A stretch of DNA of 64,000 nt from Rhizophagus irregularis (Eukaryota), in the NCBI RefSeq assembly GCF_026210795.1, contig NC_089431.1, positions 4,092,001-4,156,000 on the forward strand, written 5' to 3'. Below the pieces are notes generated by a model, which worked only from the letters and a program-made list of their open reading frames with translations, searched no databases and was not told the origin of the DNA. A program made the translations under genes and the position numbers. Each line of letters begins with the position of its first letter. The first letter of the stretch is position 1. This document shows, piece after piece, positions 1 through 64,000 of the stretch.

Positions 1-872
1 TTTATGTAAGAATGACTCTTCCTTGAACTTGCATTTAGAATTTGGCATATTGTAATTTATTATTAATGTGTTTTTGTTAAATGACATGTATTAACTCTCT
101 TTTCTTTTATTTTTAACTATATTTCGTCCCCGTATTTGATCTTTGGTATGTATTTGATTTTTGGGTACATCACGTTCTTGATCTTTGAATGTAACATGAT
201 CTTTATCTTTGGAGTATTGTGGTTTTGACCTTTGGTGTATATCTGATATTATTTTCTTAATTTTTTTGATGTGCATTGTGTTCTTATTCTTTGGGTATAT
301 TATGTATTCTCGATCTTTGTCGTATTATATTCTTGATCTTTGGATGCATCACATTCCTGATATTTGGTATGTCTTTATCTTTAAGTAATTATAATAAAAT
401 GTCATAAACAGTGAATGGTTGCTTTAGGGTGGCTTTACACTAATCCTAATCTCTGTTCTTACTATTCAAATAGAGCAGCATTACGCAATGTGTACTATTG
501 TATGGTTTCACTATCTTAAAATAAAAATAAAATGATTTATTTTAACAAGAATGTATTTATAAATTTTCAATAAGTAAGATCCATACGTTGTAAGACCATA
601 TAAGAGATGAACAAGTAAAGAAAAAAAAGCTATTTAAATGTATATTGCAAGAAAAAATCAAAATTAAAATAAAAAAACTAGAGACAAGATCCGTCATCCG
701 TTTGAATTTTGTGATTTAAAGTTACAAATGAATGTTTGAAAAAAAAAATTTTGAATAAATATTCTTTGAGAATTGATGTTTTTAGCGTAAAATTTATTTC
801 GATTTATATATAGCAATAGATTCGCTATATACAAATTATACTTTGGATATCGGTTATCCGAATATCCATTGG

Positions 873-906
<34 letters not shown>

Positions 907-1906
907 TATATCTAAATCAATTACCGTATTTTGCGGGTCACATTACCCCCCTATGCACAGTACCCTACAAAAAAGAACTCCCATTTTCTACCGATTTTAT
1001 TATTTAAAATAATTTAATAAATACCTAGGTATTAAGCATGATAAATACCCAATTATTATATAAGTTTTGTACATATCTACTAATAATAAAAACTCACGCA
1101 ATGGTGGGGGTATAAGGTCAAAACCCCTGAAATCTGTATCATACCCGGGGTACTGTGGCCCTACTACAAATAAATTTTATAATTCTTTGTCATTATAGAT
1201 AGTCATTGGCTCCATTTAATCTGCGGGTCACTATCTATAAGTCTGAACGATCTTTAAAATTATTAATATCCACTCAAACAACGGATCCAACCTCTAACAA
1301 AAACACATGATGTTCTATGATTTTGCCAAGAGATCAGAATTATTCCATTATCATAATAAAAGAATAAAACGGAATTTTTATGAATTTTAATAATTCTATT
1401 CAGGCGCCAATCATTATTGCAGATTTTATTGACTTTATCCATCAAAAAATTATTTCCGATTTGCCGTGTTATTAGCACTGCAGCACAATCTAGGTAAGCC
1501 CGCATTAAGATGTGAGCGGGCTAAAATTATCAAATATTTCTTACTATAATTAGTAAAATTGACAAAATTTGTCGCGTGTTTTATCCGAAGGACGATGATG
1601 ATAGAGTCATGCCAAGCCTTAATGCACAATACCATTTATTCTTCCTACAAAAAAAAATCATAAAAATTACATAATATACTGTACAATCCTAATTTCCGTA
1701 AATTTGAAATATTTTTTCTTTTAAAACTCTCTCTCTCTTTATTATAAATCGTTATGATAGTTTTATTTTTGTACTTTCACATGTCTACTTCGTTGTGTAG
1801 TTTTTTACTAACATCTTAAAAGCTTTTAGTTTAACTAAACATATCATTCAAACATAATAACAACGATCATCAGTACATCCTGTCATTTTTTTTATTTTTC
1901 GAATCC

Positions 1907-3419
1907 TTATGAAATCTGTAAAATTTGAAATATTTCATAATCTTCTACGGAAAATATTTCATTATCTCTGACTCTTCTAGTTTCTCTGATTGGTTTTTCA
2001 TAATCTCTTTTTTTACAATAACCTTTATCATAAAAACGATTTCCAAACAAGAAAAGGTCCGAATGACCAAATGATGGACCATAATTACAACCATTCCAAA
2101 TACCGTTCCATATAGCGTTAAATACATCCTCTACACGACTTAAAGCATAATCTTCAATACTATCACTATTTTCAAAGGAGAATATAAAACTATTCTTAGT
2201 GGCGCTATAACCACTAACAGAACTCCATTCAACTGGATTATATCCTCCAAGAATTTTGTCACTATCTTTCACTTTAACGATCGTTATAGTACGAGGTTTA
2301 TTATCACAGATTTCATGAAATTTATTAGCGGCAAACCCATCACGAGATCCACGAAGCATTAATTTGAATTCATATGAAGAAGCTAAATTGTCTGTAATAT
2401 CCAATTTATCAATCCATTTTGAAATTAATTCAATATGTTGAATTGTAATAATTTTTGAATCGATTAATTCCGGATAATTATCGATATTATTATGAGGCTT
2501 TGGCTTTATACCACTTGGTCTGCTATCAGGATGCAAATTTAAAAAAGTTTTCAATAAATCCATATACAATTCCTTTGGTAAAATCTTCTTGTATGGTAAT
2601 ACTTTATCGGAAAATTCTTTAGAAGTTAAATTATAGAATCTAATAAGAGGAATACATTGTTGTAACGTATTTTTTAATATATTAAACTCATTTTTTGAAA
2701 AGTTTGTAGGATCAGAAGGAAGTTCGGGATTTTGAGAAAATTCCCATTTAAGTACATGTTCCCAAACCTGAATTTCGCTCATCCGGGAATTATCATTTCG
2801 AACAAGTGAAATTAAAACTTTTTCTGGAATTAAAGAGAAATTAAGCGATTTGAATATCTTATCTGGTTTCTTTAATATAAGATTATTACAATATGTTTGA
2901 AGCTCCAAGAAAGAATCATTTTCAAAACTTGTTTGATATACCAGATTAAAATTTTGTTCTATCCAGCTTGCTTTGTTTTTAACCAAGAAGGATTGTAAAT
3001 AGTTGTTCAATTCCCGAAGGCTTAGTTCGCTAGCAGTAACCAAGATATCAGAAATATCATATTCTTCCAAAGTAAGTTCTCCTCCATAAATATACCTAAG
3101 ATAAAAAAACGTATGTTATGAAAAATTTTTATCGCTCAACTTATTAATTATTATCTTATATAATTTAATCTTTTTTTACCCTTAAAATTATCTGAAAAAT
3201 TTCAGGTGAAATATTGGGTAATTTGATATGTACCAAAGTTTCATCATTTTTCTTTTTATTTGTTGATAAAATTCTTCGCAAATAAGGAGAACGATAATTC
3301 AATATAACCATATGAGCTCTAAATATTTTCACGTTAGGATCATTACCAACTTCAATAGTAATATCATCGTCATCTAAAATTTCAAGTAAATTTTGTGATA
3401 ATTTTGGATAAAACTTCAT
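1907..3419 (-). pseudogene. BTB/POZ-BACK-TLDc protein, probably frameshifted at the intron (exons ~3419-3180 and 3095-1907)
   Basis: Exon 1 has the BTB motif FRAHMVILNYRSPYLRRIL. Exon 2 has BACK (EIQVWEHVLKW) and TLDc (LRGSRDGF..FHEICD, ILGGYNP, YGPSFG, VEDYEIFQ). The donor reads AGG/GTAAA, one G more than AG/GTAA in the three paralogues, so splicing to the conserved acceptor shifts frame. It also lacks the EYY seen in the 63 kb paralogue. Confidence 0.8.
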
Positions 3420-4410
3420 TATACTGATTTTTTAATAAAGGCAAAAAAAAGTTACATGTAAAAATTTTTTTTCTAATTTGTGAAGTGTTAACTTATATAT
3501 TATTTGCGAGATCGTCGAACCTGTGCTCTCAACGCTCCTTTCGCTATCGATTCTCAATCTAATCAAGATATAAGCCATGTGTCTCCCCCAGTCCCCCTGC
3601 GAGATCATGAAGATCGAACCAATTAAATTTGATCTCAGCTGACTGCGGTATATCCTAGTTCCTACTTCGTCAATTTATCATGTTGGTCTCCTTTTTCTCT
3701 CTCTTCCTATCTAACAAATGATCGTTACCGTATTTCTCCTTTTTGCGTGTGTTCTACAATTTTCCAGCAAGTTCTATTTTGTCTTTTACTTTTCACCGCC
3801 GATAATGCTATGTAATGATATTTCATTTACAAATCATTCACCTGATTTTATGTTATCACTCTCATTTTTCATAATAATTCTTCCGTTCTCTTCCTCTTGT
3901 ATTAAATTTTACCTTCACTTCTCTCTTTCCTTACTCACGACTAAAGGTACTAATTTAGCATACCCGTTTTGTGAGCGCGATTTATAATTTCACGTGTCGT
4001 TGTGATAGATAAATTTATATTTATCTCAGCTATCTAGTTTTTTTTTGGTGCCTGATTTCTGAACAGGATAGATTATTTTAATTTTATGCCTGTGTTATTG
4101 TTTATGAATCTTTTTATGTACCTATTTTTTCGTCGTATTTCTTTGTATATGTAACACATTTTGATATTAATAAAGTTACAGCATGATAGAGCTGATTTAG
4201 AGATGATTAACATACAAATTTGGGAATACTTCCATATTTTTCTTTTTTTCTTAACTTACACCAGGTTTGCGCGTTTTACAATCAGTAACATTAAATTAGT
4301 TAGTTGATGATGACTAAATTAGTTGTATGTGAATGAATATTACTTTTCTTCTGATGGAAATTGAATCTACCATTCCAGTGCGATAACTCGCCTTCTATTG
4401 ATCACAAAAA

Positions 4411-4609
4411 CCCTGTAAAAAATCTGATCCGTGTTTTATCTTTCCATGTTTTTTCCGTGAATGTATCATTTTCATGGAATTTATAGCCTTAAATCATGGA
4501 AATTTTCATCTCGCTAACACGGATATCCGTGAATGTATCATTTTCACGGAATTTTTACGGAAGACACGGAGAAATAATGGAAATATTCGGATAAAAATTT
4601 TTTATAGGG
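4411..4609. mobile_element. MITE-like element with terminal inverted repeats
   Basis: Inverted termini CCCTGTAAAAAAT ... ATTTTTTATAGGG; internal direct repeat ccgtgaatgtatcattttca. Confidence 0.55.
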
Positions 4610-5226
4610 AAACATGAAATTATTACCATTAGATATGCCGTGAATTTTTTTTTTTGTTAGTAACGCACATTTCTTAATACAAATTACACTACAATAAAGC
4701 AAATACAAAGTCACGAAAAAAATTCGAATTATCTACTAACGCTAGTTTAATATACTAGCTGTAGCTAAAGCTACTAATATGAATTTCCAATGAAAAAAAT
4801 AATAAAAACAAATGGAGAGGATAGTGAAGAGCCTTCTTATGCGGTATGAAGTTTAGCGTTACCGTGTACACTAGATATGCTATGATGAGACAAATTCTGA
4901 GCTAAATTTCATCCTTTCACGATCAATGGACGGATGGACGGCAAGTTGTATTTTAATAATCTAAAATTATTAATCACGTTTTTTTTTTAAGTTTAACTTT
5001 TCAGCTTTTAGGAAGGAGTCTATAAATTCTTAAAAAATAAAAATTTACTCGACTTATACATTTTAATTATCTGTACTTTGAACTGCCGGAACTGCACATG
5101 GGTGGGCTAGGTTAATAATAAAACTATATAATAACTTTTACCAGATTTTAAAAAGCAAAAACAACTCATTTTATTTATTTCTTTAACGTTTTAAAAGAAG
5201 TTACAAAACTATCTATATAATATTAA

Positions 5227-6708
5227 TCAATTCTTTGTGATTTGAAATACTTCATAATCTTCTACAGAAAATAATTCTGAAGTTTCCCAGATTAGACTTT
5301 TATAAACACCTTTTCTACAATAACTCGCACAAAAATTGTTACCTTCCAAAATAAGGTCATAATTACCAAATGATGGACCGTAATAATGATTATTCCATAT
5401 AGCATGATTTTCATCCGCTACACGACTTAAAACATAATTTTCATTACTATTTATACTATTTTCAAAGGAGAATATAAAACTCTCATTAGTATTACTATAA
5501 CCACCAATAGCGGAATTCCATCCAATTGGATTGTATCCTCCAAGAATTTTGTTAATTCCTTTCACTTTAACAACTGTTATAGTACGAGGTTGGTTAACAC
5601 AAACTTCATGAAATTTATTATTAGATAACCCATCACGAGAACCACTAATCATTAATTTGAAATCGTATGAAGAAGTTAATTTGTCTGTAATTTCTAATTT
5701 ATCAATCCATTTTAAAATTAATTCAACGTGTCGATTTGTAATTATTTTTGAACCAATATTATTACGAGGTTTTGATTTACCACTTGGATTGCTATTTGGA
5801 TGTAAATTTAAAAAAGTTTTTAATAAATCCATATATAATTCCTTTGGTAAAATTTTCCTATAAGGTAATACTTTATCAGAAAATTCTTTAGAAGTTAAAT
5901 TATAGAATCTAATAAAAGGAATACATTGTTGTAATGTATTTTTTAATATATTAAAATCATTTTTTGAAAACTTCGAATAATCAGCAGGAAGTTCAGGATT
6001 TTGAGCAAGTCCCCATTTAAGCACGTATTCCCAAACCTGAGTTTCTTTCATTTGAAGATTATCACTTTTGACAAGTGAGATCAAACCTTCTTCTGGAATT
6101 GAAGGAAAGCCTAATGAATTAAATATTTTATCCGGTTCTTTGAACATTAGATCATTACAATGATTTTGAAGTTCCGAAAAAGAATCATCTTCAAAACTTG
6201 TTCGATATACAAGATTAAAATTTTGTTCCACCCAGTTTGAATTATTTTCAATCAAAATAGATTGTAAGTGATTGATTAATCCTCGAAGTTTAAGTTCACT
6301 AGCAGCAACTAGAACGTTAATAATATCTGCTGAATCATTGCATTCTCCAAAAGAAAGTTTTCCCCCATAAATATACCTAAAACAAAATAAAAAATTTATG
6401 TGTGAAAAAATTTTACCAATTGCATTATATAATCTATAATTCAAGACTACTTACCTTAAAATTATTTGAAAAATTTCGGGCGAAATATTAGGTAATTTGA
6501 TATGTTCATCGGATTTCGATTTCTTTTTATCAGTTGATAAAATTTCACGAAAATAAGGAGAACGATAATTTAAAATGAGCGTATGAGCTCGAAACTTTCT
6601 TATGTGAGGGTCATTACCAACTTCAATAATAATATCATAATGTTGGTTTTCATCTAAAATTTCGAGTAAATTTTCAGATAATTCTGGTAAAAATTTATTA
6701 TCAACCAT
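5227..6708 (-). CDS. BTB/POZ-BACK-TLDc protein (exons 6708-6455, 6376-5227)
   Basis: ATG at 6708 (MVDNKFLPELS); BTB motif FRAHTLILNYRSPYF; a 78-nt GT-AG intron joins IILR/YIYGG in frame; BACK and TLDc motifs intact. Confidence 0.9.
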
Positions 6709-7440
6709 TATAACTGAATTTTCACAATTCAAAAAAAAAAAAAATTTTTTTTAATGAGCGAAAATGTCGACTAATTTGTATAAGGTCAACCCTATATATA
6801 CGTAATATTTTGTAGATCATTATTGTGATGTTTTAATTGTTGCGGATTTATGATTCTTGAAAAATGATTCGAAATCAAATTATCAAATTTAATAATGATC
6901 TCCGGTAAATTTCCCTCATAAAGTAATTTAATTGACAAGTCCGATACGCCCGAGTCGCCCGATACGCCTTCAATATGACATTATTTTCACGTGACGTTAA
7001 TTATGCATAAAAAAATCAATCATCCCGATTTAGGGTTGTTTAATTGGTAAATTTTAAAGGTTTGTATTAACCATTTTCGGTATAAAGAAAACTTTGTAAT
7101 ACTTAAATAGAGGATAAATCTTATATAGTTAAAAACCCACTTCTATTTTATAATTTAAAAAACTAAAATGAAGATTTATTGTTCGTATGAAGTTTAAAAC
7201 CTTTGCGTCTATCGATATGAAATGAAGAATATTATTTGCTCACATTTTCGTTTAGAAAAAACGCGATATTTAATTTATATAATATACGTTTTATTTTTGC
7301 ATGTATGGACGTTTCTAATTTTCAAAGGTACAAGATTTATAAATTTTCGAGAATCATTTTTGGCATTTTATTATTATATATAGATAATTCATAGCGATAA
7401 TAGTGTAATTAGTGCAATTTAAATACTTAGGCAACTTATT

Positions 7441-7672
7441 TATGAGTATGATTTTACATTAATAAAATCTTCGTCACATTCGTTTTCATTGTCAAAGTAC
7501 TCTCATTTACCATCATTCTCCACTGCAACGAAAGATTATTTAAATCGGTTAAGAGAACACCTTCATTTTTATGCAGTAGCAGAAATTCGGTTTTTAATGA
7601 CAAAAAATGATGTGACGTGGACATTGGGGATGAAATAAAATTGAATCGTGTAACGGAAATAGGTTCAAAGGA
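7441..7672 (+). pseudogene. Deleted relic of a mitochondrial ribosomal protein L21 (bL21m)-like gene
   Basis: Translates piecewise as DYLNRLREHLHFYAVAEI..FLMTKND..DVDIGDEIKLNRVTEIGSK, resembling the bL21 N-terminal strands; internal deletions and no intact ORF. Confidence 0.5.
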
Positions 7673-8193
7673 ATAATATTAAGTTTAATAAATATGAATC
7701 CAATTTTCAGTTTCTTTTTCCGCCATTTAAACTAATTATTCTATTGTTTTTAGTGGTGATTTATTTAGCCGATTATTTGAAAACAATGAAAATAAAAATA
7801 AAATATTATAGGGTTTATTCTACCCTTTAAAGCAGATTTGTTTTCCGAAAAATTATGGAAATTTTTAACTTTTTTTTTTCTTATTACAAATACTTACTTA
7901 TAATTACAAGACACGGTATTTTACACTAAGCAAAAGTTGTATTTCGAAAATAACTAATATTTATTTATAAGATATAATAATATATTTTACAAAAAAAAAA
8001 TACTTTTAAAAGAAATTCCACACTTTTCGATATATAAAAATTGATTTGATATATATATATATAAGTCAAAGATTATTAACCCTAGTGATATACTCTATAT
8101 TTTATTAAAAGAGAAATTAATTATATGCATTGTTTAGAATGAAAAGACAAAATAAATTATTTACCGTTAATATGAGGTTGATTAAAATTTACG

Positions 8194-9859
8194 TTAAATA
8201 TCAAGTTCAAATTCTTTCGTAAGGTAATCTAAGGAAAATATAAATTTCATTAATTTATATATTAAAATAATTTCATTTCACAATTTTATAATACCATTAT
8301 TATTATTATCTTTAACTACTAAGCTTTCTTCGAACTTTCTTGTATCTTTAAAAGAAATAATGATAATTAATAATAATAGCAATAGATATTTAATAATAAA
8401 AATAAAAATAATAAAATGTATCTATATAATTAAAAAAGTTAAATAACCAATAAAAAAAAGGTAAACTTTAATATAAAAAATTTCTAACCTAATTCTAAAT
8501 TAATGGATCGACTCTTTAAAGACATTGCGGAATAAATCATGTTACTTAAAGGCCTACTCTTATAAATGGCACCTGGATTATTTTTTACAAGTTCAATATC
8601 TGATGATTCTATAATTTTGGTTGGAATTTTTTTATTGGAATTTATTTCTTCATTTCTCCACATTTCTCGAATTTTTGAAAATGTAATATCAGCTGATGGT
8701 CTTTTCTCGGGATCGGAATGCCAACATTCTTTCATTAATTCAATATAACCTTCGGGTGCATTTGTTACAATTGGTGGGCGTAAACCATCGCATATGTCAA
8801 AAATAAGACATGTATCGTGATCTTCATCCCAAAAAGGTTTTCTACCTGTCATAAATTCCCACATAAGCATTCCATAACTGTATATATCTGAAGCTTCAGT
8901 ATATTTTTGTCCTTGAAAAATCTCATGAGCCATATAAGGAATAATACCATAACTTTCATTATCATCTCCAGATTCAGTTACAGATTTACTAATTCCTAAA
9001 TCACCTATATATGTGTGGTAATGATCGTTACAACCTTTTTTTAAAAGAATATTTCCACTATGCAAATCTCTGTGAATGATTTTGCATCCGTGCATGCCTC
9101 GAAGTCCGAATATTATTTGTCGTAAGATAGACAACTTACTTTTCCAGCAGATTTTGTAATAATCATTCTTAAGACAAGTTGACAAATCACCACAATCATA
9201 ATATGGCATAATCATTATTAAATCTTTGGTAACATAATCTTGGGTGATTCCGAAATATTCACCAATATAAAGTATTGAAGAAAGCTTATAAAATATTTTG
9301 AGCTAATTAAAAAAAACTTGAACTCAGTTTATTTATCCTACATGAACATTTATTAATCAATATAAAAAACAAGGTTCAATTACCGTACCTCATTCAATTC
9401 CTTGGATGTAATGTTTTTAGAATTTTTAAGTTTTTTGAGAACTACTGTTTCATCACGCCGACGAACAATATTATCAATATTACTAGTATGCCAATCAGTC
9501 GAACCACCAACCCAAGTTGCTTTATAAACTTTGCTAAATCCTCCCTCAGCAATAAATTCTATAATTTTGAATTGATCGTAGGGAACGAACTTCAAATTTC
9601 TATATGAACAATTTGTTTGTGTGTATGTGATAAAATCGTCTATAACTGTGTTTCCACTTTGTTGAGGTTTAATTATAATTCTTGTTTTGTAACACACGTG
9701 ACAGATCTGATGATTTTCATCTATTCTTCTTCTATTACATTGATTACATTTCTTATATAACTTTCTTATGTTAACTGTAGTTCGTATTGGTTGACTTAAA
9801 GGTATATTAAGTGCAATTTTACGTTTATATTTTGTCGATTTACTCGATTGTTCCATCAT
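8194..9859 (-). CDS. Tyrosine-kinase-like protein kinase with N-terminal CxxC..CxxC motif (exons 9859-9389, 9302-8489, 8345-8295, 8228-8194)
   Basis: AEGGFSKVYKATW, VVLKK, HRDLHSGN, GDLG, YMAHE (variant of APE), SDIYSYG, CWHSDPEKRP; GT-AG introns at the same positions as in paralogues. Confidence 0.88.
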
Positions 9860-12800
9860 ACATTAATTTATTTTGAAAAAAGTCAATTTGTTAGTTTGAG
9901 ACATTTAAGAATTATGTTCAATTTATAAATGATAAAATTATATGAATTCTGTGCCGCAATTCCTTATAGAAACTTCTAATCGGAAATTGATAACTAATCT
10001 AGAACTGTATCTTGGAATAAATTCTTTCAAAGAATTCTTTCTATAAAAGTACATGCGATTGCACGATAATTTGATAAGATCATCAATGTAAATTTACGAC
10101 GACGACAAAAAAACCTCATGACATTTTTGTAACACTACAAAAAAATAAGGTTACAAAAAAACTTTTTTTTATAGACAAACAAAATCGTATTAAGATATAT
10201 GAAATTATCAAATTTATTAATTAATCCTTTATTAGTTAAAAAGATAAAACAAAAAAATATTGGCTTACATAATTTCCATGGAATTTCCATAGAATTCCGT
10301 AAATCTATCTATGAATAATAAACTGGTCATTGTAAAAATATTTAAATGATAATGATAATTACGATTAAATGATGGATTGATTATGCTTATAATAAATTAT
10401 TTATATAAGTTTATTTTATGAAGAGAAATATTATTATTTAATACGTGATATTGATAAAAGCCAAAAGAGGTCGCGATATTTTTACTTGATAAAAAAAATT
10501 AGTGGAATAATAAATGATTACAAGACAAACTGGATATATTAGCCTAAATAATTGATACATACAAAATTTATTAATTAAGTTACAAGCAATTGACTATCTA
10601 CATAAAAAAAAGCTTTATAATTTATTGTATCAGAACATTTATTTATTTAAATGCCCAAAACCTGCCCATTTTATTACTGTTAATAATCGTTCTTGGAAGT
10701 TAAGTTCAACTTCTAAGATATGATTGATTCCATAATTTCCATTGTTATCATACTTTTTTAATCTTTTTAATCTTATCAGTGTTTTGAAATTGAAGTCACG
10801 TGATCACTCCTTCACTCCTTCCAAAACTATATACGCCATAAAGACTATGAAATTACTAAAATAAATCCGTATCAATATTTTGATAATTTAACTATATTTG
10901 TTACGTAGCATATGTTATCTGTTATTGACACAATAAAAAGATTGCGCCTAGAACAATTGATATTGTTTCGGTTAGTTCATTTACCACTTTTCATTCAATG
11001 GCTATTATTTTCTCAAAAAACAAACACAACCTACTGATGAAAATCAGAATGAAGAATCATCATTCCGAAGCGCCAAAAAAAAAAAAGGAATTAAAATTCC
11101 GTCAAAAGCAGGTTTGAGTTTTTAATTTCTCAAACAGGAGAAAACTTTTAGAACTGCTGCTAACATATAAAAGTAAACAAATTTTTGTGATACCGAGACT
11201 TCCATTCTCAAGTAAGACGAAAGCAAAGGAAAATTTAATCCATAACAACCAATGAATATCCGACTTTTTGACCCATAAAATTTTTGGGTTTTTTCGGTCA
11301 AACGTGTTTCACCAATGGAATGGTTTTATTTTGCATATGACCGAAAAATGCAACCGAGTAATCCACATTATTTATGTAGTTGTAATTATATTTAGAAAAT
11401 TATCTATTTTGGGAAATCGGAAACCATTAAAGCATTTAATAGTAAAAAAATATTGGTTAAAGTGGTACAGAAAAATATCGAACACTGAAAAGAGTAAAAT
11501 CGAAAAAGAAAGGAAGCAAGTATAGCTTGTTCAAAAAGAAAATTGGAAGGAAGAAAGAAAGGAAGAAAATTAGGGGGTGTATGACCATACAACAAATAAT
11601 CCTATCGCTCGTCAATTATGTTTGCGAGATGCAGCTGTCATAATAATTCCTACTACGCAAAAAAAAATTTTTGTTTTAAAAGCTTTTTCCTCGGTAAAAT
11701 TAGATTCTACAATTACAATTAAGTTTTAATGTGCCGACGTTCCTAATTTTAAGATTAATATATTAAATGAGAGTTAAATTGAATAAAAATGTAATGGTTA
11801 AATATTTTATCTGATTTTTTGGATATAAGATTATACACTAATTTTGTATTACTTAGTATAATATTATTAATATAACAATTTGATATAGATTTATTATCAA
11901 TTCATTCCTTAAGCATATCAGTAGTACAATAAAAAATTTTGTAACAAAATCACAATAATAAAATCTTTATTGTTCGTTCATGATGACGTAATTATGGTGA
12001 TTCCGTTTTTGATCAAAGATTTTGATTAAGGAAGTTAAAAATATTACCATGAAACTGTTAACTGCTCAATATTAAGTTCTTTTGTGTTTAGCCAATCAAA
12101 AAAATGATATTTTATATTATACTATCTTAAGATTTAGAAGTTTATTTTGGTATATTCAATCTATAAGGAAGCGAATGCACTTGTTTATCTATGGGACTAT
12201 GGGGAGGATAGTGTCTGTTAAGCATTTCCGACCTCCTTATATCATTAAAACTTATCATATAGGCGGTTATAATATTTGCTATAAGGTCAGTGGCACGGTA
12301 TCTTACAAAATTTCCACCCACGTGACTCCTTTAAACAATAAAAAAAATATATTTTTGAGTGTAGAATATTGTTACAAAGCTATAGTTAATTTTTTTATTT
12401 ACAATAGACGCGATTTTTTGTAGATGTTGCAATATTAATTTGAATATTTTAGCTAAATGAAGCAAGGTTTGAGCGCTTTTAACGAGTATGTATAATTGTA
12501 TATTATCTTTGTGAAAATATTGCCATTTTTAAAGAAATTACTGGGTTGTATTCTTTTTTTTTTATTTTTAATGCAATAGTATGATAAACAACATTGATTA
12601 CGTTAATTGATTGTGATAATAGAAAAGCAATAATAGTTATAATACTGTAAGACCAAACCAATTTTGATAACAATTTCGAATCAAAAATAAAGTATTTATA
12701 AATAAAATAAAGTAACCTATAAATATAATAATAATAATCTATTTTCAAAAAAACAACTTGCTTATAATAAATTTTATTAATAAATAACTTATTAATTAGT

Positions 12801-13936
12801 CATCTTAAAAAAGAAAAAATAAATAATTTTGTAACATTCTCTAAAATATTTAAACTTCCAAAGTCACAAACATATTTTGATATGATTAATAATCGAATTG
12901 TATGAAATTTTTAGAAGATTAAAATTATGCGTAGCACTTATAAAATTTTATTGGCAAAATTTTCATATAATACTTTTTCATACATATAATCATTTATTAA
13001 AAAACAAAGTATCGCCCCACCCTTGAGACAACTGCAACGAATAATTTATAAAAACTATAAATAAGAAAATTAATAGAAAATTGAATTTCGTAATTTATAC
13101 GGTTGATTCGTGTTAAATTAAAATATTAATGGTAGTAAAAATTTGAAATTTTACAAATGTGAATTATTAATGTTTTTTTTTTATTAAAAAAAAAAATTTA
13201 TATAGGGCATTGTCATGTCATATATTTTGTGTAACGTACAGTATATACAAGTTAGGATGATAATATAATCAATGAACTTATTTTTGTAATATAAAAAAAA
13301 TCACTTGAAACATAAAGAACATATTATTAAATCGACTCGTTTATTAACCAAAAAATAACAAAACGTTTTCTTTTTTTGCCATATTACTAAAACTATTATA
13401 GTCCTTTTATTTCTCAATATCACGTTATTCACGTCCATTTTTAATTCAAAATTCAGAACCCTCTTACTATTGATAAATGAACCATACCCTAAATAAAACG
13501 CGAAAATATCCCTAAAAAAAAAAATCAGATAACCTTTGTAAATAAAGAAAATTCATAAAAAGCATATCATGATATCATACGTGCATATGGGTTACTCAAA
13601 ATTCCTGTGTACGCGTTTTCTCACATTTAATATGATTCGAGATTTCCTATGAATACTTCTACAAATCTAAAAATTCCCATGTGTTCATAATTATTATAAT
13701 CTTAGAATTCAATTTCTAGTTATAGAACTGGTTTATAAAAAATATTATTACATTGTAAAGATTTTCATCAAATCAAGTAAAAGAAGACAGAAACGAGAAA
13801 GATTACTTTCAAAGCTAAACAAATTTATTTAATTGTTTTATTATCTTAAATTCTCGTACTATCTTAAAATTAATTTCATCAAAATTTTTGTGACATACTA
13901 AATTATGCGTTTATTAATGCTAAATGTCACATAATA

Positions 13937-14134
13937 CAGTCAGACCTACATAATTGCACACCCCTTGGGACCATATGCATAATTTTCAAAATAGTGCATT
14001 TAAAGAGGGTGTGCATTTATAGAGGTAAAATAATTAGAGATCATATAAGCTTGGGACCGAATCAGAGGGTGCATTTAGAGAGGGTATACATAGTGGGTGC
14101 AATTATGGAGAGTGCAATTATAGAGGTCTGACTG
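13937..14134. mobile_element. Tc1/mariner (pogo/Tigger-type) MITE
   Basis: TIRs CAGTCAGACCTACATAATTGCAC ... GTGCAATTATAGAGGTCTGACTG, flanked by TA on both sides. Confidence 0.85.
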
Positions 14135-14452
14135 TAAATGTTAAATAAACGGTACATTTTGTTGAAATAGGCGCAGATTTATCCGCTTCGGCTTGCCATA
14201 AAACCAGAGGCTCGTATAAATATATGTAAATAAAATTTAATAAATCATTGAATGGCATCACAGATTGTGTAATAAAACTTTAATAAATCGTTAATAAATT
14301 GTATAGTCTTCATAACGACGTCATAACCACATTGTAGACGCGTATAGAATACATATTAATTATGTTATAACAACATTTTACAAAAAACTTACCTCTAAAT
14401 TTCAAATAATGCCATTCTTAGAAAAAGAAAAGAACATAGTATGCTAAAAAAT

Positions 14453-15038
14453 CCGATATCAGGACATTTCACCGAAGCCATTTCGCCGAAGGGATGTTTC
14501 GCCAAAGGGACGTTTCGCCGAAGCCATTTCACAGAATTCCATTTCGCCGAATGGACATTTCACCGAAACATTATTTATTGCATTTGTTTATTTTATTGTT
14601 TTTATACTAAATATCATACAATTATTTACACCTATTAAGCCACTTTCGGTCATCAATTAGCAAATCATTAAAGTGATATTAGAAGAAAAGACACTTAAAA
14701 TAAAGAGAATTTTTTATTTAAACGTTTATTTAATTTTATTTCTATCGCAAAAATAGATGACGTGGCAAAAGAATGTAAAATAGAAACTAAAGAATAAAGA
14801 TATTAAAGTACTCAATCAAGAATCGATGATATTATTCAACGTCTAAGTTTTATTTTATACACTTGTCATTTGTATATTCGGGTGTAAATCAGAATATTTA
14901 TAAAGGTTCCTGATGTAATTTAATAAATAAATAAATAAATAAAAAATTCATTGCGCGATTAATATTTTTATAAAAGTGATAATTTCTATCATTTCTATCA
15001 TATTCTGCGAAATGGCTTCGGCGAAATGTACCGTAACC
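14453..15038. mobile_element. Non-autonomous TIR element with subterminal CATTTCGCCGAA repeats
   Basis: Left end acatttcaccgaagccatttcgc is the reverse complement of the right end gcgaaatggcttcggcgaaatgt; tandem subterminal repeats at 14463-14568. Confidence 0.65.
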
Positions 15039-15689
15039 AATGTTGGTTGACAGCTGACGCGCTTCATCTGTATCGCAAAATCAAGTCTTCCATAGTAAAC
15101 ACTTTTTTTTTTTTATTAATGAAATCATTTTTATTTTATAAATAACTTATTTATCACAATTTAAAATTATATCTATTATGAAAATTTTATACCTAATCGA
15201 TTATATGTAATAAACTTTACTTGAAAAATATAATAGAAATGTACTAACAATATAATCTATTATAACGCAATAAAAAAACTATCTAGTAAAACAATATAAT
15301 ATAAAATAATATAACACAATAAAAATAATAAAAATAATTAATCATATAAAAATTAATGAAAACGTTACAAGAAACGTATTAATCAACATGTTGCTGCGGT
15401 CGTACGGTTTGTGAAGAATATTATCAGTATCGCGACATTTTTATTATGAAGGACGCGTAAACCAGTATAAAAAATTTTTACGCGACGACAATTAACTATG
15501 TTGATTATATTGTGATGGAAAAACCTTTTTGTATCTTGTACAATACTTTCATGATATATATGGGTTTATTGATATTTCTATTACATAATTCATAAAAACA
15601 AATTTGTACAACAAAAAAACATATAAAACGACCTTACTTTCCCCCTCTTTTCATTATTTTATTGAAATTGTTAAACTCGTTATTTAATT

Positions 15690-16400
15690 ATGGACAACAG
15701 AGAAAAGGGTATGATATTTAATATCTTTTGTTGTTCGCTGTCCCTTATATGGCATGCAGTCCCCTTCCCCTCACTCTTTCTACCGAAAGTGGGGTTTCTT
15801 TGTTAAAGGACTACTGGCTCCAAAAGAAGAGTTGGTTACGTATCTACCTTTATGACAAACAAAGAAACTTGTCCATGAGTGGGGTGCCTTCATAACCTGT
15901 GTATGACACAGCCTAGGACCGATGATATCTCCTATCAAATAGTTCAGTCAGTAGAACAGTCTTTACCCAAATCTCAATATGCGTTGTATGATAACAACGA
16001 AGGGTTTGTATTGGTTAATATCTTGTATTGTTTAATATGCATGCAATTAAATCTCTTTTTTTTTGTAATAGCTTTTATATTGTTAAAATGCATACGCCTG
16101 GAGTACAACAAAAGGAGCAAGTGCAAATTGATGTCTCCTACGATGACCGAACTATTACCATTATTGCGGAAAGTTCATATTTGAAGATAATGATTTCACA
16201 GTAATTGAAACTAATCTTCAAACAAAATTTAAAGTCGATATTGTCTTTCCAAGGATGTAAGTTATAACATTTAATTTTACACTTTCTGGTTATTGAATCA
16301 ATTTTTATTTAATATTCGTGCTTTCAATACGGATCATCCTATTAGGGTTAATGTTGAGCATGTCGTTACAACGGCCATGTTTAATATTAAGCCCAATAAA
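15690..16400 (+). pseudogene. Degenerate multi-exon gene with an HSP20/alpha-crystallin-like domain
   Basis: Spliced translation QYALYDNNEG/FYIVKMHTPGVQQKEQVQIDVSYDDRTITIIAE...FKVDIVFPR fits the alpha-crystallin strand pattern; frameshift near 16180. Confidence 0.4.
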
Positions 16401-16841
16401 AGAAAACTACAAATAATTTAAATAATTTAAAAATGCAATTTTCATATTTTAATTCATTCTTTATTAAAATATAAATAAATATCTATGATATTTTTTTAAA
16501 ATATACATAATAAAATAAAGTTATTCTTTAGCAAATCCTATATATTATTTGCCGCATTTCAAATTTCGGATCAGCAAGCTATTTTTAAAAAATGCTGAGC
16601 AAGCTATTATTCTGTGTCAGATAACCATAATTCATTTTTCTTAAAGAAAAAAGAAAAAAGTCTCGGAGCTGTAGGAAAGGAGATTATTATAAATACAATG
16701 TATAATTCAGTTAATATAAATTATAGTTAACGTAAATTTTAATGTATTATAGTTTTAGATTAGGTACATTGTTATATGCATTTGTATTTTAACAAGTGTA
16801 TATCGCCAAGTCAATTTATTATGTTCTTGATGTTTAACAAA

Positions 16842-16873
<32 letters not shown>

Positions 16874-16877
16874 GTAA

Positions 16878-16970
16878 AAGTGTCCCGGAGCTCGTGAGCT
16901 GACTCATAGCTCGAGCAAGCTCGAACAATATGTCTGACTCGCGAGCTGGACCGGCTCGTGCGGAGCACTA
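16878..16970. mobile_element. Short degenerate hAT-like terminal remnant
   Basis: GC-rich island with repeated GAGCTCG/CGAGC units ending ...CGGAGCACTA (TAGTG terminus on the minus strand). Confidence 0.35.
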
Positions 16971-17430
16971 AATAAGAGGTAAAAAAGTTATTAGAAATTT
17001 ATAAAAAATTCTTGGATAATATCGGGAAATGTAGAAACCATTTGATAATTGATATAATCTTCAAATAAAGATGTACTTGGACGCAAATAATTCCTTTACT
17101 TTATAACTAAGTCAATCATACAAATCACTTTATATAATGAGAATTAATAATAAAGTCTTAAAACATTAAAATTTCCACTGATTATTGGAATAACGTTAAT
17201 AAGTTCAATAAATTATATTTAGTTTCTTAAATATATATGATAAAGAGAAATATTGAAAAAAAGATACAAAAAAAATTTAATACATGTTTTAAATAAAAAA
17301 AAAAGCCGAAATATAAATATACTATGATATAATTTAAGCTACAAATAATAAATAAATTTGTCATAATACTTGATAATATTTAATCAATTGTTAATAGTGA
17401 CAATATTCATGTTTAAAAGAAAAATTACTT

Positions 17431-19327
17431 CTATAAATTTTGGGTATCAATATCGAAATCATTTTCCTTGGAAATATATTCTACATTTGAATTAAAAGAA
17501 ATTAGGTTTAAAGATTTTTCATTTACAGTATATATAAAAGTATGTTTACGCACCATTATTATTAAAATTTATATCAATATCTAAGTTGATCTCTTCTGTA
17601 AAGTAATCTAAATACATATAAACAAATTTATTATTAAATTAAATCACGAATTTGATATATTTTTATGAAAACATAATTACCTTCATTTTCATACAATTTT
17701 TCTTTTTTAATACTTCGACCTAAATAATTAGTAAACAATGACTTAAACTAAAGTTTTAATTAAAGTTGCTTGTCGAAATTAGTGAATTTCGTCATGTCGA
17801 AATTGTTGAAATTATTTTTACCATTTCGGCAATGACCTTTTTATTTTCGGCAAGCAACTTTAGTTTTAATCAATTAAATTGACTAATTTCATACCTTCAT
17901 CATTATTTTCAATTAAATTATCCTCAAACTTCCTTTTTAATTTTTCTAAACTAATAGATTGACTTCTTGAACTCCTTAAAGACATTGCAGAATTAATCAT
18001 GCTACTTAAAGGTCTACTTTTATAAATGGCACCCGGATTATTTGTTGTTGCAGGTCCAATATCTAACGATTCAATAATTCCAGTTGGATTGTTTTTCTGG
18101 AAATTTTCTGTTTCATTTAGATGCATATTTCGAATTTTTTCATGTAAATCAGCAGCTACTGGTCTTTTCTCCGGATCAGAATGCCAGCATTCTTTCATTA
18201 ATTCAATATATCCATCAGGTGCATTTGTGACAATTGGTGGTCGTAAACCATCACAAATATCAATAATAAGATATGTATCATGATTTCGATCCCAAAAAGG
18301 TCTTCTACCTGTCATAATCTCCCACATAATCATTCCAAAACTATATATATCTGAAGCTTTTGTATATTTTTGTCCTTGAAAAATCTCTGGTGCCATATAA
18401 GGAATAATACCATAATTTTCATTATCATCTGTAGATTCAGTTGCAGATTTACTTATTCCCAGATCACCTATTATTGTATCTTCAATAATAAAATAATTGC
18501 TTTGATCATTAAAAAAGATATTTCCACTATGAAAATCCCTGTGGATAATTTTTAATTTATGCATTTGTTTAAGTCCATATGCTATATCCTTTAATTTCGA
18601 TAGCTTCGTATACCAGCTAATATTAAAAAAATCTTTAGTCATGTAATGTATCAAATCACCTGAATCATAATACGGCATGATAATCATGATATCTTGAGAA
18701 TTAGGATCTTGAGTAACTCCAAAATATCTGCCAATAAAAATTCCATAACTTTTTTTATAAATATCATAAAATACCTTGAGCTAAAATGAAAATAGTTTAT
18801 TAATTTATTAATATCATTAATGGATTAAAACAGCATATTATGTACTGTACCTCATTCAACTCCTTAGATGTGATGTTTTTAGAATCATTAATTTTTTTGA
18901 GGACAACTGTATAATTTTTGAAACGAAAACCTTCTTTGTTATTATAAGTATTAACTGGGCCATCAATCCAAGTAGCTTTATAAATTTTACTAAAACCTCC
19001 TTCGGCAATAAATTTTATATTTATGAATTGTTCATAAGGGACATATTCCATTTTCCCACGTTTATTAACAAGATTAATCTGTGTATATCTGATAAAATCA
19101 TCAATAATTCGATTTCCACTTGAGCCGTATTTATATGCCACCTTTACATTGTAACAAACGTGACAAATCTGATGACTTTCATCTAAAGGTTTCCTTCTTT
19201 TATTACATTCGGGACATTTACTTTTTTTGTATTTTGATTTAACAATGGATTGCGTTGGTTGAATTAAAGATGTATTATTCGATAATGAAAAGTCAATTTT
19301 ATTTTTATAGTTTGTTGGTTGTTCCAT
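17431..19327 (-). CDS. Tyrosine-kinase-like protein kinase (exons 19327-18851, 18780-17895, 17719-17681, 17607-17554, 17480-17431)
   Basis: CPECN..CHVCY, AEGGFSKIY, VVLKK, HRDFHSGN, GDLG, YMAPE; all four introns are GT-AG and preserve the frame to TAG at 17431. Confidence 0.9.
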
Positions 19328-21173
19328 ATTTTTTTTTTATAAAAAAAAATTAGCTTTTAATTTGAGTTAAGTAAAACTGCTGTCTAATATATACATTTTT
19401 AAATTTAATAATTAAACAAGGAATTCTTTTTTTCGGATTCTGTGCACATTTTCTAGAAGTTTTTAATGGAAATACAACTTTCTAGAAATGTTTGTGAGAA
19501 ATCTGTGATATGCAGAGAATTCTATAGTCATACATGTGTGGTACAGCTGTTTAACGTTATATTTTTAGAAGTATTCTGCAGTAAGTTAATCATTGTAAAC
19601 ACGTGAAACATATGGCAATTTGGGATTATGAAAATAAAAAACGTGCTTCACATAATATTAATTCATAATAGGAACAAGTTATGACGTAATTAAAGATTGA
19701 GAAAGCTAAAAACGTCCATTTAAAAGTAAGTCAAGGACTTATTCTGATTTTTCCAAGTTATTGATAAAAGATTAACAAGCAACGAAACAGGAATAAAAAC
19801 TTGAAGGTACTACAAAAAGCACATATATTGTTTTAATAAAAATGAGAATTGTTGTTAAATGATTCGATTATTATGTTTTACTAGAATTTATTTTTGTACT
19901 TAAATTTTGATAAAATTATTTGTTAATTTATTTTGATCGAATGTGATAAATTATCAAACTAAAGTATAATTATTTTTTTAAAATAAAAAAAAAAAATTTT
20001 TTTATTTCAATTTAACGATTTTATATCAAGTATTAAATTAAATAAATTAAATAGAGAGAATTTATTGGAAATAAAAGGTCAACCCAAATTAGAAATTCTT
20101 CATTTATTACTAAATGTTTTATAGATCGTTATAGTTAATAAAATTACTGTTTCCACGCCTTACTAGTGGAATTCTTTTTCTAAACTTTTAAATGAACTTT
20201 ATATTGAAGATAGAAATTTAGAAAGTAAAAATATTATACGTTAAAATATTTATAGTGAGCGAGTAGAAAAAGTTTTACTGATTAAAATCAAAAGATAAGA
20301 GCAGGATTTTTAAATAAAGAATTTAGTTAGTTTAAATTATATGCAAATATTATATAAATGAGTAGTAATAAATAACTTATAATGACTTTTACCAATATTT
20401 TTTACATTTAGCATTATTGTTAATTAACTTTACATTCATCAATATATTAAGAATTATTGAATATTAAATAAACTATTTGTACATGGTTATAAATTAGTTG
20501 ATATTTCACTAAATTGGTTACGGATATTTTTTCGTGTAATAACTGGTTTTATGTTTAACATTTACTAGATATTTATTCTACGTTTTATTATTATTTTTTT
20601 AAAAAAAATGATTCATATGCAATAAAGAATTTTTTTGGTACCATAATTCACTTTTCAAATAATAATAGCACATAGGAAATTTATGACAAAATTATCACAT
20701 CAATTACATTTTCTTCGTGATTTAAGTCTATAACAGTGACAACGTGTTCAAGTTCTGTACAAGATAACGAAAGATAAGTAAAATTTTATTAATGGAATAA
20801 AATTTTTACGCTTATAATAAAAAAAAAATTTAAATTTTATTTGAATTAATACGAATTCATTAATTTATTTTAAAATCACTTGAACCCGCTAATGATTACA
20901 TTTTTATCATTATACACCTTTGTTTTTGTTTATCTGAACTTTAAATAACTTAAATGCCATAACATTATTTTTTTAAAATTATGAATATGTTAGGAAAAAA
21001 AACAACAATAATAATAATAACATGAAAAGGGATTAAAAAGTGAACTAAATTTTAATTCAAAAATTTACGTGCTTATTTCGTTAAAAAAGGTAATTACGTC
21101 AGTGTTTCCGTTTATTTTGCAAATTCAGCCAATAATTTCCTTCGAGAACATACTATGAAGAATATCGGTATCA

Positions 21174-22856
21174 CTAGATTAATTTCTCCAGATCCCATTC
21201 TTCGTCGTCGTCGTCATCACTATTATAACTACGGGTAATAGTTGGAAGTGTAGAATAATCTATAAAATGGTATTTAATTAATAAATATGATGAAAAAAAT
21301 CAAATAATTATAACTTAAATTTACCTGAGATAATTTCATGAATATTATCGTTAAAAGAAAATTTTTTAATTTGAAATACTTCATAATCTTCTATAGAAAA
21401 TTTATCAGCAGATTGTCTGATTTGTTTTTCATAAGATAATTTTTTACAATAATTAGCATAATTTTCAAAAGAATGTTCATAACCTCCATATATTACAAGA
21501 TCTCCGTTACCAAATGATGGACCGTAACGAGAATAATAATTAATAGCTTGCTTTTCATTTTGTACTCGACTTAAAATATAATCATCTTTATTAATAAAAG
21601 AGAATATAAAACTATCTTTAGAATGACCAAAGCAAAATTCAGTTTTCCATTCAATTGGATTATAACCTCCAAGAATTTCTTTGCTATCTTTCACTTTAAT
21701 AACTGTTATAGTACGAAATTTATTATCACAAATTTCATGAAAATTTTCTGAAGTAAAACCATCACGAGATCCACGTAAAATTAAGTTGAATTCATATAAA
21801 TTTTTCATCCTATCCGTAATTTCTAATTTATCAATCCATTTTGATATTAATTCAATATGTTTAATTGTAATAATTTTTGAATCAAAATTATTTAAACAAT
21901 ATCTTTTAATTCTTTTAAAATCTGTTGGTTTATAATCATTATTCAAAAAATATTTTAATAAATCTATATATAATTCCTCTGGTAAAACTTCTCTATAAGG
22001 AAGTACATTATCCAAAAATTCTTTTGGTGATAAATTAGTGAATTTAATAAAAGAAACACAATCTTTTAAGGTATCCTTTAATACATTGAAATCTTCCTTT
22101 GAAAATTTTGTTATATCTGAAGGAATTTCTGAATTACGAGAAATTCCCCATTTAATAATATGTTTCCAAATTTTAACTACACTTATTTTAAAATTTTCAT
22201 GTCGAATAAGAGATATTAAGTATTTTTCTGAAATCGATGATAAATTTAATAATTTGAACGTTTTATCTGGATTTTTGGATAATAATTTAACACAATATTT
22301 TTGAAGTTCAGGAAATGAATCATTCTCAAAACTTGTTTTAAATACCAAATTAAAATTTTGTTCCATCCAGTTTACATTACTATTAATCAAAAAGGATTGT
22401 AATAGGGGAACTAATTCTTGAAGACCTAATTCATTTACTGCAATCAAAACTTTAATGACATTTGAAGTATCATTATTTTCCAATGCAAGTTTTCCGCCAT
22501 AAATATATCTAAAAAAAAAAAGTTTGCAAAAAATTAAAAAATGTTTCTTTCATAAAATTTTTCCTAATAAAATAATTAATTTACCTTAAGATTATTTCAA
22601 AAATTTCAGGTAAAATATTTGGTAATTTAATATGCGTCAAATTTTCATCTTCACTTTTTCTTTTATTGGCTAACAAAATTCTTCGTAAATAAGGAGAACG
22701 ACAACTTAAAATAACCATATGAGCACGAAATATTTTTACGTCAGGGTCATTTCCGACTTCAATTGCAATATCATAATATTCATCATTATCAAGAGTATTA
22801 AGTAAACTTTGGGATAATAAACTTGATAAATTTGATAAAAATTCAAAAGAAGGCAT
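21174..22856 (-). CDS. BTB/POZ-BACK-TLDc protein with acidic C-terminal exon (exons 22856-22585, 22508-21325, 21259-21174)
   Basis: BTB, BACK and TLDc motifs intact. A 65-nt GT-AG intron would add DYSTLPTITRSYNSDDDDDEEWDLEKLI*; unspliced, the ORF stops at 21308. Confidence 0.87.
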
Positions 22857-23339
22857 TTTTTTTAAAAGATTAATTTTTTTTTTTGAAAAAAAAAAAATTT
22901 TCGCATGTACAACATTTTTTTTTGGCCAATAAGTTTGGTCATCAATTATTATGTAAACATCATAAGATCATCGTGTAACAACTGTAACATGTAGTGCATG
23001 TAGATCATGTGAATTTCTGATCATCATATTCATCATATAAATTTAGTTAACAATCGCCAACATCGTTATTAAAAATTTATCGTTGAATATTCATATTGGT
23101 GAATGTTAAATTAAATACGAAGCTACTAAATTTTTAAGATTGTAGTTCTTTAATTATGGAAATATGTATATTAATCCCATTTCTTTTCTAATAATAATAT
23201 TTTCTATTTTTAAAATCATTCATTATCAGTTATGATAGGAAAGTAAAAAATTGCAAAATTATATTCATTTTAGAATTTCAGTTGGACGTGATTACAATAC
23301 AGCGCTTAATAGTAAGGGTTTTATTTTTTTATATTTAAT

Positions 23340-23627
23340 TATATGAAATTTGAAATGAACAAAACGAACAGCACATTTTATTTTATATTTTGAATTGACC
23401 ATAAGGGATAAACTCCATTTTCCTTTTTTTGATACATAATTAATTTGTGTAAATTTTATAAATAATTTTGTTTCCACTTGGTTTAAAATTTTTTTTTTTT
23501 TTGATTTGTAACACAGGCGACAAATCTGTTGATTTTTAATTGTTTTTCTTTTATTACATTCGTTACATTTCTTATATGTTTTGTTTTTCTGTTTAACTGC
23601 GGTTTGCATTGGTTGACTTAAAGACAT
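23340..23627 (-). pseudogene. Truncated kinase exon-1 relic
   Basis: CNECNKRK..QQICRLCY and frameshifted SGNK/MEFIPY motifs; the upstream DNA resembles that of the 26 kb kinase; no catalytic exon follows. Confidence 0.75.
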
Positions 23628-24947
23628 ATTATCTGATATTAAAACGTTACCTTTTTTATAACCTTCATGTTACATAATTTTTTTGAAATAAAAATTAGAT
23701 TATTTTTAGACATTTGTGTCATTCATTTTATAAATATATTTTCAGTAAGTAAAAACTGTATAAATTCTATATAATTCCTCATAGAAGTTTCTAATGAAAA
23801 AAGTTAATGCCTCATCTAAAAATGTCCTTTGAAAAATGAATTTTTGACAGAATTCCTTCAAAGAATGCTCACATGTACTCCCATTATACAATATGTAGTA
23901 CAAAGATAATGTGCGTGTGGCGTAATACGGTTTCGAATATTAACAATATATGAAATTCTTTTTATAAACGAGCAATTATTGTTCGTTTAAAGATGTTGCA
24001 TGTGAAATATCAAATTTTTAATTAACCTTTATTAAGATGATAATTTCAGCTTTACGCCATGTTTGTCGCTTGTTTTAGTAAAAGTGATAAAGTGAAGTTG
24101 TTTATGAAAACTGCGTTAAATAATTTCTGTAGATCTCTTCTACGTAGAATTCTTGGAATTCTATGGAGATTATGCATTATATTAATCCGTATATAAGAGC
24201 TCCTTGCTTTATTAATTTTATCATAAAAAAAGTATATATGACGTAAATAAAATAAAAATATTGCAATTGTCTACATAGTAATTATTATTTTACCTTTTAC
24301 AGTAATATTCAAAAGTTAACTAATTTCATTGTGTAAACGAACTTCATTAATATTATTAATTTATTTTGAGTTTGTTTATAATGAGCGGCTGTGTAAAAAT
24401 CACGATTGGCTGCAACAAGTTTTTTTTCTTTGTCGTTTTTAGAAAGATTACAATCACCATTAAACTTTTATTATTTCTATTATTTCTTTTGGCGTTTTTG
24501 GCTGATCATGTTCTTGATACTTTCAGTTAACATTAAATGAGTTAAATAAATAAAAATCCAATGATTTTATATTTTTTTTGGATATAAAATCATCTTAAAA
24601 TTCGTTTGATAAGTTCACTCAGTTTACATTATTTTCGATAAAAGTGAGTTGTAAATTCTAAAGGATTAAATTCACTGGTCAAAACCAAGATTTTACGATA
24701 TACTGTATATCTTTAATTATTTATAAATAAAAATTAATTGCAATTAAAACTCTTATACTTCTTGATTATACAATAAAATACTAGTTACATAACAAGTTTT
24801 ACAGTATCTGTAACATTTATCTATGACTAATATTTAACTATTAAGAATCTCTACCCTTTATAGTACAGTAGAATAAAATAAAGTGAACAAGTTTACAAAA
24901 AAAAAATCTATAAAATCTATATCTGATATACAGTAAAAAATAAAAAT

Positions 24948-26841
24948 TCAAGGATTATTAAAATCGATATCAAGTTCAAATTTCAGAGTGACATAATCTA
25001 TATTCAATTAAAAAATAAATGTTTATGACGTATAAAAGCATTGCTAAGATATTATTAAAAGCACAAATAAACTATTTACCTTTATCATGAGGTTTATTAG
25101 ATTGATTAAAATTCACATTAATATCAAATTCAATTTCGTTCGTAAGATATTCTAAAGAAACATAAATTATAAATTTTAGTTAAAATTATAAATGGAATTC
25201 GTTAATTAATAATAATTATTTACCATTAATTACATTTTCACATAATTTTTCCTTTTTAATACATTGACCTATAAAGTTTTGATTTATTAGAAGTTTGTAT
25301 AGTTAATTACAAAATAAAACAATAAAATTTAATATTAATAATACCATCGTCATTATTATCTGTAACTAGATCTTCAAACTTTCTTTTACCTTTTAAAGAA
25401 ATAATAATTATTAATAGTAATATAAATAAACAAAATTAAATAATTTATAATAAAAGTAAATATTAAAGTATCATAAATTGTTTACCAGATCCTAAATTAA
25501 TAGACAGACTTCTCGAACTCCTTAAAGACATTGCAGAATTAATCATACCACTTAAAGGTCTACTCTTATAAATGGCATCTGGATTATTTTTTGGTACAGG
25601 TCCAATATCTGATGATTCTATAATTTTAGTTGGTTCGCTATAAAAGTGATGCTTTAGCATATATTCATTATCTGCCGATTTATTAATTCTTTCACATACA
25701 TCGGTAGCTGTTGGTCTTTTCTGGATTAAAATCCCAACATTCTTTCATTAATTTAATATACCCTTTAGGTGCATTTGTAACAATTGGTGGTCTTAATCCA
25801 TCAAAGATTTCGATAATTAACTCTGCATCATGATTTCGATCCCAAAAAGGTCTTCTACCTGTCATAAACTCCCACATAATCATTCCGAAACTACATATAT
25901 CTGAAGCTTTTGAATATTTTTGTCCTTGAAAAATCTCTGGTGCCATATAAGGAATAATACCATAATTCTCATTATTATCTGTAGATTCAGTTGCAGATCT
26001 ACTTATCCCCAAATCACCTATATACGCAAAATTATATTCAAAAAAGATATTTCCACTATGTAAATCTCTGTGAATAAGATCTAAATTATGAAGATTTTTA
26101 AGTCCTACTATTAAGCTACTTAAATTATCCAACTTTATTTCCCAATCAATACGATAAAAGTCACTACTTAAGTAGCGTATCAAATCGCCTGATTTATAAT
26201 AGGTCATAATAATCATAATGTCTTTGGTAATAGGATCTTGAGTAATTCCAAAGTATCGAGCAATATTATATTTTTCTAGCACATTGCGATTTGAATAAAT
26301 CTGATAAAATACCTTGAGCTAAATAAAAATAATTAATTTAATATATTCATTATTCATTATGTTTTAGATTTAAAATATCACATGTACTATACTATACCTC
26401 ATTCAGTTCCTTAGATGTAATGTTTTTAGAATTATTAAGTTTTTTGAGAACAACAGTATAATTGTTATTTCGAAAAATATTCCAACCATCGGGTTCATTC
26501 TCATACCAATTATTAATCGGACCATTAACCCAAGTAGCTTTATAAATTTTACTAAATCCTCCACTAGCAATGAATTCTATATTTTTGAATTGATCATAAG
26601 GAACAAACTCCATTTTACCCGCCATACCATTACTATCACTTTGAGTATACCTAATAAAATCGTCAATATCTTTGTTTCCACTTTTTTTAGGCTTAAGTAT
26701 TGTCTTTATATTGTAACAAATGTAACAAAGTTGGTGACTTTCATCTAAAATTCTTCTTTTCTTATTACATTCACTACATTTCTTATATTTATATAGCTTT
26801 TTTTTGTTAACTTTGGTTTGTTTTTGCTGACTTGAGGACAT
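24948..26841 (-). pseudogene. Tyrosine-kinase-like kinase with a -1 frameshift near 25718 (exons 26841-26398, 26318-25486, 25389-25345, 25268-25224, 25151-25080, 24997-24948)
   Basis: All kinase motifs present. CCAGAAAAGACCA lacks one A relative to PEKRP in paralogues; the downstream frame resumes with PTKIIESSDIG. Could be a homopolymer sequencing error. Confidence 0.8.
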
Positions 26842-27522
26842 GTTGTCTGATAATAAAGATTCAATTTTATGTTTATAATTTAGATTTTTTTTTTTTTTTT
26901 GAAAAAAAAATTGGATTATTTTTATTTTTTGAGGCACTTAAGAATGATGTCCCATTTATAAATGTATTTTGAGTAATGAATTCTACACATAATTTCTCGT
27001 AGAATTTTCTAACGGAAAAAGGTAGTAACTATCATAATCACATAATTCTCATAGAATTTTCTAGCAGAAAAAATTTTAATGACTAACCTGAAACGTGTAT
27101 TAAAGAATTCTCTCATGCACAAGGTTTGTCCTTAATAATATTTTGTAATGAGTTTTTTTTTCGTGAAACAATTGTTTGTTCATTTAAAGAAGTTGCAGTA
27201 AAAATATCAATTTTTCTTAGAGTAACTAACGCCATGCTTATCACTCGTTATAGTTAAAGTGTTAAGGTGAAGTTATCATTCTTGCTTTAATGTGTCTTAT
27301 AACATGTGATTTCTTCTGATAATTGTAGATCTCTTCTATATGGAAACTATGGAAACTCAGAAAAATCCACTACACCTTGGGAAATCTTGGAAAGGATGAG
27401 TTCGATAAAAAACTTCTTGTTAGACAAATTTTACTAGAAAAGTATGTATAAAATAAAATACAATAATATAATAATAATACCTTAATAATCATTGTATATG
27501 TAATTACATTTGGAACTGCGTG

Positions 27523-27736
27523 TAGTGTTTGGATCCGAAGCGGTTTTATCCGGTTTTTATCCGGTATCCGTTTCGGTTAATTCAGGATGGAACTATCAGA
27601 ATTACCAATTTTTTGATTCATAATATATTAAATATTCTGGTCGAAATTATAGTCTATTCAGAGCTGAGATTTAAAATCTTTTTTCGGCAATAATCTCATT
27701 TAAAATATTTAAGATTTTATCCGGATCAAAACACTA
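27523..27736. mobile_element. hAT-superfamily MITE
   Basis: TIR TAGTGTTTGGATCCG ... CGGATCAAAACACTA with perfect 8-bp TSD ACTGCGTG (27515-27522 and 27737-27744). Confidence 0.9.
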
Positions 27737-29329
27737 ACTGCGTGTGTCTTATAGCGATTTCTCCTGATAATTTGTAGATCACTTCTATATGGAAATTCAT
27801 TCTGAGTTCAGTCCTTGTTAAATATTAAGTAATTTATCAAAAATTTTTGTACAGATCAACCTTATTTCGTAAAAAATTTGATCGACCATGGGCGTAATTA
27901 TTTCAGATAATACGGCATTAAGGCGGCGAAATGATGAAATATATTGCATCAAATTTCTGTTCGATGATTCATATGAAAATAATATTACACTGGTATGCCG
28001 AATTGGGTGTAATGTGCCGTAATATTTGGCTTGAACCTAGTAACTCAATAAGCACGAATAAATAACAGATGATTACAACTATTATATTAAAATATTCTGC
28101 GTAAAAAAAAAGCTATTATTATGTTTTTTTTCTTTTTTTGATAAACCAGGTTTAACTCTTTTTTTGAGTGACTTTATCACAAATTTATTTGCACGGTATA
28201 ACTGATATACTTCTTATATTATATAGACTGAACATAATCCATTTAATTTTTTTTATCATTTATTATTATTGAAAATACCTAATGATTTCTATAAAATTTT
28301 AGTATCGATAAAAGAAAGTACTAATAATAATTCTTTCTAAACCGAAATTTTTTTTTATTATTTTTAAATGAATTCAAAAAAATAAATAATGTTGATGATA
28401 AAAAATTCTCTCCTTGCCTTTTTCTTGATAAATAAAAAAATGAAAATTATGCCAACTTCGATACTTGTTAAAAGTTTACGAAAAAAAAAAATATTTCAGA
28501 ATTTTTAAGATAAAAATTTTTTAAAAATAAAATGTTCATTTGCTACTATTAATAAAATGTATTAATAATAAATACATTTATTTACAAAAAATAAATTGAT
28601 GATTAAAAATTTCTTAATATTACATGATTACAATTCCCTTTTGATTAAAAACTGGATATAGTAAAATTTTTTATTCATTTATTCAATTTGTTAATAAATT
28701 TTTTAAAAATATACTTCTTTTATGGATCTTAAAAATATTAAAAAATTAAATCACTAAATTTTTCTTCAATTATAGACTTTTAATTTCAATTTTATTATTA
28801 AAGTCATAAACGTTCTTAAAAAAGGGATTTTCTCAAAATAATCTAAAACGTCTCCCTATCAATTTATTAGATTTAAAATTATTCGATTTCGAAAGAATCT
28901 AAAGAATCTATGAATAAATTATTAATTAAAAATTTATTCATTCTTAATTGACTAGAATTTAATATCGTCGTATTTTAATTCATTATTAACAATTTGTTGC
29001 AAGAAAGTATAGAATATTTCAAAAAATAAATAAATGAACAAATGATAAACATAAAATTGACTTTTTACTATCGAATAATATAACTACGGTTAAATTCTAG
29101 AATTTCCGGCTCCTCTAATAAAGGAACTTGCAGTCGGCTCGTGCTACTTAAAAGAAACTAATATAATACTTTGAATGCGTACTTTCTTGTCAAATTGATA
29201 TCTATTAATGGCCTATTATAGGATATTCTCTTTGCTTACACTTGGATTAGGGACGCAATTTTAGTTTTATCAGTTAGATAGCTCAATCCCATAGAGTACC
29301 TCTTGATTGACACCCACTAAGAATGCATC

Positions 29330-29510
29330 TCTTTGGTCAAAAAAGAAAGACATAAAAAATGCGAATGTAATAAAATAAGAAAATCTTTTTGAAGGTCATC
29401 AGATTTGTCATACGTGTTATAAATCAAAAACAGTTTTTAAATCAAGTGGAAACAATGTTATTAAGGTTATTGATGATTTTATTAAATATACAAAGACTAA
29501 TCAAAATTAT
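29330..29510 (+). pseudogene. Kinase exon-1 relic (shorter copy at ~48520-48641)
   Basis: Reads CECNKIRKS..GHQICHTCYKSKTVFKSSGNNVIKVIDDFIKYT with a frameshift, matching the kinase N-termini. Confidence 0.65.
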
Positions 29511-29879
29511 TGTTATTTAAATAATTTTAAAGCTAGTACGTTCAATAATGCCAAAACCATTTTATAATTACTTTTTTTTTACTTTCATACTTCACATTTA
29601 ATTTCCTTACCTTCCATTTCTAATCGACTGTTCTTTTTTTTTAAAAAAAAAATAAATAAATAAAATATCTAATGACATACGAATAATATAGTACCTTATC
29701 ATTGCTAGCCTTTTTTGAAAAGCTAGATTTAGTAATGGCAAGTTTATGTTGTCGGTTGTCCTATATTTTTATGTTGACAAATAAAACATTTAATTTTACA
29801 TATAATAATTATTATTATTTTCATGATTTTTTATTAATTAATAAAATTATCAGTGTAGAAGAAAGAATAATAAACGAAA

Positions 29880-29957
29880 AACTTTAATAGTAATATCTTA
29901 GTATCGGCATCATCTAAAATCTTAAGTAAATTTTGCGATAATTTTAGTAAAAACTCT
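29880..29957 (-). pseudogene. BTB gene 5' relic
   Basis: FLLKLSQNLLKILDD..DITIKV matches the start of the BTB paralogues; disrupted. Confidence 0.6.
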
Positions 29958-31483
29958 AAATAAAAACATTTTTGTGAAATTTCAACTTTATATGAATGGA
30001 TATTAGTACGACTTGAAAATAAAATTTGTTTTACAAAAAGCCAAAGTTGATGATTGGCCTTTATGAATTGGTAAAAATAATAAAATAAAGAATGTAGTTT
30101 AATGTTGCTAAAGCACTAGTTATAAATGTAATAATAAATGTAATTACTAGATAAAATCATAAAACTAGTATTATTTTCAAAGTAATATTAAATTTATTAC
30201 AAAATAATCAATATGCAAATATATTACAGAATAGAATAGTAATTTCGTATTATTTATGTTTCAGTTATTTTATTGAATAATATTTGTAATATATTTCAAA
30301 ATAATCTATCTAATTAAAAAAATTTTGTCATATTTAGATTACCCTGTAAAAATAATTTGAATTGTGTAACATTGAAAAGTGTGATATTCTTGCGTTCGAT
30401 CTATTTCGTATTTATCATATAATAATTAACTGACTACGATAACCAATCTTTAAACTAATACATTTCGGATTTTTTATTATGATGGATTAATACTAACAAA
30501 AAAAAGAAAAAGTATAATTTTTCTTATTAATTGCATTTATTTGCGGTCATTTCCGCTCTCTTAGTTACCACGAACCATTTCTATAATAATAATTTTTTTT
30601 TATTTTTCAGTTTTTACCGTAAAAACCGAAACTACCTTTTTAGTCTTTTCTTTTATTAATTTTTTTATCCCTCTTTTTATCATTATTGTTTCTTTTGATT
30701 AACTTAACCATTTTTTTTTAGGAGATTTTTTTTTAATCGGAATTTATCAAAATTTTTGGAATTTTTTTTTAACCCAAAAAAATATAGTTTATTCTTTTTT
30801 TTGGTTTGGGTCAATACTATAGAACTATGTCCTACGGCTTTTCGATGTTTTAGTGAGATTTTTTAGTCAATGATATTGTTTCTGACTAATAAATTCGTGT
30901 GAAAATTTTTTTTTAGTGTGAACTTTTTTTTTGTTTATTGAGATTTTTTTTTCGATTTAGTGAGAACTTTTTAGATTGATTTTTTCAATATTATTTCCGA
31001 CTAATAAATTTGTGAAAATTTTTTAGTGAGATTGTTTTTAATTATACAGATATTTTGTAATTAAATCTATAATAAATTTTTTGATAAATCTATATAACTA
31101 AAAAAAACTTTATAACTAAAAAAATTTGTCTGACGTCTGGATTAGTCTCTGCATAAATAATTTGAATTGTGTAACTTGAAATCCCATGCCATATAATTAA
31201 AACCCGTGACATGCCTATACCTGATCTATTTATCCGTGTACATTCAATTTTTTTTTTAAATTTGAAGAAAAAAAAAAACTCTTTCCCCTTTCCATTTTTT
31301 CACATAGAAATCCGCAGTTAAATACTGTTTTTTCATTTACACCCCTTTTACGTTTTTAACGTTCGAGAAGAAAGAAGACCACTGGGTGGCTTCTTATGGA
31401 AAGGTTCTTCTCCTTATCACCCGACCTTTGAAAGAAGTTTTTATTATATTCTCACCTCATTTTTATATAAAATATATTAAAAT

Positions 31484-33385
31484 ATGGTTTTTACTTCTCA
31501 TAAACCTATCCCCTTGGGAAAATTTTCTTTCAACGTCTCATTCCATAAATTTCACGTGACTAGACCCAAACGGGCTGGATGTAACAAGATTTACGAAATC
31601 AGAAGATCAAAAAGTTTCTTTTTTGAGTTAGTTGATCCCTCAACAAACACCAATGATATTCATCTTAAAATACACACAAATGATTATCACATGAATTCTA
31701 CCCCTATTAGCTACTCTTCCACCTGTAGCTTTCCTAATCTGAAATTTCAGATTAGTAAGATGTTACAACATTTTTTTTCCCATCAAAAAGTTATTCCACG
31801 TTCCATCCAAAAGAAATATTTTAATCTTATTCGTTCAAATTTACTCGATAGATATTTTCTTGTCAAATCACGTGCTGATAAAGTCGCACAAAGAAATTCC
31901 CGAACAAAAACTTTCTTTAATTTTTCTTATAAACGTTATCGTTTTTATTTCGGTATTTTTACACCATGTAATTTTCTCACCAGTGATAATTCTGGAACTA
32001 ACCACACACAGATGTGTTGTGTCCCTTCCCCTTTCATTATGTCTTATAATAGACGCGCTTGCATCTCCCATCATAAAAATTTAGACATTTTTCAGAACAT
32101 CAAAAAACCCCTTCCGTTATCAACTAATAACGTAAATAATAAATGGCTTCACGCAACCCTTACTTATAAACAATGGCATCAAAATGTCAGAAAACACGTT
32201 TACTCAAATCGCCTAGGAATTTCCTACGATGTTTCATACTTAGCTAATGGACGCAATGTCCTTCGTACGAACAAGAACTTTCGTATGTACCGTAAACGAT
32301 TCGACAATTTTCTTTCACATCACTCCGACAGTAGTAAAAGGAGTAAAAGACAAAAATCCCGTTTTCAACGGGCATGTAGATCAGTTTTCCACGATCGTGG
32401 TAATAACGATAAATTCAACAGATATGCGGATACTCTTAAAGAAAAGCTTCACCGAGCTAAACATCAGTGTTTCCTATTTTTACCTTCACAATATATCAAA
32501 AAATCTGTACATCATTTAAAATATTATAAAAGACCATCCCCCCGAGATGAGAAACATTACAATTTTCCTATACCCGTTGGTTTAACCGAACCTTTAGATG
32601 CTAAGGCCGTTCTCGCCGAGGATCTTGAACCACCCCCTCGACCATATCCAGGGAACGATTCAATTAGTACTTCAAATTCTCACCTATCTGCCACCACCTC
32701 ACAACCCATTCTCCTCAAAGAAGAGAATACTTGGCATGATAAGTTGGGCATCTGGATTCCTAACGACCTCTTCCCTTATGTTACTGAAGAACCTGTTTAT
32801 ATTTCTAATAGACAGGCCAAAATTAAAGGTCAACAATATGAACCAGGATGTATATACTGGTTAAATGGTATTAGAAAACGTAAAGAAGCTCACGAATTAG
32901 CTGTACGATTACAAAAAGAACGAGAAGCTTGGGATGTTAACCGCCTTGCTCATGAAGAAGAACTCGCAAATAGAGCTAAGCTCTGGTGCACCTCCTCAAA
33001 CCGTGTAGAATATCGTGAAAACATGTGTAAAGATCTCACTGAATTTCAAGATCACTTTCACAAGAAAATTACCAAATTGACTGAACGCCGTTCCGTTCTA
33101 CATAACAGACTTACACAAAAAAAAAATGTTTACAAAACTAACAAACAATTGCTCCAACTAGAGCAAGAATTGGGTCTATTCAATATCGAATATTTTTCAG
33201 TCATGGATGACCGCGAGTCCCATTACCGTTACAAAGGACACACTTCAGATGACGCTAAACAACTCGAACTCAGACCACACAAACGTCTCCCTATCCCAAA
33301 TACAGATAGGCACATTACTGAGGTCAAAAAATTGAGACTAGATATACTGTCTCCAGAAGACTCTAAAGTCTTCGTTTTCCCTTAA
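31484..33385 (+). CDS. 633-aa basic protein of unknown function encoded by the retroposon-like element
   Basis: Intronless open frame; colinear similarity with the ORF pieces at 57006-60529 (FHVTxPxRxGxNxIYEIRRSxSFFFEL, NTNDIHLKIHTNDYHMN, SNRLGISY, MYRKR, TSDDxKxLExRPxKR). Confidence 0.85.
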   Translation: MVFTSHKPIPLGKFSFNVSFHKFHVTRPKRAGCNKIYEIRRSKSFFFELVDPSTNTNDIHLKIHTNDYHMNSTPISYSSTCSFPNLKFQISKMLQHFFSHQKVIPRSIQKKYFNLIRSNLLDRYFLVKSRADKVAQRNSRTKTFFNFSYKRYRFYFGIFTPCNFLTSDNSGTNHTQMCCVPSPFIMSYNRRACISHHKNLDIFQNIKKPLPLSTNNVNNKWLHATLTYKQWHQNVRKHVYSNRLGISYDVSYLANGRNVLRTNKNFRMYRKRFDNFLSHHSDSSKRSKRQKSRFQRACRSVFHDRGNNDKFNRYADTLKEKLHRAKHQCFLFLPSQYIKKSVHHLKYYKRPSPRDEKHYNFPIPVGLTEPLDAKAVLAEDLEPPPRPYPGNDSISTSNSHLSATTSQPILLKEENTWHDKLGIWIPNDLFPYVTEEPVYISNRQAKIKGQQYEPGCIYWLNGIRKRKEAHELAVRLQKEREAWDVNRLAHEEELANRAKLWCTSSNRVEYRENMCKDLTEFQDHFHKKITKLTERRSVLHNRLTQKKNVYKTNKQLLQLEQELGLFNIEYFSVMDDRESHYRYKGHTSDDAKQLELRPHKRLPIPNTDRHITEVKKLRLDILSPEDSKVFVFP

Positions 33386-33563
33386 CTCCTTTCGTATACA
33401 ACTATCAGCTTATAAATTTTTTATATATATTTTTTTTAGTGGCACGCTGATAGTTATAGACTTACACTCCTTCGCCACTTAATTATCATAAACTAGTATT
33501 TTATTACATCTTTTTTTTTTTGGGTAACCCCCACGTACAAATTTTATACCAATGTACAACAAC

Positions 33564-33641
33564 TAGAATAGTGTGAACCATTCCACCTATTACAGTATTT
33601 ACAGGTGGCGGTCTTGAATGACCGAAAGAAAAATACGGATC
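33564..33641 (+). ncRNA. Conserved structured RNA motif in the element's 3' UTR (copy 1)
   Basis: Nearly identical to the reverse complement of 56799-56875 except in one hairpin whose pairing is retained. Confidence 0.6.
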
Positions 33642-35296
33642 TCTTCTTTGTTCTTAGATTAGATTGTGCTAAAGCCTTTTCTTTGGTCCATTGGGATGTG
33701 ATGTCGTGTTAGGGACTCCTCCGGGTTTGTTAAAGGTACCAGAGTGGCGCTGTCCTCGGGCGGTTTGATTATAGCTTAGTATTAGATAGCGTTCGACTTT
33801 TGTTTTATCTTTTGTTCTTGTCTATCTTTCTGTAATCTTGTTCACGTGGTTTATAAAAATAAAAAATAAAATAAAATAATTTTTTTTTTAAATTTTTCGT
33901 TTTTTTATTTTCACACTAAAAAAAATTTTTCTCCCTTTCTTTCGGTTTAGTTTTTTTTTCAAACCGAAAAATTTGTTTTTTCTTATTCTTTTCCCGTTTA
34001 GGTTTAATTTTTTTTCCCAAACTGAAAAATACCAGAATTTTTTTCTGTTCTTCAGATTCCTTTTTTTTCGCAAATTTCCCTTTTTTTTGAACTGATTTCT
34101 TTCTTTATCCTTTTTCTCTCCCCCAAATTTATTTTTAAATTTTTTTTTTCCGTCTTTCAATTTTTTTTAAAAAAATCAATAACAACAATGTAGAAAGATG
34201 ATTAAGATTTTCAATTAAATTGAACGCTGGATAAATAGTTTGATTTTCAAGTTTAATTAATTAAAGAAATTGTTGATTTGATAATAGCTAAATAATCACC
34301 AGATTTTTGAATAATAATTTTAATTCAAATAGTTTAGTTAAATTAATAATTTATCGAATAAAATGAGTATCAAAAGAATAATAATAAAATGAAATGAACA
34401 GATCTCTAATACATTTAATTGTTCAAATATTTTTCCTAAGTTGATTATAAGTTTAAAATTGACGTAATATAAAATAATAAGAATTAATTAATTAATTAAT
34501 AAAATATTTGTAGTATTTTCATAATATTAAAATTTTTTCAAAAATACTTCTAAAAAATTAATCAATTTTTATTGATAATTATTTTTTCACAATTTCTAAT
34601 TAATCCGAATTTCACTCTAGTAGTACACTCAAACATAAAATCATTAATATAAATAGCTACATTATTCTAAAAATAATTTATTATTTATATCATTCTAATA
34701 TTATAAATATAATTTAATACATATTTTTTGTTACCTAATTGTTACCATATTAAATTCCTAATTATAAACAAAAAACTTCTTTAATTTACTTAGTATTACA
34801 TTACAATACTAAATCTTTCTATTTAAAAAACTCATTGGTCCCGGTGCGAAGCAACGGGTGACAACTAGTATATATATATATATATATATTAAAACCATAA
34901 AACAGGTCAGATTTATATATGTGAATCGGTGACATGCAAATAGAGACCACGTAAAATAAATATGATGAAAAGCGTTTACCTTAACAGAAACAATTATCTT
35001 GAAAAATTGCTTGCAGTAAAAAACATATTTCTTGTGTATAGTACAAACTAAATATATATATTAGTACTTAATACTTAAAAAAATTTAATGTGAAAAAATA
35101 ATGATTGCACTTTATTAAATATAACGGTAACTCTACATATTCGCATTCAAAATAAAATAAAAAGTAAATAATAATCTATATAATATAATAAAAAAATTCA
35201 TGTCGATCTTCTAACGTTTAGATTAGCCTGTATAAATCATCTTTGAATTGTGTAATGCATGATTCATCTGCGCCTAACAGTACTACTAATTATATA

Positions 35297-35926
35297 CTAG
35301 CAGTTACCCGTTGCTTCGCACTGGGACTAATGAGTTTGTTTAAATAGGCCAAGAACAATTTGGTATTACAGTCAAACCTTTATATAATGATATGTCGGGA
35401 CATATATGAAATTTTTAGAAAATATCATTATATCAATGGTATACCGATATTTATATGTCCTCACATATAGTGGGAAAATAAAATTTTATCGGTATATCAA
35501 GTTTTTAATAGTATATCGATATATCGAATATCGGTATATCGAGGTTAGACTGTATAATGTAATACTAAGTAAATTAAAAATGGTTACAGTTTTTTGATTA
35601 GTAGAATGATATAAATTATATTTAGAATGATATAATTATAGTGCATTAGAGTAATTAGTAAATATCTGACATGAATACTTATGAAAAGAGTACATAGTTA
35701 TAATAAGTATTTGTAATCAATAAATGGGCTAATTAATTTTTTTAATTTCAGTAATAAAATAGCAATGATTAGCAATTTGTATTAATGCTATAATTTACTG
35801 ATTAATGAATTTTAACCATAATAATATAGATCAAATATTTCAGGAGCAGACAGACCACCCATTACACAATTCAAATTATTTATACAAGATAATCTAAATG
35901 TTACAGAATTTTTTTAATTATATAGA
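35297..35926 (-). mobile_element. Nested inverted non-autonomous Helitron
   Basis: Minus-strand TCTATATAATTAAAA start at 35926; hairpin plus CTAG end at 35297; A/T insertion site. Confidence 0.75.
35369..35552. mobile_element. Tc1/mariner (pogo-type) MITE
   Basis: CAGTCAAACCT ... AGGTTAGACTG with TA flanks. Confidence 0.8.
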
Positions 35927-36133
35927 TGAACAGTATTTATGTATTTATGATATTAATTTAACTTACTTTAATATGTGCTATATAATGAAAAAATTATATG
36001 ATATATCATATGAAACAGAGATCAAAAATACAGATAAATAAACATTATATCATTATACAATTTTAAAATTTTTTATATGACTAATCTAAATATGACCCAT
36101 TTTTTTTAAATAATAGATAAAAGGGTTTAAAAT

Positions 36134-37480
36134 TTGAATGCACCTGCACCCACTCACGTGACATGATTTTAAAATTTTATTGGTGATAATCAATCTATTT
36201 TTTATTTTTTACTTTGTTTAGGAACGTTTTTTAATTACTCTTTTTTTGTAGGAATACCCTGAAGATGAAATGGACCCCTAAAAATAAAAGGTGTGTTTTT
36301 TTCAATTTTTTTTCCCATTCATTTCGTTCAAGAACAACGTTCCTAACATTCTTTCGTAATTTTTTTTTTATAGGAACACTCCCTGGAGACTCTTAAAGAC
36401 AAAAGGTAAAATTCTTTTTCATTTATATTTGTTAATTTCGTTTAAGAACATTCCTAACATTCTTCAATAATTTTTTTTTATAGGAACACCTCCTGGTGAC
36501 TCTTGGAGATGAAAGGTAAGTTTTCTTTTTTTGTTTCTTTTATTAATTTCATTTAAGAACATTTCCTAACATTCTTTGAATAATTTTTTTTATAGGAACG
36601 CCCCTGGTGACTCTTGGAGGCGAAAAGTAAGTTTCTTTTCGTTTCTTTTGTTAATTTCATTCAACTAAGGATGTTCCTAACATTCTTTCAATAATTTTTT
36701 TTGTAGGAACGTCCCCTAGATGAAAGATAAGTTTTCTTTTTTCGTCTCTTTTGTTAATTCCATTTAAGAATGTTTCTAATGTTCTTTCAATAATTTTTTT
36801 TTATAGGAACGCCCCTGGTGACTCTTGGAGACGAAAAGTAAGTTTCTTTTGTTTCTTTTGTTAATTTCATTCAAGGACGTTCCTAACGTTCTTTCAATAA
36901 TTTTTTTTGTAGGAACATCCCCTAGATGAAAGATAAGTTTTATTTTTTCGTCTCTTTTGTTAATTCCGTTTAAGAATGTTTCCAATATTCTTTCAATAAT
37001 TTTTTTTATAGAAATGTCTCCTGGAAACTCTTGGAGACGAAAAGTAAATTTCTTTTCATTTCTTTTGTTAATTTCATTCAAGAATGTTCTATTAATGTTC
37101 TTTTAATAATTTTTTTATAGGAATGCCTCCCAGAGACTCTTGGAGACAAAAGATTTTTTGTTTTCTTTTGCTAATTTTGTTTAAGAATGTTTCCTAACAT
37201 TCTTTTGATGGTTTTATAGGAACACCACCTGGAGATGAAATGGACTCCTGGAAACAATTAATAAATTTTAACAACAGAAAAAGGTAATAGAAAACAATAA
37301 GACTTATATAGTTATATCAGTTTATTAACTGTTTCAAAAAAAAACTTTAAAAAAGCCTTTTCATTTAAAAAAATTAAATAATGAATAAGATTATTTGATG
37401 AATAAATAAACGATAACACTGATCAGCCAATCAAATTTAAAATACAATAAATCACGTGATAGGGTGCAGTGTGCGTTCAA
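36134..37480. mobile_element. TIR-bounded element containing about 8 tandem ~120-bp repeats (36290-37250)
   Basis: ttgaatgcacctgcacccactcacgtga at the left is an imperfect inverted copy of tcacgtgatagggtgcagtgtgcgttcaa at the right; repeat core ttttttataggaac..ccctggtgactcttggaga. Confidence 0.6.
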
Positions 37481-37959
37481 GGTATTATTTTTATTTTTAT
37501 TTTAAGATGATTTGATCAGCAAATGCTAATTACTAAAGTATAAAAAAAATAATTTTAGTTCCCTATTACTGGCGTTTTGCTAATACTAATTAGTATTAAT
37601 CTCACTTTTTTAATCAATTAATATTTATCTCATTTGTTATTTTTTCAGTACAATTATTATTATTTGGTTAAATTGAAGTTTACAGATTTTTGCGAGATTA
37701 TATATTTTTTTTTAGTTGATTTAAAATTTTTCTTATACTTTTTTTCATTATAACATATAGAAAAAATTTTTGTAAATATATTTATTCAAAATAATCTTAT
37801 TTAATGAAGCAAATATTAAAATTTAAGCCTCACATTTTCGATTTTAAAGAAAAAATCACTGTATTTATTTTTAATGAAGTGATACAAATAAAAAAACAAT
37901 AACAATAAATAAAAAAGTTAAGTAAATTACAATGATCAAGAAGAAAGATGCTAATAAAA

Positions 37960-38330
37960 ATGAAGTAACAATGGAGTAATGGAAAGTAATAGAAGAAGAA
38001 AGGGAGTAAAAAAGAGTAATGAGAAATGATAGGAAACAAAAAGGAAAAATAGGACATGATGGATGATGAAAAAGAGTGATGAGAGATGAAAAGAAGTAAT
38101 GGGAAGATAAAGAGGAGTGATGAGAGACGAAAAGGAGACGAAGAGAGTGATTGGAGACAAAAAGGAGTGATGGGAAACGAAGAGGAGTGGTGAGAGATGA
38201 AAAGGAGCGATGAGAGACAAAAAGAAATGATAGGAAGTAAACAGGAGGAAAAAAGAAATAATGGAAAATGAAAAGATGTAATAGAAAATAATGGGAGACG
38301 AATAATGAGAAGTAATATGAGGTGAAAAAT
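37960..38330. repeat. GA-rich minisatellite (ggagtgatgRgagacgaaaa) inside the Helitron; second copy ~39200-39650
   Basis: Visible ~20-bp degenerate tandem units. Confidence 0.75.
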
Positions 38331-38344
38331 AATGAGACTTTACT

Positions 38345-38560
38345 TTGAATCAATGTCAATTTCCAGTATGTGTTACATTCTCAATAACAATTAATAAATC
38401 ACAAGGGCAAACTCTGAGCAGGGTTGGTGTTTACCTACCTGAACCTGTCTTTACACATGAGCAATTATATGTTAAGGTTTTTATAGATAATGGTGAGAAC
38501 TGCAAGACAAGAAACATTGAATACTGTGAAATATTTCATTCTATAAATAGATTTCACATT
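38345..38560 (+). pseudogene. C-terminal fragment of a Helitron PIF1-like helicase
   Basis: [34 protein letters not shown] ... TRNI.Y.EIF; the ALSR segment of motif VI is deleted. Confidence 0.85.
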
Positions 38561-40315
38561 TAAAAATAACATTTTGTATGTATAACAATATTTCATATGT
38601 AATATTTTATATATAACATTCATACACAATTCACTTTTATTAGTATAAATATGTAAATTATATAAATTTATTAGATTATTTTTATCATACTGTAAATAAT
38701 ATTATTAAAATACTAAGCCTATTTCTAAAATATAGCCATACCATTGTTACTTTTCTTGACAAGTTTTATCCCCGGCGCAGCGCGACGGGTTACACCTAAT
38801 AATATAATAAAAAAATACATGTCGATCTTCTAACGTTTAGATTAAGTCTGTATAAATAATCTTGAATTGTGTAGCATGATTCAGTGCCTGATTTAAACTT
38901 AAAAGTTAAGGCCATTTATTTGATCGGCAAACAACTAGATTTTTTTAACTTAGCTAATTTTTATCGGTTAAACAAAATTTTATTGCGAAGATATTTTTAA
39001 AAAATTTTTTTTTGCAAACATATTTATTCAAAATAATCTTATTAAATGAAATTTTTTAAAATTTAAGTCCCACATTTTCGATTTTAAAGAAAAAAATCAC
39101 TGTATTTATTTTTAATAAAGTGATACAATAAAAAAAACAATAACAATAAATAAAAAAGATAAGTAAATGAATTAATCAAAAAGAAAGATACTAATAAAAA
39201 AAATGAAATAACAATGGAGTAATGGAAAGTAATAGAAGAAAGGGAGTAAAAAAGAGTAATGAGAAGTGATAGGAAACAAAAAGGAAAAATAGGACATGAT
39301 GGATGATGAAAAAGAGTGATGGCAGACGAAAAGGAGTGATGGGAAGATGAAGAGGAGTGATGGGAGACGAAAAGGAGTGATGAGGGACGAAGAGGAGTGA
39401 TGTTGATGAAGAGGAGTGATGGGAGACGAAAAGGAATGATGAAAGATAAAGAGGAGTGATGAGAGACGAAAAGAAGTAATGGAAATGAAAAGAAGTGATT
39501 GAGAGACAAAAAAAATGATGGGAAGTAAATAGGAAAGAAAATGAAATAATGGAAAATGAAGATGTAATAGAAAATAATGGGAGACAAATAATGAGAAGTA
39601 GTATAAAGTGAAAAATGATGAGAGACAAAAATAAAAAAGTGATCATGAGGAAACAAAGTAAAAAATAAACCATAAAGTAAACAAAAAATGAAGTTAGTAA
39701 GAAATGAAATATAAGATAAAAACGAAATAAAAAAAATAAAAAAAATAAAAAAAATACCTTTATTAATTGTAGAACTGAAAGAACTAAAATATCTGAAAAA
39801 AAATAAAATAAATTAGTGAAAAACGAAATATAAAACAGAAACAAAATAAAAAATAAAAAAATGAGTAAGAAACGAAATGTAAAGTGAAAAACAACTGAAC
39901 CTTACTGGAAGAACTAAAGGACCTAAAAATGATGAAATAGAATTAAATATGTAAATTATATAAATTATATAAATTTATTAGTCTAACCTTACCATATTGT
40001 AAATATTTATTATCAAAAAATACTAAGAAGTTTTATCCCCGGCGCAGCGCGACGGGTTACAACTAGTTTATAATAAAAAAAAATAAATAGTAGTGCAAAA
40101 TCCACATTGTCGAATAAATATAAAGTAAAATAAACAACCGAAAAATTTAATATGCTAGTAAAAGTTATGCAATCTAAATAAAATTTAGTACAAAGTAATT
40201 TCAGGCAAATATTAAGTTGTTTGTAAAATTTGAACACATATTATTATGCCAATTGAAGTTAATATTATAGTAATGTGAAAAAAAAGAATAAATAATGATC
40301 GATAAAAAATGATCG

Positions 40316-41142
40316 TCATTCCGCGAATACACATGCTGCGAGTACTGATACTGCTTCTTCTTCTGAAATTCCTATTATTGCTGTGTTGATTGAAGATACG
40401 CCTGTCATATTAATCATAAAAAAAGATTTAATAGTCTTCAGAAATATATGATCTGTGATATCTAAAAGTTTTCACTCACCTTCAACTTGAGCTGCTACCC
40501 CCATCTCGTTTGCTATCATTTCTATAGTGACCACTAGAGTGAGAAACAAAAATAAAATATTATATATATATATATACCTATTTAACTATATCTAAAAGCA
40601 AATTTTTTTGGTAAAATTCAAAATTGTTGACGCACCTATTGGTTGTCCTCCAACTCTAACTACGAATATAACGAATCATAATTTAGTCTTAAATCACAGT
40701 ACATTTGAATTACATATTCTAAACATCATAGTAAAATAATTTTTTTACCTCCGTATCTAAGCGCATTCGCTATTTTGTCTGATAACCTATACACTGCATT
40801 CGAAGATAATTTATCCATACTTCTAAAAATGGCTTGCTCAATTTTTACTGGATCGAACGCTTTAAGAGCATCAGTGAGTCCTATGTCTTTAAACCGCCAA
40901 CCAGAGTTCCTTCCTGTCCTAAAAGTTTTCAAGGCATTTCCGTACAATTGTTTTAAGCCAGAAAATGTCTCAGCACCTACCACATACTGTGGAATCTGTA
41001 TTTCCATATAAGGGCCGATTACATCCCAATCTCTCTGATACATGAGAATGTCTTTAAAAATTTTCGGAATTGAATAAGATTCTGCTGTGGTTAAGAAACC
41101 CAGGGTTAATGTGAGAACTAGCATAAGGGTAAATACACGCAT
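40316..41142 (-). CDS. Small secreted protein, candidate effector, copy A (exons 41142-40749, 40659-40636, 40533-40480, 40401-40316)
   Basis: Signal-peptide-like MRVFTLMLVLTLTLGFLTTAES; three frame-preserving GT-AG introns conserved in copy B; ~185 aa. The 3' exons are inferred. Confidence 0.78.
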
Positions 41143-42364
41143 GACTGATGGTGTTCTAGATAACAAAATAGATAGTATTTCTGTCACAATTCGCAAATAA
41201 ACAGAGAGACTAAAGTAAAGAAGTTAACTTTGCATTTCAAAAATTTCAAAATTAGAGATTATTTTATACATATCCTCAAGAAATTAACCATGGGAATCTA
41301 TATCAAATTAAGTTCTAAGTATCATACTCAATAAAAAGTAAATGAGTTAGCGAAGGGCATCATACACATGCAACACACGCGCAAAAATTAAAGAAAAGAA
41401 AATAAAATGAAAAAAAAAAATTATATACAAAATGAGCTTTTCATTTCAATTTCTATTAAATTATCACAACCAATTCATGACAGCTGATCCGGTATGGAAG
41501 AATTTATTTAAAAAGAATTTATTTTAAAACAACCCTTTCTAAATATCCCGTACCGTATTGTAATGATAGGTCGATCATTGATCGATCAAGTATCCGAATA
41601 CGTCTTTTTCTGTTTCTTCGAATGGTAAAATTGTCAGGAGATCGATCAATTAAGGTAAATAACCGGTCAAGACATCTGTACCCAGAAAAGATCGATAGGA
41701 GAAAAATGAAACCGTATCGAGAAATTCATCCAGAAATTCGAACCTATGGATGTGTCCGCTTTCAATGAAGTTAATAAAACTTGTTCGTCAGGTTACCTGA
41801 TATTTCGCAAGAAAAAAATAAAAAAGCTGATCCTACGAAGTAAGTCAAAGAAGGCGTAAAATGGGCTTGGACGGATAAAGAAGTAGATGACGCCAATGAA
41901 TGGGGAGTCAAGCCGGAGCAATAACTATGGGACAAGTATAGAAGAGAGAGAAAAAGTTAGCTCAAGTAAGGGTAAGGATAGTAATAAGTAGGGTTAGCGG
42001 AATTTCTAGATAAATACGCAGTGTAATTAGTTAGTTATTTGTATGATGTTAGGCTAGGTTTAGATAGTTTCGTAGCAGTATAAAAGTAAAATCTTGGGAA
42101 AATTTTATCATAAACCTATTCCCGTTACGGCACGATTTCCCGACATTCATTATCCCGACGATAAGTATCCAAAAAGACAAAATCCCGACATGACATTTTC
42201 CTGAATTCAATTTATGAAAATATTAGCTTTGGTTTTGGGTATATAGTATTTAACAGTAATACATTATAAACCGCAATTTTAAAATTTTTTAAATTAGTTT
42301 TATTGATAATAAAATATTGTTAATAGCTGCTTTATTAATTGAATTTTAATTTTATTAAAGGTAT

Positions 42365-44380
42365 AAATTAAGCAGTCCCTTTTTTACTATGAGGTGCTTA
42401 ATTTTGGGTACTTTTAGATAAATTATTAAATTGTCTTCTATTAGCACGAATTGTCAATATAAAAATAATTTAATGATCGTCCAATGATTGTCTAACATTA
42501 CATGAATTAAATATGGACATCATCACGAAACTAATCTCATTTTTAAAACTCTAGTTCACACAAAATGCCGTCACAAAAACGTAAAAAGGCAAAAGCTGTT
42601 AAACTAAAAAAATGTTGTTAAATATAATAAAACTGTCAAATATAGTCGTAATTCATATACAATTGAGCAAAAGAGACAGGTCGTTACCTATGCTCTGAAA
42701 AATGGAAGAAATGAAGCGGCAAGGCACTTTGGTCTCGATAGTGGTATGGTTTGTCATTGGGTAGAAGCAAGTATGAGCTGGGTAACTGAACTGAATCAAA
42801 ACAGCAAGCGAGTTGGTTCTGGGTAAACTGCTTTTTACCTTAAAGCTGAAAAAAAACTATATGATTGGATTATTGAGCAAAGAAAGCAGGGATTAGGTGT
42901 TACCTATACAATTGCATGAGTTAAAATGATGGAAATTTTGAAAGAACCTGATATAATAAGCCTCTATAAAGATTTGGCAAAAGATTTTAAGACATCAAAT
43001 CGTTGGATGTTTGCATTTATGAGAAGATTTGAACTTTCTCAGCGACAACGTACTAAAATCTCACAAAAACTTCCTTTACAAACTAATGAATTATTAAGAA
43101 AATTTCATCAATTTATTATCCAGCTTAGAACAGAAAAATCCTTTGAGTTATCCAACATTTTCAATATGGATGAAACCCCTGTTTGGTTTGATATGGTGGG
43201 GAACTTTACTATTGATCAAACAGGGGAAAAGACAATCTATATCCGCGGAACTGGCAATGGAAAAAACTGATTCACAGTTGTTTTAACATGTGCCGCGTGT
43301 ATGATTTTATTATTTTTAATGATTTTTGTAAAGTTTATATTTAAAATTACCAATTTTTACTTTTTTTATTATAGATGGATCAAAGTTCCCACCAATTTAC
43401 ATCTTTAAAGGAAAGAAATTACCAAATAATGAATGTGATCTAATTCCGTCTAGTGTCATTGTTTGGTTTCAACAAAATAGATGGATGGATACCAATCTGA
43501 TGATAGAATACGTTAATTATATCAATAAGTTAAAAACTAGTAACAATGAATCAATGATGATGGTATATGATTCTTTTAGAGGGCATTTAGAAGAAACAGT
43601 TAAAAAAAAATTTTGTGAAAGTGGCATTGATTTAGCGATTATTCCGGGTGGTTTAACCAGTATTTGCCAACCTCTAGATTTTGCTATTAATAAACCATTT
43701 AAGAACAATCTCCGTAAAGAATGGCATCTTTGGATGGCAAATGGTGGTGCTGGTGAAACTGCTGCTAGAAATTTGCGATGTGCTAGGTTAAGTGATGTTT
43801 GTGGATGGGTAAAGAGATCATGGGAACAAATTTCAAATGAAATGATTATCCAATCCTTTAAAACATGTAAAATATCAAATTCTTTAGATGAAGATATTGA
43901 TGATTTTGATGAAATTATTCAAAACTCTGATAAAGAAAATGAAGAGGGGCTTGAAATAGAAATGTGCGATCTACAAGCTAGGTAATTTTAAATACCTAAT
44001 TCTAATTGTTCTTATCTATTATATTAACTGCAACTTTTTATTATATTTTACAGATATAAAGATATAACTTTAGAAGATGATCCTTCTTTTGAAATTGAAC
44101 TAAATCATGCTATGTATGGCAATAGCAAATTCATTAATTTTGATGAAAATCAGTGGCTTGGAATTTAAATAATAATGTGTAGCATCGAATTGTCTTTTAT
44201 TGTAAATTCAAAATTTTATTAATAAATTCATTGCAATTTAGTAGAATTTAATAAATATTAATCTAATTATACAAAATTTAATGATAAAAGTTAACATTAA
44301 ATTTATACTGCTTATTTTCGGGTACTATACAAAATGGGGGTGCTTATTTTTGGGTACTGCTTAATTTTGGAACAGTACGG
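42365..44380 (+). mobile_element. Decayed pogo-family (Tc1/mariner) transposon; Brinker-type DBD + CENP-B-type HTH + DDE_1 transposase pseudogene (~42565-44168)
   Basis: SYTIEQK..AARHF, FKTSNRW..FMRRF, NMDETP, YDSFRGH, QPLD..INKPFK; stops at 42824, 42917 and 43268; intact right TIR ...AATTTTGGAACAGTACGG/TA, truncated left TIR. Confidence 0.9.
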
Positions 44381-44750
44381 TAAGACAGATATTGCATAAA
44401 TAAAATTTTCTGATTTTTTTTTAAATGATACCAATAGATCATTATAGACCTTACAGAAATTTTTTTAAATTTTTTTTTCTAATAATAGGTATAATACATA
44501 TTGTATAAATAAAATTTTTCTTAACAAAATCTTTCAGAATTTTTTTTTTAAAATTTTTTTCTAATTGTAACAATAGATCGATATACATAAGACAGAACCA
44601 TATGTTTTGTCACAAGGTATTTGGAAAATATTAGAACTATTCAGATTTCCACAATATCTAAGATGGATTTTCCATGTGGATTTTATGTGAAAAAAATTTT
44701 CTGATGTTCTAAAAACATGCCAAGCTTCCCATGGAAATGATCTCTTGTTA

Positions 44751-46420
44751 AAGAAAAAAATCTTTATAAAATAAAATTCACCAATACTGCAATACATTTT
44801 TTATTATAAAAATTTACTAATAAAAAAAAAATATTTTACCAATAAAATTTTTTGTTAAAATTTTCAAAACTCTTCAGACAAAAAAAATCTTATTAAAACT
44901 TCTAATAAAATTTTTTATAAAAAAAAAATCTTTTATATTTAAAAAAAAAATTTTTTTTAACAAAATTCTTTACCAAAAGATTCTCTAATAAAAATTTTTA
45001 CATAAAAAAAATAAATATTTTGCTTATTTTAGCAAACTGTTTATACTTTAAGAAAATTAAAAAATACTATATAAATATTAAAATTAAAAATTGAATAAAA
45101 AAAATAAAATTAAAAAATCTAAATTAAAATGCTATAGTAAAATATATAAAAGGTTATATATGCAAATTTTTATTATAACATTTTATTTTATAATCTTAAA
45201 TTCTTTTAATTTCTTATTAAAGAAAAATCTTTATAAAAATAAAATTCACCAACACATTTTTTATTATAAAAATTTACTAATAAAAAAATATTTTACCAAT
45301 AGAATTTTTTGTGATAAAAATCTCATTAAAACTTTAATAAAATTTTTTATATGAAAAAAATCTTATATTAAAAAAAAAATTTTCCAATAAAATTCTTTAC
45401 CAAAAAATTTTTTTATAAAAGTTTATATATAAAAATAAATGCTTTGCCTATCTTAACAAACTATTTACATTTTAAAAAAAATTAAAAAAACTATATAAAT
45501 ATTAAAATTAAAAATTGGATAAAAAAAAAAATAAAATTAAAAAAGTCTAAAATTAAAGATCAAAAATAACTCTAGTAAAATATATAAAAGGTTATATATG
45601 CAAAATTTTATTATAATATTTCTATTTTCAAATTCTTTTAAAGAAAAAAATCTTTATAAATAAAATTCACCAACACATTTTTTATTATAAAACTTTACTA
45701 ATAAAAAAATATTTTACCAATAAAATTTTCTATAAAAAACTTTCAAAACTTTTCAAATAAAAAATCCCATTAATATTTCTAATAAAATTTTCCAACAAAA
45801 TTCTTTACCAAAAAATTCTCTAATAAAAGTTTCTATATAAAAAAAAATAAATGCTTTGTTTATCTTAGCAAACTAATTGCATTTTAAAAAAATTAAAAAA
45901 TAAGAAATATTAAAATTAAAATTGAATAAAAAAATAAATTACGAAATCTAAAATTAAAGATTAAAAATAAAATTAATAAAATATATATATAAAAGGTTAT
46001 ACAGTCAAACCTTGATATAGCGAATCCTTGATATAGTGAATTTTTCAGACAACTATAATAAATTTCCCCTCGCTATAATGAATTAACCAATTAAATCTCT
46101 TAAAATCTTCACTATAGTCTTATAGCGAAGTTGAGGTCTGGACCCTAGGGTTCGTTATAACAAGGGTTGACTGTATATGCAAAATTTTATTATAACATTT
46201 TATTTTATACCTCAAATTCTTTAATTTCTTATTAAAAGAAAAAAATCTTTATAAAATTTTTTTATTATAAAACTTTACTATTAAAAAAAATATTTTATCA
46301 ATAAATTTTCTGTTAAAAACTTTCAAAACAAAAAAAATCCCATTAAAACTTCTAATAAAATTTTTTATAAAAAAAAAAATCTTTTATTAAAAAAAAAAAT
46401 TTTTTCAACAAAATTCTTTA
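44751..46420. repeat. AT-rich tandem repeat, ~420-470-bp unit, about 3.5 copies
   Basis: Unit start aagaaaaaatctttataaaa at ~44751, 45220, 45641 and 46236. Confidence 0.75.
46002..46173. mobile_element. Tc1/mariner (pogo-type) MITE
   Basis: CAGTCAAACCTTG ... CAAGGGTTGACTG with TA TSD; sibling repeat units show the empty site ggttatatatgcaaa. Confidence 0.9.
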
Positions 46421-46985
46421 CCTACCTTAGCAAACTGTTTGTACTTTAGCATTAAATACTTTGCCTATCGGTAAACTGCTTGCACTTTAGTGTTAAATGC
46501 TTTGCCCACCTTAGTAAACTGTTCGCACTTTAATGTTAAATTCTTTGCCTTTTGGCAAATTGTTTGCACTTTATAGCATTAAATGCTTTGCCTACCTTAG
46601 AAAACTGTTCACACTTTAATATTAAATGCTTTGCCTATTGGCAAACTGTTTGCACTTTAGAATTAAATGCTTTGCCTACCTTAGCAAATTGTTTGCACTT
46701 TAACATTAAATGCTTTGCCTATTGGCAAACTGTTTGCACTTTATAACATTAAGTGCTTTACCCACCTTAGCAAACTGTTTGCACTTTAACATTAAATGCT
46801 TTGCCTATTGGCAAACTGTTTGCACTTTAGTGTTAAATGCTTTGCCCAACTTAGTAAACTGTTTGCACTTTAACATTAAATGCTTTGCCTATTGGCAAAC
46901 TGTTTGCACTTTAATGTTAAATCTTTGCCCATCTTAGCAAACTATTCACACTTTAATGTTAAATACTTTGCCTATTGGCAAACTT
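46420..46985. repeat. Tandem array of ~38-40-bp units (about 14 copies, two alternating variants)
   Basis: aaatgctttgcctattggcaaactgtttgcacttta alternates with aaatgctttgcctaccttagcaaactgtttgcacttta. Confidence 0.9.
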
Positions 46986-49007
46986 TGTGTAACATAATTT
47001 TAAAGTTAAACTGTTTGACGATATTGGCAAAAGAATTTGACTGTAAGGTCAAATAGTTTGACGATAACAGCAAATCATTTGAACTTCGCAGTTAATCTTG
47101 ACCGTCAAACAGTTTCAGTTAACTCTCAACGTCAAACTTCTGTCCAGCCTGGCATTCCATAGATTTTTATCATAGGTGATGATTTTTATCACGTACATGA
47201 TGATGACTCATCATGCTTTTGTCAAGCCATATAAAGTGAGATTTCTGATAATTGTAGATCTCTTCTATATGGAAATCTCAATGTGTAGTGGATTTTTCTG
47301 AATTAGGATAAAAGGCTCCTAGTTAAATAAGTAATTTATCAAAAAATTTTTGTACAAATCAACCTTATTTCGAAAAAATTTGATCGAGCATACATTTGGC
47401 GAATAAATCACAGATGAGGCGCAGCGATTACAACTATTATATTATTATATTAAAATATTCTGCGTAAAAAAAAGCTATTTTATTTATTTTATTATCTTTT
47501 TGATTAAATCAGGTTTAACTCTTTTTAAGAGGATGTAACTTTGTCGCTTTGAGTGACTTTATCGCAAATTTAATTGCACGGTATAACTGATATACTTCTC
47601 ATATACATAATCCATTTAATTTTTTTATTATTGGAAATACCTAATGTTTTTTATAAAATTTTAATATCAATAAAAGAAAGTACTAATAATGATCCTTTCT
47701 AAACCGAATTTTTTTTTATTATTTTTGAAATGAATTCAAAAAAATAATTATTTTTGATAATAAAAAATTGCGTATTATCTCTCCTTCCTCTTTCTTTAAT
47801 TTTATTAATAATTAAAAAAATGAAAAATTATGACAACTTTGATATTTGCTAAAGTTTACGAAAAAAAAATATTTCAAAATTTTTAGGATAAAAATTTTTT
47901 AAAAAATAATATGTTCTAAATACATTAATTTACAAAAATAAATTGGATTAAAAATTTCTAAATATCACATGATTAATAAAATTTTTTATTCATTTATTCA
48001 ATTTGTTAATAAATTTGCAATTATAGACTTTTAATTTCAATTATTATTAAAGTTTAAAATAGGGATTTCCTCAAAATAATCTAAAACGTCTCTCTATCAA
48101 TTTATTAGATTTAAAAATTATTCGATTTCGAAAGAATCTAAAGAATCTATGAATAAATTATTAATTAATATTTTACTCATTATCTTATTGCTTACTTACA
48201 TAATATATTGTTAATTTTGTTTAGTTGATTGTTTTAATATCTGATATCATTGTGTTAGATTTGTGAAACTTTTATTAAATTTACGTTGTACAGCGCATTA
48301 AATATCGAAATTTCTTTTGAAAATGAATTCTAGCCATTTTAAGTATTAAAATAATCAAATTTTTGATAAAATGATGTAAACATCCATGTTGGATTAGTTG
48401 CTGGAAACATTAGAATCTTCTCTTTGCCTACACTTGGATTAGGGACGCAATTTTAGTTTTATCAGTTGGATAGCTCAATCCCATAGAATACCACTTGATT
48501 GACACCCACTAACAATGCGTCTTTGTGGTCAAAAAAGAAAGACATAAAAAAAATGCAACTGTAATAAAATAAGAAAACCTTTTGAAGGTCATCAGATTCG
48601 TCATACGTGTTATAAATCAAAAACAGTTTTTAAATCAAGTGGTTTTTTTTTAGGGGATTTTTTTTTTTAATCGGAATTTATCAAAATTTTTAGTTAACCC
48701 AAAAAAATATAGTTTATTCTTTTTTTTTGGTTTGGATCAAGACTATAGAACTAGTATGTCCTACGGCTTTTTCGATGTTTTAGTGAGATTTTTTTTAGTC
48801 AATGAAATTTTTTTTTTAGTGAGAATTTTTTGAACTTTTTTTTGTTTATTGAGATTTCTTTTTCGATTTAGTGAGAACTTTTTTGTTTATGAGATTGATT
48901 TTTTCAATATTATTTCCGACTAATAAATTTGTGAAAATTTTTTAATGAGATTGTTTTTAATTATACAGATATTTTGTAATTAAATCTATAATAAATTTTT
49001 TGATAAA

Positions 49008-50149
49008 TCTATATAACTAAAAAAAACTATATAACTAAAAAAATTTGTCTGACGTTTGGATTAGTCTCTGCATAAATAATTTGAATTGTGTAACTTGAAA
49101 TCCCATGCCATATAATTAAAACCCGGGACATGCCTCTACCTGATCTATTTATCCGTGTACATTCCAATTTCAGTTAATGAAATTTTACCTTAATCGGAAT
49201 TTTTTTTTTTAAATTTTTCGTTTTTTTATTTTCACACTAAAAAAAATTTTTCTCCCTTTCTTCTTTCGGTTTAGTTTTTTTTTCAAACCGAAAAATTTGT
49301 TTTTGAAAAATACCAGAATTTTTTTCGGTACATTTTTTTTCAGTTTTCTTTTTTTTCGAAAATTTCCCTTTTTTTGAACTGATTTCTTTCTTTATCCTTT
49401 TTCTTTCCCCCAAATTTATTTTTAATTTTTTTTTTCCGTCTTTCAATTTTTTTTAAAAAAATCAATAACATGTAGAAAGATGATTAAGATTTTCAATTAA
49501 ATTGAACGCTGGATAAATAGTTTGATTTTCAAGTTTAATTAATTAAAGAAATTGTTGATTTGATAATAGCTAAATAATCACCAGATTTTTGAATAAAAAT
49601 TTTAATTCAAATAGTTTAATTAAATTAATAATTTATCGAATAAAATGAGTATCAAAAGAATAATAATAAAATGAAATGAACAGATCTCTAATACATTTAA
49701 TTGTTCAAATATTTTTCCTAAGTTGATTATAAGTTTAAAATTGACGTAATATAAAATAATAAGAATTAATTAATTAATTAATAAAATATTTGTAGTATTT
49801 TCATAATATTAAAATTTTTTCAAAAATACTTCTAAAAAATTAATCAATTTTTATTGATAATTATTTTTTCACAATTTCTAATTAATCCGAATTTCACTCT
49901 ACACTCAAACATAAAATCATCAATATAAATAGCTAAATTATTCTAAAAATACTAATTTATTATTTATATCATTCTAATATTATAAATATAATTTAATACA
50001 TATTTTTTGTTACCTAATTGTTACCATATTAAATTCATAATTATAAACAAAAAACTTCTTTAATTTACTTAGTATTTTACATTATAATACTAAATCTTTC
50101 TATTTAAAAAACACATTGGCCCCGGTGCGAAGCAACGGGTGACAACTAG
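49008..50149 (+). mobile_element. Non-autonomous Helitron, uninterrupted copy
   Basis: TCTATATAACT ... hairpin CCCGGTGCGAAGCAACGGG ... CTAG/T. Confidence 0.82.
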
Positions 50150-50707
50150 TATATATATATATATATATTAAAACCATAAAACAGGTCAGATTTATATATG
50201 TGAATCGGTGACATGCAAATAGAGCTCACGTAAAATAAATATGATGAAAAGCGTTTACCTTAAAAGAAACAATTATCTTAAAAAATTGCTTGCGGTAAAA
50301 AACATATTTCTTGTGTATAGTACAAACTAAATATATATATTAGTACTTAATACTTAAAAATTTAATGTGAAAAAATAATGATTGCACTTTATTAAATATT
50401 ACGGTAACAAAAGAAAAAGTACATATTCGCATTCAAAATAAAATAAAAATAAATAATAATTTATAATATAAAAAAATAAATAGTAGTGCAAAAGCCACAT
50501 TGTCGAATAAATATAAAGTAAAATAAACAACCGAAAAATTTAATATGCTAGTAAAAGTTATGCAATCTGAATAAAATTAGTACAAAGTAATTTCAGGCAA
50601 ATATTAAGTTGTTTGTAAAATTTGAACACATATTATTATGCCAATTGAAGTTAATATTATAGTAATGTGAAAAAAAAGAATAAATAATGATCGATAAAAA
50701 TTGATCG

Positions 50708-51534
50708 TCATTCCGCGATTACAAATGCTGCGAGTACTGATACTGCTTCTTCTTCTGAAATTCCTATTATTGCTGTGTCGATTGCAGATACGCCTGTCAT
50801 ATTAATCATAAAAAAAGATTTAATAGTCTTCAGAAATATATGATCTGTGATATCTAAAAGTTTTCACTCACCTTCAACTTGAGCTGTTACCCCCATCTCG
50901 TATGCTATCATTTCTATAGTAACCTCTAGAGTGAGAAGAAAAAATAAAAAATTATATATATATATATACCTATTTAACTATATCTAAAAGCAAATTTTTT
51001 TGGTAAAATTCAAAATTGATGACGCACCTACTGGTTTTCCTCCAACTCTAACTACGAATATAACGAATCATAATTTAGTCTTAAATCACAGTACATTTGA
51101 ATTACAAATTCTAAACATCATAGTAAAATAATATTTTTACCTCCGTATCTAAGCGCATTATCTATTTTGTCTGATAACCTATACACTGCATTCGTAGACA
51201 ATTTATCCAAATTTCTAAAAACGGCTTGCTCAATTTTTGCTATATCGAACGTTCTAAGAGCATCAGCGAGACCTATGTTTTTAAACCGCCAACCATAGCT
51301 CATTCCTGTCCTAAAAGTTTTCAAGGCATTTCCGTACAATTGTTTTAAGCCAGAAAATGTCTCAGCACCTTTCACATACTGTGGAATCTGTTTTTCCATA
51401 AAAGGGCCGATTTTATCCCATTGTCTCTGATACATGAGAACGTTTTTAAAAATTTTCGGAATTGCATAAGATTCTGCTGTGGTTAAGAAACCCAGGGTTA
51501 ATGTGAGAACTAGCATAAGGGTAAAGACACGCAT
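50708..51534 (-). CDS. Small secreted protein, candidate effector, copy B
   Basis: Same signal peptide and exon structure as 40316-41142; mature region diverged. Confidence 0.78.
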
Positions 51535-52525
51535 GACTGATGGTGTTCTAGATAACAAAATAGATAGTATTTCTGTCACAATTCGCAAATAAACAGAGGT
51601 ATTCAAAGAGTCTAAAGTAAGGAAGTTAACTTTGCATTTCAAAAATTTCAAAATTAGAGATTATTTTATACATATCCTCAAGAAATTAACCATGGGAATC
51701 TATATCAAATTAAGTTCTAAGTATCATACTCAATGAAAAGTAAATGAGTTAGCGAAGGGCATCATACACATGCAACACACGCGCAAAAATTAAAGAAAAG
51801 AAAATAAAATGAAAAAAAAAAATTATACACAAAATGAGCTTTTCTTTTCAATTTCTATTAAATTATCACAACCAATTCATGACAGCTGATCTGGCATGGA
51901 AGAATTTATTTAAAAAGAATTTATTTTAAAACAACCCTTTCTAAATATCCCGTACCGTATTGTAATGATAGGTCGATCATTGATCGATCAAGTATCCGAA
52001 TACGTCTTTTTCTGTTTCTTCGAATGGTAAAATTGTCAGGAGATCGATCAATTAAGGTAAATAACCGGTCAAAACATCTGTACCCAGAAAAGATCGATAG
52101 GAGAAAAATGAAACCGTATCGAGAAATTCATCCAGAAATTCGAACCTATTGATGTGTCCGCTTTCAATGAAGTTAATAAAACTTGTTCGTCAGGTTACCT
52201 GATATTTCGCAAGAAAAAAATAAAAAAGCTGATCCTACGAAGTAAGTCAAAGAAAGCGTAAAATGGGCTTGGACGGATAAAGAAGTAGATGACGCCAATG
52301 AATGGGGAGTCAAGCCGGAGCAATAACTATGGGACAAGTATAGAAGAGAGAGAAAAAGTTAGCTCAAGTAAGGGTAAGGATAGTGATAAGTAGGGTTAGC
52401 GGAATTTCTAGATAAATACGCAGTGTAATTAGTTAGTTATTTGTATGATGTTAGGTTAAGTTTAGATAGTTTCGTAGCAGTATAAAAGTTAAAATCTTGG
52501 GAAAATTTTATCATAAACCTATTCC

Positions 52526-53187
52526 GGTTACGGCCCGATTTCCCGACATTCATTATCCCGACGATAAATATCCAAAAAGACAAAATCCCGACATGACATT
52601 TTCCTGAATTCAATTTATGAAAATGTTAGCTTTGGTTGGGTATATAGTATTTAACAATAATACATTATAAACCGCAAATTTAAAAATTTTTTAAATTAGT
52701 TTTATTGATAATAAAATATTGTTAATAGCTGCTTTATTAATTGAATTTTAATTTTATTAAAGGTATAAACTAATAAAAATAAAAATAAATTACATAATTT
52801 TAGTTTAATATGTTTAATATGTGAAATCGTAATTGTGTTTAAAAAAAAAACAATTGTTTCAATTAAGATAAAATACGTGATAAAATTGACTTTAATAAAA
52901 AAATTAAGAAAGTATTACGCAAAAAGTAAATTAAATAAATATAATAAAATAAAATAAAAATTCATTTTTATTTTTATTTTTTTTTTTTGCAGTTAAATCA
53001 AGTATTTTTGTGAATCATTTTTCGTAATTTGATTTCGGGAAAATGTCATGATTTTGTCTTCGGGATATTTATCGTCGGGATAATGTCATGTCGGGAAAAT
53101 ATATTATTCGGGAAAATGTCCATTCGGGATTTGTCTGAAAAAGTTACGTCGCAAGGAAAATGAATGTCGGGAAATCGTTCCGTAATT
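52526..53187. mobile_element. Non-autonomous TIR element with CCCGA subterminal repeats (left half duplicated at 42123-42367)
   Basis: ttacggcccgatttcccgacattcatt at the left is an inverted copy of aatgaatgtcgggaaatcgttccgtaa at the right. Confidence 0.8.
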
Positions 53188-53799
53188 CTTTTCGGTCTTT
53201 TCGGTTATTGCTTTTTCCTTTTCGGACCTCTAATTAACGATCCAGTATGGAACTAATGGAAGAAAGTATATTTTAAAATTAAAAACCAGTATGGTATATT
53301 TTAAAAAGAATTTATTTAAAAATTCTTATTTTAAAAGTAAAAAAGAGTTTTCAAAAATCATTCTTTTTTACTCTAAAAATCTAAAAATCACAAGTTTCAC
53401 AAAATCTTTTGTTTCATATTTCACATGTTCACATATTTTAAAATGAAGATAGAGAAAAAGTATATCCGATAATGAAAAGGACTCGCCTTTTTTCGAAAAT
53501 GCATGAACATATTCAAACATGCTCCTGCCAAGAGTTTTTTTTTTGCATGAAATTTAATAAGAGAGTTTTCAAAACTCATTCTTTCTTAAGCTAAACTGTA
53601 AATCATTTTTCATATTTCACATGTTCTTTGAAACGATGATAGTGGAAGGTGAAAAGTATTCATTATTTTAAATTATTAAGAAAGAATTTTACGAAGTTGA
53701 TCGATTTTTAATGATCGGTCTTAAAAAAAAATATATAAATAAATGTATAATTGTAAGCCCATATTTTTATAACCTAATAAACCCAATAATAACATAAAG

Positions 53800-54297
53800 A
53801 TGATGAAGTCAAATAAATACTTTGTTTTCGTAATATCCTTATCTCTTATGTTTAACGTAGCTTCCGCTCTACAAGTAACCTATGATTGTAACAACGATAC
53901 TTCTGCTAAGCTTACAAATGCTCAATGGAGTTTTGATTCTAACAATTTGCCAGTTATTACCACCACCTTCCAAGGACCAGATCCTGTCCAGGCCATCGAT
54001 AGTTTCAAAATTTCCCCTCCGAATGATTTCAGTTTAGAACATGCCTATTATATATACGTCGTTGATCCTATCTTCATGAACGGTTATGGTAGTGATATGT
54101 TTAATGGTACAAAGAGTACGTATGTTGGAAGCAATCCACATACCATGCAAATACCTTATAATCCTCGCAACCTTCCACCATCTGGAACAATGGTCATGAT
54201 CTCATCAACAGTCTATCACGGCTGTCATCGCGATAATGAAGATAGTGAAATATCGTGCAAAATATGTGTGTGGGGACTATTTCGTTATGTTCCATAA
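53800..54297 (+). CDS. Small secreted protein (165 aa, 4 Cys), function unknown
   Basis: Intronless ORF; N-terminus MMKSNKYFVFVISLSLMFNVASA is signal-peptide-like (A-x-A cleavage site); TATA-like tatataaat ~65 bp upstream. Confidence 0.8.
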   Translation: MMKSNKYFVFVISLSLMFNVASALQVTYDCNNDTSAKLTNAQWSFDSNNLPVITTTFQGPDPVQAIDSFKISPPNDFSLEHAYYIYVVDPIFMNGYGSDMFNGTKSTYVGSNPHTMQIPYNPRNLPPSGTMVMISSTVYHGCHRDNEDSEISCKICVWGLFRYVP

Positions 54298-56798
54298 TTA
54301 TTTCAATGTGCATTTTTCTTAGAAATGATTTTGACTAATAAGTTATAAGTGTACTACGTGCTAAACATTAATATTGAATCAATAACATGTTTAATTTATT
54401 AAAGTAATATAGTTAAATTTTTATAACAAATGTATTTTCGCATTTTTTATTTTTATTTTTATTTTTATTATAAAATAATAAAATAATAGCATTATTATTT
54501 TTTTTTGAAATTCTATTATTATATTCAATAAACCTAAGAGAAATTTCGAGAAAGAATTTTTCATTGAAAATTTAACTTCTCTAGTGTTACACGACATGAT
54601 ATTTAAAAAGTGATTTTTTAACTTTAAAATCCACCTAAGGTTTTCACTCCAAAGATAATCTAGGATATATAGTTTTAATTTATGTATACAATGTTTTTCA
54701 TTATAGTAGAACATATAAATATAAATTTAAATTTAAAAACGATGTCAAAAAGCTAAAAAAAAAAAATTTACATTTTAATTGACATAAAGGGGACGGCTGG
54801 AAAACACTAGTTGGATCAGCGTTATCGTATAATACATATATTACGTAATTTATTTATTTATTTTATGTGACATATATTACGTAATATCGTCTTATTATAG
54901 CACCCCAGGTAAGATATCCTGATCACATGTATGTAGACCATTTCCCTTTATGAAAATCTTATTAAAAAAAACGGGTATTACAGAATAAAAAAAGGATTTA
55001 TTAAAAAAAATTTTTTTTTTAAGTACGTTCAAATTCACATTCTTAAAATTTTATTTTCATAAATTTTCTATCGTTTTGCTTCAAAGATGAATTCTGTGTG
55101 TGATGAAAGTTAATTATGTGAAATTCTGTGATTTGGCCAGAATTATGCAAGGTCGAACATCGATTCACAAAATTTGGCCAAACTTAATGTCGGCCAGCAT
55201 TATGATGATTGCATATCGCGAAAATTATGTGAAATTCTGGGAAACACAGAAAATCATCGTCCCTGGCCCCCTAAAATATTACGTAATATATGTCGGCCCT
55301 TATCATAATTCATAAATGATTGATATTTTGTGTGACATGCGTTATCCATAATACATTAATACAAGTATTACAAAATTTCCCCCGTTATACCAGATTTTCA
55401 TATCACGTTAACGAATTTTCTTATAACGTTATAAAAGTGAGTAGACTACTGCGTTATTTTTATGATTATCTATCTTTAATCTAACACAGCCACTACTACT
55501 TTTCTTATAAGGTTAAGCAGATAGTGGCTGAAACAGCAAAGAATTTTTACATTTTACTCGATAATTCAATAAAAGACCTTTATGCTTTAGGGAAATTCAA
55601 AAAAATTCACAAACTCGAAAAATTAAAAATCCAGAAACAATAAAACCAAAAGGTATGATTTGTTTCAAATAAATATTTTAACAATTTTTATTTTTAATTG
55701 ATAATCAAGGATACGTTTCAAAAAAAAAAGAATCAAAAAATGGGATTGAAACTACTAGGCCTTCTAAAAGGACTGCATTAACATATTAACATCTCGTCAA
55801 TAAAATACATCTCAGGATAATGAAGAAGAAAAGGAAAATACAACTTTTTTTAAAAAAAAATTCCAAATTTTATTTGTTAATCAGTAAAAGAAAACGATCC
55901 AATAAATTTGTTACATTCAAATATTTTACTATTTATATATTAATTAAAAAAAAAACAATTTAGGTAAAGAAGATAATTTATTGATATGCCACCTTCTTCT
56001 TCAGGTTTGTTACTTTTTTTGAGAAAAATTAAATATATAAAAAATACAAATACTAATGCTAAATTTAATTGGTAGCAAAAGTCCTTTTTATTCGCTATTC
56101 TCTTCCATAAAGAATTCGCCTTTTATTAAATAAAATCGCAAAACAAAATGGGAAAAATCGTTAAATAATTAAAATAAATTGAATTAACAAATTTAATTTT
56201 TATAACAGGTAACCCTACACAAGAAGATCGCAAGTTATTTTGTGAAATTCACTATTATGAAACAAGAAGAAAATAATTTTTAATATATTACTTTATTCTT
56301 TATTAAAAATAATTCGGCCTGTTCTTAGTTATAAGGGGATAGTTTGGGGAAATCTGATTTATTAGATAAGAATGGTTGTATTTAAAAAAATTTTCTTAAG
56401 TGAATAAATAAAAAAATAATTTTTTCTTTGTTTAAAGTATCGTGTGGACCAATTCTGAGGGGTACAGGTCAAGAATCTGTAGGTAATAGGCTATATCAGG
56501 GTACAGGTTAGCGATGCTCTAAGCTAAACTTTGAGATCGTATTTATTTATTTATTTATTTTATGTGAAGACGGACAGACTATTAACAGGACATATACGTA
56601 ACCGTGCTATCCTACTTCTAGCTATCATCCCCCCGAGGACGGACCCGAACTTCTTTAAATCCAACGAACCAGGATGATCCCCTCCCCTACCAGAAAGGAA
56701 CCAATGAACCGAAAGAAAGAAAATGATAAAGGACACTAACAAAATATTAAGAAGTTGTGGCAATCTACACATTATAAATAGCAAAACAATCATAAAAT

Positions 56799-56875
56799 GA
56801 TCCGTATTTTTCTTTCAACCCATAGGGTCGCCACCTGTAAATACTGTCATAGGTGGAATGGTTCACACTATTCTA
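56799..56875 (-). ncRNA. Conserved structured RNA motif in the element's 3' UTR (copy 2)
   Basis: Homologous to 33564-33641 with compensatory hairpin changes. Confidence 0.6.
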
Positions 56876-58087
56876 AATTGTTTGGGTGTATAAAAAGTAA
56901 ACGTAATTGGTACATAATAGTACTACATATAAAAAGAAACTAAAAAGATGTAGAAAAATCTACTTGTAAAAAAAAAAAATTTGGTTAAAATAACCGTAAA
57001 AAAAACTAAAACTTAATCCGTGAAGGACCTGCAACTGCAGTAGTATCGACTGAAACTTCGGACGGACGATTCCGTTTGTGACGATCTTCATCTATATGAA
57101 AAAAATTGTTAGCAACTGACGCTGTATTGCGTTTCTTAGGACGATGTTCCAACTCTTTGGTGTCATCTGACGTGACTTCTTTCTTCTTTAATAGTTCTTT
57201 AATGAGCTTGTCTTTGGCTTTCCTTGATGATTGATTAAAGTTAACCCCGCTATTATAATATAGTTCAAAGGATTCCATCTCCGCATCGAGTTCTTCATGT
57301 CTAACGACATCTTTACCTTTCAGGTTTTTGGTAGTGAGATAATTCATTCTCTCATGAAAGTGTCTGGTTTTGCCTGTCAGCATATTACTAACACGTCTTC
57401 GGCGTGATAAGGTATGAACACTGGTGCCATGAAATCGGGCTTCAGCTTTGATCGCTTGTTCTTTTTGAAGTAATTCTCTTGTTTCTCTCTCGCGTTCTTG
57501 TGCCGATTGAAGCAAATAATTACGTTTTTGGCTAGTTGTAGCTGAAGAAAGCCTGCGATGAAGGTTGCTCATATATGTGAACCATGAACGAGACCCAGGC
57601 GTTATGTAATCTCCTGTATCCGTATAAAGAGGATCTTTAGGGATGATGTCCCTGTATTTATGAGGAATAAACATATCTGGATAAGGATCATATTCTCGAA
57701 CCCAAGGTTGGTTACTAAGGGGTGTTATAGAAGTAAGACGGTTGAATCCTTTAATAGTGGATCGACCAGCGCGGGAATCGTCGCGATTTGCTGTCTTGTA
57801 GTAGTGAGGCGTGCAAAAACCATAGTCCTCAGAGACTAAACTGTGATTATATATTAAATGTTTCACTGGTTTGTTGACGTATTAAGATTTTAGATACAAA
57901 AAACGGTATCGTTGCGCTGCACGTAACCTATGCCTATTAAGGTCAGGAATATTTTGCTCTTTAGTTTTAAAAACTCGTCTACATGCTCGAAGGAATCGGG
58001 TTTCCTGCTTTTCTTTAACTTTGAGATATTTCGATTGCTTGAGTTGAAAATCAGTAAGACGTTTTCTATACATATGTTTATTACCGT

Positions 58088-59465
58088 TGTAGCCATAGAT
58101 ACTGGAGTAATCGCATAATATGGAGGAATAATATGGAATAAAAGATCAAACGATAGAAAGTCACATGATGGGATAAAATTAACCGGAAAGGATAAACTTT
58201 TAGGAGAAGGAATGATCTACATGATGTAATGTTTATTAAATGATTAACGGAGAACCAATAGATCAAGTGGGGAGTTGATTGATGTGGCTTAGCAACCAGT
58301 TTATCAAGTTCAACAATAGGAACAATTAGGAGGAGTAATCATAAGCCACAAATGGTAAATCATATAAAAAGGAAGGATAGCGAATTAAAGGAACAAAAAA
58401 AAATAGGAACATGTAAAATATTGATGAACTGCAGCCGCAGTAGAAGAATAGCTGACGAGACGCAGTAGAAAAGATAGCACAGCCACAAAAGATGAATCTT
58501 TACGATATAATATTTGAAAGATTATTTTATTTTAAAGAAAAGATAGCACAGCCACAAAAGATGGATCTTTACAATATAATATTTGAAAGATTATTTTATT
58601 TTAAAGAAAAGATAGCACAGCCACAAAAGATGGATCTTTACGATATAATATTTGAAAGATTATTTTATTTTAAAGAAAAGATAGCACAGCCACAAAAGAT
58701 GGATCTCTACGACATAATATTCGAAAGATTATTTTATTTTAAAGAAAAGATAGCACAGCCACAAAAGATGGATTATATCTTTACGACATAATATTTGAAA
58801 GATTAATTTGAAGAAAAGATAGCGTATTAAAATAGTATAACATATTAGAAAAGATAATATATAAATAGCATATAAGATAGCGCATAAAAGATAACATATA
58901 AAATATTAGAAAGAAATAAGAAGTAAGAAAAGAAAGAATAAGAAAGTTGGTTTAAATAGGAGCGGAATGGGAGGTGAATTCCACAGTCGTTAGATACGAT
59001 GTAAAACTTTAAGTAAATTAGTTAATTGTGAATTTTATGAAGAATAAATAAAATACCCTTTATATGAAAATTAATTGTTTCAATTGTTTTTGTTACTATT
59101 TTCTTATGATGAAAAAGTAATTTTGTTTAATTAATTGTTAGTAAAGCGTAATGTTATTTTAAAGGTAATAGGTTCGCCCTAAACTTTACTGTAATGTTCG
59201 CTTAATTAATTTTAATTGGACAAATTCATGGTGAATTTAATGTCATAACAAGAATTATGAAATGAATAAAATATAAACTTTTGTAAAGAGAACTATCGTA
59301 TTTTGAAAGAAGATAATGGATGAAATATCGTGGCGAGAGCTATCGCAATTTGAAAGTTAAGTAGTAATAGAACTAAACCAAGCAAGAATGTTAATGTTTC
59401 GCTGAGAGCACATATAACAGAAGCAGGGAACTTTGTTTACCGCCGGGTGGCAGACGGGGGTGACA
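58088..59465. mobile_element. Solo-LTR-like insertion (1378 bp)
   Basis: TGT...ACA termini (TGTAGCC vs TGTCACC on the opposite strand); 4-bp TSD CCGT at 58084-58087 and 59466-59469; no credible coding capacity. Confidence 0.82.
58468..58823. repeat. 69-bp tandem repeat, about 5 copies, inside the LTR-like insertion
   Basis: Unit gaaaagatagcacagccacaaaagatggatctttacgatataatatttgaaagattattttattttaaa. Confidence 0.95.
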
Positions 59466-60810
59466 CCGTATTCTAAAACAGATTGAACATCTCTAGCGTG
59501 TATCGCTTCTTGATATGATATACCTAGTCTATTTGAAAAGACTGATTTTTTCGTGCGACCTTTCCATCGATCGTAGATTAAATTGGCATGAAAAGCTTTA
59601 CTATTAACTATGCCATCAGGATTGGAGACAGGATCTTTTGATTTGTGATGTAGTATATCACTAAAAAATTGTCGTTGATGCATAACACACGCTCGTCTAT
59701 GTTTCGACATGACAAAAGGAACAGGTATATTACATATATGCGGGGTCGAAGAGAATCCAGGGTGAATAAAACTTTGTTGACAGGGGGTATATATCCCAAA
59801 ATGAAAACGATATCGTTTATAAGTAAAATAGAAAAAAGTTTTCGTAATACGATTTCGTTCAGTATTACTATGATCATGTGAATAGACCATCATATGTCGA
59901 GCCAATAATTTATCTCGTATGTAGTTAAAATATTTTTGCTGAATACGGCGTGGCAACACTCTTTGTGAGGAAAAAAAGTGTGTGAGCATACAACTCATTT
60001 GGTATTTAGCGTTCGGAATTGTACTTGTGTTATTATAACTAATCGGTTTAGTGTTCATGTGGTAATCATTTGTGTGTATCTTGAGATGAATATCATTGGT
60101 GTTCTGAGGATGATCATCTAACTCAAAAAAGAAACTTCTTGAACGTCGGATTTCATAAATCCTGTTATATCCGGATCGTCGTGGAAGAGTCACGTGAAAT
60201 TTGGAAAAAGAGATCTTCAAAGGATTATTTTTCCCAGGCGAAGAGGATTTTTCTATAGTACGAATAGGCCTTAATAAACGTGGACGTTTTTTCCTTTTTT
60301 TCTTTTCAATAGGTAATATCACCGGAGGAGAAGATATCGTATCCTTTAAGGGTGTAGGAGGTGTAACAGGAGCTCGTGAGGGTATTGGAGTAATGAGAGG
60401 GAGGTTAGAGAAGTCATTCTTATTCTCATAACCGGAGTAAATATCTCTGAAGTCCGCGGCGTCTGCTCGCGGAAAGCCTGACATATCTTGGGTGTTGTAT
60501 GTAGGAACCAAAACCTTGGATACGACCAAGGCGCCCGGTTGGGCCTCTATCCCCTTGGCGTTTCAAATAGAAACTAAAAAAAACGAACTTTGCAAAATTA
60601 CTGCGGAAAACTAACAAAATAAAAAAAAGGGGAAAGAGTTTTTTTTTTTTAACTTTGAGATCGTGACCTCATGTGGCCTATTCCGATATATTATCTAATG
60701 ATAGCACGTGATTTAAAACAGATGTTTTAAAACAATTTAAATCAGTTGAAACATTGATTGGCATAACCTTTTTTGTAATTTTAAACAACCTTTAGTTTTT
60801 TTAAAATTAT

Positions 60811-60985
60811 TTCTCGTGGAAGACCATCATCAGATGACGTCCGTGAGCACTTTGAAAAAGTTACAGAAGTTGATGGACGTGGTCGAAAAAACACCTCGTC
60901 AAAAGTGTAATTATTGCGGAAATGACATTATTGATTTAATTGATCAATTAAAAGATTATTTGATGAAAAATGTACAAAAATGTAT
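60811..60985 (+). pseudogene. BED zinc-finger relic (hAT transposase N-terminus-like)
   Basis: SRGRPSSDDVREHFEKV...RQKCNYCG..IDQLKDYL with a frameshift. Confidence 0.5.
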
Positions 60986-61733
60986 TACGTAATAAAGTGC
61001 TTAATGTTTTAAAACATTCTCCCTAATAGTAGCAGTAAAATCTTAGGATAGGTACAATTAATCAATTATATTAGGTTAGAAATAGCCCATTACTAATGGG
61101 CCATTAGTAATATAGTTAAATTTTTTCCATCATTGACGGAAATGACCTTGAGTTGATCTACGTGACGTATGTTACAACAGAATTATTAATAGTGAAAAAA
61201 TTGAACTGTAAACTAAACAGTTAAATTTTTTTTTATATAACTAATATTTTTTTAATAAAGTTTAAACATAATCGCATATAGTAAAGTTTTGATGAAATTT
61301 TTTTCAATAATATTTAATGAATTATATTGTCTATTTGATATATTGATTTCTTTCTTTATTTTTTATAGCACGTGGAAAGTATTTGTTGGTATCAAAAAAG
61401 GCAAAATTTCATTATCATGTCAATACTATGTCGATGCTGGCTATTGGGCATTGGCAAAATAGTAATTCATTTGAAACGTATATTATATTTAATGCTAATA
61501 ATAATAAATAACAAAAATTACTCATAATATATATCATAATCAAACATATAACTAATTTTCTTCAGTTACAATGTACACGTTTTAGGCAATGTTAGTATAA
61601 ATTTAAATTGATAGTGGGAAAAATAGTTTTACCAACCAATGAATACAAATACAATTTTTATCAAAAATATAAGCAATGAATCAGCTTCACAATTAAAAAA
61701 AAGTGAAAACTTATTACATTTATTATTAAAGTA

Positions 61734-63214
61734 TTAATTCTTTATAATATGATACACTTCAATCTCTTCTACAGAAAATACTTCCTCAGTTTCCCTAATC
61801 TCTTTTTCATAAGAATGCTTTCTACAATGACTCATATCATAAAAATCGTTTCCATATAAAATAAGGTCAGAGTTACCAAATGATGGTCCGAAACTATAAC
61901 TTCTCCATTCACCATTCCATATAGCTTTATTTTCATTCTTTACACGGCTTAAAATATGATTTTCAATACTATTACTATTATCAAAGGAGAATATAAAACT
62001 ATCTTTAGTACTGCTATAATCACCAGCAGATTTCCATTCAACTGGATTATACCCTCCAAGGATTTTATCACTACCTTTCACTTTAACAATTGTTACAGTA
62101 CGAGGTTGATTATCACAGATTTCATGAAATTTATTAACAGAAAACCCATCACGAGATCCACAAAGCATTAATTTGAATTCGTATGAAGCTGATCTATCAA
62201 TCCATTTTGAAATTAATTCAACATGTTGAATTGTAATAATTTTTGAATCGATGTATTTACGAGGTATTGATTTGCCACTTGGTCTGCTATAAGGATGTAA
62301 ATTTAAAAAAATTTTCAATAAATCTACGCATAATTCCTTTGGTAAAATTTTCTTATAAGGTAACACTTTATCAGAAAATTCTTTAGAAGTAAAATTACAA
62401 AATCTAATAAAAGGAATACATTGTCGCAACGTATTTTTTAATGTATTAAAATCATCTTTTAAAAAATTTGTAGGATCAGAGGGAAGTTCAGGATTTTGAG
62501 CAAATCCCCATTTAAGCACATGTTCCCAAACCTGGATTTCACTCATCTGAAGTTCATCATTTTGAATAATTAAAATCAAAACTTTTTCCGGAATTAAAGA
62601 GAAGTTAAGCGATTTGAGTATCTTATCTGGTTTCTTTATTATAAAATCGTTACAATACCTTTGAAGTTCTAAGAAAGAATCATTTTTAAAACTCGTCTGA
62701 TACACCAGGTTAAAATTTTGTTCTATCCAACTTGCATTGTTTTCAACCAAAAAAGATTGTAAATAGTTGTTCAATTCCTGAAGACTTAATTCGTTAGCAG
62801 TAACCAAAATTTTAAAGATATCAGAAATATCATCATATTCTTCCAAAGTAAGTTTTCCTCCATAAATATACCTAAGATAAAAAACGTACGTATGAATAAT
62901 TTTAATCGCTCGGTTTTACGGTATTTATCATAATAATTTTTTAAATTTTTTTCTTACCTTAAAATTATCTGAAAAATTTCAGGTGAAATATTAGGTAATT
63001 TTATATGTACCAAAGTTCCATCATTATTTTTTTTATTTGTTGACAAAATTCTTCGCAAATAAGGAGAACGATAATTTAATATAACCATATGAGCTTTAAA
63101 TATTTTTACGTTAGGGTCATTACCAACTTCAATAGTAATATCATAATATTCGTCATCATCTAAAATTTCAAGTAAATTTTGTGATAATTTTGGTAAAAAT
63201 TTATTACCAGCCAT
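61734..63214 (-). CDS. BTB/POZ-BACK-TLDc protein (exons 63214-62958, 62871-61734)
   Basis: BTB, BACK and TLDc motifs present; canonical intron at IILR/YIYGG; most similar to the 1907-3419 copy. Confidence 0.92.
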
Positions 63215-64000
63215 TATAAGTGTTATAATCGGTTTTACAATAAAAAAAAAAAAATTTTTAATGAGAGGGTGATGTTGAATTAATCTTTAATTTAACCTTA
63301 TATTCGTGATGTGCTGCCTCAGCCACAAATTTGCAGATCATCCAGTGACTGATTCATGCAAAATAGTAAATAATGGAAATACGCAAAGCTTCCAACAGGA
63401 TTACGGTAATTTTATTTAATAAAAGAATCAAAGATTGTTAAGATTTGGCATTTATTAAAAATATGTATCACTTAATACAAATGCTTTTACAGATTTATCC
63501 ATATTTTACCCAGATAAATCCGGTGATTATAACATGCCCACTGTATATTTGTAAAACATAAATAAATGTAATTTTTTAAAAAACAATTTTTTTATAATAA
63601 ACATCGGGTATATTATCATATTTATATTTTTATAAATATATCCAAAACTTTCATATTAAAATATCACCAAGGTTTATATTTATATGATCGTAAATCAAAA
63701 GTTAGAAAAGAACAATTTTTTCATTTATATCTAATAAAAAAAAATTACTTGTTTAGTTTTAATAAAAAAAAGATGATTTTATTATGAAAATAAAAAATCA
63801 AGCGTGTTTCATTTTTAATAAAAAAAATGATATTTTTTACTTGTATAATAAAAAAATTACTTATTTTAGTTATTTTTCATTTTAATAGATTTTTTTTACG
63901 AAAAAATCAAGTGTACTTTATTTTTTATTACCATTTTCAAAATGGTGTATGCAGTTATATTTGAATAAGAAAAAAAAGAAAACTGAATACCGATCAAATA

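Follow-up and report, generated by a model that had tools for sequence, protein, structure and literature searches.

Two elements with common ends

The window, the whole 64-kb stretch of Rhizophagus irregularis DNA analysed here, contains two insertions, E1 and E2, that encode proteins of the DUF8211 family (Table 1); neither a third member nor an RT remnant was found in it. The first-pass annotation described them as similar in size, and this holds: E1 spans 2614 bp and E2 2728 bp once a nested insert is removed. As also claimed, the two insertions are bounded by target-site duplications (TSDs) of different length and sequence (n = 2 insertions, both junctions checked): in a search of the window the 18-mer AATTTTTTTTTTAAATTT occurred only at the flanks of E1 and the 14-mer ACGATCTCAAAGTT only at the flanks of E2. 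The 14-bp duplication is complex in sequence and not plausibly a chance repeat. The E1 duplication consists of low-complexity sequence, which counts against reading it as a TSD. An empty site for E1 had been placed at ~49200; a paralogous block without E1 is indeed present there, but it carries 34 bases directly 5′ of the site that are absent at the E1 locus, and its copy of the target sequence differs at one base.

Table 1. Features of E1, E2 and the paralogous site (positions in the window).
Feature	Position	Strand	Remarks
E1 5′ TSD	31246..31263	+	18 bp, low complexity
E1, whole element	31264..33877	+	2614 bp, ORF intact
E1 5′ terminus	31264..31318	+	GAAG, A11, CTCTTTCCCCTTT, TCCGCAGT; common to E2
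E1 ORF, DUF8211	31484..33385	+	intronless, 633 aa
E1 conserved 3′ core	33564..33641	+	invariant stem, variable hairpin, possible pseudoknot (predicted)
E1 A-rich tail	33853..33877	+	(A)nT units
E1 3′ TSD	33878..33895	+	18 bp
E1-less site in duplicated block	49165..49216	+	paralogous; single target-sequence copy, 1 difference
E2 3′ TSD	56527..56540	-	14 bp
E2, full-length element	56541..60650	-	different subfamily from E1, ORF disrupted
E2 conserved 3′ core	56799..56875	-	
E2 ORF, DUF8211	57006..60484	-	698 codons; interrupted by nested insert and stop
Nested insert in E2	58088..59465	-	1378 bp; TGT..ACA ends, 4-bp TSD ACGG
E2 5′ TSD	60651..60664	-	14 bp

The ends of the elements are asymmetrical. 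At the 5′ end each opens with a run of A residues, numbering 11 behind GAAG in E1 and 12 in E2, followed by CTCTTTCCCCTTT...TCCGCAGT, and the local alignment score of the two 5′UTRs was matched by 0/500 shuffles; at the 3′ end both carry A-rich tails of the (A)nT type, so that the common 5′ terminus and the tails reported previously stand for both copies. In another family copy (L001), whose ORF has decayed, a motif like the 5′ terminus also lies ~490 nt upstream of that ORF. A 5′ A-run is not known as a usual feature of LINEs. No terminal repeats (LTR or TIR) were listed for E1 or E2.

Strong similarity at the 3′ end is confined to a noncoding core of ~77 nt, in which 67/77 nt (87%) are identical between elements whose proteins are only 36% identical; the remainder of the 3′UTR aligns at 101/185 identical positions, a local score reached by 11% of 500 shuffles. 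The core was present in 13, 13, 4 and 1 contigs across four public runs (the rows of run X5 equal those of run X3 and were counted once; runs X17-X24, with a share that is small or zero, do not enter the counts), and in these contigs the hairpin varies and the stem is kept via changes on both sides. In other members, G33604A disrupts one base pair within the invariant stem, with no compensating change listed. With z of -0.71 and -1.72 against shuffles, the 3′ domain had no folding advantage, and covariation between the two sequences only was not above control (125/500). An Rfam scan of E1 and of the 3′ end of E2 gave chance-level rows only, none at the gathering level and none for a ribozyme or viral element, and no hammerhead core was seen on the sense strand. 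Likenesses to hammerhead, hairpin and HDV ribozymes in the 3′UTR, judged by eye against consensus sequences, were incomplete and were rejected.

One intronless ORF had been assigned to each element. This is correct for E1, in which the 633-aa frame is intact, but the E2 frame is broken by the nested insert and by an in-frame TAA at 57882-57884 and reaches 698 codons only if read through with X; its protein shares 87% identity with P0023, an intact protein of 698 aa from the database. The broken E2 frame and the existing database label DUF8211 had both been missed. The nested insert contains internal tandem repeats of 69 bp, and we infer that it is solo-LTR-like.

The DUF8211 protein and its family

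Precomputed annotation and UniRef names assign the E1 protein to DUF8211 (PF26638); the label rests on the precomputed annotation because the Pfam copy scanned gave no match below E 0.9, including none to DUF8211, for the E1 and E2 ORFs. A literature search by family name and by four member locus tags found no description. The E1 protein (pI 9.9) has a basic N-terminal region (pI 10.4) with conserved C162/C178/C193/H196 and long helices at the C-terminus. Judged from the conserved residues the protein is probably zinc-binding through a predicted CCCH site, and composition together with these residues suggests that it may bind RNA. Between E1 and E2 the ORF is under purifying selection (dN 0.34, dS 2.4 over 229 codons; dN/dS ~0.14).

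The structure model of the protein is confident (pLDDT 86) and has no clear match. A fold search, proposed in the first-pass annotation as a check, was empty: Foldseek returned nothing at E<=0.001 for the full model against the PDB and viral libraries or for the N-domain against the PDB. With VIA-align the full model retrieved only generic helical hairpins at residues 498-590 (best Z 7.9, rmsd 3.6, 80 aligned) and the N-domain reached a best Z of 3.4 (rmsd 10.1, 70 aligned) with no nuclease or polymerase in the top rows, neither result demonstrating a new fold. The best hit of a PDB sequence search was a coiled coil (E 0.018), a search of the ESM Atlas gave no usable match, and an internal repeat was looked for in the N-region and not found.

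The large family predicted from the two copies does exist. It comprises 607 representatives at 50% identity, with named matches only in Rhizophagus and Glomus; the best 150 of these 607 are all <=697 aa, and the longest member among 294 examined has 854 aa. The 48 long members form 16 groups at 50% identity, of which several have their own recent near-identical copies, and several lineages are common to different Rhizophagus species. Three 698-aa proteins with locus tags of one strain are 97.7-99.4% identical, and identical sequences occur on multiple contigs (one of 522 aa on 4, one of 454 aa on 3), although some of this multiplicity may reflect alleles or redundant assembly. Sequence identical to E1 is found with other flanks in two contigs, with 794 unlike letters 5′ (run X1, record 1) and 1093 unlike letters 3′ (run X3, record 18); we guess that the public runs containing whole E1 are RNA. 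Contigs of 2512 and 2696 letters with the core motif correspond to the unit length of the element, six environmental contigs of 2354-2870 letters carry DUF8211 ORFs of 505-746 aa, and a protein scan of metagenome contigs (31/64 parts) matched DUF8211 in 1/589 candidates. The elements are a dispersed multi-copy family with differing flanks.

Mode of mobilization

The first-pass annotation saw no sign of an RT, APE, GIY-YIG or DDE enzyme, and Pfam scans and motif surveys across the family bear this out: 0/137 members have a match to an RT, endonuclease, RNase H, integrase or transposase domain, and the RLE PD..D, GIY-YIG, YADD and DDE patterns are absent from the same 137 proteins, in which YxDD occurs 13 times in 12 proteins at scattered, non-homologous positions. 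An autonomous LINE has RT and endonuclease domains, neither of which was recognised in the 2.6-2.7 kb elements; a SINE is noncoding with a small-RNA-derived head, and E1 has a selected 633-aa ORF and no Rfam match at the gathering level. TSD-flanked and A-tailed but with no recognisable RT, the insertions likely spread by means of a borrowed one. No donor LINE was seen in the contigs scanned. A search of viral and metagenome contigs with the DNA pattern of the 3′ core gave 0 matches; of the 31 pieces with the core, 21 were listed and none of those extends >2402 letters upstream of it; and no longer fused homologue occurs among 3622 candidates of 1109-3165 aa, an absence that is weak evidence. 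LINEs of six clades are reported for R. irregularis in the accessible text of PMC11075540; both terminal motifs are absent from its supplement text, and its repeat library may contain the element under another label.

Combining the asymmetrical ends, the differing TSDs, the A-rich tails and the E1-less paralogous site, we suggest that the DUF8211 units are probably non-autonomous non-LTR retroelements, the RNA of which is copied into the genome by an RT and an endonuclease that they borrow from a LINE resident in this fungus. Of the two alternatives offered by the first-pass annotation, this one fits all the data and the RNA replicon is without support. Weighing against it are the absence of a donor LINE from the contigs scanned, the low complexity of the E1 TSD, the 34-bp difference at the E1-less site, the weak folding and covariation signals of the 3′ core with the broken pair in its stem, and the 5′ A-run. 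By analogy, the best reading would be an old family, probably active to this day, that works like HAL1/HeT-A. In this scheme, transcription would start at the 5′ A-run from an internal promoter, the conserved and probably structured 3′ core with the (A)nT tail would attract the LINE RT and initiate target-primed reverse transcription, the source of the TSDs of variable length, and the basic DUF8211 protein with its predicted CCCH zinc site would bind its own RNA in cis, as presumed for ORF1p/Gag of HAL1 or HeT-A. We propose that such binding in cis is the reason why an enzyme-borrowing parasite would keep its ORF under selection.

A narrower version of the borrowed-RT mechanism, compatible with it, is that DUF8211 is ORF1 of a Glomeraceae LINE and the elements are HAL1-type internal-deletion derivatives of a parent that has their 5′ end, ORF1 and 3′ core in common with them and an ORF2 in addition. 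We regard this as a serious possibility, if somewhat short of an even chance. HAL1, HeT-A and Ag-Sponge provide precedents (accessible text of PMC5786205 and PMC5753468), a basic protein with a predicted zinc site and long helices would suit an ORF1 product, and a stringent LINE partner would be expected to have a conserved 3′ end in common with the elements. No such parent was seen: 0/137 gene models are fused to an endonuclease, RT or RNase H, no member among the 294 exceeds 854 aa, the six environmental contigs have no room for ORF2, and no long contig upstream of the core is among the 21 listed. Moreover, the protein has no RRM, gag CCHC knuckle or match to a known ORF1p by Pfam and PDB sequence searches, the fold searches being inconclusive. 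Alternatively, and with slightly lower probability, the elements may be an independent class in which the protein is not derived from a LINE ORF1 and is a new-fold RNA-binding adaptor or a target-nicking enzyme, capturing a foreign RT with a pseudoknotted 3′ RNA, i.e. a LINE satellite that diversified across the Glomeraceae. That the ORF is a cryptic enzyme, e.g. a target-nicking endonuclease, so that only the RT is borrowed or the element is autonomous by another route, is unlikely: the N-terminal beta-sheet domain does have conserved E48, D51, D67 and H24 and belongs to a confidently modelled protein with no clear match, but the enzyme patterns surveyed are absent and no nuclease or polymerase is among the top structural rows.

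The conserved termini on both sides, the interrupted A tail, a GC content above that of the host (0.36-0.37 vs 0.27) and environmental contigs of unit length would also suit integrated cDNAs of an RNA replicon whose ends are conserved, i.e. a mycovirus segment or satellite. We consider this very unlikely given that viral contigs contain no relative (DNA pattern 0, protein 0/601 stretches, although this absence is weak evidence), that no viral fold (BFVD) matches at E<=0.001, that Rfam gave no ribozyme or viral element and that several lineages are common to different Rhizophagus species; near-identical genomic copies at multiple loci, together with the other flanks on E1-identical sequence, indicate amplification from genomic templates. 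Least probable of all is that the copies are ordinary retrocopies, processed from a host gene. TSDs, tails and a lack of introns mark retrocopies as well, but the 16 groups of long members, several with recent copies of their own, amount to many independent source copies, as seen in mobile families; in addition, the noncoding termini are shared despite the divergence of the proteins, both copies in the window are full length and selection between lineages is purifying.

Genome annotation and known retroelements

According to the accessible text of PMC11075540, unclassified repeats make up ~30% of R. irregularis genomes, and sequences without transposition domains were not retained in the curated TE library; the DUF8211 family would fall through such a filter. 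Hundreds of its copies currently stand in annotations as 'hypothetical' or DUF8211 genes. Seeing these units as mobile elements places a DUF in a context, clears away false orphan genes and makes them a candidate cause of variation between strains of a clonal symbiont. Should the protein prove not to be a LINE ORF1, it would show that a retroelement can long keep an unrelated protein while borrowing its enzymes, and the family offers a confidently modelled domain without a recognised fold; if the class is independent, it would have persisted in the Glomeraceae unseen by domain-based TE annotation.

Among known systems, the closest comparison is with the ORF1-containing non-autonomous LINEs described in the accessible text of PMC5786205 and PMC5753468, i.e. 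HAL1 (L1-derived), HeT-A (Jockey-derived) and Ag-Sponge (CR1-derived). Like these, a DUF8211 element has a single non-RT ORF between conserved ends, an A-rich tail and presumed mobilisation in trans, and it shares TSDs with HAL1. For all three the parent LINE has been identified and the ORF1p/Gag is recognisable, whereas for DUF8211 no parent was found and Pfam, PDB sequence and fold searches gave no match to a known ORF1p, and the 5′ A-run on both DUF8211 copies distinguishes them further. EKA of Blumeria graminis resembles DUF8211 as a large protein family of a biotrophic fungus in a retrotransposon context with many copies lacking an RT. In the text available of PMC4641428, EKA consists of truncated or degenerate LINE ORF1 copies, in contrast to the discrete full-length DUF8211 units, each of which has termini and TSDs of its own; the contrast is one of description, and no search output showed similarity to EKA. 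With SINEs of the stringent type, whose 3′ end is also that of a partner LINE (PMC5786205, accessible text), the elements have in common a short conserved noncoding 3′ block and a short-repeat tail; those SINEs encode no protein, whereas the ~2.6 kb DUF8211 element has an ORF of 630-700 aa under purifying selection.

Insertion marks and the E1-less site

Target-primed reverse transcription is recognised by two well-established signatures, variable target-site duplications (TSDs) and short-repeat tails. The two copies of the DUF8211 (PF26638) insertion family in the window, E1 and E2, bear such marks as the first-pass annotation had claimed: their flanking TSDs differ in sequence and are each unique to their own flanks, both copies open with an A-run and then CTCTTTCCCCTTT and TCCGCAGT, their 5' UTRs are more similar to each other than in all 500 shuffles, and (A)nT tails close the two copies at their 3' ends. 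The single ORF ascribed to each copy is intact in E1 (633 codons) and broken twice in E2, by a stop codon and by a nested insert; without the insert, E2 measures 2728 bp, its ORF spans 698 codons, and its protein is 36% identical to that of E1 and 87% identical to an intact database protein. The insert contains about five 69-bp tandem repeats and has no second copy within the window. A G precedes the 5' A-run in E1, in the copy from sequencing run X1 and in L001, a metagenome contig locus, and is absent in E2; that transcription really begins at the A-run, the G being derived from the cap, is speculation.

Features of the window discussed in the text
Feature	Position	Strand	Remarks
E1	31264-33877	+	flanking 18-bp direct repeat, no other occurrence in window
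3' core of E1	33564-33641		67/77 identical in E2
E2	56541-60650	-	flanking complex 14-bp direct repeat, no other occurrence in window
Stop in E2 ORF	57882-57884
Insert nested in E2, solo-LTR-like	58088-59465	-	1378 bp, TGT..ACA ends, 4-bp TSD
Segmental duplication, E1-bearing	29219-42371		88-96% identity to counterpart
Segmental duplication, counterpart	48411-52774
138-aa ORF	40726-41142	-	weak ATP-cone match only, E 0.0055
138-aa ORF	51118-51534	-	paralogous to the preceding
53-nt repeat	34822-34874	+
53-nt repeat	35291-35343	-
53-nt repeat	50103-50155	+
DDE_1 (pogo/Tc1-type) transposase remnant	43332-43985	+	E 1.2e-17
165-aa ORF	53800-54297	+	0 Pfam matches
Tandem array	36270-37260		~110 bp
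Tandem array	46411-46997		~170 bp
Tandem ORF cluster	1907-26841
Tandem ORF cluster	61734-62546

The E1-bearing duplicate has gained E1 plus several further insertions. Of the empty site proposed for E1, the single copy of the target sequence in the duplicated block at ~49200 stands; it differs by one base, has 34 additional bases before it and falls short of a clean empty site, and it favours E1 having inserted. The duplicates also hold paralogous 138-aa ORFs with hydrophobic signal-peptide-like N-termini and clustered residue differences, possibly small secreted proteins.

E1 and E2 share a short conserved non-coding block in the 3' UTR, the 3' core, which also lies on contigs from the runs X3 (13), X1 (13), X2 (4) and X15 (1). 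Sequence upstream of the core is at most 2402 letters in the 21 pieces listed out of 31, and core-bearing contigs of 2512 and 2696 letters are of unit length. The core is foldable into (i) an invariant 6-bp stem, one pair of which is disrupted in one variant, (ii) a hairpin followed by GAAA, whose stem is paired in E1, E2 and the X15 contig despite sequence differences between them, and (iii) a 6-bp loop pairing, giving a predicted pseudoknot. Covariation, from two sequences only and with invariant pairs uninformative, is not significant (125/500 shuffles), folding of the entire 3' domain does not beat shuffled controls (z -0.71 and -1.72), and Rfam gave no match.

Copies, possible transcripts and family spread

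Between E1 and E2, dN is 0.34 and dS a saturated 2.4 across 229 aligned codons, third codon positions being the least conserved. Three intact 698-aa proteins with locus tags of one strain are 97.7-99.4% identical, and one 522-aa and one 454-aa sequence are on record on four and three contigs, respectively; alleles or assembly redundancy may lie behind some of these copies. Words of E1 are 97-100% present in 14 runs of four studies, the RNA nature of which is guessed, and 31% and 25% present in two runs recorded as RNA; expression is suggested. Among the four runs aligned to the window, X1 has a contig that is identical to E1 from 31267 on after 794 letters unlike the window, and X3 one (duplicated in X5) that is identical to 33690-33850 and continues for 1093 letters without match to the window flank. 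Because E1-identical contigs have differing flanks, the E1 subfamily appears to be present at more than one site. Contigs from X1 and X2 cross the E1 tail into the 3' flank of the window, to 34236 and 34246; this stretch (33878-34246) could be read-through and possibly 3' transduction.

The large family that had been predicted was recovered in an unfiltered HMM search, with 607 representatives at E<=0.001, of which 433 pass 1e-10 and 180 pass 1e-30, the best 150 of the 607 being at most 697 aa long. Named taxa are Rhizophagus irregularis, R. diaphanus or Glomus cerebriforme among the 93 matches of a single-sequence search, nearly all labelled PF26638/DUF8211, and likewise among 120 listed of 133 profile matches; R. 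clarus also has members. By single linkage, the 48 proteins of at least 550 aa from the first 137 fall into 16 groups when cut at 50% identity and into 44 when cut at 80%. A tree of 40 chosen proteins (446 columns), rooted at its midpoint, intermixes R. irregularis and R. diaphanus in more than one clade, unites G. cerebriforme in a single clade (support 0.98) and gives environmental proteins the longest branches; this tree, built with no outgroup, suggests that several lineages predate the species split. L001, the one metagenome locus recovered by a protein scan that covered 31 of 64 parts, holds a decayed member (51% identity) with an A-run/CT/TCCGCA motif similar to the family 5' end ~490 nt upstream of its ORF. 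A degenerate tRNA-like gene (L001 222-302, minus strand) lies on the opposite strand ~125 nt before the putative 5' start of this decayed member, a single case in which tRNA-adjacent targeting would be hypothetical.

The family is real and apparently undescribed: a literature search, with the published repeat library outside its scope, found no description of it, and PMC8647823 names orphan genes and unclassified repeats as open matters.

The DUF8211 protein and a proposed borrowed reverse transcriptase

That the ORF carries no reverse transcriptase (RT), endonuclease, GIY-YIG or transposase signal held across the 137 members scanned. RT, endonuclease, RNase H, integrase and transposase families match 0/137 members (52 scanned at E<=0.1, 85 at E<=0.001), the sole strong domain match being BTB in one gene model; YADD, RLE, GIY-YIG and gag-knuckle patterns occur in 0/137, YxDD in 12 at scattered positions, and no longer relatives of 1109-3165 aa were found. 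AlphaFold2 models the E1 protein (pLDDT 77.5; 86.1 for residues 13-365) as a beta-sheet and helix region followed by long C-terminal helices; fold searches gave no clear match for this model, such blanks being no proof of a new fold. With a pI of 10.4 the N-region is highly basic, and a C162-C178-C193-H196 set is conserved, its pattern occurring in 49 of 60 long members.

Lacking its own RT, the element would have to borrow one. We suggest that the 3' core and tail would recruit this RT and that the DUF8211 protein would bind in cis the RNA that encodes it, an activity that would keep the ORF under selection, and we hold this combined scheme to be probable. Six LINE clades are reported for R. 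irregularis in PMC11075540; scans of viral and metagenome contigs with 3'-core DNA patterns found no donor LINE. The protein could be the ORF1 of a donor-type LINE, which we rate somewhat short of an even chance. The element would work in the manner of HAL1, HeT-A and Ag-Sponge, non-autonomous LINEs that retain an ORF1 (PMC5786205; PMC5753468), and among fungi the EKA family offers a precedent derived from ORF1 (PMC4641428). We do not file the element with HAL1, HeT-A and Ag-Sponge, because its tie to a parent LINE, the defining trait, is only putative. That DUF8211 elements are instead an independent protein-coding satellite of LINEs is a tentative reading that we hold less likely than not.

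Neighbouring features

The three 53-nt repeats have a GC-rich hairpin and then CTAG(T), resembling Helitron 3' ends, and two of them face each other with 416 bp between. The 165-aa ORF has a signal-peptide-like start and C-terminal cysteines. The tandem ORF clusters are kinase- and BTB/TLDc-like by eye, as in Rhizophagus expansions.
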